Part shown: positions 1 to 64,000 of the stretch, one piece after another | Position numbering within the stretch: the stretch's first letter is position 1 | How the letters are laid out: each line of letters opens with the position of its first letter | Source: Bugula neritina | Taxonomy: Eukaryota > Animalia > Bryozoa | Length of the DNA: 64,000 bases | Reading direction: 5' to 3' | NCBI GenBank assembly: GCA_964035545.1 | Contig: OZ037766.1 | Location: 32,788,773-32,852,772, forward strand | Translations under genes and position numbers: made by a program | Notes under the pieces: model-generated | The model's input: only the letters and a program-made list of their open reading frames with translations | What the model was told of the DNA's origin: nothing | Database searches by the model: none

Positions 1-1447
1 AATAATAACTAATAGTAATAGTAATATTCATAGTGATGGTGACTAAGTTCCATTTCTAGTGATACTCATACTGATGATCATGATGATGACCGTGATACCT
101 TTTATAGTTTATAATTATCACATTTGATTTAGTTTTACTTTTACTTTTAGTTTTACAAAACTCGAAGTCTAAGTCAAAGTGAAAGTCCATCTCTGATCAG
201 TGATCTCAATCATACTCAAGTGATAGTGAGTCAATATAAATCTAATCTTATAGTTATTAACCTCAGGTTTTGTAAAAGTTACAGTGGTAGCGTATTGAAG
301 CTTCTCTACTGACTAATAGTAATAGTCAATAATCAATAACCTGTAAAGGCTAAATTAAAATTGAGAAGGACAAGTCGTCGTTGGTTCACTCCCTTGAGTT
401 TGACACTGATGTTATGTATCACATGACCATTGCGCTAATCTATTATTGCGAAATGCTAGCTTATCAAGCGCCTGAAATAATTCGTTATATCTTATACAAA
501 CTTTAAAAGATGTCGTGTCCCTTAGTGCTATATGTGAAGGTAAGATAAGTCTGAGCTCATGAAAAATTTAGCAGTCCGGTGCTATCAGTGAATTAAAACT
601 TGCTATAGTTTATAATTGGGTGTTGTAGTTTTAAACATCAATAATTCATGGGCGCTCTCACTGAGCTGGAATATGAATTATAACCCGAATATTAATCCGA
701 TTCAGTGGGCGTTCAAACTTAGCAAAATAAGAAAAGTCTGAGGTTTTTCAAGGCCGTTTTTATAAACTTTTGGGGTGTCTCGAGTTGGGGACATAACCCC
801 AAACGTCAAACTCTGAGCTAAAATCGTCCTTCACACCAACTTGGAGCTGCTGATAAACCCATTCAATAGCAACAGCTCGGCATAAAGCGTCCTATCACTT
901 GGTGCAATTTGAGTTTACGGTCAATTTATTTTTCGAAATTCAAACCCCAAATCCCACTGCACTCAATGAGTGTGACTTCAACTTCAAGCTTTGTACTGCA
1001 TCAATTTAAAAGTTATCTTTATTGAAAGAGATATTCTATATAATTTTATATTTCAGTGGGTATGGCATTAACTTTAAGTTTTATCTTCAAGTTTAAAATT
1101 ATTATTATACCTAATTACTATTACTATTAGTAATTACTGAATTGGTAATTTTAATTTAAATTATAACTATAACATTAACTGTATAAGTATAAGTTATTTG
1201 ATTGGTAGTAATACTGTTACTCTTCGTGTTATGATTTAATTCAAATAACAATATTCACAGTTTTATGATTCTACATTAACATGTCATTATTATTAATATT
1301 AAGGTCATCATGATTATGGTGCATACTAACTTGATGCTCTTTTGGCTTTTCTTTTTGAACATTATCAGTCAGCTTTGTAAAATTGAATTACCAGCCCAAC
1401 ATGACCATGTATGTTTTTTACATTCACTGAAAATCGTGTTGTAAATT

Positions 1448-3916
1448 ATGCAGAAAATGGTGTCCCCTGAGAGTAGTGTTGATGAAGAAAGGTATTTGGA
1501 GACATTTGATGAGTTATCTCAGTCACTCACTTATACTAGAAGCAAATCTGTTGATCCCAGTTTGAATTCATCTACTGTTGACAGCAGAAGTGGCTTGTGG
1601 GTATTTATCTTTCAATTTTTTCTAAACACTGTCCATATTGATAAACAATATATACATCTATTATTTGTTTGCAGATTAGACGTGAGTTGTAAATAAGAAT
1701 GATTTTATGTAGAACGCTACACGTCATTTACTTTTCGCATGCCCGAAAGCACGTTTTTAGGTTTAAGTTTGTATAATTTTATTTTAGTGATTTAAAAAAA
1801 GAAACAAGCAATTATTATTCAAAAGATGATTATTCAGAAGATTTTGCTAGTTGCACCCCTAGTAGCACTCCCACTTTAGAACTTAGTCTATCCCAGGAAT
1901 ATCTCACTGATTTCTGTTCAATAGACACAACTAAGGATTCCGTCAATGCAGGTGATGTGTCTTGCTGTCAGCAGGTATCAACTCATAGTCACAGTGTCAC
2001 GCCGCGTGACTCCAGTCAAAGTAACAATCATCAGACTGATTCTCCTGAGCATGATGATGGAACCGACAGCTATGACTCACAGTCTTTCACCAGTTTGACT
2101 CATAGTACAACCTCCAAAGACTCTCAATCTGTGACTACGGCTAGTAAAACTCATAGTACAACTTCTAGTGACTCTCAATCTGTGGTTAGTATTAGTAGGA
2201 CTCTCAGTGACTCACAGTCAATAACTCATTTTACTGATAATGAGACTGCCTACAGTTACGGCACATACTCAACAGAATTTGATAACTCTTCCAAATCAGA
2301 GTCAGTTAAGGATACAAACGCAGGGAATGGGGAGACAATGGAGCACCTAATGAATAATATTCGGTTAAACCTGCACCCATCTGCACCTGCAGGTGATCTA
2401 AACAGCATTATCTTAGCACAAATTTTTATCTCATAAGCTAATTATATACATATCGTATATTCATTTTATTTGCCTTTTATTTTCAAAATCAAATGAAGAT
2501 AACATTTTTTTCTGATTTCTATAAATTAATTTTTTAACCAAAATTTCTTAGCAACTCAAAATATTGGATTAAATCAAGAGAGACTTGTTAGTGCTGAGAG
2601 TGTCGGTAACTAACCTGTGATGTGCTTGTGATATCGTAGAACCTGTAAGAGTTATAATACAAAATAGTTTCATCATTAGTTCACCCGAGAGCAAATTAGC
2701 ATAATATATGTTTGTGTGAGTGCGTGTGTGCTCTATTATAAATAATTCAAGTTTATATGAATTATTTTAGAAACTTGGGTCAATAAACTAGAGAAAGCAG
2801 CTGAAGTTTGGTCCGAATCAAGTAAAAAAGGCATTTTAGCTCTCATAGCTAACTTACAAAGCAATCAAATGAATAATGTTGAAGACTTGGACACTGACTC
2901 TACAGTTGATAGAGAAATCCCCGCTGGCCACCACTATGCCTACGCAGTTGAGAAATTACGAATTGATAATGTCTTGCTTGACATGAAGGCGAAAGTCAAA
3001 GCTTTGGATAGAGAAATTGATGAGCATCGGAGAGCTTCAAGGTGAAATAGTCTAAATTCTTGTCCAACTGCAGTATGAAAACATTTAGCAGTAAAAGCAA
3101 AGCTGTGAGTAATTTTTACAGGGTATGATCAATGCAGTCCTGAATAACGTTTAATTCCACTCAAAATGAAATTCTCAGGTGGCTCAACATGCTTCTCTGA
3201 TCACATTTTAAAAGAACATAATATACGTAGATATTTACGGTGGTTAGTATAATGAAGAAAAACGGATGAATCCATATCTAGGTCTCAAAGCAACGGTGGA
3301 CTCGGCTATACTATACGTATATAAACTTATAAAGCATGAGCGTACAGAGCTCAATGCGTATTAATTGTTATATCAACTAGTAGTATTGCTCTGGGTATGA
3401 GCGGCCTCGTGGCCTAATGGATAAGGCGTCTGACTTCGAATCAGAAGATTGTGGGTTCGAGTCCCATCGGGGTCATTATTTTTTAATTTTTTTCAGGGTA
3501 GAACATTGCGATATTTCCAAGTATGTATTGCCCAGAAAGCTTCAACTGCAGCGTGAAGCTTTTTTGCTGGCAATAGATAAGCATGAAGCTGAAATGGCAA
3601 GTACTGCATCTGTATAATATTTAATCTGATTATTTATGGCCAACACTTTTCTACTGTTTTTTGTATCAATTCAATAAAAAATAGTTATCAATAAAATAGG
3701 AAGCATACTGTAATACTTGTGGTCTATTGAAATGTATTTTCCAATATTATTTAACAAATAAATTGGTTTTTGTAGAATTCTGTGTCAATGATAGGCTCAT
3801 TAGCACACGACCTTCCTAAGCCTACTGACAGGCCAGAGGAGATATGGGCTAAGTTGATGAATACAGCAAAACGCCGCGTCACCACACCTTCTCCAAAGAG
3901 TAGTGACAATGCATAA
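1448..3916 (+). CDS. C8orf48/DUF4606-like protein, multi-exon (approx. 1448-1591?, 1713-1760, 1838-2392, 2771-3041, 3497-3596, 3776-3916)
   Basis: Exons join in phase from about 1838 onward: a Ser/Thr-rich N-terminus, then ...KLRIDNVLLDMK...VEHCDISKYVLPRKLQLQREAFLLAIDKHEAEM|NSVSMIGSLAHDLPKPTDRPEEIWAKL. This resembles the recalled C8orf48 C-terminal motif (AFL..IDEH...IG...PR..D.P..IW..L). The 5' exons are uncertain. Confidence 0.65.
3403..3475 (+). tRNA. tRNA-Arg(TCG)
   Basis: 73-nt cloverleaf: acceptor stem GGCCTCG/CGGGGTC, D arm TGGCCTAATGGATAAGGC (A box), anticodon arm TCTGA-CT-TCG-AA-TCAGA, T arm GTGGG-TTCGAGT-CCCAT (B box), followed by T-runs. Confidence 0.97.
3479..3493 (+). terminator. 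Pol III oligo-T terminator of the tRNA, overlapping the host intron's polypyrimidine tract
   Basis: TTTTTTAATTTTTTT lies 3 nt after the tRNA and runs directly into CAG (3494-3496). Confidence 0.75.
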
Positions 3917-4880
3917 TGCTGCAATAGTGGGTCCTTAGAAACATCTCCTTGGCTGCAGAAATGTAAATGTTCAACACGTATATTTTGTTGTTGACCCATT
4001 GGTGTGGTAATAAGACCAGCGACTTGTTTACCATAACAAACTTTAGACTAGTAAATATCTCCATACAGCTCTTCTGTTCAGCAAGCAAAGGTAAAGCAGC
4101 ACTGCACTGTATCCATGACAGGTATAGACTAGCCAACCGACCATTATGAAGTCCAATATTTGATGAACCATCCGTCCATTATGTTGAGCCTAGTGTTCAG
4201 ACTGAGTAGGGTTAGACCAGAGCTCAATGTGCGAGTTTACACAGGGCATGAGTTTAGAGTTTAGACTATCTGCTCACTTTGAAACTCAGTTTGTAGATGA
4301 TAGTTTGTGTATCTTATTTACAGGTGCAGATAAAAGCAGGTTATATAAGAGATCTGGTTTGTTTAAAATTAAAGATCAATAATATATATTATTTGCAAAG
4401 CATTGATTTAAGATCTATTGAGTACCTGCTTTAAAATTTATATTTGATAGTAATAGTTGCATGAAACATGTTAGACTTGTAAAATCAAATTTCTTTGACA
4501 ATAGAATAGAAAGATGTGTATAAAATAATAAAATAAACATACTTTTTTATGCAAATAATTTGTTTTGCAAAATAAGTCAATAAATCAGCGAAAATACATA
4601 ATCATATTATTATTAGTAAACACTGGCATGAAGTCAATAGAAAAATATTACTGTATGACTATAGATTTGCAGTAAGTTACTGACTAGCAACTACTCTACA
4701 TCTTACCAAATTGATTATTCTTTTAGATTAGTAGCATTATTAATAGCATATAACAATAGAGTTGATTATCAAATCCCAATTGAAATATAATACAACACAG
4801 TTGACATATTTCAATATCGAATAGTCAAGACACAAAACAAGATAATAATCTTGAGACACAACTAAAGATGTTGTCATAGC

Positions 4881-7800
4881 CTAGGGAGCCTCATGTTGTA
4901 GCCCTAGTTTTTCTACCAAATCCGCTCTCATTACAAACTTCTGAACCTTGCCGGTGACTGTGAGAGGGAATGAGTCCACGCAGACTACGTACTTTGGGAT
5001 CTTGAAATGCGAGATCTGAGAGAAAACAACATTTCCATAAAAGTAAACAGATTGAGAAAAGAAAAACTTACTTCTGATTGTTGAGAATACATGGCTAAAG
5101 TGCCAATTTATCTAACATACTCCGTAGAGGCATTAGAAAGATTGTAACCAGTGAAAGGACAAGGAAACCCGCAACAGAAACACACTAACCTCTCCTTTGC
5201 AGAAATCTTTCAATTCCTGTTCGCTCACACTCATTCCTTCCTTGACTCGTATACAAGCACAGATCTCCTCACCCATACGCTTGTCGGGAACACCTGAAAG
5301 CACAGACTATGAGTTAGAATGAGAGTGAATGAGGCCAGTTTCCCCAAGTAACACAGGCTATTAAGTTTAAACATCAAAAATAAGAAATCTTTTGATTCAG
5401 AAACCTGAGTGACTGAGACACAGATGAGATTAGCTTAGGAGTTGCGATACATTCTTTTGAAATACATCGAAATATTGCATATTAGCAACATGCATGAGTC
5501 TGGCAGGTTGTGCCAATAGAATACAGCAAAAGTACAAAAAAGAACGAACCTACGATCTGCACATCTTCTATAGCGGGATGTGTGTACAGAAACTGCTCGA
5601 TCTCTACGGGGTAAACGTTCTCTCCACCTCGTATTATCATGTCTTTGATTCTACCATTTATCATAACGTAGCCATCTTCATCCATTATACCGATATCCCT
5701 AAATGGACACAGAAAGCGCATCAGAGAGAAATGTAACTTCCACAAGCTGAGACGGGTCTGAACCTTCCTACCAACTAAGAGTACTTATGACATGACCTCA
5801 AGCTAAGGCAGATTTAACAGCTCACCCTGTGTGATACCACTGAGTGGGTGAAATAGCAGAGTCTGTCTTCGCTTTATCCTCCCAGTAACCCAGCATAGTC
5901 GAGTATCCTCGCGTACACAACTCCCCACCTTCACCTCGGGGCACCACCTGCCCAGTCTCGTCCACAATCTTAGCCTGAGAAGTGAAATCAATGTCCTTGA
6001 ACTTGCTAAACTCATGACTGAATATCTTATAAAAAGGCAAGCAACGGATTTGCAAGAAATCAACAGAGTTGTCTCACCTCTGTGTGGTCTAAAAGGCAGC
6101 CAATAGAACCGCATCTCTTTTCTACACTGTCATCTGGAAATGTGAGGAACGTGACTGGGCTAGTCTCAGTAGAGCCATAAGCCACCTGCAAACATTCAAC
6201 ACTACTTGTCACTTGCTAGTGAATGTCAGAATATGTCTTACTCATACACTATACTACATATTACTACTAAACTCTTGTCATCACACTTGCTAGTGAGTGT
6301 CAGAATGCATCTATAAGCTATTTATTGTGCAACACATCAGGTAAAGTGGAAGGAAGTGATTTATATAACATACGCAAGCCTTAGGCATATGCAGCTTTTC
6401 ATTTACTTCTTTCATTACTTCTATAGGGCAAGGGGATCCAGCCATAATTCCTGAAACAATAGAGCTAAGGCTATAGCATAAAAACATTAGTGTTAGAATG
6501 GGTGGAGAGAAAAAACAAGCCTTGTAATAGAAGACAAGGGCACTAAAACACTGAAGGGTAGGGAGTAAAACACTGAAGGGGAGGGGGTAAAACACTGAAG
6601 GGGAGGGGGTAAAACACTGAAGGGATGTAAGAGAACAGCAATAAAATATTACTAGAAGACAGAAAACATAAAATGGAAAATGCAATAAAGATGGCATTGG
6701 GATTGGTACACTGAGGCAACATTTTAAAGGCAAGCAATCAGAGACAGGAATAAACTTAATATTTTCCTGCTTTCACTGTTAATGGAAGTGTAACATAATA
6801 CTGGTATGTAGTTTGGTACATCTAGGAGGTGCGAAAGCACAGAGCCTACCAGATTCCAACGAGGTGACATCATAGTTATCAAAGTTGGGGTGATTGAGAG
6901 TGTCGATGAACATAGTGGGAGTACCATAGAGTATATTGCATCTGAAAACAAACAGCTAGTCTTAGTTGGTGAGCACACACACGCACATGCACGCACACTA
7001 ACGTTTGTTATGCGAATGTTAATACAATATATTGAGGACAGGAAGTTGTCATACTTCTCTGACTGTATACTTTGCAGACTAGCCTCAGGTTCAAATGAAG
7101 GTGCGGGGTACACACAGGTTACACCGTGCACAACATTCATCATGGATCCCCCAACCATGCCAAAACAGTGGTAGAGAGGCACTGGCAAGCAAATCCTATT
7201 AATCTGCAAACAGGGAAATGAAACGTAGAGAAAACCTTGAATACTTCTCAGTCTGACTAAACTCTCTTTACAGAAGGACTTTAGTGTGGGAGGGTTGAAA
7301 TGGGGAGCATTGAAAATTATTAACTGTTGCTACCACCGCTACTACTGCCACCGCTACTACTACAACCACAACTACCACCACAACTACAACCACAACTACA
7401 ACTACTACTACAACCACTACTACAACCACAACTACCACCACCAATACCACTACAACTACCACTACTATTAGTACTACCACTACAACCACCACTACTACTT
7501 CTCACTACCACTACAACCACCACTACTACTACCACTACTACTACTACTAGTACTGCCACTACTACTACTATTAGTACTGTGACTACGACAGTGCCACATA
7601 TAGTAGTTGAATACTTACAGTTTCATGATATCCCATACGATAGCCTATGAATCTGGAATTGTTGACAAGATTGTGGTGGGTCAAAGTAGCCCCTTTAGGG
7701 TTGCCTGTTGTACCCTGTGATACATATAATATTGTATACGTATATAGTATTTAGTAGATACTGTATGCTATATACATATATATGTATACAGTATACTATA

Positions 7801-10610
7801 TAGTATATAGTATACTGTATACATACATATTATATAGTATACTGTATACATATATATTATATAGTATACTGTATACATATACAGTATATAGAGTAGACTG
7901 CATAATAAAGAGGTAAGTACATATAATAGATAAGTAAGTATATATATATAGCAAAGGCTAACCTAGAATATATGGCCACAAGCCGCACACCGATTGGCTA
8001 AGAACTACTCACTGATGTAAACTGGATGTTGACTGGCTCATCAAAGTGAATGTTCTTAGCAAATTTCTCCATCTCTAGTCTGTGTTCCTGAGTGCCCATT
8101 TGACAAACTTGGTTGAAAGTATGGGTACCCCTAGCGAGATGGAATTTATACTCAGCACAAGCTAATCCCTGATGGAACTATAATCAACCTTACTACCAGG
8201 TTTGATCTAATAGACATTATCGGAGAAGATTGAAGAGGAGAAGTTTGAAGAAACGGAATAGTTAAAAACTTCTGTAAGCAAACAACTCTGTGTACTAGAG
8301 AAAGAAAGATTGAAAGTATAGTCGCTGTTACTGGGAGTAGGTTTGTAGGGTTAATGTAGACGGTGTAGCTAGGTGCTGAGTAGACAACATGCAGCTGTGA
8401 AACAAGGTTTACAGGGCAGTTAGTCTGAGTATTTATTAGCTAGTCTGAGAAACAGCAGTGCAGGTAAAGGTCACAGTTGTACCTAGCAGGTCAGGTCAAG
8501 TAAATGAAGTATCCAGATATATGCAGCTGTGCTATCAAGTACAGGCGTACTTAAAGAGGAAGTACCAATATGAATGTATAAACATTGACGCAACAGACAT
8601 CACAAAGCACTAACAAATAATCTCAACATAAAATATAATAAATAAAACACAGACTTTCAATATCTAATGCTCCGAACACACAACACATCAACTAAAGAGA
8701 CATTATATAACACAACTAGTCTAAACTAAAGACAACAATGCTATGTTCTCTCTGGTGATCATGTGTAATCCAGACTTGCAGCTTTCCTTGCTATGCATGC
8801 AAGTGAATGTTTCCTAAGACATGCTTGTTTTATACACACTACCTCACAGTAAAGAGAAAATAACTCTAATTCATATGCTGTATACCTTACCTAGCCAACC
8901 TGCATATAGCTACAGCCTGCAAGCAATAGACTTGGCATTATACATGATACAGAGTAAATGTTGACTACCATATTAAATGATGTCCAAACACTAAACGCAG
9001 TGTGTAACTGAAACCCAGTGCGTTGTAAGCAATGCGAGAGCTGCACTTACGGCTTAGCAGTGTCTCCCATTATGATAACAGAGGTGAGTTCCGGCGCCCT
9101 GTAATACATATAGAGTACCGTATAGAGCAGAGTATTAGCCCTGTAATACATATAGAGTACTGTATAGAGCAGAGTATTAGCCCTGTAATACATATAGAGT
9201 ACTGTATAGAGCAGAGTATTAGCCCTGTAATACATATAGCGTACTGTATAGAGCAGAGTATTAGCCCTGTAATACAGATAGAGTACAGTATAGAGCAGAG
9301 TATTAGCCCTGTAATACATATAGCGTACTGTATAGAGCAGAGTATTAGCCCTGTAATACATATAGCGTACTGTATAGAGCAGAGTATTAGCCCTGGTAGA
9401 TACACACTACTAACATTACTGTAATGGCAACACTGGGAGTTGTTTACTCTAGCTGACTAGCATGGATATAGAGAGGACAACTCAAGAAATTAACAATTAA
9501 CAGCTAAGATAATATAGTATAATTACAGCGTTATACATAATATTGTTCACTAGTGCTTATATATAAGCTGTATAGAGTTTATCAGAAGTTCTACAATGTA
9601 TTCTTCATCATTATATTCTGAGGCCTATACCAGTCACCCCTACCGCAAGGATCTATAAAACTACAGCTAACCTGTGGCACTGTAGACGGCCAGGAGGGCA
9701 TCTGGAAAGTTCTGGAAACAACTCAAACATCATCTCATAGTAGTCTTGAGTCTTAAAAGATTCAGCCATAATCATGGCTTTCATTCCAACCTTCTGGATG
9801 GCGTATTCCAGCTCTTGTACTCTGTACGCTGGGTTCACATTTACCTGCATACACAGTAAAAAGGTCTATTTTTACCTGCATACAGAGCAGTAGAGTCTAC
9901 ATTTACCTGCATACACAGTAAAACGGTCTACTTTTACCTGCATACAGAGCAGTAGAGTCTATATTTACCTGCATGCACAGTAGAAGGGTCTGCATTTACC
10001 TGCATACACAGTAGTGGAGTCTACATTTACCTGCATACACAGTAAAATGGTCTACATTTACATTTTGAGTTATAAATATTATTGAAATTAAAGAGCTGTT
10101 GAGCTTACCATAATGAGACCAATGTGTGCAGTGGCAATCTGAGTAAGAACCCATTCAGCTCTGTTGGGACTCCAGATACCGACCCGGTCTCCCGGCTTAA
10201 GTCCTAAGGCTAATAGCCCGGCAGCCAAATCATCCATCTGTACAGAAAGTATATATTGTATAAAGTAGGTGGAGAGAGATTTCTCTTATGAGACCCTTTA
10301 GTGGGACACATGCCGTTACACTATATCATCATCCTCTATGATGCCTAAGTAAGGTACTCAGTTACTAACACAAGCTAACCATATCACCAGTGACAGTAAA
10401 AAGTGATGAAATATCTGACCTTGGACTTGAACTGCTGGTAGGTCAGTCTCACTTTATCTCGCGAGAAAACAATCATGTCTCTATCAGGTGTTGCCTCCAC
10501 CTGTTTATTGAATAGTTCACCGATTGTAGCCCCACTGAGGGTGTGGTCACTGGGAGAACTGGCATAACTAAGTTTGACGGAATATCGGCAAACTGAAGAG
10601 GACAGATTCC
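4881..10610 (-). CDS. ACSF2: Medium-chain acyl-CoA ligase ACSF2 (AMP-binding), about 14 exons
   Basis: Spliced motifs: [25 protein letters not shown]|VNVNPAY; NIQFTS|[19 protein letters not shown]; [14 protein letters not shown]; GIMAGSPCP; AYGSTETSP; [15 protein letters not shown]; [20 protein letters not shown]; [10 protein letters not shown]; [12 protein letters not shown]. Stop TAG at 4881-4883. The start codon is uncertain and may be split (AT|G) with an exon near 10709-10736. Confidence 0.92.
6543..6625. repeat. About 22-bp tandem repeat (TAAAACACTGAAGGGGAGGGGG), about 4 copies, in an ACSF2 intron
   Basis: Direct inspection. Confidence 0.85.
7330..7590. repeat. Degenerate (ACT/ACC/ACA)n trinucleotide microsatellite in an ACSF2 intron
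   Basis: Direct inspection; it explains the poly-V, poly-T and poly-S pseudo-ORFs. Confidence 0.95.
7720..7950. repeat. TA/TAC-rich low-complexity intronic repeat
   Basis: Repeated tatagtatactgtatacata units. Confidence 0.8.
9097..9395 (-). repeat. 42-bp minisatellite (7 units, 8 acceptor copies) spanning an ACSF2 3' splice site
   Basis: ccctg recurs at 9097, 9139, 9181 ... 9391. On the minus strand each unit reads TATTACAG|GGC (the 9391 copy reads CTACCAG|GGC). Confidence 0.95.
9841..10062 (-). repeat. 31-bp minisatellite (7 copies) spanning an ACSF2 3' splice site
   Basis: ttacctgcat recurs at 9841, 9872, 9903, 9934, 9965, 9996 and 10027; the minus strand reads ATGCAG|GTAAA. Confidence 0.92.
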
Positions 10611-11559
10611 TGCAACTAATTGAAATATAAGACAACTCCGCTACTCGTTTTAAAGAATTGGTTTTTTATTTACAGACTATAGAAAGAGTTGTCTTATCGA
10701 TGACTCACATGGGATAATTGTGAATCTCATCAAGACCTGCATTTGAGTAATAATTCTACTACTTATTTTGGGATTCCAGTGGCCTGTACTTGAAACGCAT
10801 TCTATTTTGCAAATTTTTATTTATATAAAGTTATGGCTAATAATTTTGTATATCGTAATTATTAAAATATATGAAAAACTGCAACCAACATAGAAACCAA
10901 ACATCTTTTTAATAACAGATAATCTGCCATAACTGATTAAGTATAATTTGCCATTGTTTAAGCAGAAAAATACATTTGAGCATCATAAACTATAAATATT
11001 ACTCTAAATTAGTCACAACATATATAGTGACTCAACAAGCTTTAACTATGATAACATAGCACAGCTTATATGTATTGTATTGATAGTGCGGATGTATTGT
11101 ATTGAGACCACCTTTGAGTATAAGGAGATAAACTTGGTGGCAATCTTGAACCAACTCTGAGACTCAACGAATGAAGACGTGTCAGCAGAGTCATTCCTCA
11201 CACAGTCCGCTTTTGATCTCCAGAAACTTAAAATCAAAGAAGTCTCTAATAAAGCAAGATATTTCAAGTAAATTTTTGATCCACAACTAAACTATTTTTT
11301 TAAATCTTCTTCTTCCACAACTCTTTCATGGTCATGACGATGACGCCAATTCAAGAAAAGTGAAAGTTTCAATAAATCATCCAACACATTCTTTTTCAAC
11401 ATTTCTACCTTTGAATTTATCATCGTGAATAAAATCACAATATGAACAACGTATTCAAATTGTTTATCAAAACAAACATTAAACTTTCAACTCAAATTGC
11501 TTAGTCAAGTTTAGAATTTCAAAGTGCATGATGCGCATTTGCGGCCAGAACGTTTAATA

Positions 11560-11930
11560 CTTAGTCTTATTAGTTAGTTGTAATTTACTTATACTTATGA
11601 TTCATAAGGTAAGTTATGATTATAACTAAAAATAAAACGACAAGTACAACTACAAGTGCATGCTAATGCTATTAGTATTACTGTATTACTATTAGTATTT
11701 AAAGTAATGTATCAGTATGAGTATGACTATGAGTATGACTTTCACTATGATACTGACTATCACTATTACTACGGGTATCACATTCACTATCAGTATCACT
11801 ATGACATTGACTATGAGTCATATTCATATTGATATTCATATTGTATCAGTAGGAGTAATAGTATCACTATCACAGTATCAGTATGAGTATGACTAAGAGT
11901 AAGACTAAGAGACAGAGTACGTCTATTAAA
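11560..11930. repeat. Cryptic period-3 (AGT/ATT/ACT/ATG) low-complexity tract
   Basis: agtatgagtatgactatg and actatcactatt runs. Confidence 0.8.
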
Positions 11931-12954
11931 ACTCAAACTGAAAGCTCGTTAAGGAGTCAGGTTTTCCATCACTTTTCCTATGCACTATCTAGGGTTTCTC
12001 TCAGTCTTTGCAAATATTCCCTAGCAATATACTTATAGTAATCATAATCCTCATTGTTTGACAATTCTGCAACACTGCAACTGTCCGAGCTTGATGCGAC
12101 CTTGAGAAGCAGCTGCTGGTACCTGCAACAAGATAATCATAATGGATCAGTAGATGCTGCGCGAATTATGAGGTCACCGAGGACAGTGTTGGTATGCAAA
12201 TTTCAGTCTAAAGACATTCCAATGTACCCCCAACCATCGAACTCAATAATAATATGTAGTTCGATAGGTCTATTCCAGCTCAGTGCCCCCAACTCTATTA
12301 TCAAGGCCTCAAAAGAACTGCACGCACCAACTCTAATTTTGTGCTGCATCAAACGATTTTCAAGAAGATGCGCTGTTTCTACTTGTGGCTAACCGCACAC
12401 TGTGCCTTCACTACCTTTCTTAAAATTATGACCCTATGACGGGGTGTCATAGAGCCTGTGAGCGAGAGCGCGTTGTTACAAAGCGCTTCGCTCAACTCTG
12501 TGGTTATAATATTGTCAAAGGTCACGCTACTATTAATTTCGCGATTAAAGTAGGAGTGCACTATAACTTCCAGCTCGAAAAATCTACCCTAACGAAAATC
12601 AAAATGAAGATTCATATTTTGTTTTGTGAATTATATTTCTTATGTTTAGACTTTTGTTAGTTTTGTCTAAAAATTATATGCTTCAAAATAAATGATTTTA
12701 TTGCAGTTGCTCAAAATAATTAATAATTAGAATATGAATAGGAAATTGAATTAAATTTTTAAAATTAATGAATATCAAATTCAATATGAATATGAATATG
12801 ATTTGATTATCGTTGTGATAATAAATCAGAATCGATAATTGTAATAATAATCATAACTCATAATCATAATGAATTTCAATTTGCCTTATAACTTGGACTT
12901 ATAATAATAAATCTATGCTAAATAATATAATATTTTATTATTTATTGTAATGAT

Positions 12955-13030
12955 GACTGTGTGGTCCAGAGGTTAAAGGCGCCAGTGATGAGTTGTTTGG
13001 CCGTGGTTCAACCCTATTCTGTGGCAATTC
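12955..13030 (+). mobile_element. tRNA-derived SINE head or tRNA-like pseudogene with Pol III A and B boxes
   Basis: A-box-like GTGGTCCAGAGGTTAA at 12961 and B-box-like GGTTCAACCC at 13005, with tRNA-like spacing. No intact anticodon arm or acceptor stem. Confidence 0.6.
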
Positions 13031-13032
13031 TT

Positions 13033-14575
13033 AAGCCGGAACTCATGATCGAAAGCCGGACCTCATGATCGACATCCCAGCAACTGCTGATTGCCTCAAA
13101 AAGATTTTCTGTACATCCCTTAAGGTAGGAAAGCTCCCATATCAGTGGAAAACTGCTCACATTACCCCAATTAACAAGGGAGGAGAAACGAACCTTGTAA
13201 CTAACTATCGCCCCATTTCTCTCACATCTATACCATGCAAGATGATGGAACATATTGTTCTTCACTACTTAAATGAAAAGCTGGACAAAATTTTTCACAA
13301 CCGGCAGCATGGTTTTTGCAAAGGTATGTCCTGTGAAACACAGCTCTGTGCCACCTACCACGACATTGCCAAATCAGTGGAATCTTCATATACAACGCAT
13401 GCTATCATCTTAGATTTTAAAAAAGCTTTTGATAAAGTCCCTCACTCCCTGTTGCTACAAAAGCTAAGGCAGATTCCTGACCTATCTCCTCTCTTAGCAA
13501 ATTGGATACAAGATTTCATAACACAGAGGATGCAAAGTGTTGTGATTAAAGGAAATATCTCCACTCCCTGCATGGTCACATCTGGTATTCCTCAAGGATC
13601 TGTTCTCGGACCGACTCGTTTCCTATTATATATAAATGACCTACCCAAAGCACTTACCTGCAATGTAAGCCTCTACGCTGATGATACTCTCATACCAGAA
13701 AGTGAACTCTAGGGAGGAGTCTATGGAGTTTCAGAAAAATATAGATGCAGTTTATCAATGGTCTCAAAAATGGAGAATGCCCTTCAATATCACCAAATGC
13801 CATGCGATGAGTTTTAATACTACAGATACACTTCCAAAATATAAGCTTGGACAGGCAAGTATCCCATGGGTGGACAGCACTAAGTACCTAGGGGTCACTC
13901 TGCAGCAAGACCTTAATTTTGATCAACATATTTCTCAAAAGATAGATAAGGCAACAAAAATTTTTGGAGCTATTAAGTATACGCTCAACTGTGCCCCAAT
14001 ACCAAGCAAGCTGCTAGCTTACACTAGCTTATGTAGGCCAATACTAGAATATGCTGACACTTCATGGGACCCTGCAAAAAAGCAGACAGCAGAATAAATT
14101 GAAAACGTGCAACGGAAAGCTGTACGTTTCATCAGCAACCTAAAAGGGAGAGAGAGTGTGAGCGACGCAAGACAGCGGCTTGGTCCCATACCGCTAGCTG
14201 ACAGGAGAAAGAACCACAGAATCACCTTACTGTTACGCATTCTACAAGATGAACAACGCCACCATGCACTCTCATCTAGCTATGATGAAATTCTCAAGTC
14301 CCGAGCTGATGCTAATATGACAACCCGTGCTGCCAGCAGAGGAGAACTAACGTCAATCTGGGCTAAATCCAAACTCTACTATGACAGTTTCCTCCCACAA
14401 ACCATACGTGACTTGAGGGTAACTAAGAACTAACAACCAAAATCAGCGAAATGCTGTAAAATCAAGTCACTCTGAAACACGCTGTTTTGTTATAAAGAGG
14501 CATTCTTTTTTTGCACAATTTGTGATCCAGAATGTACTATGGACGTCGAGTAAGTATAAGACTAAGAGTAAGTCT
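13033..14575 (+). mobile_element. 5'-truncated, decayed CR1-group non-LTR retrotransposon (RT to 3' end)
   Basis: NYRPISLTS, QHGF, DFKKAFDKV, GIPQGSVLGP, YADD, KYLGV, LEYADTSWDP and FLPQTIRDL motifs; frameshift near 13693 and in-frame TAA at 14095-14097; colinear with the 34379-37165 ORF2. Confidence 0.93.
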
Positions 14576-14579
14576 AATA

Positions 14580-15010
14580 CGTTATTTTATATAATTTTTA
14601 TTACTCAGACCTAGGTCTAGGTAGTAGGGTCAGTTAATGTTAATTGTTACAGTAGCATTACAAAATACAAATATATTAAATTTAATATTAATAGTCACAG
14701 TAATACAATTATATTTATTACTTACTACTATTAGTTATTAGTATTATTACTATTAGTATTACTGTTAGTAATAGTAATAGTAATACTAATAGTATTAGTA
14801 TTACTATTACTAATAGTAATACTAATAGTAATAGTAATAGTAATAATACTAATAACTAATAGTAGTAAGTAATAAATATAATTGTATTACTATGACTATT
14901 AATATTAAATTTAATATATTTGTATTTTGTAATGCTACTGTAACAATTAACATTAACTGACCCTACTACCTAGACCTAGGTCTGAGTAATAAAAATTATA
15001 TAAAATAACG
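14580..15010. repeat. Long near-perfect palindrome (foldback), 431 bp
   Basis: CGTTATTTTATATAATTTTTATTACTCAGACCTAGGTCTAGGTAGTAGGG... at the left is the reverse complement of the right end ...CCCTACTACCTAGACCTAGGTCTGAGTAATAAAAATTATATAAAATAACG. The centre is an AAT/AGT/ACT microsatellite. Confidence 0.95.
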
Positions 15011-15500
15011 AAGTAAAGTAAACGTGACAATAACACTAACTGTGGGTCTAAGTTTATTCTGTCTGTATCTTTCATTCACTCTGTGAGTGTAACACTAACA
15101 GTAACTGTAAGGCTAAAAATAAGTCAGAGGTGTAAGTTTTAAAATGAAATTTGAATTAAATAATAAATGTATCGTAATAATTTATAATAGTAATACATTG
15201 TTGAAAATGTTGCATAAACTAAATGAGTTATGCAATGAAACAGCTATTTTCTCAATAACTCAAGGCGTTAATAGGGATGCCTGCTAAATTAAACACAGTT
15301 TTAGGCTCAAGTCGTATGAGCATATTCTTATATCTTTTTGCAGTTGAGTTGTAAGTAACAAAAGATATAAGATATATAAATATACAAAACCTTTAACTAA
15401 AGATATCATAATATTTAAAAAGTCAGTTATTGGTCATCGCAGCATTTTTGTGTTTCCAAATGCAAGTATGCTTTTTGTTTTGTCAGAAAACACCTGAGAC

Positions 15501-18500
15501 ATGGCTTATCAGCCTGCGGATGATGATGAAGCTGTAGAAGAGCTTGAAGAGCAGAACCCTGTTCCTTTTAATCAGTTTGTAAGTTACAACCAAACACCAT
15601 GCTCATCAGTGCAAAGCAAAAAGTAGTAAACTGCTCGCTCTATACAATATAATATAATAATAGTATAACTGAGTATTCATCTAAATATTCATTTGGTTTT
15701 AGCATATTTTGCTAGCTACTAATATTCTGAAAATTAAGCTCCTTAGCCTTCTTATTTTGGAGTCTTAATAATTCATTCATTTTGATGGATATAATAGGAT
15801 TCCAATATGTGTTCATTTAAATTGTAAGTTATGTTTTCATATTCTTGTACAGAATTCAAACATATGCATACATAATTGTATTCTTTTCACATTCTCAAGT
15901 AGCTAAATAACTAACTCAATGATTCCAACAGCGGTTGAGTTCATGAGTTAGAGGGATATTGCTCATCTGTTACTGAAATGAATATATTACTCCCATTTTG
16001 GGCTTTGAGTTCATCAAATAATACTGCAAGAAAGCAGTTTGATTCAAGCTGTAGTAATGAAATATAGTATTTAATGCTAGTATTTCAGTCTGGTGATGAA
16101 ATCAGCCATGCTTTGTGGGGTTCTCATTTGTTCAAATATTATATTGTCACTTTAGCTAGCCGTACAACATGGACAAGCTACTGTCAGTTTTGGAGATATT
16201 GATAAAGAGCATGAGGTGAAGCTTTCCTGCTATGTTGGTCTGTTTCTATACTGACATGTTATATAAATGTATCGTCTGTATTTGTCTTCTTTCGTGAGAT
16301 TTGTAACTGCTTGGAGAAAATAATAGTTTATTTTTTAGAATTCGAACCAAAACTAAATTTTATACCTGAGTGTGTTTATTTGGCAACAATTTTGCGCCAA
16401 CATTTTAACAAATATTTGACAGTAAAACTTTTACTTCACTTTTGATTGTAAACTTCTATTCACTAAATGTTCATGGTCAACTGTTAGTGAAAATTAGTAT
16501 TTAGTAGCTGTAAGTTAACAAGTACATTTTAAAAACTTAGTCCTCACTTATCTGCTAGTTTTTCATGTTGAAATAACGTTTTTTTAAGATTTTGATTGAG
16601 GTTTCCACATGTTGCTGGTGATTCAAGTTTTAACATTATACTATTGACTGGTAGATAAGGGGGGTTCCCCCTCAGTTGGATGGTGTTGTGGACGATGCAG
16701 TAGAGCTCATTAGACGAGTAAAAAGAGGTGAAGTAGATGTCGGCTTGCATACTCTCTATGAACACATTGAAGTGGATCTCAGGTTGAGAACGGTTAGTTT
16801 GATATGTTTTGGGTCTCATTCCTCACTGCTGAGTTAGTTCTCTGTAACGTACTCTACCTTTCATGTTGACCTCTGACCTTGACAAGTCTGCTGTTCACTC
16901 TATAAATAGCATTCTAACTTATCTATTTGGGAATAACACAAAACATTTTATATTTAACGTGTTTCTCCACTCTTTCTGTTTTAGCCTACCGACACTTTAC
17001 CTTTGGAAGATTCAGGACCAAATGGACCATTTGCAATTTTAGAAAGACTATTTTTAGATGTGTTTTATTACTATCAGTTTGAGTTAGAAGGGTATATCAC
17101 AGAAGAGGAGGCAAACAACCAGATATTCAGCATATTAAACCAGTATTGTACGAAGGTTAAAGACATCTCTGAAGGCTGCCTAGTGGCTGACTTGGAACTC
17201 AAAGATGACCACCAGTTGAGTCACCTCGTTTCAAATTTAAATCTCATTTCCCGCCAAATACATGAAGCGCTTTTTAAAAAGGGAAAAATTAATTCTCTAG
17301 TTGAAAGGAGAGACATTTCAGATGATGTAAAGGAAGGAGTGAAGAAGCTGTTTGATAAAATGTGGGCCAAACTGAAGCTGCGTGTAGTGTTACAGAAACA
17401 GGAAATGGTGGACTTTTTAAAGAACACAGCTGATAGTGTTTCCTTGACGATACTGATACAACACGCGTTGTTGCAACCTCCTAAACCAAAGAGTGTGGCT
17501 CACTTACTGGAGGACTTCAAAAACTTTGAGCACACATACAAAGAGCTGAGCAATCTGTTAGGGTCACCACTTGAGGTGGGTTACATTCATCACAAGTGAC
17601 TGAGTTTGTCTTTTATATACAATCACGGGCTTTCCATGTACCGATCTCAGATCGATCTTGCTGAGATCGATCTGGGAAATGTGCTCAGATCGATCGTTTT
17701 TCCATGAGAGTGTCAGATCGATCTCACGAAGTTGCCTCCTCTTAAGTGAAGGATACTTTAAAAGTATAATTTGTTCACCTATATGAGTGATTAAAACTAC
17801 TACTGTTGAAAACAAGATGGCCGTAGTCTAAAATTTAATTCCAGCTATAAACTTTACGCAGCAAAGCTTTCAGTGTATGGTAATTTGGCCAATTTAAAAT
17901 AATTAATTTTAATTTTTTAGTTTGACAGCTTATATAAAATTAATGGCTGTCTTGCAGATTATTAATAAACTTACAGGACTGTTGGGCTTAAATTTATAAA
18001 GAAAATAGCTAATGAAACTAAGTTTTAATAGTCATTTAAATTCAATTTAAATTCTCCCATTTTTTTTTACCTTCTACTGCATATGATTAAGTTTTCTTAA
18101 TCATCGTACTGAAAGTCAAAGTTTTGGCATCTGAAAACGTGGCTATCATAATTATTTAATACTTTGCTTAGTAATTATCAATAAGTTATCATTTTTATTA
18201 GCAGACAACATTGTAGCGCGCAGTCTTTTTCTACTTCTCAGATCGATCTGGCGTCTTTCCATGGTCTTATTGACATGAGATCGATCTGAGTTCGAGCTTC
18301 ACAGACCGACCAGCTCAGATCGACGGAGATCGATCTTTGGCGTCTTTCCATGGATCGATCTCGCTGAGATCGATCTGAGATCGGTACATGGAAAGCCGGT
18401 GAATATCAAAGCTTTAGTCAAACTGCTATACGGCTCATTGGTTCAGGTCAAAGGTCATTTCAGTTGACAAGGGAAGGCAATTAGTAATTGCTTATGCTTT

Positions 18501-21500
18501 ACTGAAACTTTTTAAATCTGCTTCTAGTAGTAAATTGTGACCTTAGTGTAGGCTCATGAAACTTAGGCTAAACTCGCAGTAAGGACATCGCTTCCTATAC
18601 CCCCCCTTCACTGTATAGCCATGGTATGTGAATGTTTCGTGTAATCTAACGTAACTTGTATATGATATGCATTACGTTGTTTTGTTTGTGTAGAAATCAG
18701 AAGAGAAATTTTCTGAAGACCCCTCCAAAGTTGCTGAAGATTTAAAGGCAGTAAGTTAACTCACTTAACAGTACTAGTAGTACTAGTAGCACTACACTAA
18801 CAGTACTAGTAGTATTAGTAGCACTACACTAACAGTACTAGTAGTACTAGTAGCACTACACTAACAGTACTAGTAGTATTAGTAACACTACACTAACAGT
18901 ACTAGTAGTATTAGTAACACTACACTAACAGTACTAGTAGTATTAGTAGCACTACACTAACAGTACTAGTAGTATTAGTAACACTACACTAACAGTACTA
19001 GTAGTATTAGTAGCACTACACTAACAGTACTAGTAGTATTAGTAGCACTACACTAACAGTACTAGTAGTACTAGTAGCACTACACTAACAGTACTAGTAG
19101 TATTAGTAGCACTACACTAACAGTACTAGTAGTACTAGTAGCACTACACTAACAGTACTAGTAGTATTAGTAGCACTACACTAACAGTACTAGTAGTACT
19201 AGTAGCACTACACTAACAGTACTAGTAGTATTAGTAGCACTACACTAACAGTACTAGTAGTATTAGTAGCATTACACTAACAGTACTAGTAGTATTAGTA
19301 GCACTACACTAACAGCTAACTAACTCAATCATACACAGCCATGTAATATCCTTTTAGTTCCACATGCTAGTTAATATACCTGCTAGCCAGTTACCTCAGT
19401 AATATGAACACTGCTGTCAAACAGCACCTCTATGTTCATAGTGTTATGAGATGGGAGGAATACCCCAGCTTGTTGAGTGTGGCACAATTTCATCAGTGTG
19501 TAGTGACTCTTTTCTGCAGCTGGTTTTTTAATAGCTCACTTGTGCACCATGCTTGTTTGCTACAGCTGACTCTAGACACCGAGAAAGATGTTGCGAAGGC
19601 TTCTGGGAAAGATTTAGGAGAGAGTTTTAAAGAAAGTTCATCTATGACAGGCGCAAAGAGAAAGGTAAGTACCACACTGAAAGCAGAGTAAGTAACAGAG
19701 AAAGAAAAAGAAAGGTAAGTACCACACTGAAGGCAGAGTAAGTAACAGAGGAAGAAAGAGAAAGGTAAGTACCACACTGAAAGCAGAGTAAGTAACGCAG
19801 ACAGAGAGAGAGCTGATATAGTTTCCTGGTATATGTTTCCTGTTGTAGACATATAAAGGTCCTCTCAGTCCACCAGGTGCCAAGGCAGAACAGGTGAGTG
19901 AACTTTACCAACTATTGGATAGTTAGTTCCGTAACACTGTAGCTACAAAGTGAGTATTTATCACTGCTACTATGTGTTTGTTGCTTGTCACGGCTGTTTA
20001 ATGTTACACCACAGCGATCTGTTGCAACTAGGTTTCTGACAAATTTACTTCCACGATTCAGATAGAGTTGTTTGCATAATTTATCCAAGGTTATAGATAC
20101 AAATTTAAAAGTAATTTTTGGGGTTAAATATTTTCCAATGAATTGAATAATAGTCGTGGTTAGTAGCGAGGGACAAGTGGAAAACCTTCAACCAATCAAA
20201 AGTTAGCAGCAGTCAATGGTTTGATAATGTTGAGCGTTTGAGGTAGAACAGGCCACTGTGGTGTGAAATCAGATAGCTGTAGCAATAGTCTTTTAGCTAC
20301 AGTGTGAGCAGGGTATCTAGTTACTATGTTGATATATACAGTATATACTATTACTATGTTGATATATACAGTACATACTGTTGCTATATTGATATATACA
20401 GTACATACTGTCGCTATAGGCCGCTGACCCAGAGCTCAGTCAAACTGCCCTCCATATACCTTCCCTACTGAATTCTGTCACGGACAGGAAGTTGTTTGAC
20501 TTTTTCAAGCAGTTCGGTCCTCTCGTTGATGTCGTCCTTCCCTGGGACAGCTATACGGGCAGGAAAAGTAAGATCTATTAATAGATATAGATTATATTAG
20601 ATGAGTCCTGGTGTTTCCTAGTGTCGAACAATCTTGTTGGTTATTTGGTTGTTGTGTGGATATCTGCAATCAGCCGTATTTTACTGATGTGTTATGGGAA
20701 AGATTGATTTTCTGTTTGTATGTCTTGTAGGAGGTTTTGGACGAGTTCAGTTTGCCAAAACGGAGGATGCAAAAAGAGCTCTCGATAGCCAACACTCTTC
20801 TGGGAGCTTCTCTGAGATTAAACAATCAAAGGTAGATATAATTATCACACTTGTGTCTTTCTTCGTGATGTAGTGTATAGTGTATACTGTGTAGTGTATA
20901 CTGTGCAGTGTGTACTGTGTAGTGTGTACTGTGTAGTGTGTACTGTGTAGTGTGTAGTGTATACTGTGTAGTGTATACTGTGCAGTGTGTACTGTGTAGT
21001 GTGTACTGTGCAGTGTGTACTGTGTAGTGTGTACTGTGTAGTGTATACTGTGTAGTGTGTACTGTGTAGTGTGTACTGTGTAGTGTGTACTGTGTAGTGT
21101 ATACTGTGTAGTGTGTACTGTGTAGTGTATACTGTGTAGTGTGTACTGTGTAGTGTATACTGGGTAGTGTATGTTATATATGTTTCATATAGAAAAGATA
21201 CGAATCAAGGTTAGAAAAAGAAAAGCTGTACATACGAGTGGAGAGTCCAGAGACCCGAAGTCTGGTACAGACTATCTGTGGGCCCGACAGTCTGGACAGT
21301 CTTACAGCTGCTAGTGCCTATTTCCCTGAGCTGTTTGGTGAGTCATTGCTCACGTGATACTCTTTCTATCATCCTCGGGATAACTTCCCTGCAATGGCCG
21401 CCCAAACCCCCATGCATACTTGTCCCTTCTTGTTCCTACCACTGAGGACTAGCTCAGAGGGACTGGGTAGCTGACAGGGTGTGGGCCAGTCTGTGTTCAC

Positions 21501-22027
21501 CCTGTAACTAGTTGTTAGTTTTTACATGTTTGTTTGACTTAGTTTACTTTTCATGGCCGTAATTTATAGAACTTTTATTTTGGAGATCAGAAAAACACTC
21601 CTATGGAAAGATAGTATAGTATAGCCTTTAGTCACAGTTTTAGGTCAAATTTATGAGATTTCAAAGAATTAGACAATATCTGATGTCAATATTACTCTTT
21701 ACTTGGTGGTATCTATGACGTCCACAGTTGCAGTTGCTAGTATGTAATATATTTATGACTTTAGTACCTATGACTTCTCCGGAGTCTGCACTCAAAGCCT
21801 TAGAAAGACTGCAAGCTGAGGGTGTTTATGTCTTGTTCGCTCGAGAAAGACAAGCAGGGTGGGTTTTTCAAAGTTTATTTATACTTTCACTGTTGCTGCT
21901 AATAAATTCTACAAATATCATGTTTATAATAATATAATCTACTCAGACACTTTTCCTTGATGTTGATATGCACTGGGTTAGTAACTTGGTACTCTTTTAC
22001 AGACCAAGGAGGCCACGAAGGTTCTAG
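15501..22027 (+). CDS. Uncharacterised N-terminal domain + 2 RRM protein, paralog A (exons 15501-15578, 16156-16215, 16655-16792, 16985-17575, 18694-18750, 19566-19664, 19849-19893, 20420-20567, 20731-20831, 21193-21337, 21765-21858, 22003-22027)
   Basis: All exons have GT-AG boundaries and join in phase. RRM1: LHIPSL...TDRKLFDFFKQFGPLVDVVLPWDSYTGRK|RGFGRVQFAKTEDAKRAL. Degenerate RRM2: KLYIRV...SPESALKALERLQ. Exon-by-exon homology with the gene at 24058-28713. Confidence 0.85.
17624..18401. mobile_element. Non-autonomous TIR element (MITE), CMC/EnSpm-Chapaev-like, in an intron of paralog A
   Basis: TIRs CACGGGCTTTCCATGTACCGATCTCAGATCGATCT / AGATCGATCTGAGATCGGTACATGGAAAGCCGGTG; CAC..GTG ends; 3-bp TSD AAT on both sides; multiple subterminal AGATCGATCT motifs. 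Confidence 0.9.
18766..19315. repeat. 32-bp minisatellite (TAACAGTACTAGTAGTATTAGTAGCACTACAC), about 17 copies
   Basis: Direct inspection; begins 15 nt after the donor at 18751. Confidence 0.95.
19657..19796 (+). repeat. 50-bp repeat (3 copies) duplicating the 5' splice site GAAAG|GTAAGT
   Basis: Donor GT at 19665, 19715 and 19765. Confidence 0.9.
20868..21172. repeat. About 14-bp repeat (GTAGTGTGTACTGT)n in an intron
   Basis: Direct inspection. Confidence 0.92.
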
Positions 22028-22226
22028 ACTGACGTATCTCAGAGAAGGTTCTAGACTAAAGTATCTCAGAGAAGGTTCTAGACTCTGTCCCTCTTCAAAG
22101 TATCTCAGAGAAAGTTCTAGTCTCTGTCTCTCTTCAAAGTTTCTCAGAGAAGGTTCTAGTCTCTGTCCCTCTTCAAAGTTTCTCAGAGAAGGTTCTAGTC
22201 TCTGTCCCTCTTCAAAGTATCTCTAA
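22017..22226 (+). repeat. 27/39-bp tandem repeat beginning across the stop codon of paralog A (GAAGGTTCTAG x6)
   Basis: Units CTCAGAGAAGGTTCTAGTCTCTGTCCCTCTTCAAAGTAT; the first TAG (22025-22027) is the stop of the phase-2 last exon. Confidence 0.85.
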
Positions 22227-24057
22227 GATTCACCGTTTCTTGTCCTTTTAGTCATCTCATGAAATCATATCTTCTCTCCAGAGAATTTAGTTGCAGACCA
22301 GATAGATATAATACAGTATGTCATTTACTATATTATGTACTATATAACATCTGTCTTATAATACCTACATGTATATAGTATGTATTTTATTATATATACT
22401 GTGTATTGTAATATCCATTATATATGATATTATTGTTTATACAATGTAGTACATTTATAAAAACATATTTACTTGCAACAATTGCTCAGAGAATCAAAAT
22501 CATAGGAGCTTTTATCTTTTACTCTTCATTCGCCTTTCACTCTAGCGTCCATCTTGTTTTTTATATTATTTTATTATGATTTGTTTTAGCCACTAATCAG
22601 CTTGCATATGCAATTCCATTACCTGCATAGTTTCTATTCTTTATAGACTGTAAGGTTTATGCAGATCACCATAACCCTTACAGTCTAACTAATACAATGA
22701 AATGAATTTTTAATTTGTATTTATAATATTTTCTATAAAACATGTATTTTATTCAATGTGTATTTTGTGTTTAAACTATTGTCTTCTCTATAAGAAAATG
22801 TTTAAAGCATTTGATGGTACGTTTCAGCAGCAAAATTTAAAATTTTCTGCCCCTCTTCAGGAGCTGTCTACAGTAGTTAGTGTATGCATTTATCATGTTT
22901 ATGTGATTGCCATAATATGTCCTATCAGTTTTATATAGCTTTTATTGATTTTTCAAAAATTTGAAAAATTAGAATTCTGGAAATAGATTTCACAGCCCTG
23001 TATCACAGTCTCACAGCTACAGAAAAGTTAATATTCAATAGAAATGTTTGTTTACAATAACAAACATATAAGTTTTATTGAAACTAAGCTTTTATTTATC
23101 CTTTTTATGTGATAACATAGTATGCAATGTAGTAAAAATGCATTTTCTGTGGCTGTATTTACTGATGAATGTTTTCTCACAGCTAGCTGCCCTATGTTGC
23201 AAGAATATTGCGATTGTTTGAGCTGATTGCAAGTCGTCATCTTTAAATAATCTATCTTCTGTCATTCATTTGTTCACTGGTTACTGCTGTTCACTGCAGC
23301 TTTTTATATAACTATCATTTGTTATTGTTCAAATTAATTCATCTATAAACAACAGGAATATTTTTAAACCCTTGATCTTGTAATTATTGCCAAGCAGATT
23401 AACAGCAGTTCACTCTGCAAAGCATACAAACTACCCTGGTATGTTCCAGGACATATGGATACTTCATGTGTTGAAATATTGATATACCTGTACCATGTTG
23501 CAAGTGTCAAGAACTTAGTTTATGAGTTATTCAGTGTCTTAATAAATATTAATTTCACAGCCATAGCATCCCATATTTGGAGTAAAAACGTCCACAGCAG
23601 CATCAGGTTTGAGGGTTCTGCATCTAAGCTATCCACAAATCCTTTGAGCTGACAACGTTACAGCAGCAAAGGAAAGGATGTGAGCAAGTTTATTTGATTT
23701 GGCTCATGAATAATATTAAACAGTTAAGTAAAAAAAGATTCACTAAGAACTAAATACTATAGAAACTATGACAAGCAATATAGCATATACCTGCACGAGT
23801 TAATAAAACTGGACAAGCTGAGCGTGTAGGGTGACATTTCACCTTCAACTTATAAATATATATAATCAAAGAAACATATCATAAAAGTATCAAAACAATA
23901 TAGAGTTAATGATTGCTGTTCAAAAAGGTTTGACCTTCTATTCGGTATAGAAAGGATGTAGAAGTTTACAAGCTGATAATCCTACTGATTACCTCAGCTC
24001 TTCACTTAGTCAGCACACTATCGACTATTACTTATAAATAGAACTATTCCGTTTTCT

Positions 24058-27000
24058 TTAGGGAGACAGGCTAGCTTGGGCTCCGAGACTGGGTCTAAAA
24101 TATTCAACTGAGTGTTAATCAATAAAATGTGGTACTAATTCTATAGAACATACACATGTACAGTGGTGGTAGTAGTAGTACTAGTAGTAGCGGTAGTAGT
24201 AGTCGTAGTGGTAGTACTAGTCGTAGTGGTAGTACTAGTAGTAGTGGTAGTAGTAGTCGTAGTGGTAGTACTAGTCGTAGTGGTAGTACTAGTAGTAGTG
24301 GTAGTTTTAGTAGTAGTAGTGGTAGTAGTAGTCGTAGTGGTAGTACTAGTCGTAGTGGTAGTACTAGTAGTAGTAGCGGTAGTATTAGTAGTAGTAGCGG
24401 TAGTACTAGTAGTAGTAGCGGTAGTACTAGTAGTAGTAGTGGTAGTACTAGTAGTAGTAGCGGTAGTATTAGTAGTACCAGTGGTAGTAGTAGTAGTAGT
24501 AGCGGTAGTACTAGTAGTAGTAGTAGTACTAGTAGTGGTGGTAGACGGAAAGACTGGTTATGGTAGGAAACCAACAGTACTGAGTAATTTATACAGTCAC
24601 TACTAATAAATAGTTCAACAAACCGCTTTGGCCGAGCCATTAAAGCATAAATATCCATCCCTTGCAGCAGTGCTAATGCGTTATAAGCATCATCTTGGCT
24701 CAAGAAATCAAGGAAGCCTGCAAAACAAAGTCAGTCTTTCAAATACAAAAAAATTACCTATACAAACATTCATTCAATTGCTGTTCCCATTAGAAGTGCA
24801 AGTTTAACAGTGAAATTCTCTAATACATGTTCAAAAGTTAACTTGTCCGAGAGTTTAGTTGGTGAGAAAAAAAAACTTAGCATCTACTGACTATAACTGT
24901 GTGATACTGTAGACACAAGATAGTTAATTAGTCCACAACTATAGCTGGCAAGGTTTAGTAACTATTAGTATAACACCATACAAGAAGTAATAATCTGCAT
25001 GTGCTATCCCATATCTAGACTACAACATAAAGTAGCCATTACTAACGCACCAAATGACTTGTCCGGGAAGGCCAGAATGTCCGTGACATTAGCAAAGTTC
25101 TGACTCAGGTCTCGCAGGTACTCCTTTGTAATGCCCTCAGACTGTATGTATACCTTCGTCTCACTCAGTCTATGTTGGCTGCTTTCCTGCACACAAATCA
25201 AATCATCTGACAAGAGAAATTTCGTATCAGTTCTACCCAACTTTTATAACATTGGTATGCAGACAGGGCAGAAGGTGAAGTATAGAAACATATCAGCCAT
25301 CCAATATGGTTACTCACGTTGGCCATTCTAGAGTTGTGGGGATTCTGTAGATTCGCTTGTCTAGCATCTTCCTTATGAAGAAACCGCACAAACCCAAACC
25401 CTGAGAACATAAGGCAAGTTGTTAGAATCAATCAGAATATAATTGGCAGAATAACAAATTCAATACCATTCAATAATACCACGCAAATTGCAAGAAAATT
25501 TTATGTTGGAATTAGAAAGACTGTGAGCTCTAGCTAAATCAAAGCTGTGTTCACTGAAGAAATAGTATAATTTGCAACTGCATGAGGGTAAACTCAATGA
25601 TTTCTAGGATACTATAAAGTTGTGTAGCTCTTTGGCGTTCTATTTCAAAGAGGCCAGCAAACATGAGAGTAGATAAATGTGCACCTTTGTTTTTGGCCAG
25701 GCTGTCCTTGTTGATGTGAACATTCAGCAGAGTTCCGTATCCTTTGAAGTCGTCAAACAACTTCCTTTCAGTCATGTGACCACCCAGTGCGGAAATGTAG
25801 AGGACAGTTTCACTGAGAGATTTACCAAATAGCTGTGATGAAGACACGTCCAACTGCAAAGTATAATATAACTGAAGACAATACCTGTAAGCAGCCATGA
25901 GTAACAAACTACAATATTGTCAGAGTGTGTACAACCAGTTACTAAGTCACGTGATACTTACAGACTCAAATTCTACGCTCAAGACACTTGTGGGAGTCTA
26001 CAACAAGATGAGACACTCTAATAAAGAGAATAATAAGGTTCTCTGATACACATACAGATAATGGAAGAGGATTTCACAAGCTGATCATAAGGAACATTAG
26101 CTAAGAGTCTGCTGAGAATATAACACCAGGAAGTGGAGCGGTAAGGCTGTATAACTACTGTCTCAAACACACCGTCATTCCACCACCAACAGCGCCCTCT
26201 TCAATCCCCTCCTTCTTAGCTCCGCCCTCTTCAGTCCCCTCCTTCTTGGCTCCTCCCTCTTCGGTCCTCTCCTTCTTGACTCCGCCTCCTTCAGCCCTAC
26301 CTTTCTTGGCTCCACCTCCTTCTTCTAAACTTTCCATCCGAGTTGGTGCTGAGGGCTACAGTGTACAGCACACAGTGCATAATCTACACTAATACACAGC
26401 ATGTAGTGTGATTTACGCAGTCTGTAGCATGTACCTAGTAGAATCTGTATCTATTATATACATAGAATAACTAAGTAGAACCAGTATATATTATATATAT
26501 TATATATAGAATAACTAAGTAGAACAAACCTCTTTAAGCAACTCCAGCAGTTCATGAAGCTCTTTGTTAGTGTACTGAAAGTCCTGAAACCCATCCATGA
26601 ACCTTCTCTTACTATCCCTAAGACGGTGGTGAGTAGAAGGTTCCGGAGCTCTATGACATACCATTATGATTAGAGCAATGCCATCCGCTCTCTTGTGTAG
26701 AAAGTCTAACATCTCTTTCCTCTTTATGAAAGTAATTATCTTCAGGTTCTCCACAATTCTGGTCAACAAACTAACAACATCATTCCTGATTTGCCTTTCC
26801 AACCCACGATTACCAACAATTGACTTCAAGTCAATCTTATCAAAAACCACCTCATCAATTTGACAGGAGATGAAACCTAGAATTGAAACCAGTTCACCAA
26901 GCATCAAATCATCTTCTAGTTTGAGTCTGGCGACAAGGCAACCGGCAATAAGTTCCTTGACCTTCGTGCAATACTGATTCAGTATGTTGAAAATCTCATT

Positions 27001-28713
27001 ATCTCTTTCTCTAATGTGAGCAAATTCTGTGAGGGTAGAATTGACATGATGCAATACCCCGTGGCACAGGTTTCCTATGATCTGGGTGACATCTTCGGGC
27101 AGGGCAACAAGTCTACCGACCTGCGAAACAAAATCAATAATTCAATAACTATCAATATTTATTGAATCAGCTCAACTGAACTTTAAAAAGAATGTTTACA
27201 GAGACAAGGAATAACAAAACTTGAGTCAATTTGTTAGCACACAATGGGAGACTAACCCTTGCCCCACACTGAAAGAAGTTGACGTGTTCCTTTATATCAT
27301 CTAGAGTTGCATCTACTTTTCCCAGTACAACTTGTCTCAGGAGTTCAACTGCTCTGTCCACAACGTCATCTAATTGGGGAGGAACTCCCTTTATCTACCA
27401 GTGATCATGTCAGATAAATTAGCAGAGTTGTGACAAGAAGAGTTGTCTGTTTAGAAATCTAAACACTTCTTCTTCTTGGACTCAAATTCCCATTCAATAA
27501 ATACATAATTGAATAATTCAACAATTCTTTACTCAAGCAAAAATGAATTAAGTACATGCTGACAGTTTTCTAGTATGGAACTAAGCTCCAGTAATCGAAA
27601 GAAAAAAGGAACTACTGAGGTGACTAATAGAGAAATCGTTAACATGAATGTATACATTTGCATGACTATTACATTCCCACCAACCTTATTATACTATGAC
27701 TATTACATCCCCACCTACCTTATTCTACTATGACTATTACATCTCCACCTACCTTATTCTACTATGACTATTATATTCCCACCTACCTTATTCTACTATG
27801 CAATACTTCAGGAGTGCTTTTTTCTAATTTCAAATTTTTATTGAATCCATTATTAAAATATCTGAATGCTATTAATACTTTGTAAATGAATTATGAATAA
27901 ATGTCTTTTCATTAGTTTGCCTAAGAAAAAGTTTTACAGCATACCAAATTTAGTCTCTTCACTGTTAACTAAGGTTGTATTAGTTTAACCGAAGCAAACC
28001 TTTTAAACTAATCAGTGTAAAAATGTGTTAAACGAAGACTCTCAACCAAGACTGTTAATTTGACTAGATACTGTGAACTCACTTCAGAAGTTGGTTTATC
28101 AATATCTCCATAGCAAAGAACAGGTTGTCTGTCTGATTGCACAGCTATCTGTAACACATGCAGCTGCTCCATAAATCAATAAGAAGTAAAAACTACAGTC
28201 ACTAGATAAAACTGCTTTACCAACAGCGAATATAAATTCATTTTTAGTTGACTTTGCACTCTATTTTCAAGTTCAAGTGCTTGTCACAAACTGGTTGTCT
28301 AATTATTACAGTGAATAATGCTCAACACACTACAAAATTAGCTTTCCGCTGTTTGATATTTAAAAATGAGAAAATATTTTAGTCTTTGCACACATAGCCA
28401 AAACTACACTAGTAACTAAAAACTAGTAACACAAGACTAGTAACTAGTGAATTGGCACTAATGAGACGTGACCACTAAATTGTGACTAGCAACTTGTGAC
28501 TAGCAACTAAGGACTGGTAACTAAGGACTAGTAACTAAGGACTAGTAAGTAAGGACTAGTAACTAAGGCTTAGTGAGTAAAGACTAGTAACTAAGGACTA
28601 GTAACTAAGGACTAATAACTAAGGACTAGTAAGTAAGGCTTAGTGAGTAAGGATTAGTAACTTGCGTGTGAAGGTGATTCAATCTCATACTCTTCTTCTG
28701 GTTGGCTAGCCAT
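24058..28713 (-). CDS. Uncharacterised N-terminal domain + 2 RRM protein, paralog B (approx. exons 28713-28666, 28148-28083, 27395-27258, 27120-26531, 26356-26173, 25853-25685, 25400-25317, 25240-25048, 24717-24624, 24094-24058)
   Basis: Shares with paralog A: AVQ...GDIDK, I.GVPPQLD.VVD.AVEL, N.IF.ILNQYCTKVK....GCLVA.L.L.DD, EM.DFL...AD and F..F..T.KEL..LL. RRM1: VLYISALGGHMTERKLFDDFKGYGTLLNVHINKDSLAKNK|GFGFVRFLHKEDARQA. RRM2: KVYIQ...FPDKSF|GFLDFLSQDDAYNAL. Confidence 0.85.
24160..24545. repeat. Degenerate (AGT/GGT/ACT/CGT)n microsatellite in the last intron of paralog B
   Basis: Direct inspection. Confidence 0.95.
26190..26325 (-). repeat. 30-bp coding repeat (EEGGAKKEGT-like, about 4.5 copies) in the paralog B linker
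   Basis: ORF 26155..26337 translation; lies within a spliced exon. Confidence 0.8.
27662..27800. repeat. About 34-bp minisatellite (ATGACTATTACATTCCCACCTACCTTATTCTACT), 4 copies
   Basis: Direct inspection. Confidence 0.9.
28480..28662. repeat. 14-bp repeat (ACTAAGGACTAGTA)n abutting the GC donor of paralog B intron 1
   Basis: Direct inspection. Confidence 0.88.
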
Positions 28714-29840
28714 TTAACCTACACATCTAGAAGCCAATCAAATATATGGTTTCTGTTGCTCCTAAAATTCAGTTGACCAAAACAATATAATAACTAAATA
28801 ATGCATTCCATAATATCTATAGGCTTCAGAGTATTTTATTTGTATTTTAAAATCACAAAACTAAAAACACTTTGATTTTTGAAGTTTTGAATAACATATC
28901 TATATGAATGACTTTCAATTTTAAACTCCTACTTTTCTTACAAGAAATGAAATAAGACGCTTTGGTAATTTACTCATTGTCCTAATCATTTATAAAAAAG
29001 TCATCACTTTAATTTTTAAATACTAGCATTTCTGATGAATCATTGCATTAAGAAGTGGTTATTTATTCATTAACTTCATCATAATCATAATGATGATGGT
29101 TGAACGTTCTAGCAGCTTATAGTTTTAGTAAACTTGTATCAATATTTCGTCTCAAAATAAAACCAAAATTCTTTACTTTTTGGGTAGTTTTAATAAATAG
29201 TGTGATCAATTTGAATTTAAAAGAATAAACTCAAACATAAATTTTTAATTTCAGTCTGAGTCTTACAGTTACATTTTTGCATTTCATCCTTACCTTACTC
29301 TTATCTTAACACTTATAAACTAAAATTAAAAGCAAGCCATAAATTATTTATTCTATTGAACCACCCAACACTCCAACAGTAAATGTAATATCAATATCAT
29401 ACTCCATAGGCATAGTAATTTGAAATATCATAGTTTAAGTTACAATTATACAAATAGTAATACTAATAATTATAGTTATAGTTATAATTATATTTATACT
29501 TTTATACTCTTATACTCATACTCATACTGGTAGTATTTTTTCTTTAAAAAAATTGCGACACTTTAGGTTGATAAATACTTATACTATATGGAAATACAAG
29601 ATAAATATATTTACTTTTAGTTATAACCATTACAATTTACTGTTATCCTTATAATATCAGTTATAGTTATTTGCTTTCGCATTGATTCACTTTGAGTTCA
29701 AACTCAAAGGGTTAAAGGTACAAATTTACTTACTCTGGATTAGTTGTTTGCAAACAGAAAAATCAAAGAAATGCAGAAAACGGTTACATTGTCATAAAGC
29801 TGGAATCCTTGTAATATCATAGTGAACTTTTGGAATAGAG

Positions 29841-29981
29841 CTATAAGCAGCTCCAAGTTGGGGGGTAAATAAGCGCAATAGTTTGGGTTCTTTAATTTAG
29901 AGTTCCATCATATTTGAAGCTCGAAATTCAAGAACTCCAAGCTATTACACTCATTCTCTCTCAACTTGGAGATGCTTATAG
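29841..29981. mobile_element. Small degenerate hairpin MITE-like element
   Basis: CTATAAGCAGCTCCAAGTTG ... CAACTTGGAGATGCTTATAG, with imperfect inverted symmetry through the whole element. A similar terminus (CAACTTGGAGCTGCTGATA) occurs at about 837-855. Confidence 0.6.
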
Positions 29982-30965
29982 AATCATGCATACTTTTGAA
30001 ATAAATGAATATAATCTTATATTGATAGACTCTCAGTCTCAGGTTTTGTACAGCAGCCAGTTACTTACGGTACGCTAGTGAAAACACGGAAATTATATTT
30101 AATGTTACTCAGAAAATTCCAAATCTTTGCCATTCTGGTTTAAGAGCTTGCCTAAGTAGCTTTTTCTAATGAAAATTATAAAACATGTCGTGTCAATGAC
30201 CGTGTTAATTTTATGATTGCAAGAGTTAGTTTTAACTTGAAGTTTTTGCTAAAACATTCAACAAATTGCTTTTCTGACTAAACTTAAACAGTTGACTCTT
30301 GAGGTGCAGCCAAATGTTCTGCTCATCATCAATCATTGAAACACAAAATTAGAATGACTATTTTTATAAAATAGAATTTTGCAGGAAACACATATTTAAA
30401 ACAGTTCTTTTCAAAAATAGTTTCAGTTATCTGCTTCATAAGACATTGTGATACATTGAACTCAAAAAGATTGAAACGTGAATGCTTTTCTAGGACTGAG
30501 TACTCTTTTATGTTATATGATTACCCCTAAATAACAAACTAATCATAAATTTAATATACATACTTTAAAAAACTGACAATTTTTAAAAAAAAGATTAAAA
30601 AGTTTTGACTATGCTTTTGCTAAATTTGACTTATGTCATATAGAAAAAATCATATTTAAATTACAAAAACCTGTACCTTATGATCAGCTAAATAAAAATC
30701 ACAGCTTAAGAATAAATAGATTTCTCCCAGAGCAAAATAACATCACACAGTGTGCAATATGTCAGTCTCCTAATGGTGATTAAAAATTGCTATACAAGTA
30801 GCTCATTATAAAAAATATTGCCACAATTCTAAACTGAAAATAAAGATACATTAAATCAGTATTGCCGACTGCTTAACCCTGAGTTTTTCATTTGATTACA
30901 ACTGCTGTACATATATCTATAGAGGATGAAACAGCTGAAATTTAAACTTTTTCTCTACAATTTTG

Positions 30966-32501
30966 TCATAATGATGATTTAGTTGAGACAATACTGGTCA
31001 ACCGCAGCCAACAAATCTTTTTAACTTCTGATACTCCGGTGTGTATTTCTTGATCTTGTTCATTATTTAACCTCTGGGCCAATCCTTTCAATATCGCATC
31101 TTTTTTATTTTCTCGAGCGCATATCACAAATGGGAAACCAAACTTATCTTTGTATCTAAAATCAAAGTAATGGTTTAATTTAATAGGAGTTAATTAGACA
31201 ATATCATGAGAAGATAACTTCATACAGTCATTACAGAGTAAACTGTTAGTAAAAAGATAAATAAATGTGCTTGCAAGAATTTCTACATTAGAAGATACCT
31301 AACATCTAATATCTATCTTAATTGTGATTCTTAAAATCATATGCGTAATTTGCACTCAAGCCAACAACGTTGAATATGATATAATCAAATGAGCAAGATT
31401 TCCATAAACAACTTTGTACATAAAATTATGTAACTTGATCGAAAATGAAAGGAAATACGGTTATACTTCTGCAAGACTATAGCCGTTTACTGACATCAAC
31501 AATCAAAGAAAAGGTAAAAAGAAATAGAATAACTCTCAATTATTATCTTCAGTATTGTTGTTAAGAGAAACCAAGGCAATGACACAAGTGTAAAAGTCTG
31601 TGATTCCCAGTGGGACACAGCACAATAACTTATTGCATAGAAAGTTTAATCATAATATCATGATAAGCATACGACTTACTTACTTATTCTAGGCATATAA
31701 AATGAAAGACTTATTAAAGGTCAAGTATTATTATTACGTTTATAAATGAACACGCCTAGCAACAAGAGCTGTATTAAAGTTACTACCGTGTGTTGAGAGA
31801 GTCCATTTGGGACTTTTCACCAGGGGTCAGGTCATCAAGGCCAGCTGCCTTCTGCTCCAACTTTGACTCATCGGTTAGCTGATCTGCTACCGCAAGCCGT
31901 CCAGCAAGATCTGGATGACACCTCAGTATTCCAGCTTTCCCTGCGGTGATCAGCAAATTAGCTATAAACTAGTTAATACAAGCTGCAGGTGCAAGATAAA
32001 TTGAAACTTCTGAAACACAAATTAAAACTCTTTAGCACAAGATACATGTAAAACATCAACAAATGACTAAGTGATGTTTTTTCCCTGCGTGTGACTGGCA
32101 AGTTTGGCATTGTAGTTATCTACACTAAAGTTGGTCAGTCAAAAATAAATCACATACTGTCAAAACAGAGCCAAATCGAACACCTCTCTGGCAAATACAT
32201 GAAATCTTATGAAATCATTACAACTAGAAACAAAATATTCACAGTTTAGGAGTGAATTAGCAATGGAATCATAACATATAGTTTATGCATATAAAACAGT
32301 GTGTAAAATGAACACAAAAGTGTCACCTGCTAATGGAAGCTGGTCAACAAATGTTTCTATAGATTTTTGTAAACTTTCTAGATCTTGAAATGGAAGGTTT
32401 GACCATACAGCAGCAGCAACAAGGGGGCTCATCTCAACCACATTTCCAAATATTTTAATGAATTCTTCAAATCCCAGCGCATTTACCTCAGATATAAGCA
32501 T
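30966..32501 (-). CDS. URAD: OHCU decarboxylase (uric acid degradation), exons 32501-32327, 31940-31787, 31155-30966
   Basis: MLISEVNALGFEEFIKIFGNVVEMSP...|GKAGILRCHPDLAGRL...LTDESKLEQKAAGL...LNTR|YKDKFGFPFVICARENKKDAIL...EVKKICWLRL; phases are consistent. Confidence 0.95.
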
Positions 32502-33503
32502 CTTTTTGACTTTATTCCTATCAGATAAACTAAAAGAACCTGCAAAGTTAAAGTAATACAAACATAACTTCAACCAGCAAGTTACAGTCATCAAAACTAT
32601 AAATATTATTATATTCATATTGTTACAATAGCTGCTACAATAATTGTAATATGGGCATCATTTTTACATCGACATTGACTTTTAACTCTTTTATGTATTG
32701 AATATTATAATTATTAGTATATATTTCATTTGATATTCAGACACTAGGCTGTTGCATCACTATTAAAAGCTTACAAAATATTACACTTACAGTACAGATT
32801 AGCGGGCGTGGCGCAGTTTATACCGAAACTATTTTGAAGCATCCTACTTGCATTTTCACTACGGTGAAATAATAATATACTTATAGTTATAGTATTGGCC
32901 AACTCCTAGCGTGAACAACAATTGCAAATTGTGAGTCAGACTCAGTCATTGTCATTAATCTTCCAGTTCAATTTTTGTTGAACTCAATGATAGATAAGTA
33001 ATACATCAACTTTAATTAGTCACACCGATTCAATTTCATGAGCTTGAAGTTGAAGTCATTGTGATTGTTATAGCCATAACAAGACTAGTGATTCCGGTTT
33101 CGATAATGGAGAACGCCAAATTTTAAACTTTCAAACAATTTAACGTAATTTCAAAATTAGCTCGCTTATAGTAATACTAGTAGAGGCAGGGGTGTGCTCA
33201 TTAATTTTTACTCAAACCCTAGTCTATTGTGAGTCAGTAATAAACACAGAATTTAGTGCCCATCGAAGAGATTCAACCTGAACTTCCGACTGACTATCAG
33301 TATCACTCCATTATAAATTTTTAGTGCCGCCTAGTTGATAGTATATATTTTTAGTTAGTAAACGCAGTAGTACTATTAGTAATACTGTATTAATAGTAGA
33401 TGTAATACTAATATATATTTTTTTTTTTATAACGATAATCACTTATCATATTGATATTGACAACTACCAGTAGTTGCATAAAAGTAATTTAATAAATAAA
33501 GGA

Positions 33504-34448
33504 ATGCCATCTAAGAGCAAAGATAAGTGCGCCTATTGCAACCTGAAGGCTGATGAGCAAAAATGTCATGTGATGATACGCTGTGATTGCTGTGAGGCAT
33601 GGTATCACAGCCAATGTCAGGACCTCACCAAATATGAGGCAAATCTCATCTCTAGCGCAGAAGGGAAAGGAGTAAGATGGTTCTGCACTAAATGCATACC
33701 GGAACTGGTAATTAATGTAGACTCTCAAGACCAAACTAAAGCTAAAACTTCAATTACCGAACTAAAAGAAAAGCTGGAAGAAATGAATCTGTTAACAATG
33801 AACAAACTTAACGATATTGACCGAGCTGTTAAAGGCATGCAACTCACGTATGCTGATACACTAAAGAGTAACAATGAGAACATAAAGTCCCTAGAAGATT
33901 AATGTTCCAAGCTTGTTGAGCAAAGTACGGTGCAAATGAATAAGGCTGTTGAAGTAAACATAAATGCTGAGAAGTTGATGCAGAAAAGTAATGAAATAAG
34001 TGAGGCAGATGCCAGAAAATGTAATGCTATTCTATATGGTGTGCCGGAGGGAGATGGAATACCGGTATTAGAGCAGGTCGAAAAATTCATGAGAGAAGAA
34101 AGATTCAAAAACCTTGACAAACCTCATGCAGCCTTAAGACTCGGAAAAAAGAGTGCGGAAACCGCTAGACCCATAAAAGTTGTCTTTGAGACTATCCAAT
34201 CTAAATGGGCCTTCATAAAGAGGGTGAACTCTTGGGGACTTAAAGGTGACAAAGTCTTCTGCAAGCTAGATGCCAGCAAGGAAATCCGCAACCAAGAGTT
34301 CGCCCTCCGTGAGTGTGTGCGTGGACTGAAAAGTGACAACCCTGGATCTGCATACAGAATAAGGAATCTGCAAATTGAATGTCAGCAACCCTCGGGGGAA
34401 TGGAAGCGTCTGACGCCGGCATTAAACAGTGTAGTGAGAGCCCACTAG
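33504..34448 (+). pseudogene. LINE ORF1 (PHD finger, coiled coil, RRM-like NAILYGVPE) with one in-frame TAA
   Basis: CAYC..CDCCEAWYHSQC..WFCTKC. ORFs 33474..33902 and 33930..34448 share a frame and are separated only by TAA at 33900-33902. Confidence 0.85.
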
Positions 34449-37165
34449 CCTTATTTTTGGCAAACTCCAGGTCTGTTAAGGGGAAAACGGCCGAAGTTCA
34501 ATTCATTACATCTGAATATGATATAGTTTGTTTAGTAGAAACACATATTGATGACACTATAAACAACTGTGACATTCTCTCTAGCCAAAGCAAGACCATA
34601 TTTAGATGGGATCGTAATATTCATGGTGGCGGGGTCCTTATAGCAGCAGCGAATTCGCTTCAGCCAACTAAAGTTGAACTAGACACTTTGGGCGAAGAAA
34701 TGGTTGTAGTACAGATCAAACATAGCATTATAATATGCTGCTACTATAGACCAAACATATCAATGCTAAACATGGCAGCTTTGAGAAATGTCATTGAACA
34801 CATCACCAACAAATACCATCATCATTCCATCATTCTTGTTGGTGACTTTAACCTCCCTGAAATAGACTGGGAAACCAGAAAACTAAAATATGGTGCAAAA
34901 TTCAAGTCTGTACACTTGGACTTTCTCACCATGTTATTTGAAAACAGGATGCAACAACTTGTTACGCAACCCACTCATATTCACGGTAATATCCTGGATT
35001 TAATCTGTACCAATAACACAGCGTTAGTCACAGATATTGATATAATATCTCCGGGTCTCAGTGATCACTACATCGTCACTGCAGTGCTTACCTGCCATAG
35101 ACCAAATCTCTTAAAAACACAACCGAAAACAATTAAACTATACAAAAATGCAAATATAACTGGTTTCAGAGACAGTATGCAAACTGTCTGTAACAAACTT
35201 AAGGACATGTCAGACCCGGACAACATGTGGCTCCTTTTTAGAGAAGGTCTTGCGCAGGCTTGCAAAGATCACATTCCTACAAAAGTTTTAAAATCAAAAA
35301 ACTCTCGCTGGCCTGTTTGGTTTGATAAGGAGGCAAAGAAGCTTGCTCAAAAGCAAAGAAAAACTTGGTTTAAGTATAAAAAAACAAGGGATGTGTTTTT
35401 CTTGGAGAAGTATAAAACAGAGCGAAAATCTTGCAAAAAATTGCTTCGTCACAAAAAGAGGAACTATGTAGTTGAGAAGGTATGTAAACCATTAGAGAGG
35501 GGAAATTCCAAGCCTTTTTTCAAACACCTGAGGCAAAAAACTGGTCAAGATAATATTTCCATGTCTCTTACTGACCCTGATACTAATCAACTAACTGACA
35601 ACTCACTGAGATGCGCTGAAATCCTGAACAGTTATTTTTATAGTCAGTTCTGCCAAGATCACCAGGTGTCACAATATCCAAATTATAGCAGTGATACTCA
35701 TAACATATGCATATCCATCAAGGGGCTTGAGTCACTTATTAGAGGATTGGCAAATGGTAAATCACCGAGGCCAGACGGCATAAGAAAACCAGACCTATTA
35801 GTTGATACTGAAATAAATGCCACTTGTCTTCAGCACATATACCATGCCTCACTTAAATCTGGAAAACTACCAAGAGAGTGGAAACTTGCTAATGTAACCC
35901 CAATACATAAAGGAGGAAGCAAGGAATCACCACAGAATTATAGGCCTATCTCTCTCACAAGCATTCCGTGCAAAATGCTTGAGCACATAATCCTGCACTA
36001 CCTGAATGCAACCCTTGACAATATACTTCACAACAGGCAGCATGGTTTTCGGAAGGGAATGTCATGCGATACTCAGCTGTGCTCAACATACCATGACATT
36101 GCCAAGGCGCACGACCAATCACAAGACACACATGCAATTGTTCTAGACTTTAAAAAAGCATTTGACAAAGTCCCCCATTCCCTACTGCTACTGAAACTAC
36201 GTCGCATTCCAGAAGTTAACCCACAGATTATAAATTGGATTCAAGATTTCATCACCAACAGAAAACAGAGAGTTGTAATCAAAGGCTCATGCTCAACTGA
36301 GCTCCCAGTAACATCGGGCGTCCCCCAAGGATCTGTACTAGGACCCACACTATTCTTGGTTTATATTAACGATTTACCAAGTTGTGTCAATTGTTGTGTC
36401 AGTCTTTATGCAGATGACACCCTGTTGTACCAAAGAGTAAACTCAGAAGCAGATGCTGCAGACTTCCAGGTCAATATCGATGCAGTATATAACTGGTCCC
36501 AACAGTGGAAGATGCCTTTTAATGAAAGTAAATGCCATGCTATATCATTTGGTCGCCAAACAAGCCTTCCATCTTATAAGCTTGGGAGTACACCTGTCCA
36601 ATGGACTGAAGAGACCAAGTATCTCGGTGTGACCATGCAGAGTAATCTAAAATTTGACCAACACATTGTGCTGAAATCACAAAAAGCTAGCAGAGTCCTA
36701 GGAGCAATAAAGTTTGCTCTCCATGATGCTCCAAAAAATGGCAAACTCTTGGCTTACACCAGCCTCTGCCGTCCATTGTTGGAGTATGCAGATACCCTCT
36801 GGGATCCTTACTTAAAAACCACCATACATAATATAGAAATGGTTCAGAATCGTGCTGTGAGGTTCATATCAGGTCTCAAGGGGCGAGAGAGTGTTAGTGA
36901 CGCTCGATGCGAACTGGGTCTACTACCATTGCAAACGAGGCGTAAAAATCATAGGCTCACACTATTGACACGTATTCTACAGTCTGAAGCCACGCACAGT
37001 ACACTTTCATCAGACTATGATGAGGTTGTGGAAAATCGCTCTCTCATGTCCGTAACTACGAGATCAGCAACCCAAGGTTTACCCAACTCCATTTCTTCTC
37101 ACTCTAGCTGTTACCACCAAAGTTTCTTACCAAGAACGATACGCGACATGAGAGGATTTACCTAG
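34379..37165 (+). CDS. LINE ORF2: AP endonuclease + reverse transcriptase (928 aa, open)
   Basis: APE motifs NSRS, VETH, GGGVLI, YYRP, GDFN, LDL and SDH; RT motifs NYRPISLTS, QHGF, DFKKAFD, GVPQGSVLGP, YADD and KYLGV. Confidence 0.96.
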   Translation: MSATLGGMEASDAGIKQCSESPLALFLANSRSVKGKTAEVQFITSEYDIVCLVETHIDDTINNCDILSSQSKTIFRWDRNIHGGGVLIAAANSLQPTKVELDTLGEEMVVVQIKHSIIICCYYRPNISMLNMAALRNVIEHITNKYHHHSIILVGDFNLPEIDWETRKLKYGAKFKSVHLDFLTMLFENRMQQLVTQPTHIHGNILDLICTNNTALVTDIDIISPGLSDHYIVTAVLTCHRPNLLKTQPKTIKLYKNANITGFRDSMQTVCNKLKDMSDPDNMWLLFREGLAQACKDHIPTKVLKSKNSRWPVWFDKEAKKLAQKQRKTWFKYKKTRDVFFLEKYKTERKSCKKLLRHKKRNYVVEKVCKPLERGNSKPFFKHLRQKTGQDNISMSLTDPDTNQLTDNSLRCAEILNSYFYSQFCQDHQVSQYPNYSSDTHNICISIKGLESLIRGLANGKSPRPDGIRKPDLLVDTEINATCLQHIYHASLKSGKLPREWKLANVTPIHKGGSKESPQNYRPISLTSIPCKMLEHIILHYLNATLDNILHNRQHGFRKGMSCDTQLCSTYHDIAKAHDQSQDTHAIVLDFKKAFDKVPHSLLLLKLRRIPEVNPQIINWIQDFITNRKQRVVIKGSCSTELPVTSGVPQGSVLGPTLFLVYINDLPSCVNCCVSLYADDTLLYQRVNSEADAADFQVNIDAVYNWSQQWKMPFNESKCHAISFGRQTSLPSYKLGSTPVQWTEETKYLGVTMQSNLKFDQHIVLKSQKASRVLGAIKFALHDAPKNGKLLAYTSLCRPLLEYADTLWDPYLKTTIHNIEMVQNRAVRFISGLKGRESVSDARCELGLLPLQTRRKNHRLTLLTRILQSEATHSTLSSDYDEVVENRSLMSVTTRSATQGLPNSISSHSSCYHQSFLPRTIRDMRGFT

Positions 37166-38209
37166 CTTACCTATCAATTTTCTTTTTAAATATCACTATC
37201 TAAATTGAATAATATCAGCGGTAATGCGGAAGCACTAAAAAAAAAAAACGGAACACTCACTGTCACACACATGAGGCGCTCTACTAACGTCATATGATGG
37301 TCAAGAGCGTTCTACCTCATCAGAGGTAATCAGAGGTAATAAGTATGAGTATTTAGTATTACTATTACTATTAGTATTAGTACTCATACTGATACTGAGC
37401 GCAAAGCTAAATCCAATCACAATGAATATGATTCACTCCCTCCCACTCACACTCACTCATCACTATCGGTGAGAGTTTCAATTAATAATTATATTCATAT
37501 TCATATTTGATATTGCCATTGCGTCTGAAAATGTAATTTCAGCTTTAATATCGACATTTTATTCTAATTATTTAATTTTAAAATCGTAAATATGGTCATG
37601 CATGATGATAAGGATTGTCATTATGATTATGATTATGATATTCATACTGAATTTGATTATCAACATTTACTTACACTTTTAGTTTTAGCAACGTTTATAT
37701 TATTAATATTATAATTATACTCCTCCTATTTCGCTAGCAGGATTATTTCATTTTTGGGTTTCCCAATTGCGGATATTAAGCCTGGGTTTATTAGAAATTT
37801 TTTTTTCTACTCATTGCTAAGAGAGAAAGAAGACCTCCATTTACAACTTTAAGAAATTGAAAAATACTCACAGTCTCTAACTTTTACACTTTTACAAATC
37901 CGGAAATGCATTGGTGTAAAACAACGAAAGCTGCTTGAAACAGCACCGAGTTTGTGGTTACTGAGTGCATTGGTTCTGTTTCGTATACGTATGCATATTT
38001 AAATACTGTACTTGATTACCCCCAACATGGTGCTACTTCTATCAATATTCTAATCTAGCTGTCAGGCTTGAACATTGACTTGTGAAAACTAAAATAGCTA
38101 ATAATCAGTTAGTTGTTCTATTTCAACCTTTGTATTCACAATGCTATTTTAATATAAAAAGACACTTGAAATTTTAATATACCTTATCATGTTTTACGTA
38201 GAAATTATT

Positions 38210-39060
38210 TGTGCCATTTATCATTATCATATTCAGTTTCATATTCATATTCATATTGATATTGATATTCAATATGAATATCATTATGATTAATGATTAC
38301 CATTATGATTATCATGAGTATGACTATGAGTATTGTGATATTCAATTTCATATTGATATTGTGATATTAATATTTGTTATCAATATCATTATGGTTTTGG
38401 CTTACACTTACAGTTCCACATAGTCGCATACTCATACTGATACACTTTAAGTTCAACTTACACAGTTAGTGTTACTGTTACACTGTTACTGTTAGTGTTA
38501 CTGGCACTGTTAGTTTATAGTGATAGTGCTAGCTCATACTTCATAGTGCTAGTGTTGCACTTACACTTTGACTTACAGCTACTGTTACTCTTACTCTTAC
38601 AGTTACTTTTAGTTTTAGTATTACTGTTAGTGTTAGTCCTAGAATTAATGATACTTTAATTCTTAGTCATACTTTTTGTCTTAGTCTTATACTTGGAGTT
38701 AGAAGTTGCAACTCTTTTTTTTATCTATTGACTTTCACTTTGAGTAATTGGCCATTAACTGTTGAGTATCAACATTTATAATTACTTTAATATTATGATT
38801 ATGGTTTTCATTATGTTTGTTACTGTGACATTATGGTAGTTATACTCAGTAATTACTGCTTATTAGTAGTATTATAATTGATATTATTATTACCATATAT
38901 ATTTTATTGGCTATTAACTATTAACTTCAAGAGTGAAAGTGGGTAATTTCTAGTACTATTCTCATCAGACGTAGTATTTTTAATACCTATACTAAAAGTA
39001 TAGGTATTAAAAATATAATGATAATGATATAATGATAATATAATGATAATGATTATTATT
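38210..39060. repeat. Cryptic period-3 AT-rich low-complexity tract
   Basis: attatc, agtgtt and actgtt runs. Confidence 0.75.
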
Positions 39061-39061
39061 A

Positions 39062-39902
39062 GCCTGTAACACTATACTATATACGCATATATCTAAAGAC
39101 GAAGACAAGGAAAATTTGCAAAATGACCTTAACGCTCTACACAACTGGAGTATTAACTCCATGAAATTCAATGCAACAAAAAGCAACATCATTGTGTTTG
39201 ATAAAAGCCCTAAACCTATAACGCACACTTATTATTTGAGCAACGAACAATTAGTACAAAGTAGCTGTGTAAAATACCTAGGAATCTATTTGGTACATGA
39301 TCTAAAGTGGGATTATCACATAAACTCAGTAGTCAATAAAGCAATGCGTATTTTAGGATTAATCAAAAATGTACTCTATGATGCTCCAGTTAAAGTTAAG
39401 CTCATAGCATACACTACCCTGTGTAGACCGCTTCTAGAGTATGCCTGCGAAATTTGGGATCCTGCACATCTCATGCTAAGCAACAATCTAGAGAAAGTTC
39501 AAAACAAGGCAGTACGTTTTGTAAAAAACTTAAAAGGCTGGGATGTCTCAGTGACCGAATCTAAGGCGGAGTTAAACTTAAAGGCTTTAAATAAATCCAG
39601 ACAAGAACACAGATTCACGCTATTCTTCAAAGTGTTGCAGCATGAAGCATTCTTCCCTAACCTAATTAACACTCTTAACTCCATGAAATCTCTCCGTAAT
39701 ACCAATATTGGGGACAGTAACTCTTTTAATTCAATATCCTGTAATACTAATAATTTCCTGCATAGCTTCCTCATTAGAACAGCCCGTGAACTACGCACGG
39801 GAGAAACACTAGCAGACTAATAAAAAAAAGACCTGAACATCCGATAGTTCCACCTTTCCCCTATTTGGGGTCTTGGAACTAAATCAAGACAAGACAAGAC
39901 AA
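39062..39902 (+). mobile_element. 5'-truncated CR1-group LINE of a different subfamily (RT C-terminus + tail)
   Basis: LQNDLNAL..W..MKFNATKS, KYLGI, RPLLEYACEIWDP, LEKVQNKAVRFV and SFLIRTAREL motifs; the tail ends in (CAAGA)3. Confidence 0.9.
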
Positions 39903-40397
39903 CTCACCACTCAGTTTAGCTGCAGTTTATTACCACTGACAACACATCAACTGCTTGTATAAACATTGTCCCTGTTAATATATTAGTTATTTATGTGCAT
40001 AGGGATAAAGAGAATATTAAGTAGTAAAATCTGTTTAAATGTTAGATTTATTTTCAAAACAGTAGAAGCAAAGTTACTGCAATTTTGCATTTATGCACCT
40101 TAAAGTTTGAAGCTTGTATTCCCATAGTTTGGATAATTTTAGCACTTTAGTGAATTATACTTTATGAATAATGTATTGTTTATAATGTTTGCTGTCTACT
40201 CAATAATTTTGAGAAAAATTAACAAGGTTGAGAAGTTCTTCAACTGTAAATACATCTATTACTAGTGATCATTGCGTATAGATTCACTATCTGTATTTTA
40301 AACACCGTATATTTTTTACTCCAAGTCAACATTTCATAACATTTTTGTCTTTCGTGCTTGTAGAAAGTTGGAGAGGAGATGTAGAGTTTAAGGCAAT

Positions 40398-43300
40398 ATG
40401 TTGGCTTTACTCCTTTTGGGGTTTTTGTCTGGTGTGGCGTTCATGTTAGCCTTGCTGCTGGTTCTAATACTTTACTTGACTAACATTTACCAAGGCACAA
40501 GTTTACCCAACCCTGTTAAGACTCAGGAGTTTACGTCTTCACAGATACCAAAGGTGTGTGTTAGTACAAGATTGATTCCCACACACTGCAGTATTATATG
40601 CTATTATATGTGCATTATATAGGAATTTATTGTATTCATATTGTACTCAGAAGTTTTAGCTATGAAGATTATTATGATATAGAAATATGCCACAGTTTAC
40701 AAGATGCTGTGACTTTAGTAATCGTTATCTAATGATTGAGATACAAGTATTTTAACCATTTCCAGTTTTTCCACAATATACTAATCTAGTTCTACCATCT
40801 GGCATATTTTCGACTGATTAATTGAACTTAGTAAAAGTTTCTGAAGTATTTGATGAAAGAATAATCCATGTCATGTAGACTACTGATGAGTTGTAGAGAC
40901 TTTATATACTTTTGAATTTCACTAAACTGTGCCTGCTAATTACATTACTAAAGACTGATTCACAATTTGCAATCACCAAGTTGGATGATACGTTAAATTT
41001 GTCGCTGCTCTAGAATTATTGTAAACATAGGGTCAGCTATCTGGCATTATGATTATGGAGAAGTATAGTTTATTGTTCAGGAGGACACAACTACGTATGA
41101 TAAAGTACTGTGAATGATTTACCTTCACCTTTATTATGATAGAGCATAGCATGATGTGAACTTAGATACATATTAACACTAACAGTTGTTGAATATCAAA
41201 ACATAATGTAATTTAAAATCAAATTCTATTCTTTAATTCTTGCCCATTGCATGCATTGACCTTCTATACAAGCTGTAAACTATTTATAATATAATATTGT
41301 TATATAAGAATTGTCTTCTCTTCACAAGTTCAAGGTAAATTTATTAGTCTGTATTCTTGTAGAGTTTAGCAGAGTTCTGTGCAGAAAGAGTGAGTCATGA
41401 TAATTCAGAGAGGGCGGATGTTGGGGTGAACCTGGTGTTGATGTTTCTATTCCAAGAGATGAAGAATACAGACAAACTGCGCAAGTATGCTGGCATTTCT
41501 GCTCTAGCAAGTGTCAACTGTCACTACGTAGTGCAGTTTCAATTGTCAAATTTTAAACTGTGGAATTGTTGAGGAGGGGGTTTGCGTCATTCCTTTGTAA
41601 AACCCTTTGTGGTATCTATTAGTTAGTACTGGTATTTAGTTAGTACTGGTATTAACTTAGTACTAGTATGTTTTAGTACTGGTATGTAGTTATTATCAGT
41701 ACATAGTTTGTACTAGTGTGTAGTAAGTTGTTATAGTGACAACGGACACATCCAGGCATGCAGTTAGACTTACAACTGGATAGTATTTCACTTATATTAA
41801 ACAGCGAGTCACACAAAGAAATGGGATGTTTCACTCTGCTGATCACACTACTTCAGTTTGAAAATATGTTGAGTTAACCGCTGGTCAGTGTACACTGTAC
41901 AGTGTTTGATGATCAACTGCTAACTTAGAAAAATATACATGTATCTAATCTAATTGTGGAGAGACGAGTGTTTGGATCTGTTAGTTTCTCAATGATCACA
42001 TCTTGTGACTCTTATAGGATAGAAACTCTCTGCACTAGTATCAGCCTTTCAACTGCAGCTCCTTTCTTTTTCCAATAACCCCTTTTTGAGACTCAGCGTT
42101 TAAAAACCCTCTATTTTCGTTTCCCTCTCCACTACTGTCAATGACGGCTCTGGCATGTGTTTGCAGGTGGTTTAAAGAAAAGGTAGAAGTGGAGCTGCAG
42201 GAAATCAAGTGTCACCCCGCACTTCGGTATGTTTTACGAGACCTAAGGCTAAAGAGTTTTGACCTTGGGAGTAGTCTGCCCATGATAAAGTTGGTGAAAG
42301 TAAATACGGAGCCCGAAGTGAAAGCTGATGGGAGAATAGAGGTGTGTTTACTACTGTGCACTATACACGTTGCTCTGTGGGCAGCTAAGCGTTCACTATA
42401 GCAGCTCTTGCAGAATCATTTCTCAATCATATCCCTACTAGAAGTAATCATGTGGATTGCTTTGCTGTGATGAGAATATAATTGGAGTTATTTCTGTGTT
42501 TATTTGTATAAGACAAACTGACTGCCATTGCAGAGTTCACTCCATCATATAACACAGTTTCTCCACTAGTCCTTGTAACAAGTCTACTTCCTGTCTAGTG
42601 ATATTGGGTCTGTAACTCACTGAGAATTAGTTCTGTTGAAGCTTTTATCAAAAGTAGATTTTAAATAAATCTGAAAAATATAGAAGATGGTTTGTATTAG
42701 TTTACGCTTGTATACACTGAGGCTGTCAGCTGCCTCTACAACTCATCAAAGTTGGTGATTTGCTGTAATACTTGACATTCTGCTAATGAATTTTTCATTT
42801 GATGTTCGGAAACCACAACTACAAATTCGTATCAGCATCCATTCAGCAACATAGTGATAGTGGATGCATAGTCTATAGCTTATATAACTTTGTCAAGTTC
42901 TAACAAATTGCAAAGACTTTCAATTCTATTCAAAAGCAGTTCAACCAGAGTATAATTGTGAAACATTAAAGTTTGACTATTCACGTTGACTATTCACATT
43001 GACTATGCTATGCCAGCATGTTTTATCTCTTATTGAAACTCTTTCACAGTTGATGACCCAACATTGTGTGCTAATCTGTCCTGTGCTAGTCTCTACTTTG
43101 TGCTCAACTGTTTATCGGTTGCTAGGCAGCTTCTTATAGGTTGCTAGGTAGTCTCTAGAGAGGTATCTATAGCAACTCTGGAGACTTACAGATGGGCTGG
43201 CAGTATATAGATCTATAATATACCACTCGTACTTTTGATATATAAGGATCTAATGCTAGAAACTATCTACCTACACTGTTAAACACTCTGCTATCTACTT

Positions 43301-45279
43301 TATATTAGTATATTACTCTGCTATTTACTTTATAATAGTATATATAATATCACACTTTATCATTTCACTTGTTATTCACATAGTAGAATAGTTTATCAAC
43401 TTCCTATTATCTATTATGTTCATATTTTCTGTTTTATGATCTTGTAGACTCTGGACTTAATATTGGACATCAGCTATTCGGGGCAGGCCACAGTGTCCCT
43501 CCATGCCTTGGTGTCATTTGATAGGAACCTCATGTTCAGCTGTAAGGTCATGTCCTTATCTGGTCAAGGTCGTTTGAGGTTCACTCGACACCCGTATACT
43601 AACTGGTCTTTCAGCTTTATTTCTGTGAGTAGAATGTATTTACTGCAGTTCTTGGTGTACTAGGTTATAGGTGTTCTGGTGGGGAGATAATTCCTTTAAT
43701 AACTGAGAAATAAATCTCCTACCACATTGTCCAATGAGCTCTTTTTACTTTGCTCTATCAGACCAATCATAGAAAGATATTTAGTGAAAGGCACTTCATT
43801 ATGTTGAGTTGTCCCCCCACCTGTACACTGAAAGTGGAAACAGCTGGTACAAAGCATCAAACTCTTATACTATGTTGCTGATGCAAGTAGAAGTATTAGC
43901 TAAGTATAACTTAGTAATATTAGTTATCTCCCCTGACAGGCAAGTGATATTATAGAATACAAAGTAATTTATTATGGAATCAGTTCACTAGTTACTACTT
44001 TGCAGGAGCCGACAATTTCGCTGGACCTCAAGAGTAATGTGAATGGTAGGAATGTGCCTCAGGTTATCATTCCTCTACTTACTAACCAGGTGAGCGACTG
44101 ACACTACTCACTCAGCACTCACTCACTAATTCACTGAGTCACTCACTAATTCACTGAGTCGCTCACTCATTACTTACTCTCTACTCACTCAGCACTTTTC
44201 ATTCACTATATACTCATTCATAGATGAAAAGAAAGGAATTGGGAATTTTTTTAAAACAAGCTGTCACAGCAAAGTATCTGTAAATCTTATACTGAATAAT
44301 ATCGGCATATCAACTGTTGGAGTTGCAACTTTATGTTGATTTGCAGATAAAAAGAGTTATTCGTAAGAAGCACACACTACCAGCATATAAAATAAGAATT
44401 AAACCCTTCTTTGGAGCTGCAATGTACACACAGAGCGTATCTCGACGTCTGCCTAATCTTAGTCAGGCTCTAGAGGTCATTGTAGTCTCTGCCAGCCGTC
44501 TTGTGTTTGACTACGCTAACAGCTCCGGCATATTTGCAGTCATATCATCAGGTGTGTGAAACGTGTGCACTGCTCATCATGTGACATGTCATGTGACGTG
44601 TCATGTGACATCTCTTCTCTACCTTTTATTTCATTAGTAAGTCACAAAGTGTCAAACTGCTCTGTGGCTAATATAGCAAAACCTTTTCAATATATCTCAA
44701 AGAAAGCTACTCAAGCTGAAGTCTTCAATTGTATCTAAGAAATTGTGTAGTGAAACCTTCACATAAAGCACATTTAGTTATTCAACCAGCTGATAGCATT
44801 GAACAACAATAATCTAAGAATGCATAGCCCTTGTTCCTACCATTGTTTCTAGACTCAGAGAAATATTTGCCTAAGCTCCCTTACACAGAACATTCTACTA
44901 CGGTGAAGCTTTCTGGGCCCCCCAACCAGCGAGCTACTGGTCTTTCCATTAAGAAATCCGCTCATCGTTTAACTAAGAAAGATGCCATTATAGTGGACAA
45001 GGTGAAACAAGGCAGCGCTGCTGGACTTGCTGGTCTGGTGAAGGTCAGCATTTCTATCTCGTTGAGCTTACAACTCCCTATTGAATGACATTATTTACCA
45101 TAGTAATGTTTCTGTACTCAATGTTTATATTCTTCAGGGTGATATTATCACACATATAAACTACGAACTTCTCACCATAATGTCCTCATCTCACACCAAG
45201 TTTCTACTTACGGATCCCAGTGCTGAAAGGTAAAGTTACTAAGTACTAGCACTAGTACTAGTACTACTACTATTACTAG

Positions 45280-45326
<47 letters not shown>

Positions 45327-45356
45327 ACCAGTACTACTACTACTAACCAGTACTAC

Positions 45357-45388
<32 letters not shown>

Positions 45389-45410
45389 TTACTACTACTA
45401 GTAATAATAA

Positions 45411-45459
<49 letters not shown>

Positions 45460-48400
45460 GCTACTACTACTACTGCTACTACTACTACTACTAATACTAC
45501 TACTACCGCTATTTCTACTGTCACAGTTATTATTCTAGTGTGTTAGTGACACTATCAAGATGTAAGTCCCCCAAGCCAGAACTCTCTAACCTATCAGAGT
45601 CTCCATCAGTGAAAGTAGAAAACAGTATGCAGAGCATTGCAAACTTCGAGCAAGCGGACAGTGAAGACTCGAGTATTCATATCCGAGAGAAAGAAAAAAG
45701 GTGGGAGTTGTTTTCACTTGGAATAATTCACTCGTCTGTCACCTCTTGAATATTGTACTACGCTCGTCTGGACATAATATTACAATTAGTTAAACTTGTA
45801 CTATGCATATAGGAAGAGGTCAAGATCACCAGACAGAGAGTCCACTTCTTTGATTTCTTCAATAACTAGTAGATCACTGAGTGTGTCAGCCACTAGTCGC
45901 ATCACTTCAACAGGTGTGTAGAGTTTATCCACTTTACCTTGTAGCATATATACTTGTATGTTATATATGTATATGTGTAGTATGTACATCATATGACTAG
46001 TGTATATGTTTATTGTATGAATTTATTATATAATGTGTTCATTACACATATGTTCATCATCTATTACCTAAACTATGTATAGTTTGTCCTGATATCTTTC
46101 TATTCATGTAATTACAATCCATTAAATTACTCAGCCACTACAATGCCCTGTGAACCAACATTAACTGTACAAATGTTTGTATAGTTTCTACTGATGGACC
46201 TGAAGCTAGTTTTTCTGACAAGTTTGATATGAAATTGGAAAGTCAGCACTTGTATGTTAATATTGCTCTCTTCAGCATCAACAACCTACTTAGTGTGTCT
46301 GCTAATGGTGCTGAGGATTCCCTTATTGGATATGTAAGTGTTACTCTCATTGGATATGTAAGTGTTACTCTGATTGGATATGTAAGTGTTACTCTGATTG
46401 GATATGTAAGTGTTACTCTGATTGTATATGTAAGTGTTACTCTCATTGGATATGTAAGTGTTACTCTCATTGGATATGTAAGTGTTACTCTGATTGTATA
46501 TGTAAGTGTTACTCTCATTGGATATGTAAGTGTTACTCTCATTGGATATGTAAGTGTTACTCTCATTGGATATGTAAGTGTTACTCTCATTGGATATGTA
46601 AGTGTTACTCTGATTGGATATGTAAGTGTTACTCTGATTGGATATGTAAGTGTTACTCTCATTGGATATGTAAGTGTTACTCTCATTGGATATGTAAGTG
46701 TTACTCTCATTGGATATGTAAGTGTTACTCTCATTGGATATGTAAGTGTTACTCTGATTGGATATGTAAGTGTTACTCTCATTGGATATGTAAGTGTTAC
46801 TCTCATTGGATATGTAAGTGTTACTCTCATTGGATATGTAAGTGTTACTCTCATTGGATATGTAAGTGTTACTCTCATTGGATATGTAAGTGTTACTCTG
46901 ATTGGATATGTAAGTGTTACTCTCATTGGATATGTAAGTGTTACTCTCATTGGATATGTAAGTGTTACTCTGACATTTTAAATATCTAAAATAATCTCAC
47001 TGAGGTCAGAGAAGGTCTTAGCAGTGATTGAAATAAGAGCGTAGCGCCTGTATTTAAATAAACTGGAATAAGTTACATTTGGAAAGTTCACTTGCTGAGA
47101 TGAAGCAGTTGCACTTAATTACCTCAGACAGTAAAGAGCCATTTCATTCAAGGAAACTGATGAAACCTTGTGATCATGTCTCCAATGCTCCTGATGTTTA
47201 TGTTAAACTTTAGAGGCAATATTTACTTTAGACGTCGGTGTCTGTACCGGACATTCTCGGCCAATGCTCTTCCAGCCCAACAGATCGCACCCAAATCTCT
47301 GTGAGGTTGTCTCCCCCGCCAGATTTGGATCACAACCCGGCCATGATTGGTGCTCGGGAGATGGATATTTCCAAGTGTTACGGTGACGTCACTCTGGAGT
47401 TCTACGCACCAGAATACAAGCAATCAGGCGGTAATCTACATTTCTCCTGTTGGTCTAATGTGCGCTACACTCTTTCCTTTCACTTTTTGTTGTAGAGATA
47501 TGCACAAGTGGAAGCTTTTTGATTCTACAGTTTGTTTTGTATGATAATTTTTTAGTTATAGAAGTTTGAAATGTATTTTGCAGTTTTTGCTAGATACTCT
47601 AATCATTGTTGTTAATTAAGTCAACTCTGTATGATGAAAATAGAAATAGAACATTTGGTAACATATTGTATGCTTTTTCAGCTGCAGAGCCACCCAAAGT
47701 CCCAGATGCAGTTGAAGACAGTGAATTTGCTGACATTGACATAGTGCCCCCTGTGGCTAGCCTTTCTACTCAGGCAGGTCCTTTCCGTACCGACAGCGAC
47801 ACTGATTCCTTAACTGCTTCTTTCCTGCACTCATTTAGAGACCAAGCCTTTACGCAAGCTATTAGCTGTAACTTCTGCTCGAAAAAGGTAGCCTTCATCG
47901 ATTCTGTGAATTAAGTTAATTACTTTACAGGCATCTGGTACTTTCATTTCACTGAATGTTCTTGTTCTAGTGCATCATCTGACAGTTTAGGTATGGTATA
48001 TTTTCCCTCGATATGGTTTGTTTTCAGCATGTCTTACTCCTAATGCTCTCTAAACATAAAATGTAACTTAGTTATCATTTTATCAGTGCTATTCACCCGT
48101 TAGCTGTAAGAGCATTTCATGGTATTTGTGTAAAGCAAAACAGCTTGTTTTGGATATCTAACTGACCTCAGGTGAACCTAACTCGTATAGATTTCGCTGC
48201 CCATTACATCTCTCTATCTCTTGCTATCACTCTAGTCATGCTCTAATTAACCTAGTTTATTTAATTACCATTCTATTATAACACCTAACAGTAAATTAGT
48301 TTAGGTGAATCCCATCGTTTCACCTTATACATTATGTGTTGTTAGAGCATTCAATAGCCTTGTTGAATTGTAAATTGTTAAAAGAGCAATTAGCACAAGT

Positions 48401-50686
48401 AAGTAAATGAAGGGTTTGGAACTGTTGAGGCAATTTACTTGAGTATAGGGAGAAACTATATTTCTATATAACATTGTTTTGTATTATGGTACAAAGGGGG
48501 TTGATTTAGGTCAGAGTCAAATATATCCAACTTTACATTAAGCATGTCTATAGATATTTGTTGAGATCAAATGCATTTATTTCCGTTAATACATAATTAC
48601 TAGAGTGTGTTAATTTCGTGGACAGATCTGGATGAAAAAGGCTGTAAAATGTGACGAGTGCCACATGATAATTCACAAGAAGTGTATTGCCAGATGTCAG
48701 ACGAGCACAACCTGTTCCCGGGAGCCCATAATACAACTGGCTAGCAGTAGAGAGTCCATATCTAGTCATCTACCAGAAGAACACCCTAGAAAACTCTCCA
48801 GAACTTCTAGCTCTGCATTCGGCAAACTCCGCAGACGCAAAAACCGCAATAAATCAGGAGGTAGTAGTTTACTATCTCTGCTTTTGCATGACCTCAACTT
48901 GGTTTAAGGGCAAATTGACCACCACCCTGTGCACAACTGAACTATTTTCTTATTTGTAGAAGTTGTTCAGCCATCAAACCAACCAAATCTGAATGTCGTC
49001 ACTAAAAGTAATATCGAAGGCTTTGAAAGTTCTAGTGATGAAGAGCAGTCCCAGAGCAGTCCTCTGCCTCATAGATCCAATATGAATGCTGCTGACAGTT
49101 TGGAAAGTTCATCTGAAGATGATGCAGAGTTTGAAATTCAGTTTATGAAAGATTATTTGTCCAAGCAAGGAGGTACCAATCAGCTTTTCTGCTTCTACAT
49201 GCTTCAGTGCCACAGGCATTGAAAAAACTTGAAAAATAATAAAAGTCACACACGTGTGAGCAAATAGGGTTCCACCAACCATTATTACAGTTAGAATCTA
49301 TATACAGCATCTATGATAAAGCAGTCAGCACAACAGTTTCTCCTATTAGCAGTATTGTTCAAAGCCCCTTTGCTCAATTAATTTCAATGGGAAAGGTAAA
49401 GACAATTGTTCAAAATCTGGTTGGGTATTGTTGTGGTTATTTGATTATTGTATTTTGCATATTTTATTTCAGGGCAATCAGCTCAAGAGGAAAATTCAGA
49501 TGAGTTGGTTATTATCGCCGCTAAACAAATGGGCAAAGAGCTCTTTGCTTCTTTAGAAATCGAAGAAAGAAAAACAAAACTTGAAGCAATGGTATGCTAA
49601 CCACTAAAATATAGCTGCTGTTGAACTGTTTTACTATTGGCAAAGCATTCTCATTGAACCAGTTTTATTTTAACCATGAAGATTTGAATTTGTAAGCTTG
49701 AAAAAAATAAAGGCTCCGTTATATTATGTTGTACAATTATTCCAGTAAATCGACCTAATTTGTATATTATGTATGTTATTTATCGATTCCTTGTATATTT
49801 TTTCGTTATGAAAATTATAACATTTTCTGAGTCAATCATCTCGAATGTGTAGGTTGAAAAACTTCAATTGGAAATTCAGATGGTTTCAAACGTTCGCGAT
49901 GAGCACCATCGTTCCCTCAAATCAACAGCCACTGCACTACAAAGGCAGCTCATCTCATCCAGAATTAAAAAAGCAGATGAAAAAATGCAGGTTTGTCAAA
50001 AATTCTGTTAGCAAAAATCAGTTTATTGAATAGTAGAGTTAGGTCCACATGGGGTGGAAAACTTCACACGAGTGCCTATGTATTGTCGTTACTCGTATTG
50101 CACATTAGTGAAAATGGTGAGTGAGACTTCAAAATGAAATAATTCATGGACAACATATTCTGTGTGGCAGCAGATTTTCACCACATATGGCTTCACGCGC
50201 AAAATCTGTTTTATGTAGCCCTGGTTTGGCTCTGTAATTTTAATGTATGGATATTGTTACTCATCTCCAAGACACGAATATTCCTTACATGTATTTATTT
50301 TGTGAAGTTTCAACCTAAAGTAGTGTTTGCTAGTCTTATATTGCTACATGTCATTCGATTGGTTAAATTTATTACAGGCGCTAGCAGTCTTGCTAGTTCA
50401 CTACTACTCTGGTCTCCAAGATTGTGCAGAACAAATTGAAAAAGGAAATTATTTAACTTTGAAAAGAAACAGTCAAAATGCTGACTTTGATGGTTCATCT
50501 AATCACCACCTGGAAGGCAGCACTGGTGGCACGTGGGACAGTGATTCTGATAAGCCTAGTGTCAAACTTGATCAACAGTCTACTGACAGTAGCAGCATTG
50601 ATTCTAGCTCACTTGAACAACAAGTGAAACCTATGTCTGATCCTGTAACCATTCCTGATGTGTCTTCTTCATTAAATAATAGTTGA
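40398..50686 (+). CDS. PDZD8: PDZ domain-containing protein 8 (TM, SMP, C2, PDZ, C1, coiled coil), about 17 exons
   Basis: N-terminal TM; VNLVLMFLFQEMKNT; FDLGSSLP; LSGQGRLRFTRHPYTNWSFSF; IKRVIRKKHTLPAYKIRIKPFF; PDZ VDKVKQGSAAGLAGLVK|GDII; CYGDVTLEF; C1 HSFRDQAF...CNFCSKK|IWMKKAVKCDECHMIIHKKC; AAKQMGKELF; LAVLLVHYYSGL. Confidence 0.93.
45245..45520. repeat. (ACT)n microsatellite filling almost an entire PDZD8 intron
   Basis: Direct inspection. Confidence 0.95.
46325..46972 (+). repeat. 24-bp minisatellite, 27 copies of a PDZD8 5' splice site (ATTGGATAT|GTAAGTGTTACTCTC)
   Basis: Donor GT at 46334 and every 24 bp up to 46958. Confidence 0.97.
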
Positions 50687-51330
50687 CCAAGTTATTTATT
50701 ACTAAAATGCTTTAAACATTGTAATTTATTCTCTAATCTCACTATAGCTCCTGCATTACCTCCATGATATTTGTGCATATAGCTAAAATATATTTATTTT
50801 GTAATTTTTTAAAATAACAAACATGTTTAATATTATTTAAATGTTATAAAATTAATATATTTGTTGTGTATCTTATGAAAAATTTAGGACTATATTGAAC
50901 CCTAGATCTGGGTAGCTTAGAGCCCGGTTATCATTCTGTTTTGTTAGCTATCGGTTTGTATGTTCCACTTACTGCTGATTTGCATACAATTGTCAATATA
51001 TTTTTATTACAATAAAGTAGAACTCCAGTTATTAATTGAATAGTGTGCTGTAGATTAATACAATTCTTCATTTTGAAAGCATAAATGCTGAATCTTGTTT
51101 GGAAACCAATATGTTTTAGAAATTGAAATCATGATTAGTTATTTTCAAATCACTAACATGTAAATTATTTTATTAACTTATAACACTCAAGATAAATAAA
51201 AATAGGTAACAATGTATATACACTATTCATTAGCCCAACTAGATTTTATTATTAACACAGCCAGGTTTAGGTCAAGCCATTATCACATGAGTGAGTGATT
51301 GTGTATGTCTCTGAAAAATTTGTCCATAAG

Positions 51331-51825
51331 TTATGCTAATTTATAGTTTGCTGAGTTCTGCTTCAATTTTAAAATATCTTTCAAAGACCTCATTAAATTG
51401 TCAAACAGGGGCACATGTTGCTTTTTCTCTATTTCCAAAGTGGCCAACAGCTGTGCTTGCAGATCTGCAACCACCTTTTCCTTTTCAGCAGCAATACCAG
51501 TTATATTATTTTCCTCATCAGTTAATAGTATTTGGTTTTTCAAGAGAACTTCACATCTGTTTTCTAAATCTATAGGTATATGTATATATACATACATACA
51601 TATATATTGTATATATAATATATATTGTTTAAAATTATAGCAGCTGCCATACCTTCAAATTCTTGAGAGGTTTGGCACAGCATCTCATTTATGTTTTGGT
51701 TATGCTTTTTAGCAGCTTTAAGTTTTTCTTCACACTCTGAAAGAGCTCTGTTCAACTCCGCTTCAGCTTTTCGAACTTCTTGATTCATATTCTTGCACTC
51801 ACTCAGCAAAATGTAGAGTTTGCTG
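51331..51825 (-). CDS. Uncharacterised coiled-coil protein, last two exons (about 51822-51653 and 51569-51331); 5' exons not resolved
   Basis: CTGCAG acceptor, GAAG|GTATGG donor and CTATAG acceptor join ...NQEVRKAEAELNRALSECEEKLKAAKK...EFE|DLENRCEVLLKNQ... in phase; heptad-like E/K/L composition. Confidence 0.6.
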
Positions 51826-52269
51826 CAGTGTAAAGCAGCACAAGTTTGAATGCTGGCTGAATAAAATAATATTAAACATATATAAGTGTGATCTTTAACA
51901 ATTAAATTTAATTAAACGCACCGGGTATGTAAATATTATAATTGGAAAAATTTTTATTGATAATGTTATAGTTCAGTGTGTTCATTATATTATGCAATTA
52001 TCAAATAAAAGTCTATATGTTAGCAATAAGAAAAATTTTTTAAATGGGATGTTTGCATTATATGCAGAGCTTGTGACTCTTGAACATTCTAACGATCTAA
52101 CCCAAACTACTACTAGTACTATGCAAAAAGTAACTTGTACATATATTGAAAATTCCTTTGCCTTTGTTTGATTACTATAATAATTATTACTATTACATAG
52201 AAGTGATATAACAAAAAAAAGTTTAGCAGAGTTATAATAAGTTTTAAGAACTTGTTAAGTGTTGGTGTT

Positions 52270-52700
52270 ACATTTACTATTCGTATTACTATTACTATTA
52301 GACTATTAGTAGTACTAATAATAATACTAATAGTAATAATAATAGTAATACTAATACTAATAGTACAAGTATTACTATTAGAGTATTAGTATTAATCTTA
52401 GGATTAGCAATCTCTCATTGACCATCACTAAAGTGAAAACGAGTATGAGTATAGTTAATGTTATGAGTATCACTATCAGTATGACTATGAGTGTCACTAT
52501 CAGTATGACTATAAGTATAACTATAAGTATCACTATCAGACTCAGTACCACTACCAGTATGACTATGAGTATCAGTATGAGTACCACTATCAGTGTTGGT
52601 ATAACTATAAGTTTTACAATTAAGATTAGTGTTATCGATAGTATTAATATTACTAAGTGACTTAGTAATACTAATAGTAATAGTAATACTAATAGTTCGT
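52270..52700. repeat. Cryptic period-3 (AGT/ACT/AAT/ATG) low-complexity tract
   Basis: Direct inspection; it explains the hydrophobic pseudo-ORFs. Confidence 0.85.
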
Positions 52701-53462
52701 TAGTTGTCCTCGAGAGAAAACGAAGACTAGAGGTGCAGCAAGCATGAGTATCACAGCAATAATTATATTTATCATATGCTAACATGCATTAAATTAAATC
52801 ATAATAGCATTAAATTTTTGTTTTTATCAACACAAAATTAATTTATAATTTTGTTTTTTTATAGCTGTAGGAGTGAGTATTGTTAATACTATTATCTTTG
52901 TGATTTAAAAAAAGATGTTTGCACTCTTAGTAAATAGTACGCCGTCTGCTTTTGATCACATGGTTTGCACGTGTGTTCTCAAGATTAGAATGGATAACTC
53001 CAAATCTATACAACTTTTGCTAATGGTGTGTTAACTCAGCTATACAAACATCAGCATGTTGAAGAATTAGGATCGGAATTATAATAAGTATTAATAATTT
53101 TATTAGCGGTATCCACAATGCTGTGATAAAAAATAAAAAAGACTAGTTTGAGCACATTATTTTTAAAAAATGGTTAATAAAACTATAATATATTAAGACT
53201 GTATAAAATATGTGTAAAAAGTGAAATAGGATAAAAGTTATATGAATAATATGAAACTTTTATGAATATTGACAATAAAGTTTAATAGAGTTGTAGAAAT
53301 TGAGATGTGAGAAAGACTGACGTTGCCACACCTACTAAATAACCAGTGGCAAATACTTACCAACTAAAACAAGATTAAATTATAGGCCATAAAACTATAC
53401 AATAACTTATAAACATAGTATAGGGTACTGTACAAGTCATAATGATTATGCAATGACTGTTA

Positions 53463-56400
53463 TTAGAAAAAATCACACTTTTGTTTAGAGCTGGTGGATC
53501 TGGTGGATACAGGTGAGACGTTGCAGGGTTTGTCATCTCCACTCAATCCACCATCTGAGTTTGGAGTCCCTGTCTCTGTAATTGACTTATAGCCTTGTGG
53601 ACTGATGGTCCCATTATCATTGAACTTAGTCAAGGGAACCGGGGAGCTGGGCGGAGAGCTGCGAGGGGTTGATTTCCCGATCATCGTAGAGAATTCATTT
53701 GGGGAAGTGGAAGTCGTCACTCCGGAGTACAAGCGACTAGATTTCCCATCATTGTTAGAGGTTGAGTTAGTTGAGTCGGACTTGAGCTGGTGATACTTGG
53801 CCTTGATGTTCTGCATGTTGCTGCCACTCGCAACAAATACTAGAAAGCCAAAGAAGCCGTGTAAGCAGCACAGCACAATGAAGATGGTGGTGAGGATCTG
53901 ACTCGCTATTGGATACTTGTACCTATCAACCGCTGCCGCTAGCATCGCTGACAACCAGTTAAATCCCAGTACAATGATCAGTTTGAAACAAAGGTATATC
54001 TTTTCCTTGTGCGACTGTCTAACCCTACTCGTAGCTGCAGCTATGTGTCTCAGTCTCAGAACTACAACTACGTATATCACCATGGCGATCAGCAAACACA
54101 CGGCTATTGGTAAGATGAAGAACACAATATTGCCTTCTCTGCTCTCCATAAAACAGTTCACTCCGCCGTACTGCGGTGCAAACTTCGACAGCGAGGCATA
54201 ATTGTCGAGTAGAATTGCGGGTACAAGGACGAGGAAAGGCACAAGAAGGCCGGTTAGCCAAATCTTGACAACTATAAGTGGAGTGTATCTCGAGTCCAAC
54301 TCGATGAACTCTAATGACCTTATTATAAGTATGGCGTAGAGGTTCATGAACACAAAAGCAGCAATGAAGAAGTAGTTAATCATGACAGCAACAATTTTAC
54401 AGGCGATGTCATTAGGGTAGTACTGCAAGAAACCTCTACACAGGAACACAATGTAGGCAAGGAGAAACATCAACATGTTCCCTGCTATCGTACATCCCGG
54501 AATGTTTCGCATGCGTTTAACCATAAAGAACGCTATAAAGAATAGTATAAGAAAGCATATAGAACATATGCAAAGAATAAGCGTGATGTAGTCTTGATAC
54601 TTAGTGATCAGGTTACTCGACGTGGGAGGGTGACTGCTGGGTCCCTTAGACATGGGAAGACAGAGAAACGTTAGGTTGTGCTCATTTGCCACGAACAAAC
54701 TGTTCACATAAGTAGAGTTGATAGTAAGTGAGCCATCGCTGTGAACTATCACGTTGTCGTTGGTGATTGAAATAGAGGCTAGCAGAGTGCAGGTATGACA
54801 GTAAGCTGTGCCGTCACTTAGCTCCATGTAGAAGGCGTTGTTACTAAACTGAGACTTTGTTATGTTGTTCTTTGCTCCAATCTGCAGGTATTTACTGTAG
54901 ATTACCTGGAAATAGAGAATAACTCAGTCTACACTTATGTGAAAGGTTGTCAAAGTGATAGCAATTTCTATCATGTCACAGTCGCTATTCTAGCTGCACA
55001 TATTACACATTCTCTTAGTTTTACAATATACCGGCCAGTTTTGAATTTGCTATCTCCTGTATGTTAACACCTTTTGTGAGGCTACTTATTGTTTAAAATA
55101 GTGTTTCTCGCACTACGAATTACATTCTATCGTCTATACTACGGAAAAACAGGAAGAGTAAAAAAAAACATATTAATGAATGTATAAATAAATTTTTTTT
55201 TATGTTCTTACGGCTGATGAAATAAATTTTCCGGGTTGTATATTTCCTTTTGCAGCTTTAATTTTTCTAATATTATAAAAATAGTAAAAATTATTTTTTT
55301 GAAATCCAAGTCATTATTTCAACATGTTTATAGAATAGAAAGGTTCAAAATAATGGTTGCTGTTTATTAAACAATATGAAAGTGAATCTGTTATTCAGAG
55401 TAGAGTGAGTTTATGGGAGACATGAGATGTAGCAATGTGAAGGCTTACCGTCTCATCACAGCTTGATGTCTTCATGTGACTTTTCAATACACATCGTCCT
55501 TTAAACAGGAACGAGTCGAGAGGACATATTGGAACGCATGTGACAGTCGCTGTGTCTAGATATTCTCCTACAACGTTCATAGTTGAACTGAAATCAGTTA
55601 CTCTTAACTAAAGTACAAAATATTGCAACATTAGTGATTAAAGCTGATGTAACTAGTATGAATTCCTAAACTCACCAAAATTACACGTTGGAACGGTGGC
55701 TAAATCCCCTTGACATTGAGATCCATCCTCAGCTATAAAAAGAAAATAAGCCATTGAATCAACTAAACTAATGATTTCAAACACCTTTCGATGGATAAGC
55801 AGGCCAATCTAATCTAAACATCAAGCGTCTGTTCCCTTACCTTGGCAAGCCTTTCTACTAAGAGAAGGGTAAGGTTGGACCAAAACAGAAAACCCAAGGA
55901 CAAATTGCTTCTTCTTATCATCACCGTTCATACATCCAGTGGTTGGGTTACAAATCTGGCACATCAGAGTATCTGTAACCAATCACAGCAAAGCATTATC
56001 TCAATACTAATCCTCAGTAGCGAATCAGAATGAAGAGTACTAATAATGTAGCCAATCATAATGAGGTTTTCACATATGAATGATTACTAGTAACTATTAA
56101 ACATGCTCAACAAAGAAAAAGGAAGCAAATCAGAAAGGTTTGAATAAATTATTTTCTCATTTTGTGTAGACAGGAAACCCAAAAGTTGGATCACAGAGAA
56201 TGATGCAATGAAAACAGGATTTCTACACTTGGAGGAGACGCCAGGGTTGGAAAAGCCTGTTTTTTGTTAAAAGTTCAATAGCATAAATATTAAAAGAGAA
56301 AGACAACTTCAGTAGATCTCACCTATCGATACGTTGTGGCAGGAAGCACAGTCTGGGTTCTTGTATATGACAGTCGGATTGAGGGCAGACACCACGTACG

Positions 56401-59400
56401 AAGTGCTGCCCGTAACACATCGATCTCTAAGGATTGCTGGTGCCCCTGTAAATACATTTAGCTTTAGATGTCAAGACATAATCAGTAATTGAGCTACATT
56501 GTAGATATTACACTGTACTAGCTACACCATACTAACTACACTATACACACCTAGAGGACAAGAGTCTGTAAGGTTTCCCAGAGTCTCACACATTGTGTTT
56601 CTATCAGAAGAGGAAGATGTGGTGACCCCATATATAGAAGACAACTCCTCTTTCAGCTCATCAGGTGGTATTTGTTCAGAAGCGGTGTCAGGAAAACACT
56701 GACTGTGACTGAAACCGGCACACATTATTATTATTGATCACTTTCATGATTACAATAACAAGATGTGTATAACTACGCTAGCAACATGTGGAACTAAGCT
56801 AAAAACACGTGTAATTTAGTCAATAAAAAGTCCCAACTGACTACCTGCAAGAAAATTAGTTACAATATATTTCAGCCAACGATTAAAGGATTGCCAGAAT
56901 AAACTTGGAGTTACTTTCTCATACAAATAAAGAAGATTTATTATTCAATAACCAATAAGGAAGCAGGATGTATTTAGATCTTTAACTAGCAATTGAGGAG
57001 AGGAAATGAGAAGCTTTGGTGTCAGAGTTGACAGAGTGGAGCTTCTAATCCCGCCTTTAATAGCAGGATGTTTAAACTATTACGTGAATTTAAGTTAAAT
57101 CCCGCAAGGTACTCAGAAACCGGCCATATTTTACTGCCGGTCGGAATCGATGCAGTTCTGAATCTGTTGCCTTCAAATTTGAGAAATGTTTCCAAAAATG
57201 AAAATTCTTTCCAAAAGCTAAAATATTGGGGCTACTTTACGTGACAGCTTTGTCTTGTGAGGAGTGCTTGATGAATACACATTTAATTATAGCAATTATA
57301 TAACATTGTCCAAATATTTTGATATGTAATAAATTTGAATGTTATGGAACTAATTTAAAACTTTTTGAAAATTTCTATCAATAGAAAACCTTAAAATGAC
57401 AAATTTCTATTGTACTAGAATCTACACTCTAGAGTCTAGAGTGTTAGAGTACATTTCAGAATAAACTCAAGCAATTTGCTGTCATTTACCCTCACATACT
57501 GGACTCATGACACAACTTCAACCCAACACAACATGTAATGTTAAATTTAATATCTTTATACTGATGGCAGCATATTTCAATATTCTATATATTCATTACT
57601 GTCACCTAAAATAATTCAATCTTACCTAATTTATATATAACTTATATTTTATTCAATTTATATAACTTATATATTATTCAATTTATATAACTTATATATT
57701 ATTCCATTTATATAACTTATATATTATTATTGAACTACTATAGCCTGCATTTTATATATTACAATATCATCTCATACCTGCTAAGTTCACTCAGTGACTG
57801 GTTCTGTGTAGACTGAGAAACAAGGTTAGCTTGAAACGGATTAGACGGGGCGATTGTACAGTCAAACTTGTAATTCCAAGGTAAAAGCTGGTTGTATGAC
57901 TCCCCGTGACACATGGCGCAGTACAGGTTAGCATACGTCAGCTTCGTTTTCTTACTCGTCATCTTTACCAACTTGTCTCCATTCAACATACCTGAGCAGC
58001 AAAAGGTTTAGACGGCATTTTACTTTGTCTTACTTGGTGTCTTCTGTTACTATATATAGTAACAGAAGACACCAAGTAGCTTTAGTATAATACACTTACA
58101 AGGTAAAAAGATTGCTCTTTATTTAATATCCTTTATAAATTCCACTCTATTTCAAACTCAATTAATTTGTGAGAATCAGTATGATGGTAAGAAAAGATTT
58201 TCCATCAGAACAGTTCAAACTAGACTTAAGTAGAAACTGTCCAAGCGTTTTTTTATATTCAAAGATTTTATTTGAAAAGTTGCTTCATTGGTGATTGTAG
58301 GATGAAAGAGTATTGTGCTAATCATTTGCTGTGTTGATGCTGCTTTGGTTGCATATAATTGGCAGCAAAAACAATATCTTGTTATACGGTTAGCTTGTGG
58401 GATTTCAAGCTAACTATTTCACGAATATTCTCAGTACTAGAAGACCATTGGACAGATAACTCCAACAGTCACTGGGTGAATTTGACTTGAAGTTTAGAAG
58501 TGATTACATCTATTCTAATTCTGACAATAAAAACAGGAAATGTGGTGAGTAGGTCTGCTGAACAGGTTGGCTGATGATGTGACACGGTGAATACAATACA
58601 GGGAGTTGGGTGGCTATAGGTTGGGTTGGTAAGGGTTATGCATGACGTACTCCAGAACTACGTAAGTCAAGAGTATTTCTGAATATCTGCTACATTCATT
58701 ATACAAGTATTCATGTATGAAATATAAATAACTTTAACAGCACATCACGCAGTGGTGCAATAAATCTAGTAAGCTTAGTCCAGCCCAACTACAATCCATG
58801 GATATAACTCAGTTTGATGAATTATGAATTCATAAGGGTGATTACGTGCCAAGTGTGTGCCCACACGGGTATAATGAGCTTCAATAGCAGTAAAACTAAG
58901 CTTTACCGTGTTTACCTATGTTAAAACAATTTTACTATTTTATTCATATTTTATTACAAGTAAATAAAATATTTTGTCTGTTTAAATTTTTATTTATATT
59001 GTGCTGTTAGTATTATAAAATATAGCTACAGACTTGTGTTTGTAAAGTAAAAAGAAACTTTTTAAACGTGTTGAATGATCTTCACATAAAATGGAAAATT
59101 TAAATGAAATAGGTGGATTATATCACTGTCACTCTGTCACAGTACCTGTGTGTACCTTTTATTCATCACTAAATCATTGAAGGTTATCACAGAAGGTTTT
59201 GCTTGGCTAGACATTGCATGAATGCCATGTAATATTCTCCCCTATAAGTTGCAATCTTATCACTATTTAGACCTAAGTTATATCTGATGCACCTCAGTCA
59301 TGGTATAAGTTCTACTTTTCTATAAAGTCTTGAGACAGCATGCTCAACGTGAGCAGGAAATTAGTGTAAAGTGACTGAACGATTAAAAATTCCCCGGGCA

Positions 59401-62255
59401 AACCAAGTCTGAGCCTCTTTTTAGTTATGTTTTTCGTATTTTAATTTTTAGCAACTTTGATGATCACAAAAAATATTTTTAGAAATGAAGTTACAGTTTA
59501 CTACTACGCTGAGTAATAGCTCCTGGTGGTTACTACAGACTTTATACTACTATGTATAGCATGAGGGTGCCACCACTGCCCACCCTCTCTACTCACCATC
59601 TAGACACAAGGAGCTGATGCTAGGAGGAGTAACGCTGTCGCTAGTGTCATTTGGACAGGAGTTGACAACCGGCAGCACAGCCCAGCCAAAGTGATCACAG
59701 TTGGTGTGGTGAGACAGATTAGCCTCTAGTCCCTACAGAGAGAACATAACTCCTTGTGTATTTCTTATACTTTCTTATATATAACTAAAAATCCCCCAAA
59801 TATACAAAATATGTTCTGTTGCATAAAAGGAGTCTTCTAGAAGTGAAGAGTTGTGCTCACCTGTGCAGGAAGAGCGTCAGGGCAGCAGTTGTCTGTCAGC
59901 AAGCAGGTGACGCTACAGCTACAGGTGTTCCACTTGATACCGGAAGTGTTGTGTGTAAAGTTAGTAATGATGGTAGCATTTTCTTCTGTCACACCTCTGC
60001 TGATGAGAGCAGATCTAGCAGCTGACTCTGTACAGTATTGTCTGGCTACGCATGTCTGTGAGGTGTACTACAGAATAACATCAGCAGTAATAGACAGTGC
60101 CCCAGTGTCACAATGTAACAGTGACACCATGTCACAGTGCAACAATGTCACAATGTCACAACCTCACAGGTGTCACAGTGACACTATGTGACAGTGTCAC
60201 ATTGTGACAGTGTCCCAGTGTAACAAGTGCCCCATGCTTAAAATCATATTTTCTAAAATAACTTGTAAAGTCAGGCCATTCTGACGCCTGCATCAACAAG
60301 ATGGAGTCACATCCTTTGACCTCATGAGCAACTCATTCTGCAGAATAATCACAGGCCATGCCAGGTCTAACCAACAGGTCTAACCCGACAGGAGATAAGA
60401 GAATGCCTACTCAGTCACTTGCTGAAAGCTTCTTACCAAATTGTGAGGTGATTAGAAAACCTAACTTTATAAACACAGTCTATGTAAAAGCCAGGAGGTT
60501 TTTAGCTCAAGTTTAGAGGTGAAGGTTGCCAACAGCACATAGCTTATGAAGATCTGGGGCTAAGCAATAGATTCTAACTAATTACTAGATACAACTAAGG
60601 ACAAAGTTTAGTTAGTTTCAAAGAGGACAGCCAAAAAATTTCACTCGTTATGACAAGCTACTATGGAAGCTAGTGCATCTACATCCAAGCTCTGGAAAAA
60701 TAATAACAAGTCATTACGAATGTCACTTATAATTGATTAGCAAATTGAGGGTTAGTAAATGCCTAATAGCCAGTGTATCTCTACTAGCTGTCACTGAATT
60801 ACTTGACTGTCGTATGTTGCTAGTTCTTACTAAATTACTAGCCTGTCGTCTGCTATAAAACTTATAAAGTTCAATAAACTCAAGATCAGATGACTACAGA
60901 GTATAATTAAAGGCTTACAAATACAGTATATTAGTTTCAGGAATTGGTTCTATAGTTACCACTAATATTGAAATACTGCAGTCTTATGGTGGTGCTAAAG
61001 TTGTTCACTGGTTAACAAAGAATATTTATAAACAACAGAGAGGACACTGTGGTGATTTGTTTGTTTGTTTGTTGTTACTCATTGAAGCTTGAAGTGAGGC
61101 GAATTTTGTAAACAATGACTCAACTGAAGCAACCTCAAAGCCAACACCAACTTGACAAAAAATTATTCACATCCTGTGAAAAACACTCTTCGAATTTCTA
61201 CGGCAATGCAATGCAATGCAATACTAGCACTAATTATCATAGAGTGATGCTCGTAGCAATGTCAGTAAACATATAATTATTTCCACTAGTAAATAAACCT
61301 ACTCCAAGCACAAAATTATATCAGACATCAATGGGAATTATTTTGGGGTGACAATAAACATTATTTACTGCATGACTGGGCACGCTCCAGAGAAGAGAGG
61401 TATGGAATGATACAAGCTGGCCCAAGCTTGGACACTATTCACCAAAGTGATAATACTAGAGTGAGAGCAACTAGGTCACCTGCTTCAACTTGAGGTAGCT
61501 TTCTACACTTCCAAATAGATTGGTAGGACTCATCTAACACAAGCTAATAGCTTTCAACGAAATTCTATTCATTGAGGAATTTTTCTTCAAAATCTCCATT
61601 ACTGCACCTAACTGTTTAACATGACTTCGGTCTAACTTGACTGTGGTTTAACTTGACTTTGGTTTAACTTGACTATGGTTTAACTTGACTGTGGTTTAAC
61701 TTGATTGTGGTTTGAATATGGGAGGAAAGTTCAAAGTAGAGAATTTAGTACAAAACCTTCACAAGTGGTCAAGTAAAAAGCTCCAAAGTAAATAAAGCCA
61801 AGACACTAATTTGCTGCAGGATGAGAGAAATTGAAATAGCCACCATTCTTTCATTTCTGTGTGCATTTGAGTCCAGGGCTTGGATTGTACACCAGTGATA
61901 ATTTAGCTTCTTTTTTCCAGATCAAAGATTTACTAAAATTTTGTTTGGATAAAAAAATTCTTATTAACAACTTTGTTTTTTTAGAAAATTCAGGAAAGAG
62001 AAATCAAATAGAATATACTTCAGCTTTCTCCAGCCATGGGTGTAATCAAATATCATAATATAATAAGTGAGAAGTGCATTTAGCAAAGACTGTAGGCAAT
62101 ATACAGTCCGTTGACCCTGGCATTTTGCTATAAAGACCACTATCACAGCAGTTTACCACCAGATTAGCTGTCCACTCTACCCAGCTTGCAATGTATACAC
62201 TTACCAGTGAATCACTTCTCATGCACTCAACTGATTCCAGAACTATGATAATTCT
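53463..62255 (-). CDS. Family-B (Methuselah-like/adhesion-related) GPCR with a Cys-rich, somatomedin-B-like ectodomain
   Basis: The 7TM lies in one large exon (54906-53463): RNIPG, CKIVAVMINYFFIAAF, PQYGGVNCFM, LGFNWL, CLHGFFGFLVFV. Upstream exons encode CSCSVTCLLTDNCCPD (about 59861-60056), TYANLYCAMCHG (57778-57991), YKNPDCASCHNV (56323-56446) and CVPICPLDSFLFKGRC (55450-55588). The 5' end is uncertain. Confidence 0.85.
57625..57730. repeat. About 26-28-bp AT-rich tandem repeat (ATTTATATAACTTATATATTATTC), 4 copies
   Basis: Direct inspection. Confidence 0.85.
58031..58078. repeat. Perfect 48-bp palindrome
   Basis: TACTTGGTGTCTTCTGTTACTATA|TATAGTAACAGAAGACACCAAGTA. Confidence 0.95.
61622..61713. 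repeat. 17-bp tandem repeat (TAACTTGACTGTGGTT-like), about 5 copies
   Basis: Direct inspection. Confidence 0.85.
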
Positions 62256-64000
62256 GCAGTGAATAAACTAGAAGTGGTTGCCAGAAATAAACAAACATTT
62301 TTACAATCCACAAACATTATGCAAACCGCAATTCTTTAAAAGTAACTTTCACAACAATAGTATAAATATCTTCTAGGGTAATAAGTCAAAACCCTGAGGT
62401 TATTGTATTTATCTCCTAACTGAACTAACTAAACTAACATATCAAGATTTGATTATCACTTTAGAAATCAGTTAATTGAACTCTTTCTTTGTTTTCTCCC
62501 TTTTGATAGGACTGATGTGATCATCTTTAACTGTGTTTTTTGAATGAGTAGTGACAGTGTATAGTGAATAAGCTGCATCAAGATACGATCAGATAAAACA
62601 TGACTATCAGTAGAATGCTGCTAAAGGCAGCACTCCACTACCGTACAGAGGCATCAACCCTCACAATGAGACGCACTTCATAGGCTGCACTATAAAAATA
62701 CAGCTGCAAGCTAAAATATATGTGACCATAGGTTAATGCCATGCAGGTAATGAATGCAATGGTATTGCCTCATTGCCACAAAGATGTGACTTGGGTTGCA
62801 GCTGATATCTGCGACTTTATCTGGTAGATTGTAATAGTTTTGAAACAAAGAGACACAAAGGTAGAGCAATATTATCCCTTCCTTTCTGCTTTATAAAATA
62901 TATTATCTTAATCTTACTTTGCAGTTAGGGTAGGTTATGCTTTAACAACTACTACGTAACTACAGAAACAAACAAAATCACACTTTCTGTTCACTAAAGA
63001 GCCGGGCATAAACCAAATACCAATACTAATAGTAACAGGCAATATCAACATGAATAGTTTAAACTCCATTTTCATTTTGTCAAAGTTTTAATGCTCTAAA
63101 ATCGAAATAGAAGCTATAGCAACAAATACAACGCGAAATGCAAGAATTAGAAAGGCCATTGTAATCTTATTTTCTTTTTACAAACTCCTATATCACTTAC
63201 CTATATAAAAAGCTAGAGCATATAATTTGGCCATGTATACAAGAAACTAAAAAGATAATATTATAATTATTATAATTATAGTTTTACTTACGGTTCTATC
63301 TGATACTAAATCGCTTATGCACGTGACTCCTTGCAAGTGTAGAGTAAGTATAACATATATTAATATAGTTGCACATTTCTTCATATTTATTGTACACTTC
63401 TGTTTCATTGTCATTATGACCGTTGTTACTTATGTTCCCAAATGAACAGAACTTAATTTCAGTCTTTAACTTCGCTGTTCAGTCACTCAAACGATGAGTG
63501 ATAATGATATGCCGATGCTCCACTCTTTGATATCTCACTCCTGTGTAAGCCGCGATCCTAGCAGAATGACTGAATGAGTATCAATATGAATACGAGTTAT
63601 CAGTTAAGCAGATCTGAATCTGTCAGTGCAATTGTCACTAACTTCACTACTGTCAGTGGATTGGCTCTAGCACCAAAATAGAAGCCATACTCGCTTTGTA
63701 GGTTACTAATAAATTTCAATACTATAATTCAGCGCAGCAGTTGAATGAATAATGAATTACGTAACTTTGTCTATTCAAAGACGGATATAAAGAGCTACTG
63801 ATTAGTTGTTTACCAGCTGCAATAGTGGTTATACAAATGTCGATGACGGTTTTGTTGACTGGTACTGCAATTATAAGCACGTGTTCATGTTATCTTGAAA
63901 CTGTAATTATTGACCAATCATCAAGCGTTGAATTATAGAGCAGACGACAAGATGCTACTGCAGGAATGTTTCACTACTAACACATTTTATTACTTTCTTC

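Follow-up and report, generated by a model that had tools for sequence, protein, structure and literature searches.

Two convergent sister genes, A and B, lie in the window, which is the whole 64,000-nucleotide stretch of DNA that was analysed. They probably arose by local inverted duplication and encode predicted RNA-binding proteins of ~526 aa, with tandem RRMs and an undescribed N-terminal domain, which may regulate RNAs post-transcriptionally or serve as adaptors. For a phylum as poorly annotated as the Bryozoa, the analysis supplies corrected models of this conserved gene pair, delineates an N-terminal domain that has no counterpart in Pfam or in the solved-structure search, and shows that the attractive link to death-domain signalling lacks support.

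Gene models and splicing

Genes A and B are paralogs arranged tail to tail, with stops ~2 kb apart. Gene A occupies 15501-22027 on the + strand (ATG 15501, stop 22027, 12 exons) and gene B 28713-24058 on the - strand (ATG 28713, stop 24058, 11 exons); the coding sequence is 1581 nt (526 aa) in A and B alike. Both proteins share one plan, in which an N-terminal region of ~290 aa is followed by two classical RRMs with a charged linker in between, as the first-pass annotation had it. The motifs that it had reported as shared (GDIDK, GVPPQLD.VVD.AVEL, ILNQYCTKVK...GCLVA and EM.DFL) were each located in the sequence.

Gene A is transcribed and spliced in a close relative, according to RNA-like contigs of sequencing run X1, which was guessed to be an RNA run from a relative ~5-10% diverged and was used in contig form. 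The contigs join A exons at five predicted junctions (16215/16655, ~16792/16985, 17575/18694, 20831/21193 and 21858/~22003), and four intronic bins of A have no X1 coverage. None of these exon-border joints has a colinear counterpart in the DNA run X2. Junctions of B are based on the annotated Bugula neritina ortholog (KAF6036900.1) and splice signals. The exons are listed below, with L014 denoting a B. neritina locus and L015 a second sequence used for comparison.

15501..15578, + strand: A exon 1, ATG 15501, acidic N-terminus starting MAYQP, GTAAGT donor
16156..16215, + strand: A exon 2, GDIDK motif, AG/GT borders, phase 0, X1 joint 16215/16655, paralog match
16655..16792, + strand: A exon 3, 138 nt, GVPPQLD..VVD.AVEL helix, GTTAGT donor as in B, 56% identical to B
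16985..17575, + strand: A exon 4, 591 nt, core of the N-terminal domain, 38% identical to B exon 4, X1 joint 17575/18694
18694..18750, + strand: A exon 5, 57 nt, 19-aa linker exon, AG/GTAAGT, phase 0, kept in L015
19566..19664, + strand: A exon 6, charged linker, AG/GTAAGT, X1 depth, 81% identical to B. neritina locus L014
19849..19893, + strand: A exon 7, 15-aa linker micro-exon, AG/GTGAGT, phase 0, ortholog in L014
20420..20567, + strand: A exon 8, first half of RRM1, RNP2 LHIPSL, phase-1 donor as in B, 41% identical to B, X1 depth
20731..20831, + strand: A exon 9, second half of RRM1, RNP1 RGFGRVQF, weak Pfam RRM_1 match on the exon alone, X1 joint 20831/21193
21193..21337, + strand: A exon 10, first half of RRM2, X1 contig 21191-21337 fused to exon 9, end in phase 1 as in B
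21765..21858, + strand: A exon 11, 94 nt, second half of RRM2, degenerate RNP1, GTGGGT donor, phase 2, X1 joint from 21858, 100% identical in aa to L014
22003..22027, + strand: A exon 12, basic tail PRRPRRF and stop, AG acceptor, frame closing at 1581 nt
28666..28713, - strand: B exon 1, MASQPEEE start, GCAAGT donor of a GC-AG intron, 94% aa identity in B. neritina L014:10270-10327
28083..28148, - strand: B exon 2, GDIDK, AG/GTGAGT, matching KAF6036900.1 residues 13-34
27257..27394, - strand: B exon 3, 138 nt, AG/GTTAGT, paralog match E 5e-12
26530..27120, - strand: B exon 4, 591 nt, core of the N-terminal domain, AG/GTTTGT, KAF6036900.1 residues 80-278 (88%, E 1e-110)
26173..26355, - strand: B linker exon, coding 30-nt tandem repeat, GGAKKEGTEE-like decapeptides
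25962..25997, - strand: B 12-aa linker micro-exon, AG/GTAAGT, equal to TPTSVLSLAFES in KAF6036900.1
25685..25853, - strand: B first half of RRM1, RNP2 LYISAL, 96% identical to B. neritina, weak Pfam RRM_1 match on the exon alone
25318..25400, - strand: B second half of RRM1, RNP1 KGFGFVRF spanning a phase-1 intron, from Pfam and B. neritina comparison
25051..25186, - strand: B first half of RRM2, RNP2 VYIQS, 100% aa identity to B. neritina
24624..24717, - strand: B second half of RRM2, 94 nt, RNP1 KSFGFLDF spanning an intron, GTTTGT donor, phase 2, 100% aa identity to B. neritina
24058..24094, - strand: B last exon, PSLGAQASLSP and stop, same as the KAF6036900.1 C-terminus

The first-pass positions of the two genes held, with one correction: the A exon at 18694-18750 had been overlooked and was exposed by RNA-like joints only (X1 joint 17573 to 18692, flanked by GT and AG). 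An alternative donor of A exon 3 at 16771 was dropped, as an X1 contig spans 16653-16790, resumes at 16989 and places the donor at 16792. At the 3' end of A, the joint from 21858 continues with 14 letters resembling 22003-22016. A hydrophobic C-terminal tail anchor, read from ORFs continuing to 21937 and 24119, was rejected because those stretches are intronic, as seen from the X1 joint at 21858 and from where KAF6036900.1 ends. The intron preceding the last exon of B also contains a microsatellite (24162-24544), and the repeat in the B linker exon (26193-26313) has a period of 30 and 4 copies. An MA.QP plus acidic motif is common to A exon 1, B exon 1 and the Watersipora protein XP_067944655.1.

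The paralogy that the first-pass annotation had read from matching exon order and phases was borne out by clean exon models, equal exon sizes and cross-matches. Three exons have the same length in both genes, namely exon 3 with 138 nt, exon 4 with 591 nt and the second exon of RRM2 with 94 nt, and intron phases are equal at each homologous junction. All introns of A are GT-AG, as are those of B except the first, which is GC-AG and whose GCAAGT donor is also present in B. neritina. In tblastn searches with stop-to-stop fragments, A exon 4 matched B at E 2e-31 (36% over 181 aa) and A exon 3 at E 5e-12 (59%), and the GDIDK and RNP1 exons of A matched as well. The two genes form one clade in the tree (support 95/95), and the 216-Mb genome holds these two copies and no others.

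RNA recognition motifs and the N-terminal domain

Both proteins carry tandem RRMs, which are conserved to different degrees. Window exons and the database proteins KAF6036900.1 and XP_067944655.1 stood in for the joined spliced A and B proteins. RRM_1 (PF00076, curated cut-off 20.7 bits) scored 67 bits over 2 stretches of KAF6036900.1 and 50 bits in XP_067944655.1; lone window exons scored 14-15 bits because an intron splits each RRM. An RRM binds single-stranded RNA on its beta-sheet via the aromatics of RNP1 and RNP2. Both RRMs of B retain these aromatics (LYISAL/KGFGFVRF in RRM1, VYIQS/KSFGFLDF in RRM2), and A has the aromatic feature only in part (LHIPSL/RGFGRVQF in RRM1, LYIRV and a degenerate RNP1 in RRM2). 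The earlier description of one canonical and one degenerate RRM suits A but not B. Both proteins are predicted to bind RNA. The nearest solved chains to the C-terminal region are PABP, HuD/HuR, Sxl, hnRNP A1, TDP-43 and Prp24 (E 1e-9 to 1e-24).

The N-terminal domain has no named family, in agreement with the first-pass annotation. Pfam searches of the window exons, A exon 4 among them, and of the homologs matched no family in this domain, and a PDB sequence-profile search gave no match for it either. Two AlphaFold models (m6bce6c12256a and m721c72a9b26b; pLDDT 61 and 71, built from 10-13 sequences) have an alpha/beta core with three strands in the order alpha-beta-alpha-alpha-beta-alpha-beta-alpha-alpha. 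Fold searches of both models with Foldseek and VIA-align against PDB and Atlas returned no convincing match, and the absence of a known fold is a weak statement because the models are middling in confidence and derive from so few sequences. A G-C dipeptide is near-invariant in the family and stands immediately ahead of the first core strand (G140-C141 of KAF6036900.1). Matches to histidine-kinase HAMP/DHp segments (CovS-like_HAMP, E 0.01 and 0.16; 4i5s, E 0.07; HK chains in Foldseek, E ~0.7) were put down to chance because all were below significance and covered ~45 residues only.

Distribution and divergence

The family has so far been seen in bryozoans only, judging from sequence matches in two named species and in contigs of unnamed runs and metagenomes. 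A profile of the N-terminal domain found 9 matches among 1.84 billion (1.84e9) cluster representatives. The named sources are B. neritina and Watersipora subatra, all bryozoan as the earlier lineage restriction proposed, and the others are unnamed sequencing runs and marine metagenomes; one source sample, SAMN08714533, was traced to marine biofilm metagenomes. The B ortholog is the annotated B. neritina KAF6036900.1 / A0A7J7KE25 ("RRM domain-containing protein", 522 aa), with 75-100% aa identity per exon (89% in N-terminal exons, 97% in RRM exons). Its model begins with a different first exon (MSELPKHRISFL); the MASQPEEE exon of B, which is conserved and followed by the GC-AG intron, is the more plausible start. 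B. neritina also retains an intact ortholog of A, in the same convergent pair and with upstream synteny kept. The W. subatra "uncharacterized protein" XP_067944655.1 (484 aa) is homologous over its full length and carries the N-terminal domain, the linker and both RRMs in the same layout; its gene range is 139 kb. Both database proteins are unstudied entries for which we found no paper.

Divergence from B. neritina differs between the two genes. The dN/dS ratios, totalled as sums of per-exon counts, were 0.45 (B) and 0.59 (A) in the N-terminal domain, 0.09 (B) and 0.46 (A) in the RRMs, and 0.90 in the A linker; A exceeds B in each region and all values are below 1. The idea of a fast-evolving family survives in part, as the N-terminal domain evolves faster than the B RRMs (0.45-0.59 vs 0.09), but the ratios stay below 1 and there are exactly two copies. 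The pair is best described as lineage-restricted, predicted RNA-binding proteins with an undescribed domain, rather than as an expanded family.

We propose that a local inverted duplication within the Bugula lineage produced A and B. In both, a low-complexity charged linker ties the RRM pair to the alpha/beta N-terminal domain of ~290 aa. By binding partners, by self-association or by regulation, this domain may lend the RRMs their particular role, and the proteins would then be post-transcriptional regulators or adaptors. After duplication, the B RRMs appear to have been strongly constrained and the A RRMs relaxed, with several RNP aromatics lost in A, a difference that points to divergence of function between the two.

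It is also possible, and we suggest it only tentatively, that the N-terminal ~290 aa constitute a truly new domain, maybe a new fold, born in bryozoans and joined to tandem RRMs to yield phylum-restricted RNA regulators, with functions now diverging between the two Bugula copies. If the fold turned out to be new and its partner were defined, the pair would represent a lineage-specific way to direct RRMs; otherwise it would be another taxon-restricted uncharacterised protein family, as is common among under-sampled phyla.

Alternative explanations and comparison with known systems

The pair is unlikely to belong by orthology to a widespread tandem-RRM family (SART3/Prp24-, TDP-43- or hnRNP-like), with an N-terminus that has diverged past recognition in bryozoans. 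The RRM pair does align jointly with the tandem RRMs of Prp24 and TDP-43 (E 1e-6 to 1e-7), and XP_067944655.1 touches RRM_3 and the Prp24-type model RRM_occluded. However, these scores are not above the single-RRM scores of ELAV, Sxl and hnRNP A1, Pfam finds no HAT/TPR, TDP-43 N-terminal domain or further family signature, and a full-length search with XP_067944655.1 at E<=1e-3 returned nothing but itself. Decay of A toward a pseudogene, with B as the sole functional copy, is quite improbable despite the degenerate RNP motifs of A and its higher dN/dS everywhere (RRMs 0.46 vs 0.09, linker 0.90): 12/12 exons are open with canonical GT-AG introns and a closing frame, the gene is spliced in the RNA-like contigs of the relative, an intact ortholog is retained in B. 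neritina, dN/dS is below 1, and A has a shorter branch than B in the tree of the N-terminal domain. A weak lead from Atlas suggested that this domain could be a highly diverged CATCHR-type helical bundle (exocyst, GARP, Dsl1, COG) linking RNA to vesicle or membrane tethering, which is very doubtful, as neither profile nor fold searches matched such bundles (Sec15_C, Vps53_C, ZW10_C2, Syndetin_C and others).

The suggestion that the N-terminal region holds a TRADD-N-like domain, which would make the proteins RNA-sensing adaptors of invertebrate death or immune signalling, is extremely unlikely. TRADD-N is an alpha+beta domain that serves as an adaptor in marine invertebrates; certain oyster proteins combine it with RRMs or KH domains, and it has a conserved motif of a tiny residue and Ser, occasionally Cys (Kaur et al. 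2021, PMC8195603), to which the near-invariant G-C before the first core strand of the bryozoan family might be likened. However, the TRADD-N fold is an RRM/ACT-like two-layer sandwich with a four-stranded antiparallel sheet (beta-alpha-beta-beta-alpha-beta) and two kinked helices, and its motif forms the beta2-beta3 turn (PMC8195603), whereas our models (pLDDT 61-71) have three strands in another strand and helix order, and their G-C lies at a helix-to-strand turn outside any beta2-beta3 hairpin. The Pfam TRADD_N profile (PF09034) matched neither the window exons nor the homologous proteins at E<=1, nor the whole 216-Mb genome in a six-frame search, and TRADD chains were absent among the top Foldseek and VIA rows for both models. 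A feature of TRADD-N is its coupling with domains of the Death superfamily or with effectors, in families that have often expanded within a lineage; in the bryozoan proteins Pfam finds no Death, DED or effector domains, the RRMs being the only further domains, and the genome has two copies only. The resemblance put forward in the first-pass annotation is therefore not supported by Pfam, the genome-wide profile or the AlphaFold fold searches, and nothing links the gene pair to death signalling.

As a pair of putative RNA-binding regulators, A and B can be compared with proteins of similar design. G3BP combines an N-terminal protein-interaction domain (NTF2-like), an acidic low-complexity linker and a C-terminal RRM. 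The likeness is one of general design only, an analogy: Pfam finds no NTF2 domain in the bryozoan proteins, which have a second RRM and lack an RGG region. With PABP, ELAV/Hu, Sex-lethal, hnRNP A1, TDP-43 and Prp24 they share a tandem of RRM_1 domains in which RNP2 and RNP1 can be recognised, but none of these proteins has the ~290-aa N-terminal domain and the scores are generic, indicating no specific orthology. Set against these tandem-RRM proteins, the bryozoan pair is further marked by a phase-1 intron in each RRM, directly 5' of the RNP1 glycine.

A tail-to-tail pair of RRM genes

The first-pass annotation described two convergent paralogs in this stretch, and the pair is real. The window is animal DNA (32–40% GC, intron-rich), found at C2:32788773–32852772 within a 216-Mb assembly. 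In tblastn searches, stop-to-stop fragments of the + strand at 15.3–22.3 kb matched the - strand at 23.9–28.9 kb; these matches comprise one block of 181 aa at 36% identity (E 2e-31), another of 39 aa at 59% (E 5e-12), a GDIDK piece and an RRM RNP1 piece. Exon models were derived from the window sequence and then verified by script.

Gene models of the pair
15501–22027, + strand, gene A: 12 exons, GT-AG throughout, 1581 nt
28713–24058, - strand, gene B: 11 exons, 1581 nt, first intron GC-AG, others GT-AG

The tblastn matches and the exon models bear out the coordinates, motifs, and shared exon order and phases reported in the first-pass annotation, to which we add a 57-nt linker exon in gene A (18694–18750). 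The genes lie tail to tail with stop codons ~2 kb apart. Exon 3 (138 nt), exon 4 (591 nt, the core of the N-terminal domain) and the exon for the second half of RRM2 (94 nt) are equal in length between A and B, and intron phases are identical at all homologous junctions, including a phase-1 intron immediately 5' of the RNP1 glycine in both RRMs of both genes. Paralog identity is 56% in exon 3, 38% in exon 4, about 41% in RRM1 and 22–36% in RRM2.

Three long tandem tracts of ACT/AGT-type triplets occur in this region.

Tandem tracts
28498–28662, directly after the first exon of B, 14 nt x 12
18766–19315, intron 5 of A, 32 nt x 17
24162–24544, last intron of B, 18–21 nt x 19

On either strand, the tract at 24162–24544 generates spurious ORFs of 136–194 aa that encode poly-Leu, poly-Ser and poly-Val. 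Just 3' of exon 6 of A, window 19655–19811 holds 3.1 copies of a 50-nt unit that takes in the splice donor of exon 6 (AAAGgtaagtacc...), creating additional donor-like sites. Intron 9 of A (20869–21170) holds a 14-nt minisatellite x22, and a 39-nt repeat x4.3 follows the stop codon of A in the presumed 3' UTR (22058–22223).

Transcription and splicing of gene A in a close relative

None of the runs on record as RNA contains the stretch. Evidence on splicing came from X1, which is listed as metagenomic RNA-Seq from a 'symbiont metagenome' and contains 7% of the sampled words; it was compared with X2, a DNA run with 92% of them. Contigs of both were aligned to window 16100–22099 (gene A) at 85% likeness. 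The X1 contigs, which represent a close relative and are 5–10% diverged from the window, cover the exons and leave four intronic bins without any depth.

X1 joints in gene A (+ strand)
16215 to 16655, GT..AG
~16792 to 16985, X1 contigs
17575 to 18694, GT..AG
20831 to 21193, X1 contigs
21858 to ~22003, X1 contigs

None of these exon-border joints occurs in X2, whose contigs run colinear with the genome. Because the joints are present in X1 and absent from X2, the A ortholog of the close relative is transcribed and is spliced as modelled at the joints that X1 covers. X1 joints brought exon 5 of A to light and fixed the donor of exon 3, and a coding reading of the hydrophobic read-through 3' of 21858 was dropped, as the joints show an intron there. 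The N-terminal exons are spliced on into the linker, and the second exon of RRM1 to the first exon of RRM2; the X1 contigs were too short to link exon 4 through to the RRMs in one piece. The read evidence bears on the listed joints of A; the B junctions are predicted from splice signals and from the annotated B. neritina ortholog, and exon 1 of both genes and the full chain from exon 5 to exon 8 of A are predictions as well.

Intron 4 of A (17600–18500) carries a very high-copy repeat, with a summed contig depth of 1e4–1e5 versus about 150 for single-copy DNA in X2. GATC-rich segments in inverted orientation lie within it, and contigs of X1 as well as X2 show numerous rearranged joints there, which suggests a MITE-like element.

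Bryozoan relatives and history of the duplication

Among named sources, the RRM protein with this undescribed N-terminal domain is bryozoan-restricted, and it is known to databases as uncharacterised entries. A HMMER search of 1.84 billion cluster representatives with a two-sequence exon 4 profile returned nine proteins at E<=1e-3. Cluster look-up identified the ortholog of gene B as KAF6036900.1 of Bugula neritina (522 aa, 'RRM domain-containing protein'), and Watersipora subatra supplies the one further full-length protein, XP_067944655.1 (484 aa, 'uncharacterized'); the literature search found neither accession mentioned in any paper. The other matches, drawn from Logan runs and ENA metagenomes, are ORFs about the size of exon 4; two ENA records carry the label BRYA16, and one sample is a marine biofilm metagenome. 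A ten-sequence profile added four metagenome ORFs and no named protein. The Watersipora protein shares with A and B the MA.QP acidic start, GDIDK, the PP.L(D/E)EVVD helix, the core, the linker and two RRMs, and ends just past the second RRM. In a third species, the PPEL exon is also present upstream of exon 4.

On the deposited B. neritina contig VXIV02000649.1, an OHCU-decarboxylase gene precedes the KAF6036900.1 gene, and a convergent RRM gene follows it, cut by the contig end. The flank upstream of B (window 28978–38631) is syntenic with this contig at 79–86% identity. Given the convergent RRM neighbour and the aligning flank, the convergent pair is conserved. Exon 1 of B (MASQPEEE...) and its GCAAGT donor at 28666 (the GC-AG first intron) are also kept, at 10270–10327 of L014, a B. 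neritina locus with orthologous exons; L014:10001–10039 is the other site that bears on the start of the protein. The deposited KAF6036900.1 begins instead with an upstream exon, MSELPKHRISFL, and its N-terminus is therefore probably mis-annotated.

Six-frame whole-genome searches with KAF6036900.1 and a 13-sequence family profile found no copies beyond A and B. Within the maximum-likelihood tree built on the core domain, a single clade (95/95) holds the two paralogs from each Bugula genome, with B on a long stem and other lineages outside; deep placement is unsure because of the long branches. This topology indicates that the duplication is Bugula-lineage-specific and predates the divergence of this genome from the deposited assembly of B. 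neritina (dS about 0.1–0.15). Nei-Gojobori counts were added per exon against the B. neritina loci L014 and L015.

dN/dS by region
N-terminal domain: gene B 0.45, gene A 0.59
Linker: gene B 0.30, gene A 0.90
RRMs: gene B 0.09, gene A 0.46

The N-terminal domain is under purifying selection, yet it evolves fast for a folded domain. In the RRMs, B is the conservative copy and A is relaxed or changing.

Domain identity and putative function

The C-terminal half of the Bugula and Watersipora proteins consists of two RRM_1 domains (67 and 50 bits, respectively), and the closest solved chains to this region are generic (yeast Pab1, HuD/HuR, Sxl, hnRNP A1, TDP-43 and Prp24). By their RRM membership, the A and B products are putative RNA-binding proteins, whose two RRMs in tandem would contact single-stranded RNA. 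They are tied by a flexible charged linker, built in B from a 30-nt coding repeat of GGAKKEGTEE-like decapeptides, to the lineage-specific N-terminal alpha/beta domain, whose most plausible role would be to bind partners, to self-associate or to regulate. Since the duplication, B has kept canonical RNP residues under strong constraint, and A has lost several RNP aromatics and evolves faster, a divergence that suggests sub- or neofunctionalisation.

The N-terminal ~290 aa matched no Pfam family at E<=1 except for scattered sub-threshold noise, and the family profile had no match among PDB sequences (best E 0.07). AlphaFold2 modelled residues 1–300 of KAF6036900.1 at pLDDT 60.9 (10 sequences) and the core, residues 84–284, at 71.0 (13 sequences), where the three strands and the helices beside them score about 80–95. 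The core is predicted to run from a helix through a strand (CLVARL), two long helices, a second strand, a short helix and a third strand to a final pair of helices. Foldseek of the N-terminal models against PDB gave no match under E 0.15, and an Atlas shape search reached only TM<=0.35. Language-model look-alikes hint weakly at CATCHR tethering subunits, which we take as a lead only.

The first-pass annotation proposed a TRADD-N-like domain with a signalling role. TRADD-N is defined by a four-stranded antiparallel sheet within a sandwich of RRM/ACT-like type, by a tiny-residue-Ser motif conserved at the turn between beta2 and beta3, and by its coupling with Death-like or effector domains, often in expansions (Kaur et al. 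2021, PMC8195603). The Pfam TRADD-N profile matched neither the proteins nor anything else in the genome, no TRADD chain appeared among the top rows of any fold-search list for the N-terminal models, and the predicted topology of the A and B domain is unlike the four-stranded sheet. In contrast to the Death-like or effector coupling and expansions of TRADD-N, A and B are two copies without a Death-family partner. With profile, topology, fold lists, partners and copy number all against it, the signalling reading is unsupported, and we regard a TRADD-N identity as very improbable. The sole echo of TRADD-N is a G-C that is near-invariant in the family and precedes the first strand of the domain, in a different structural context.
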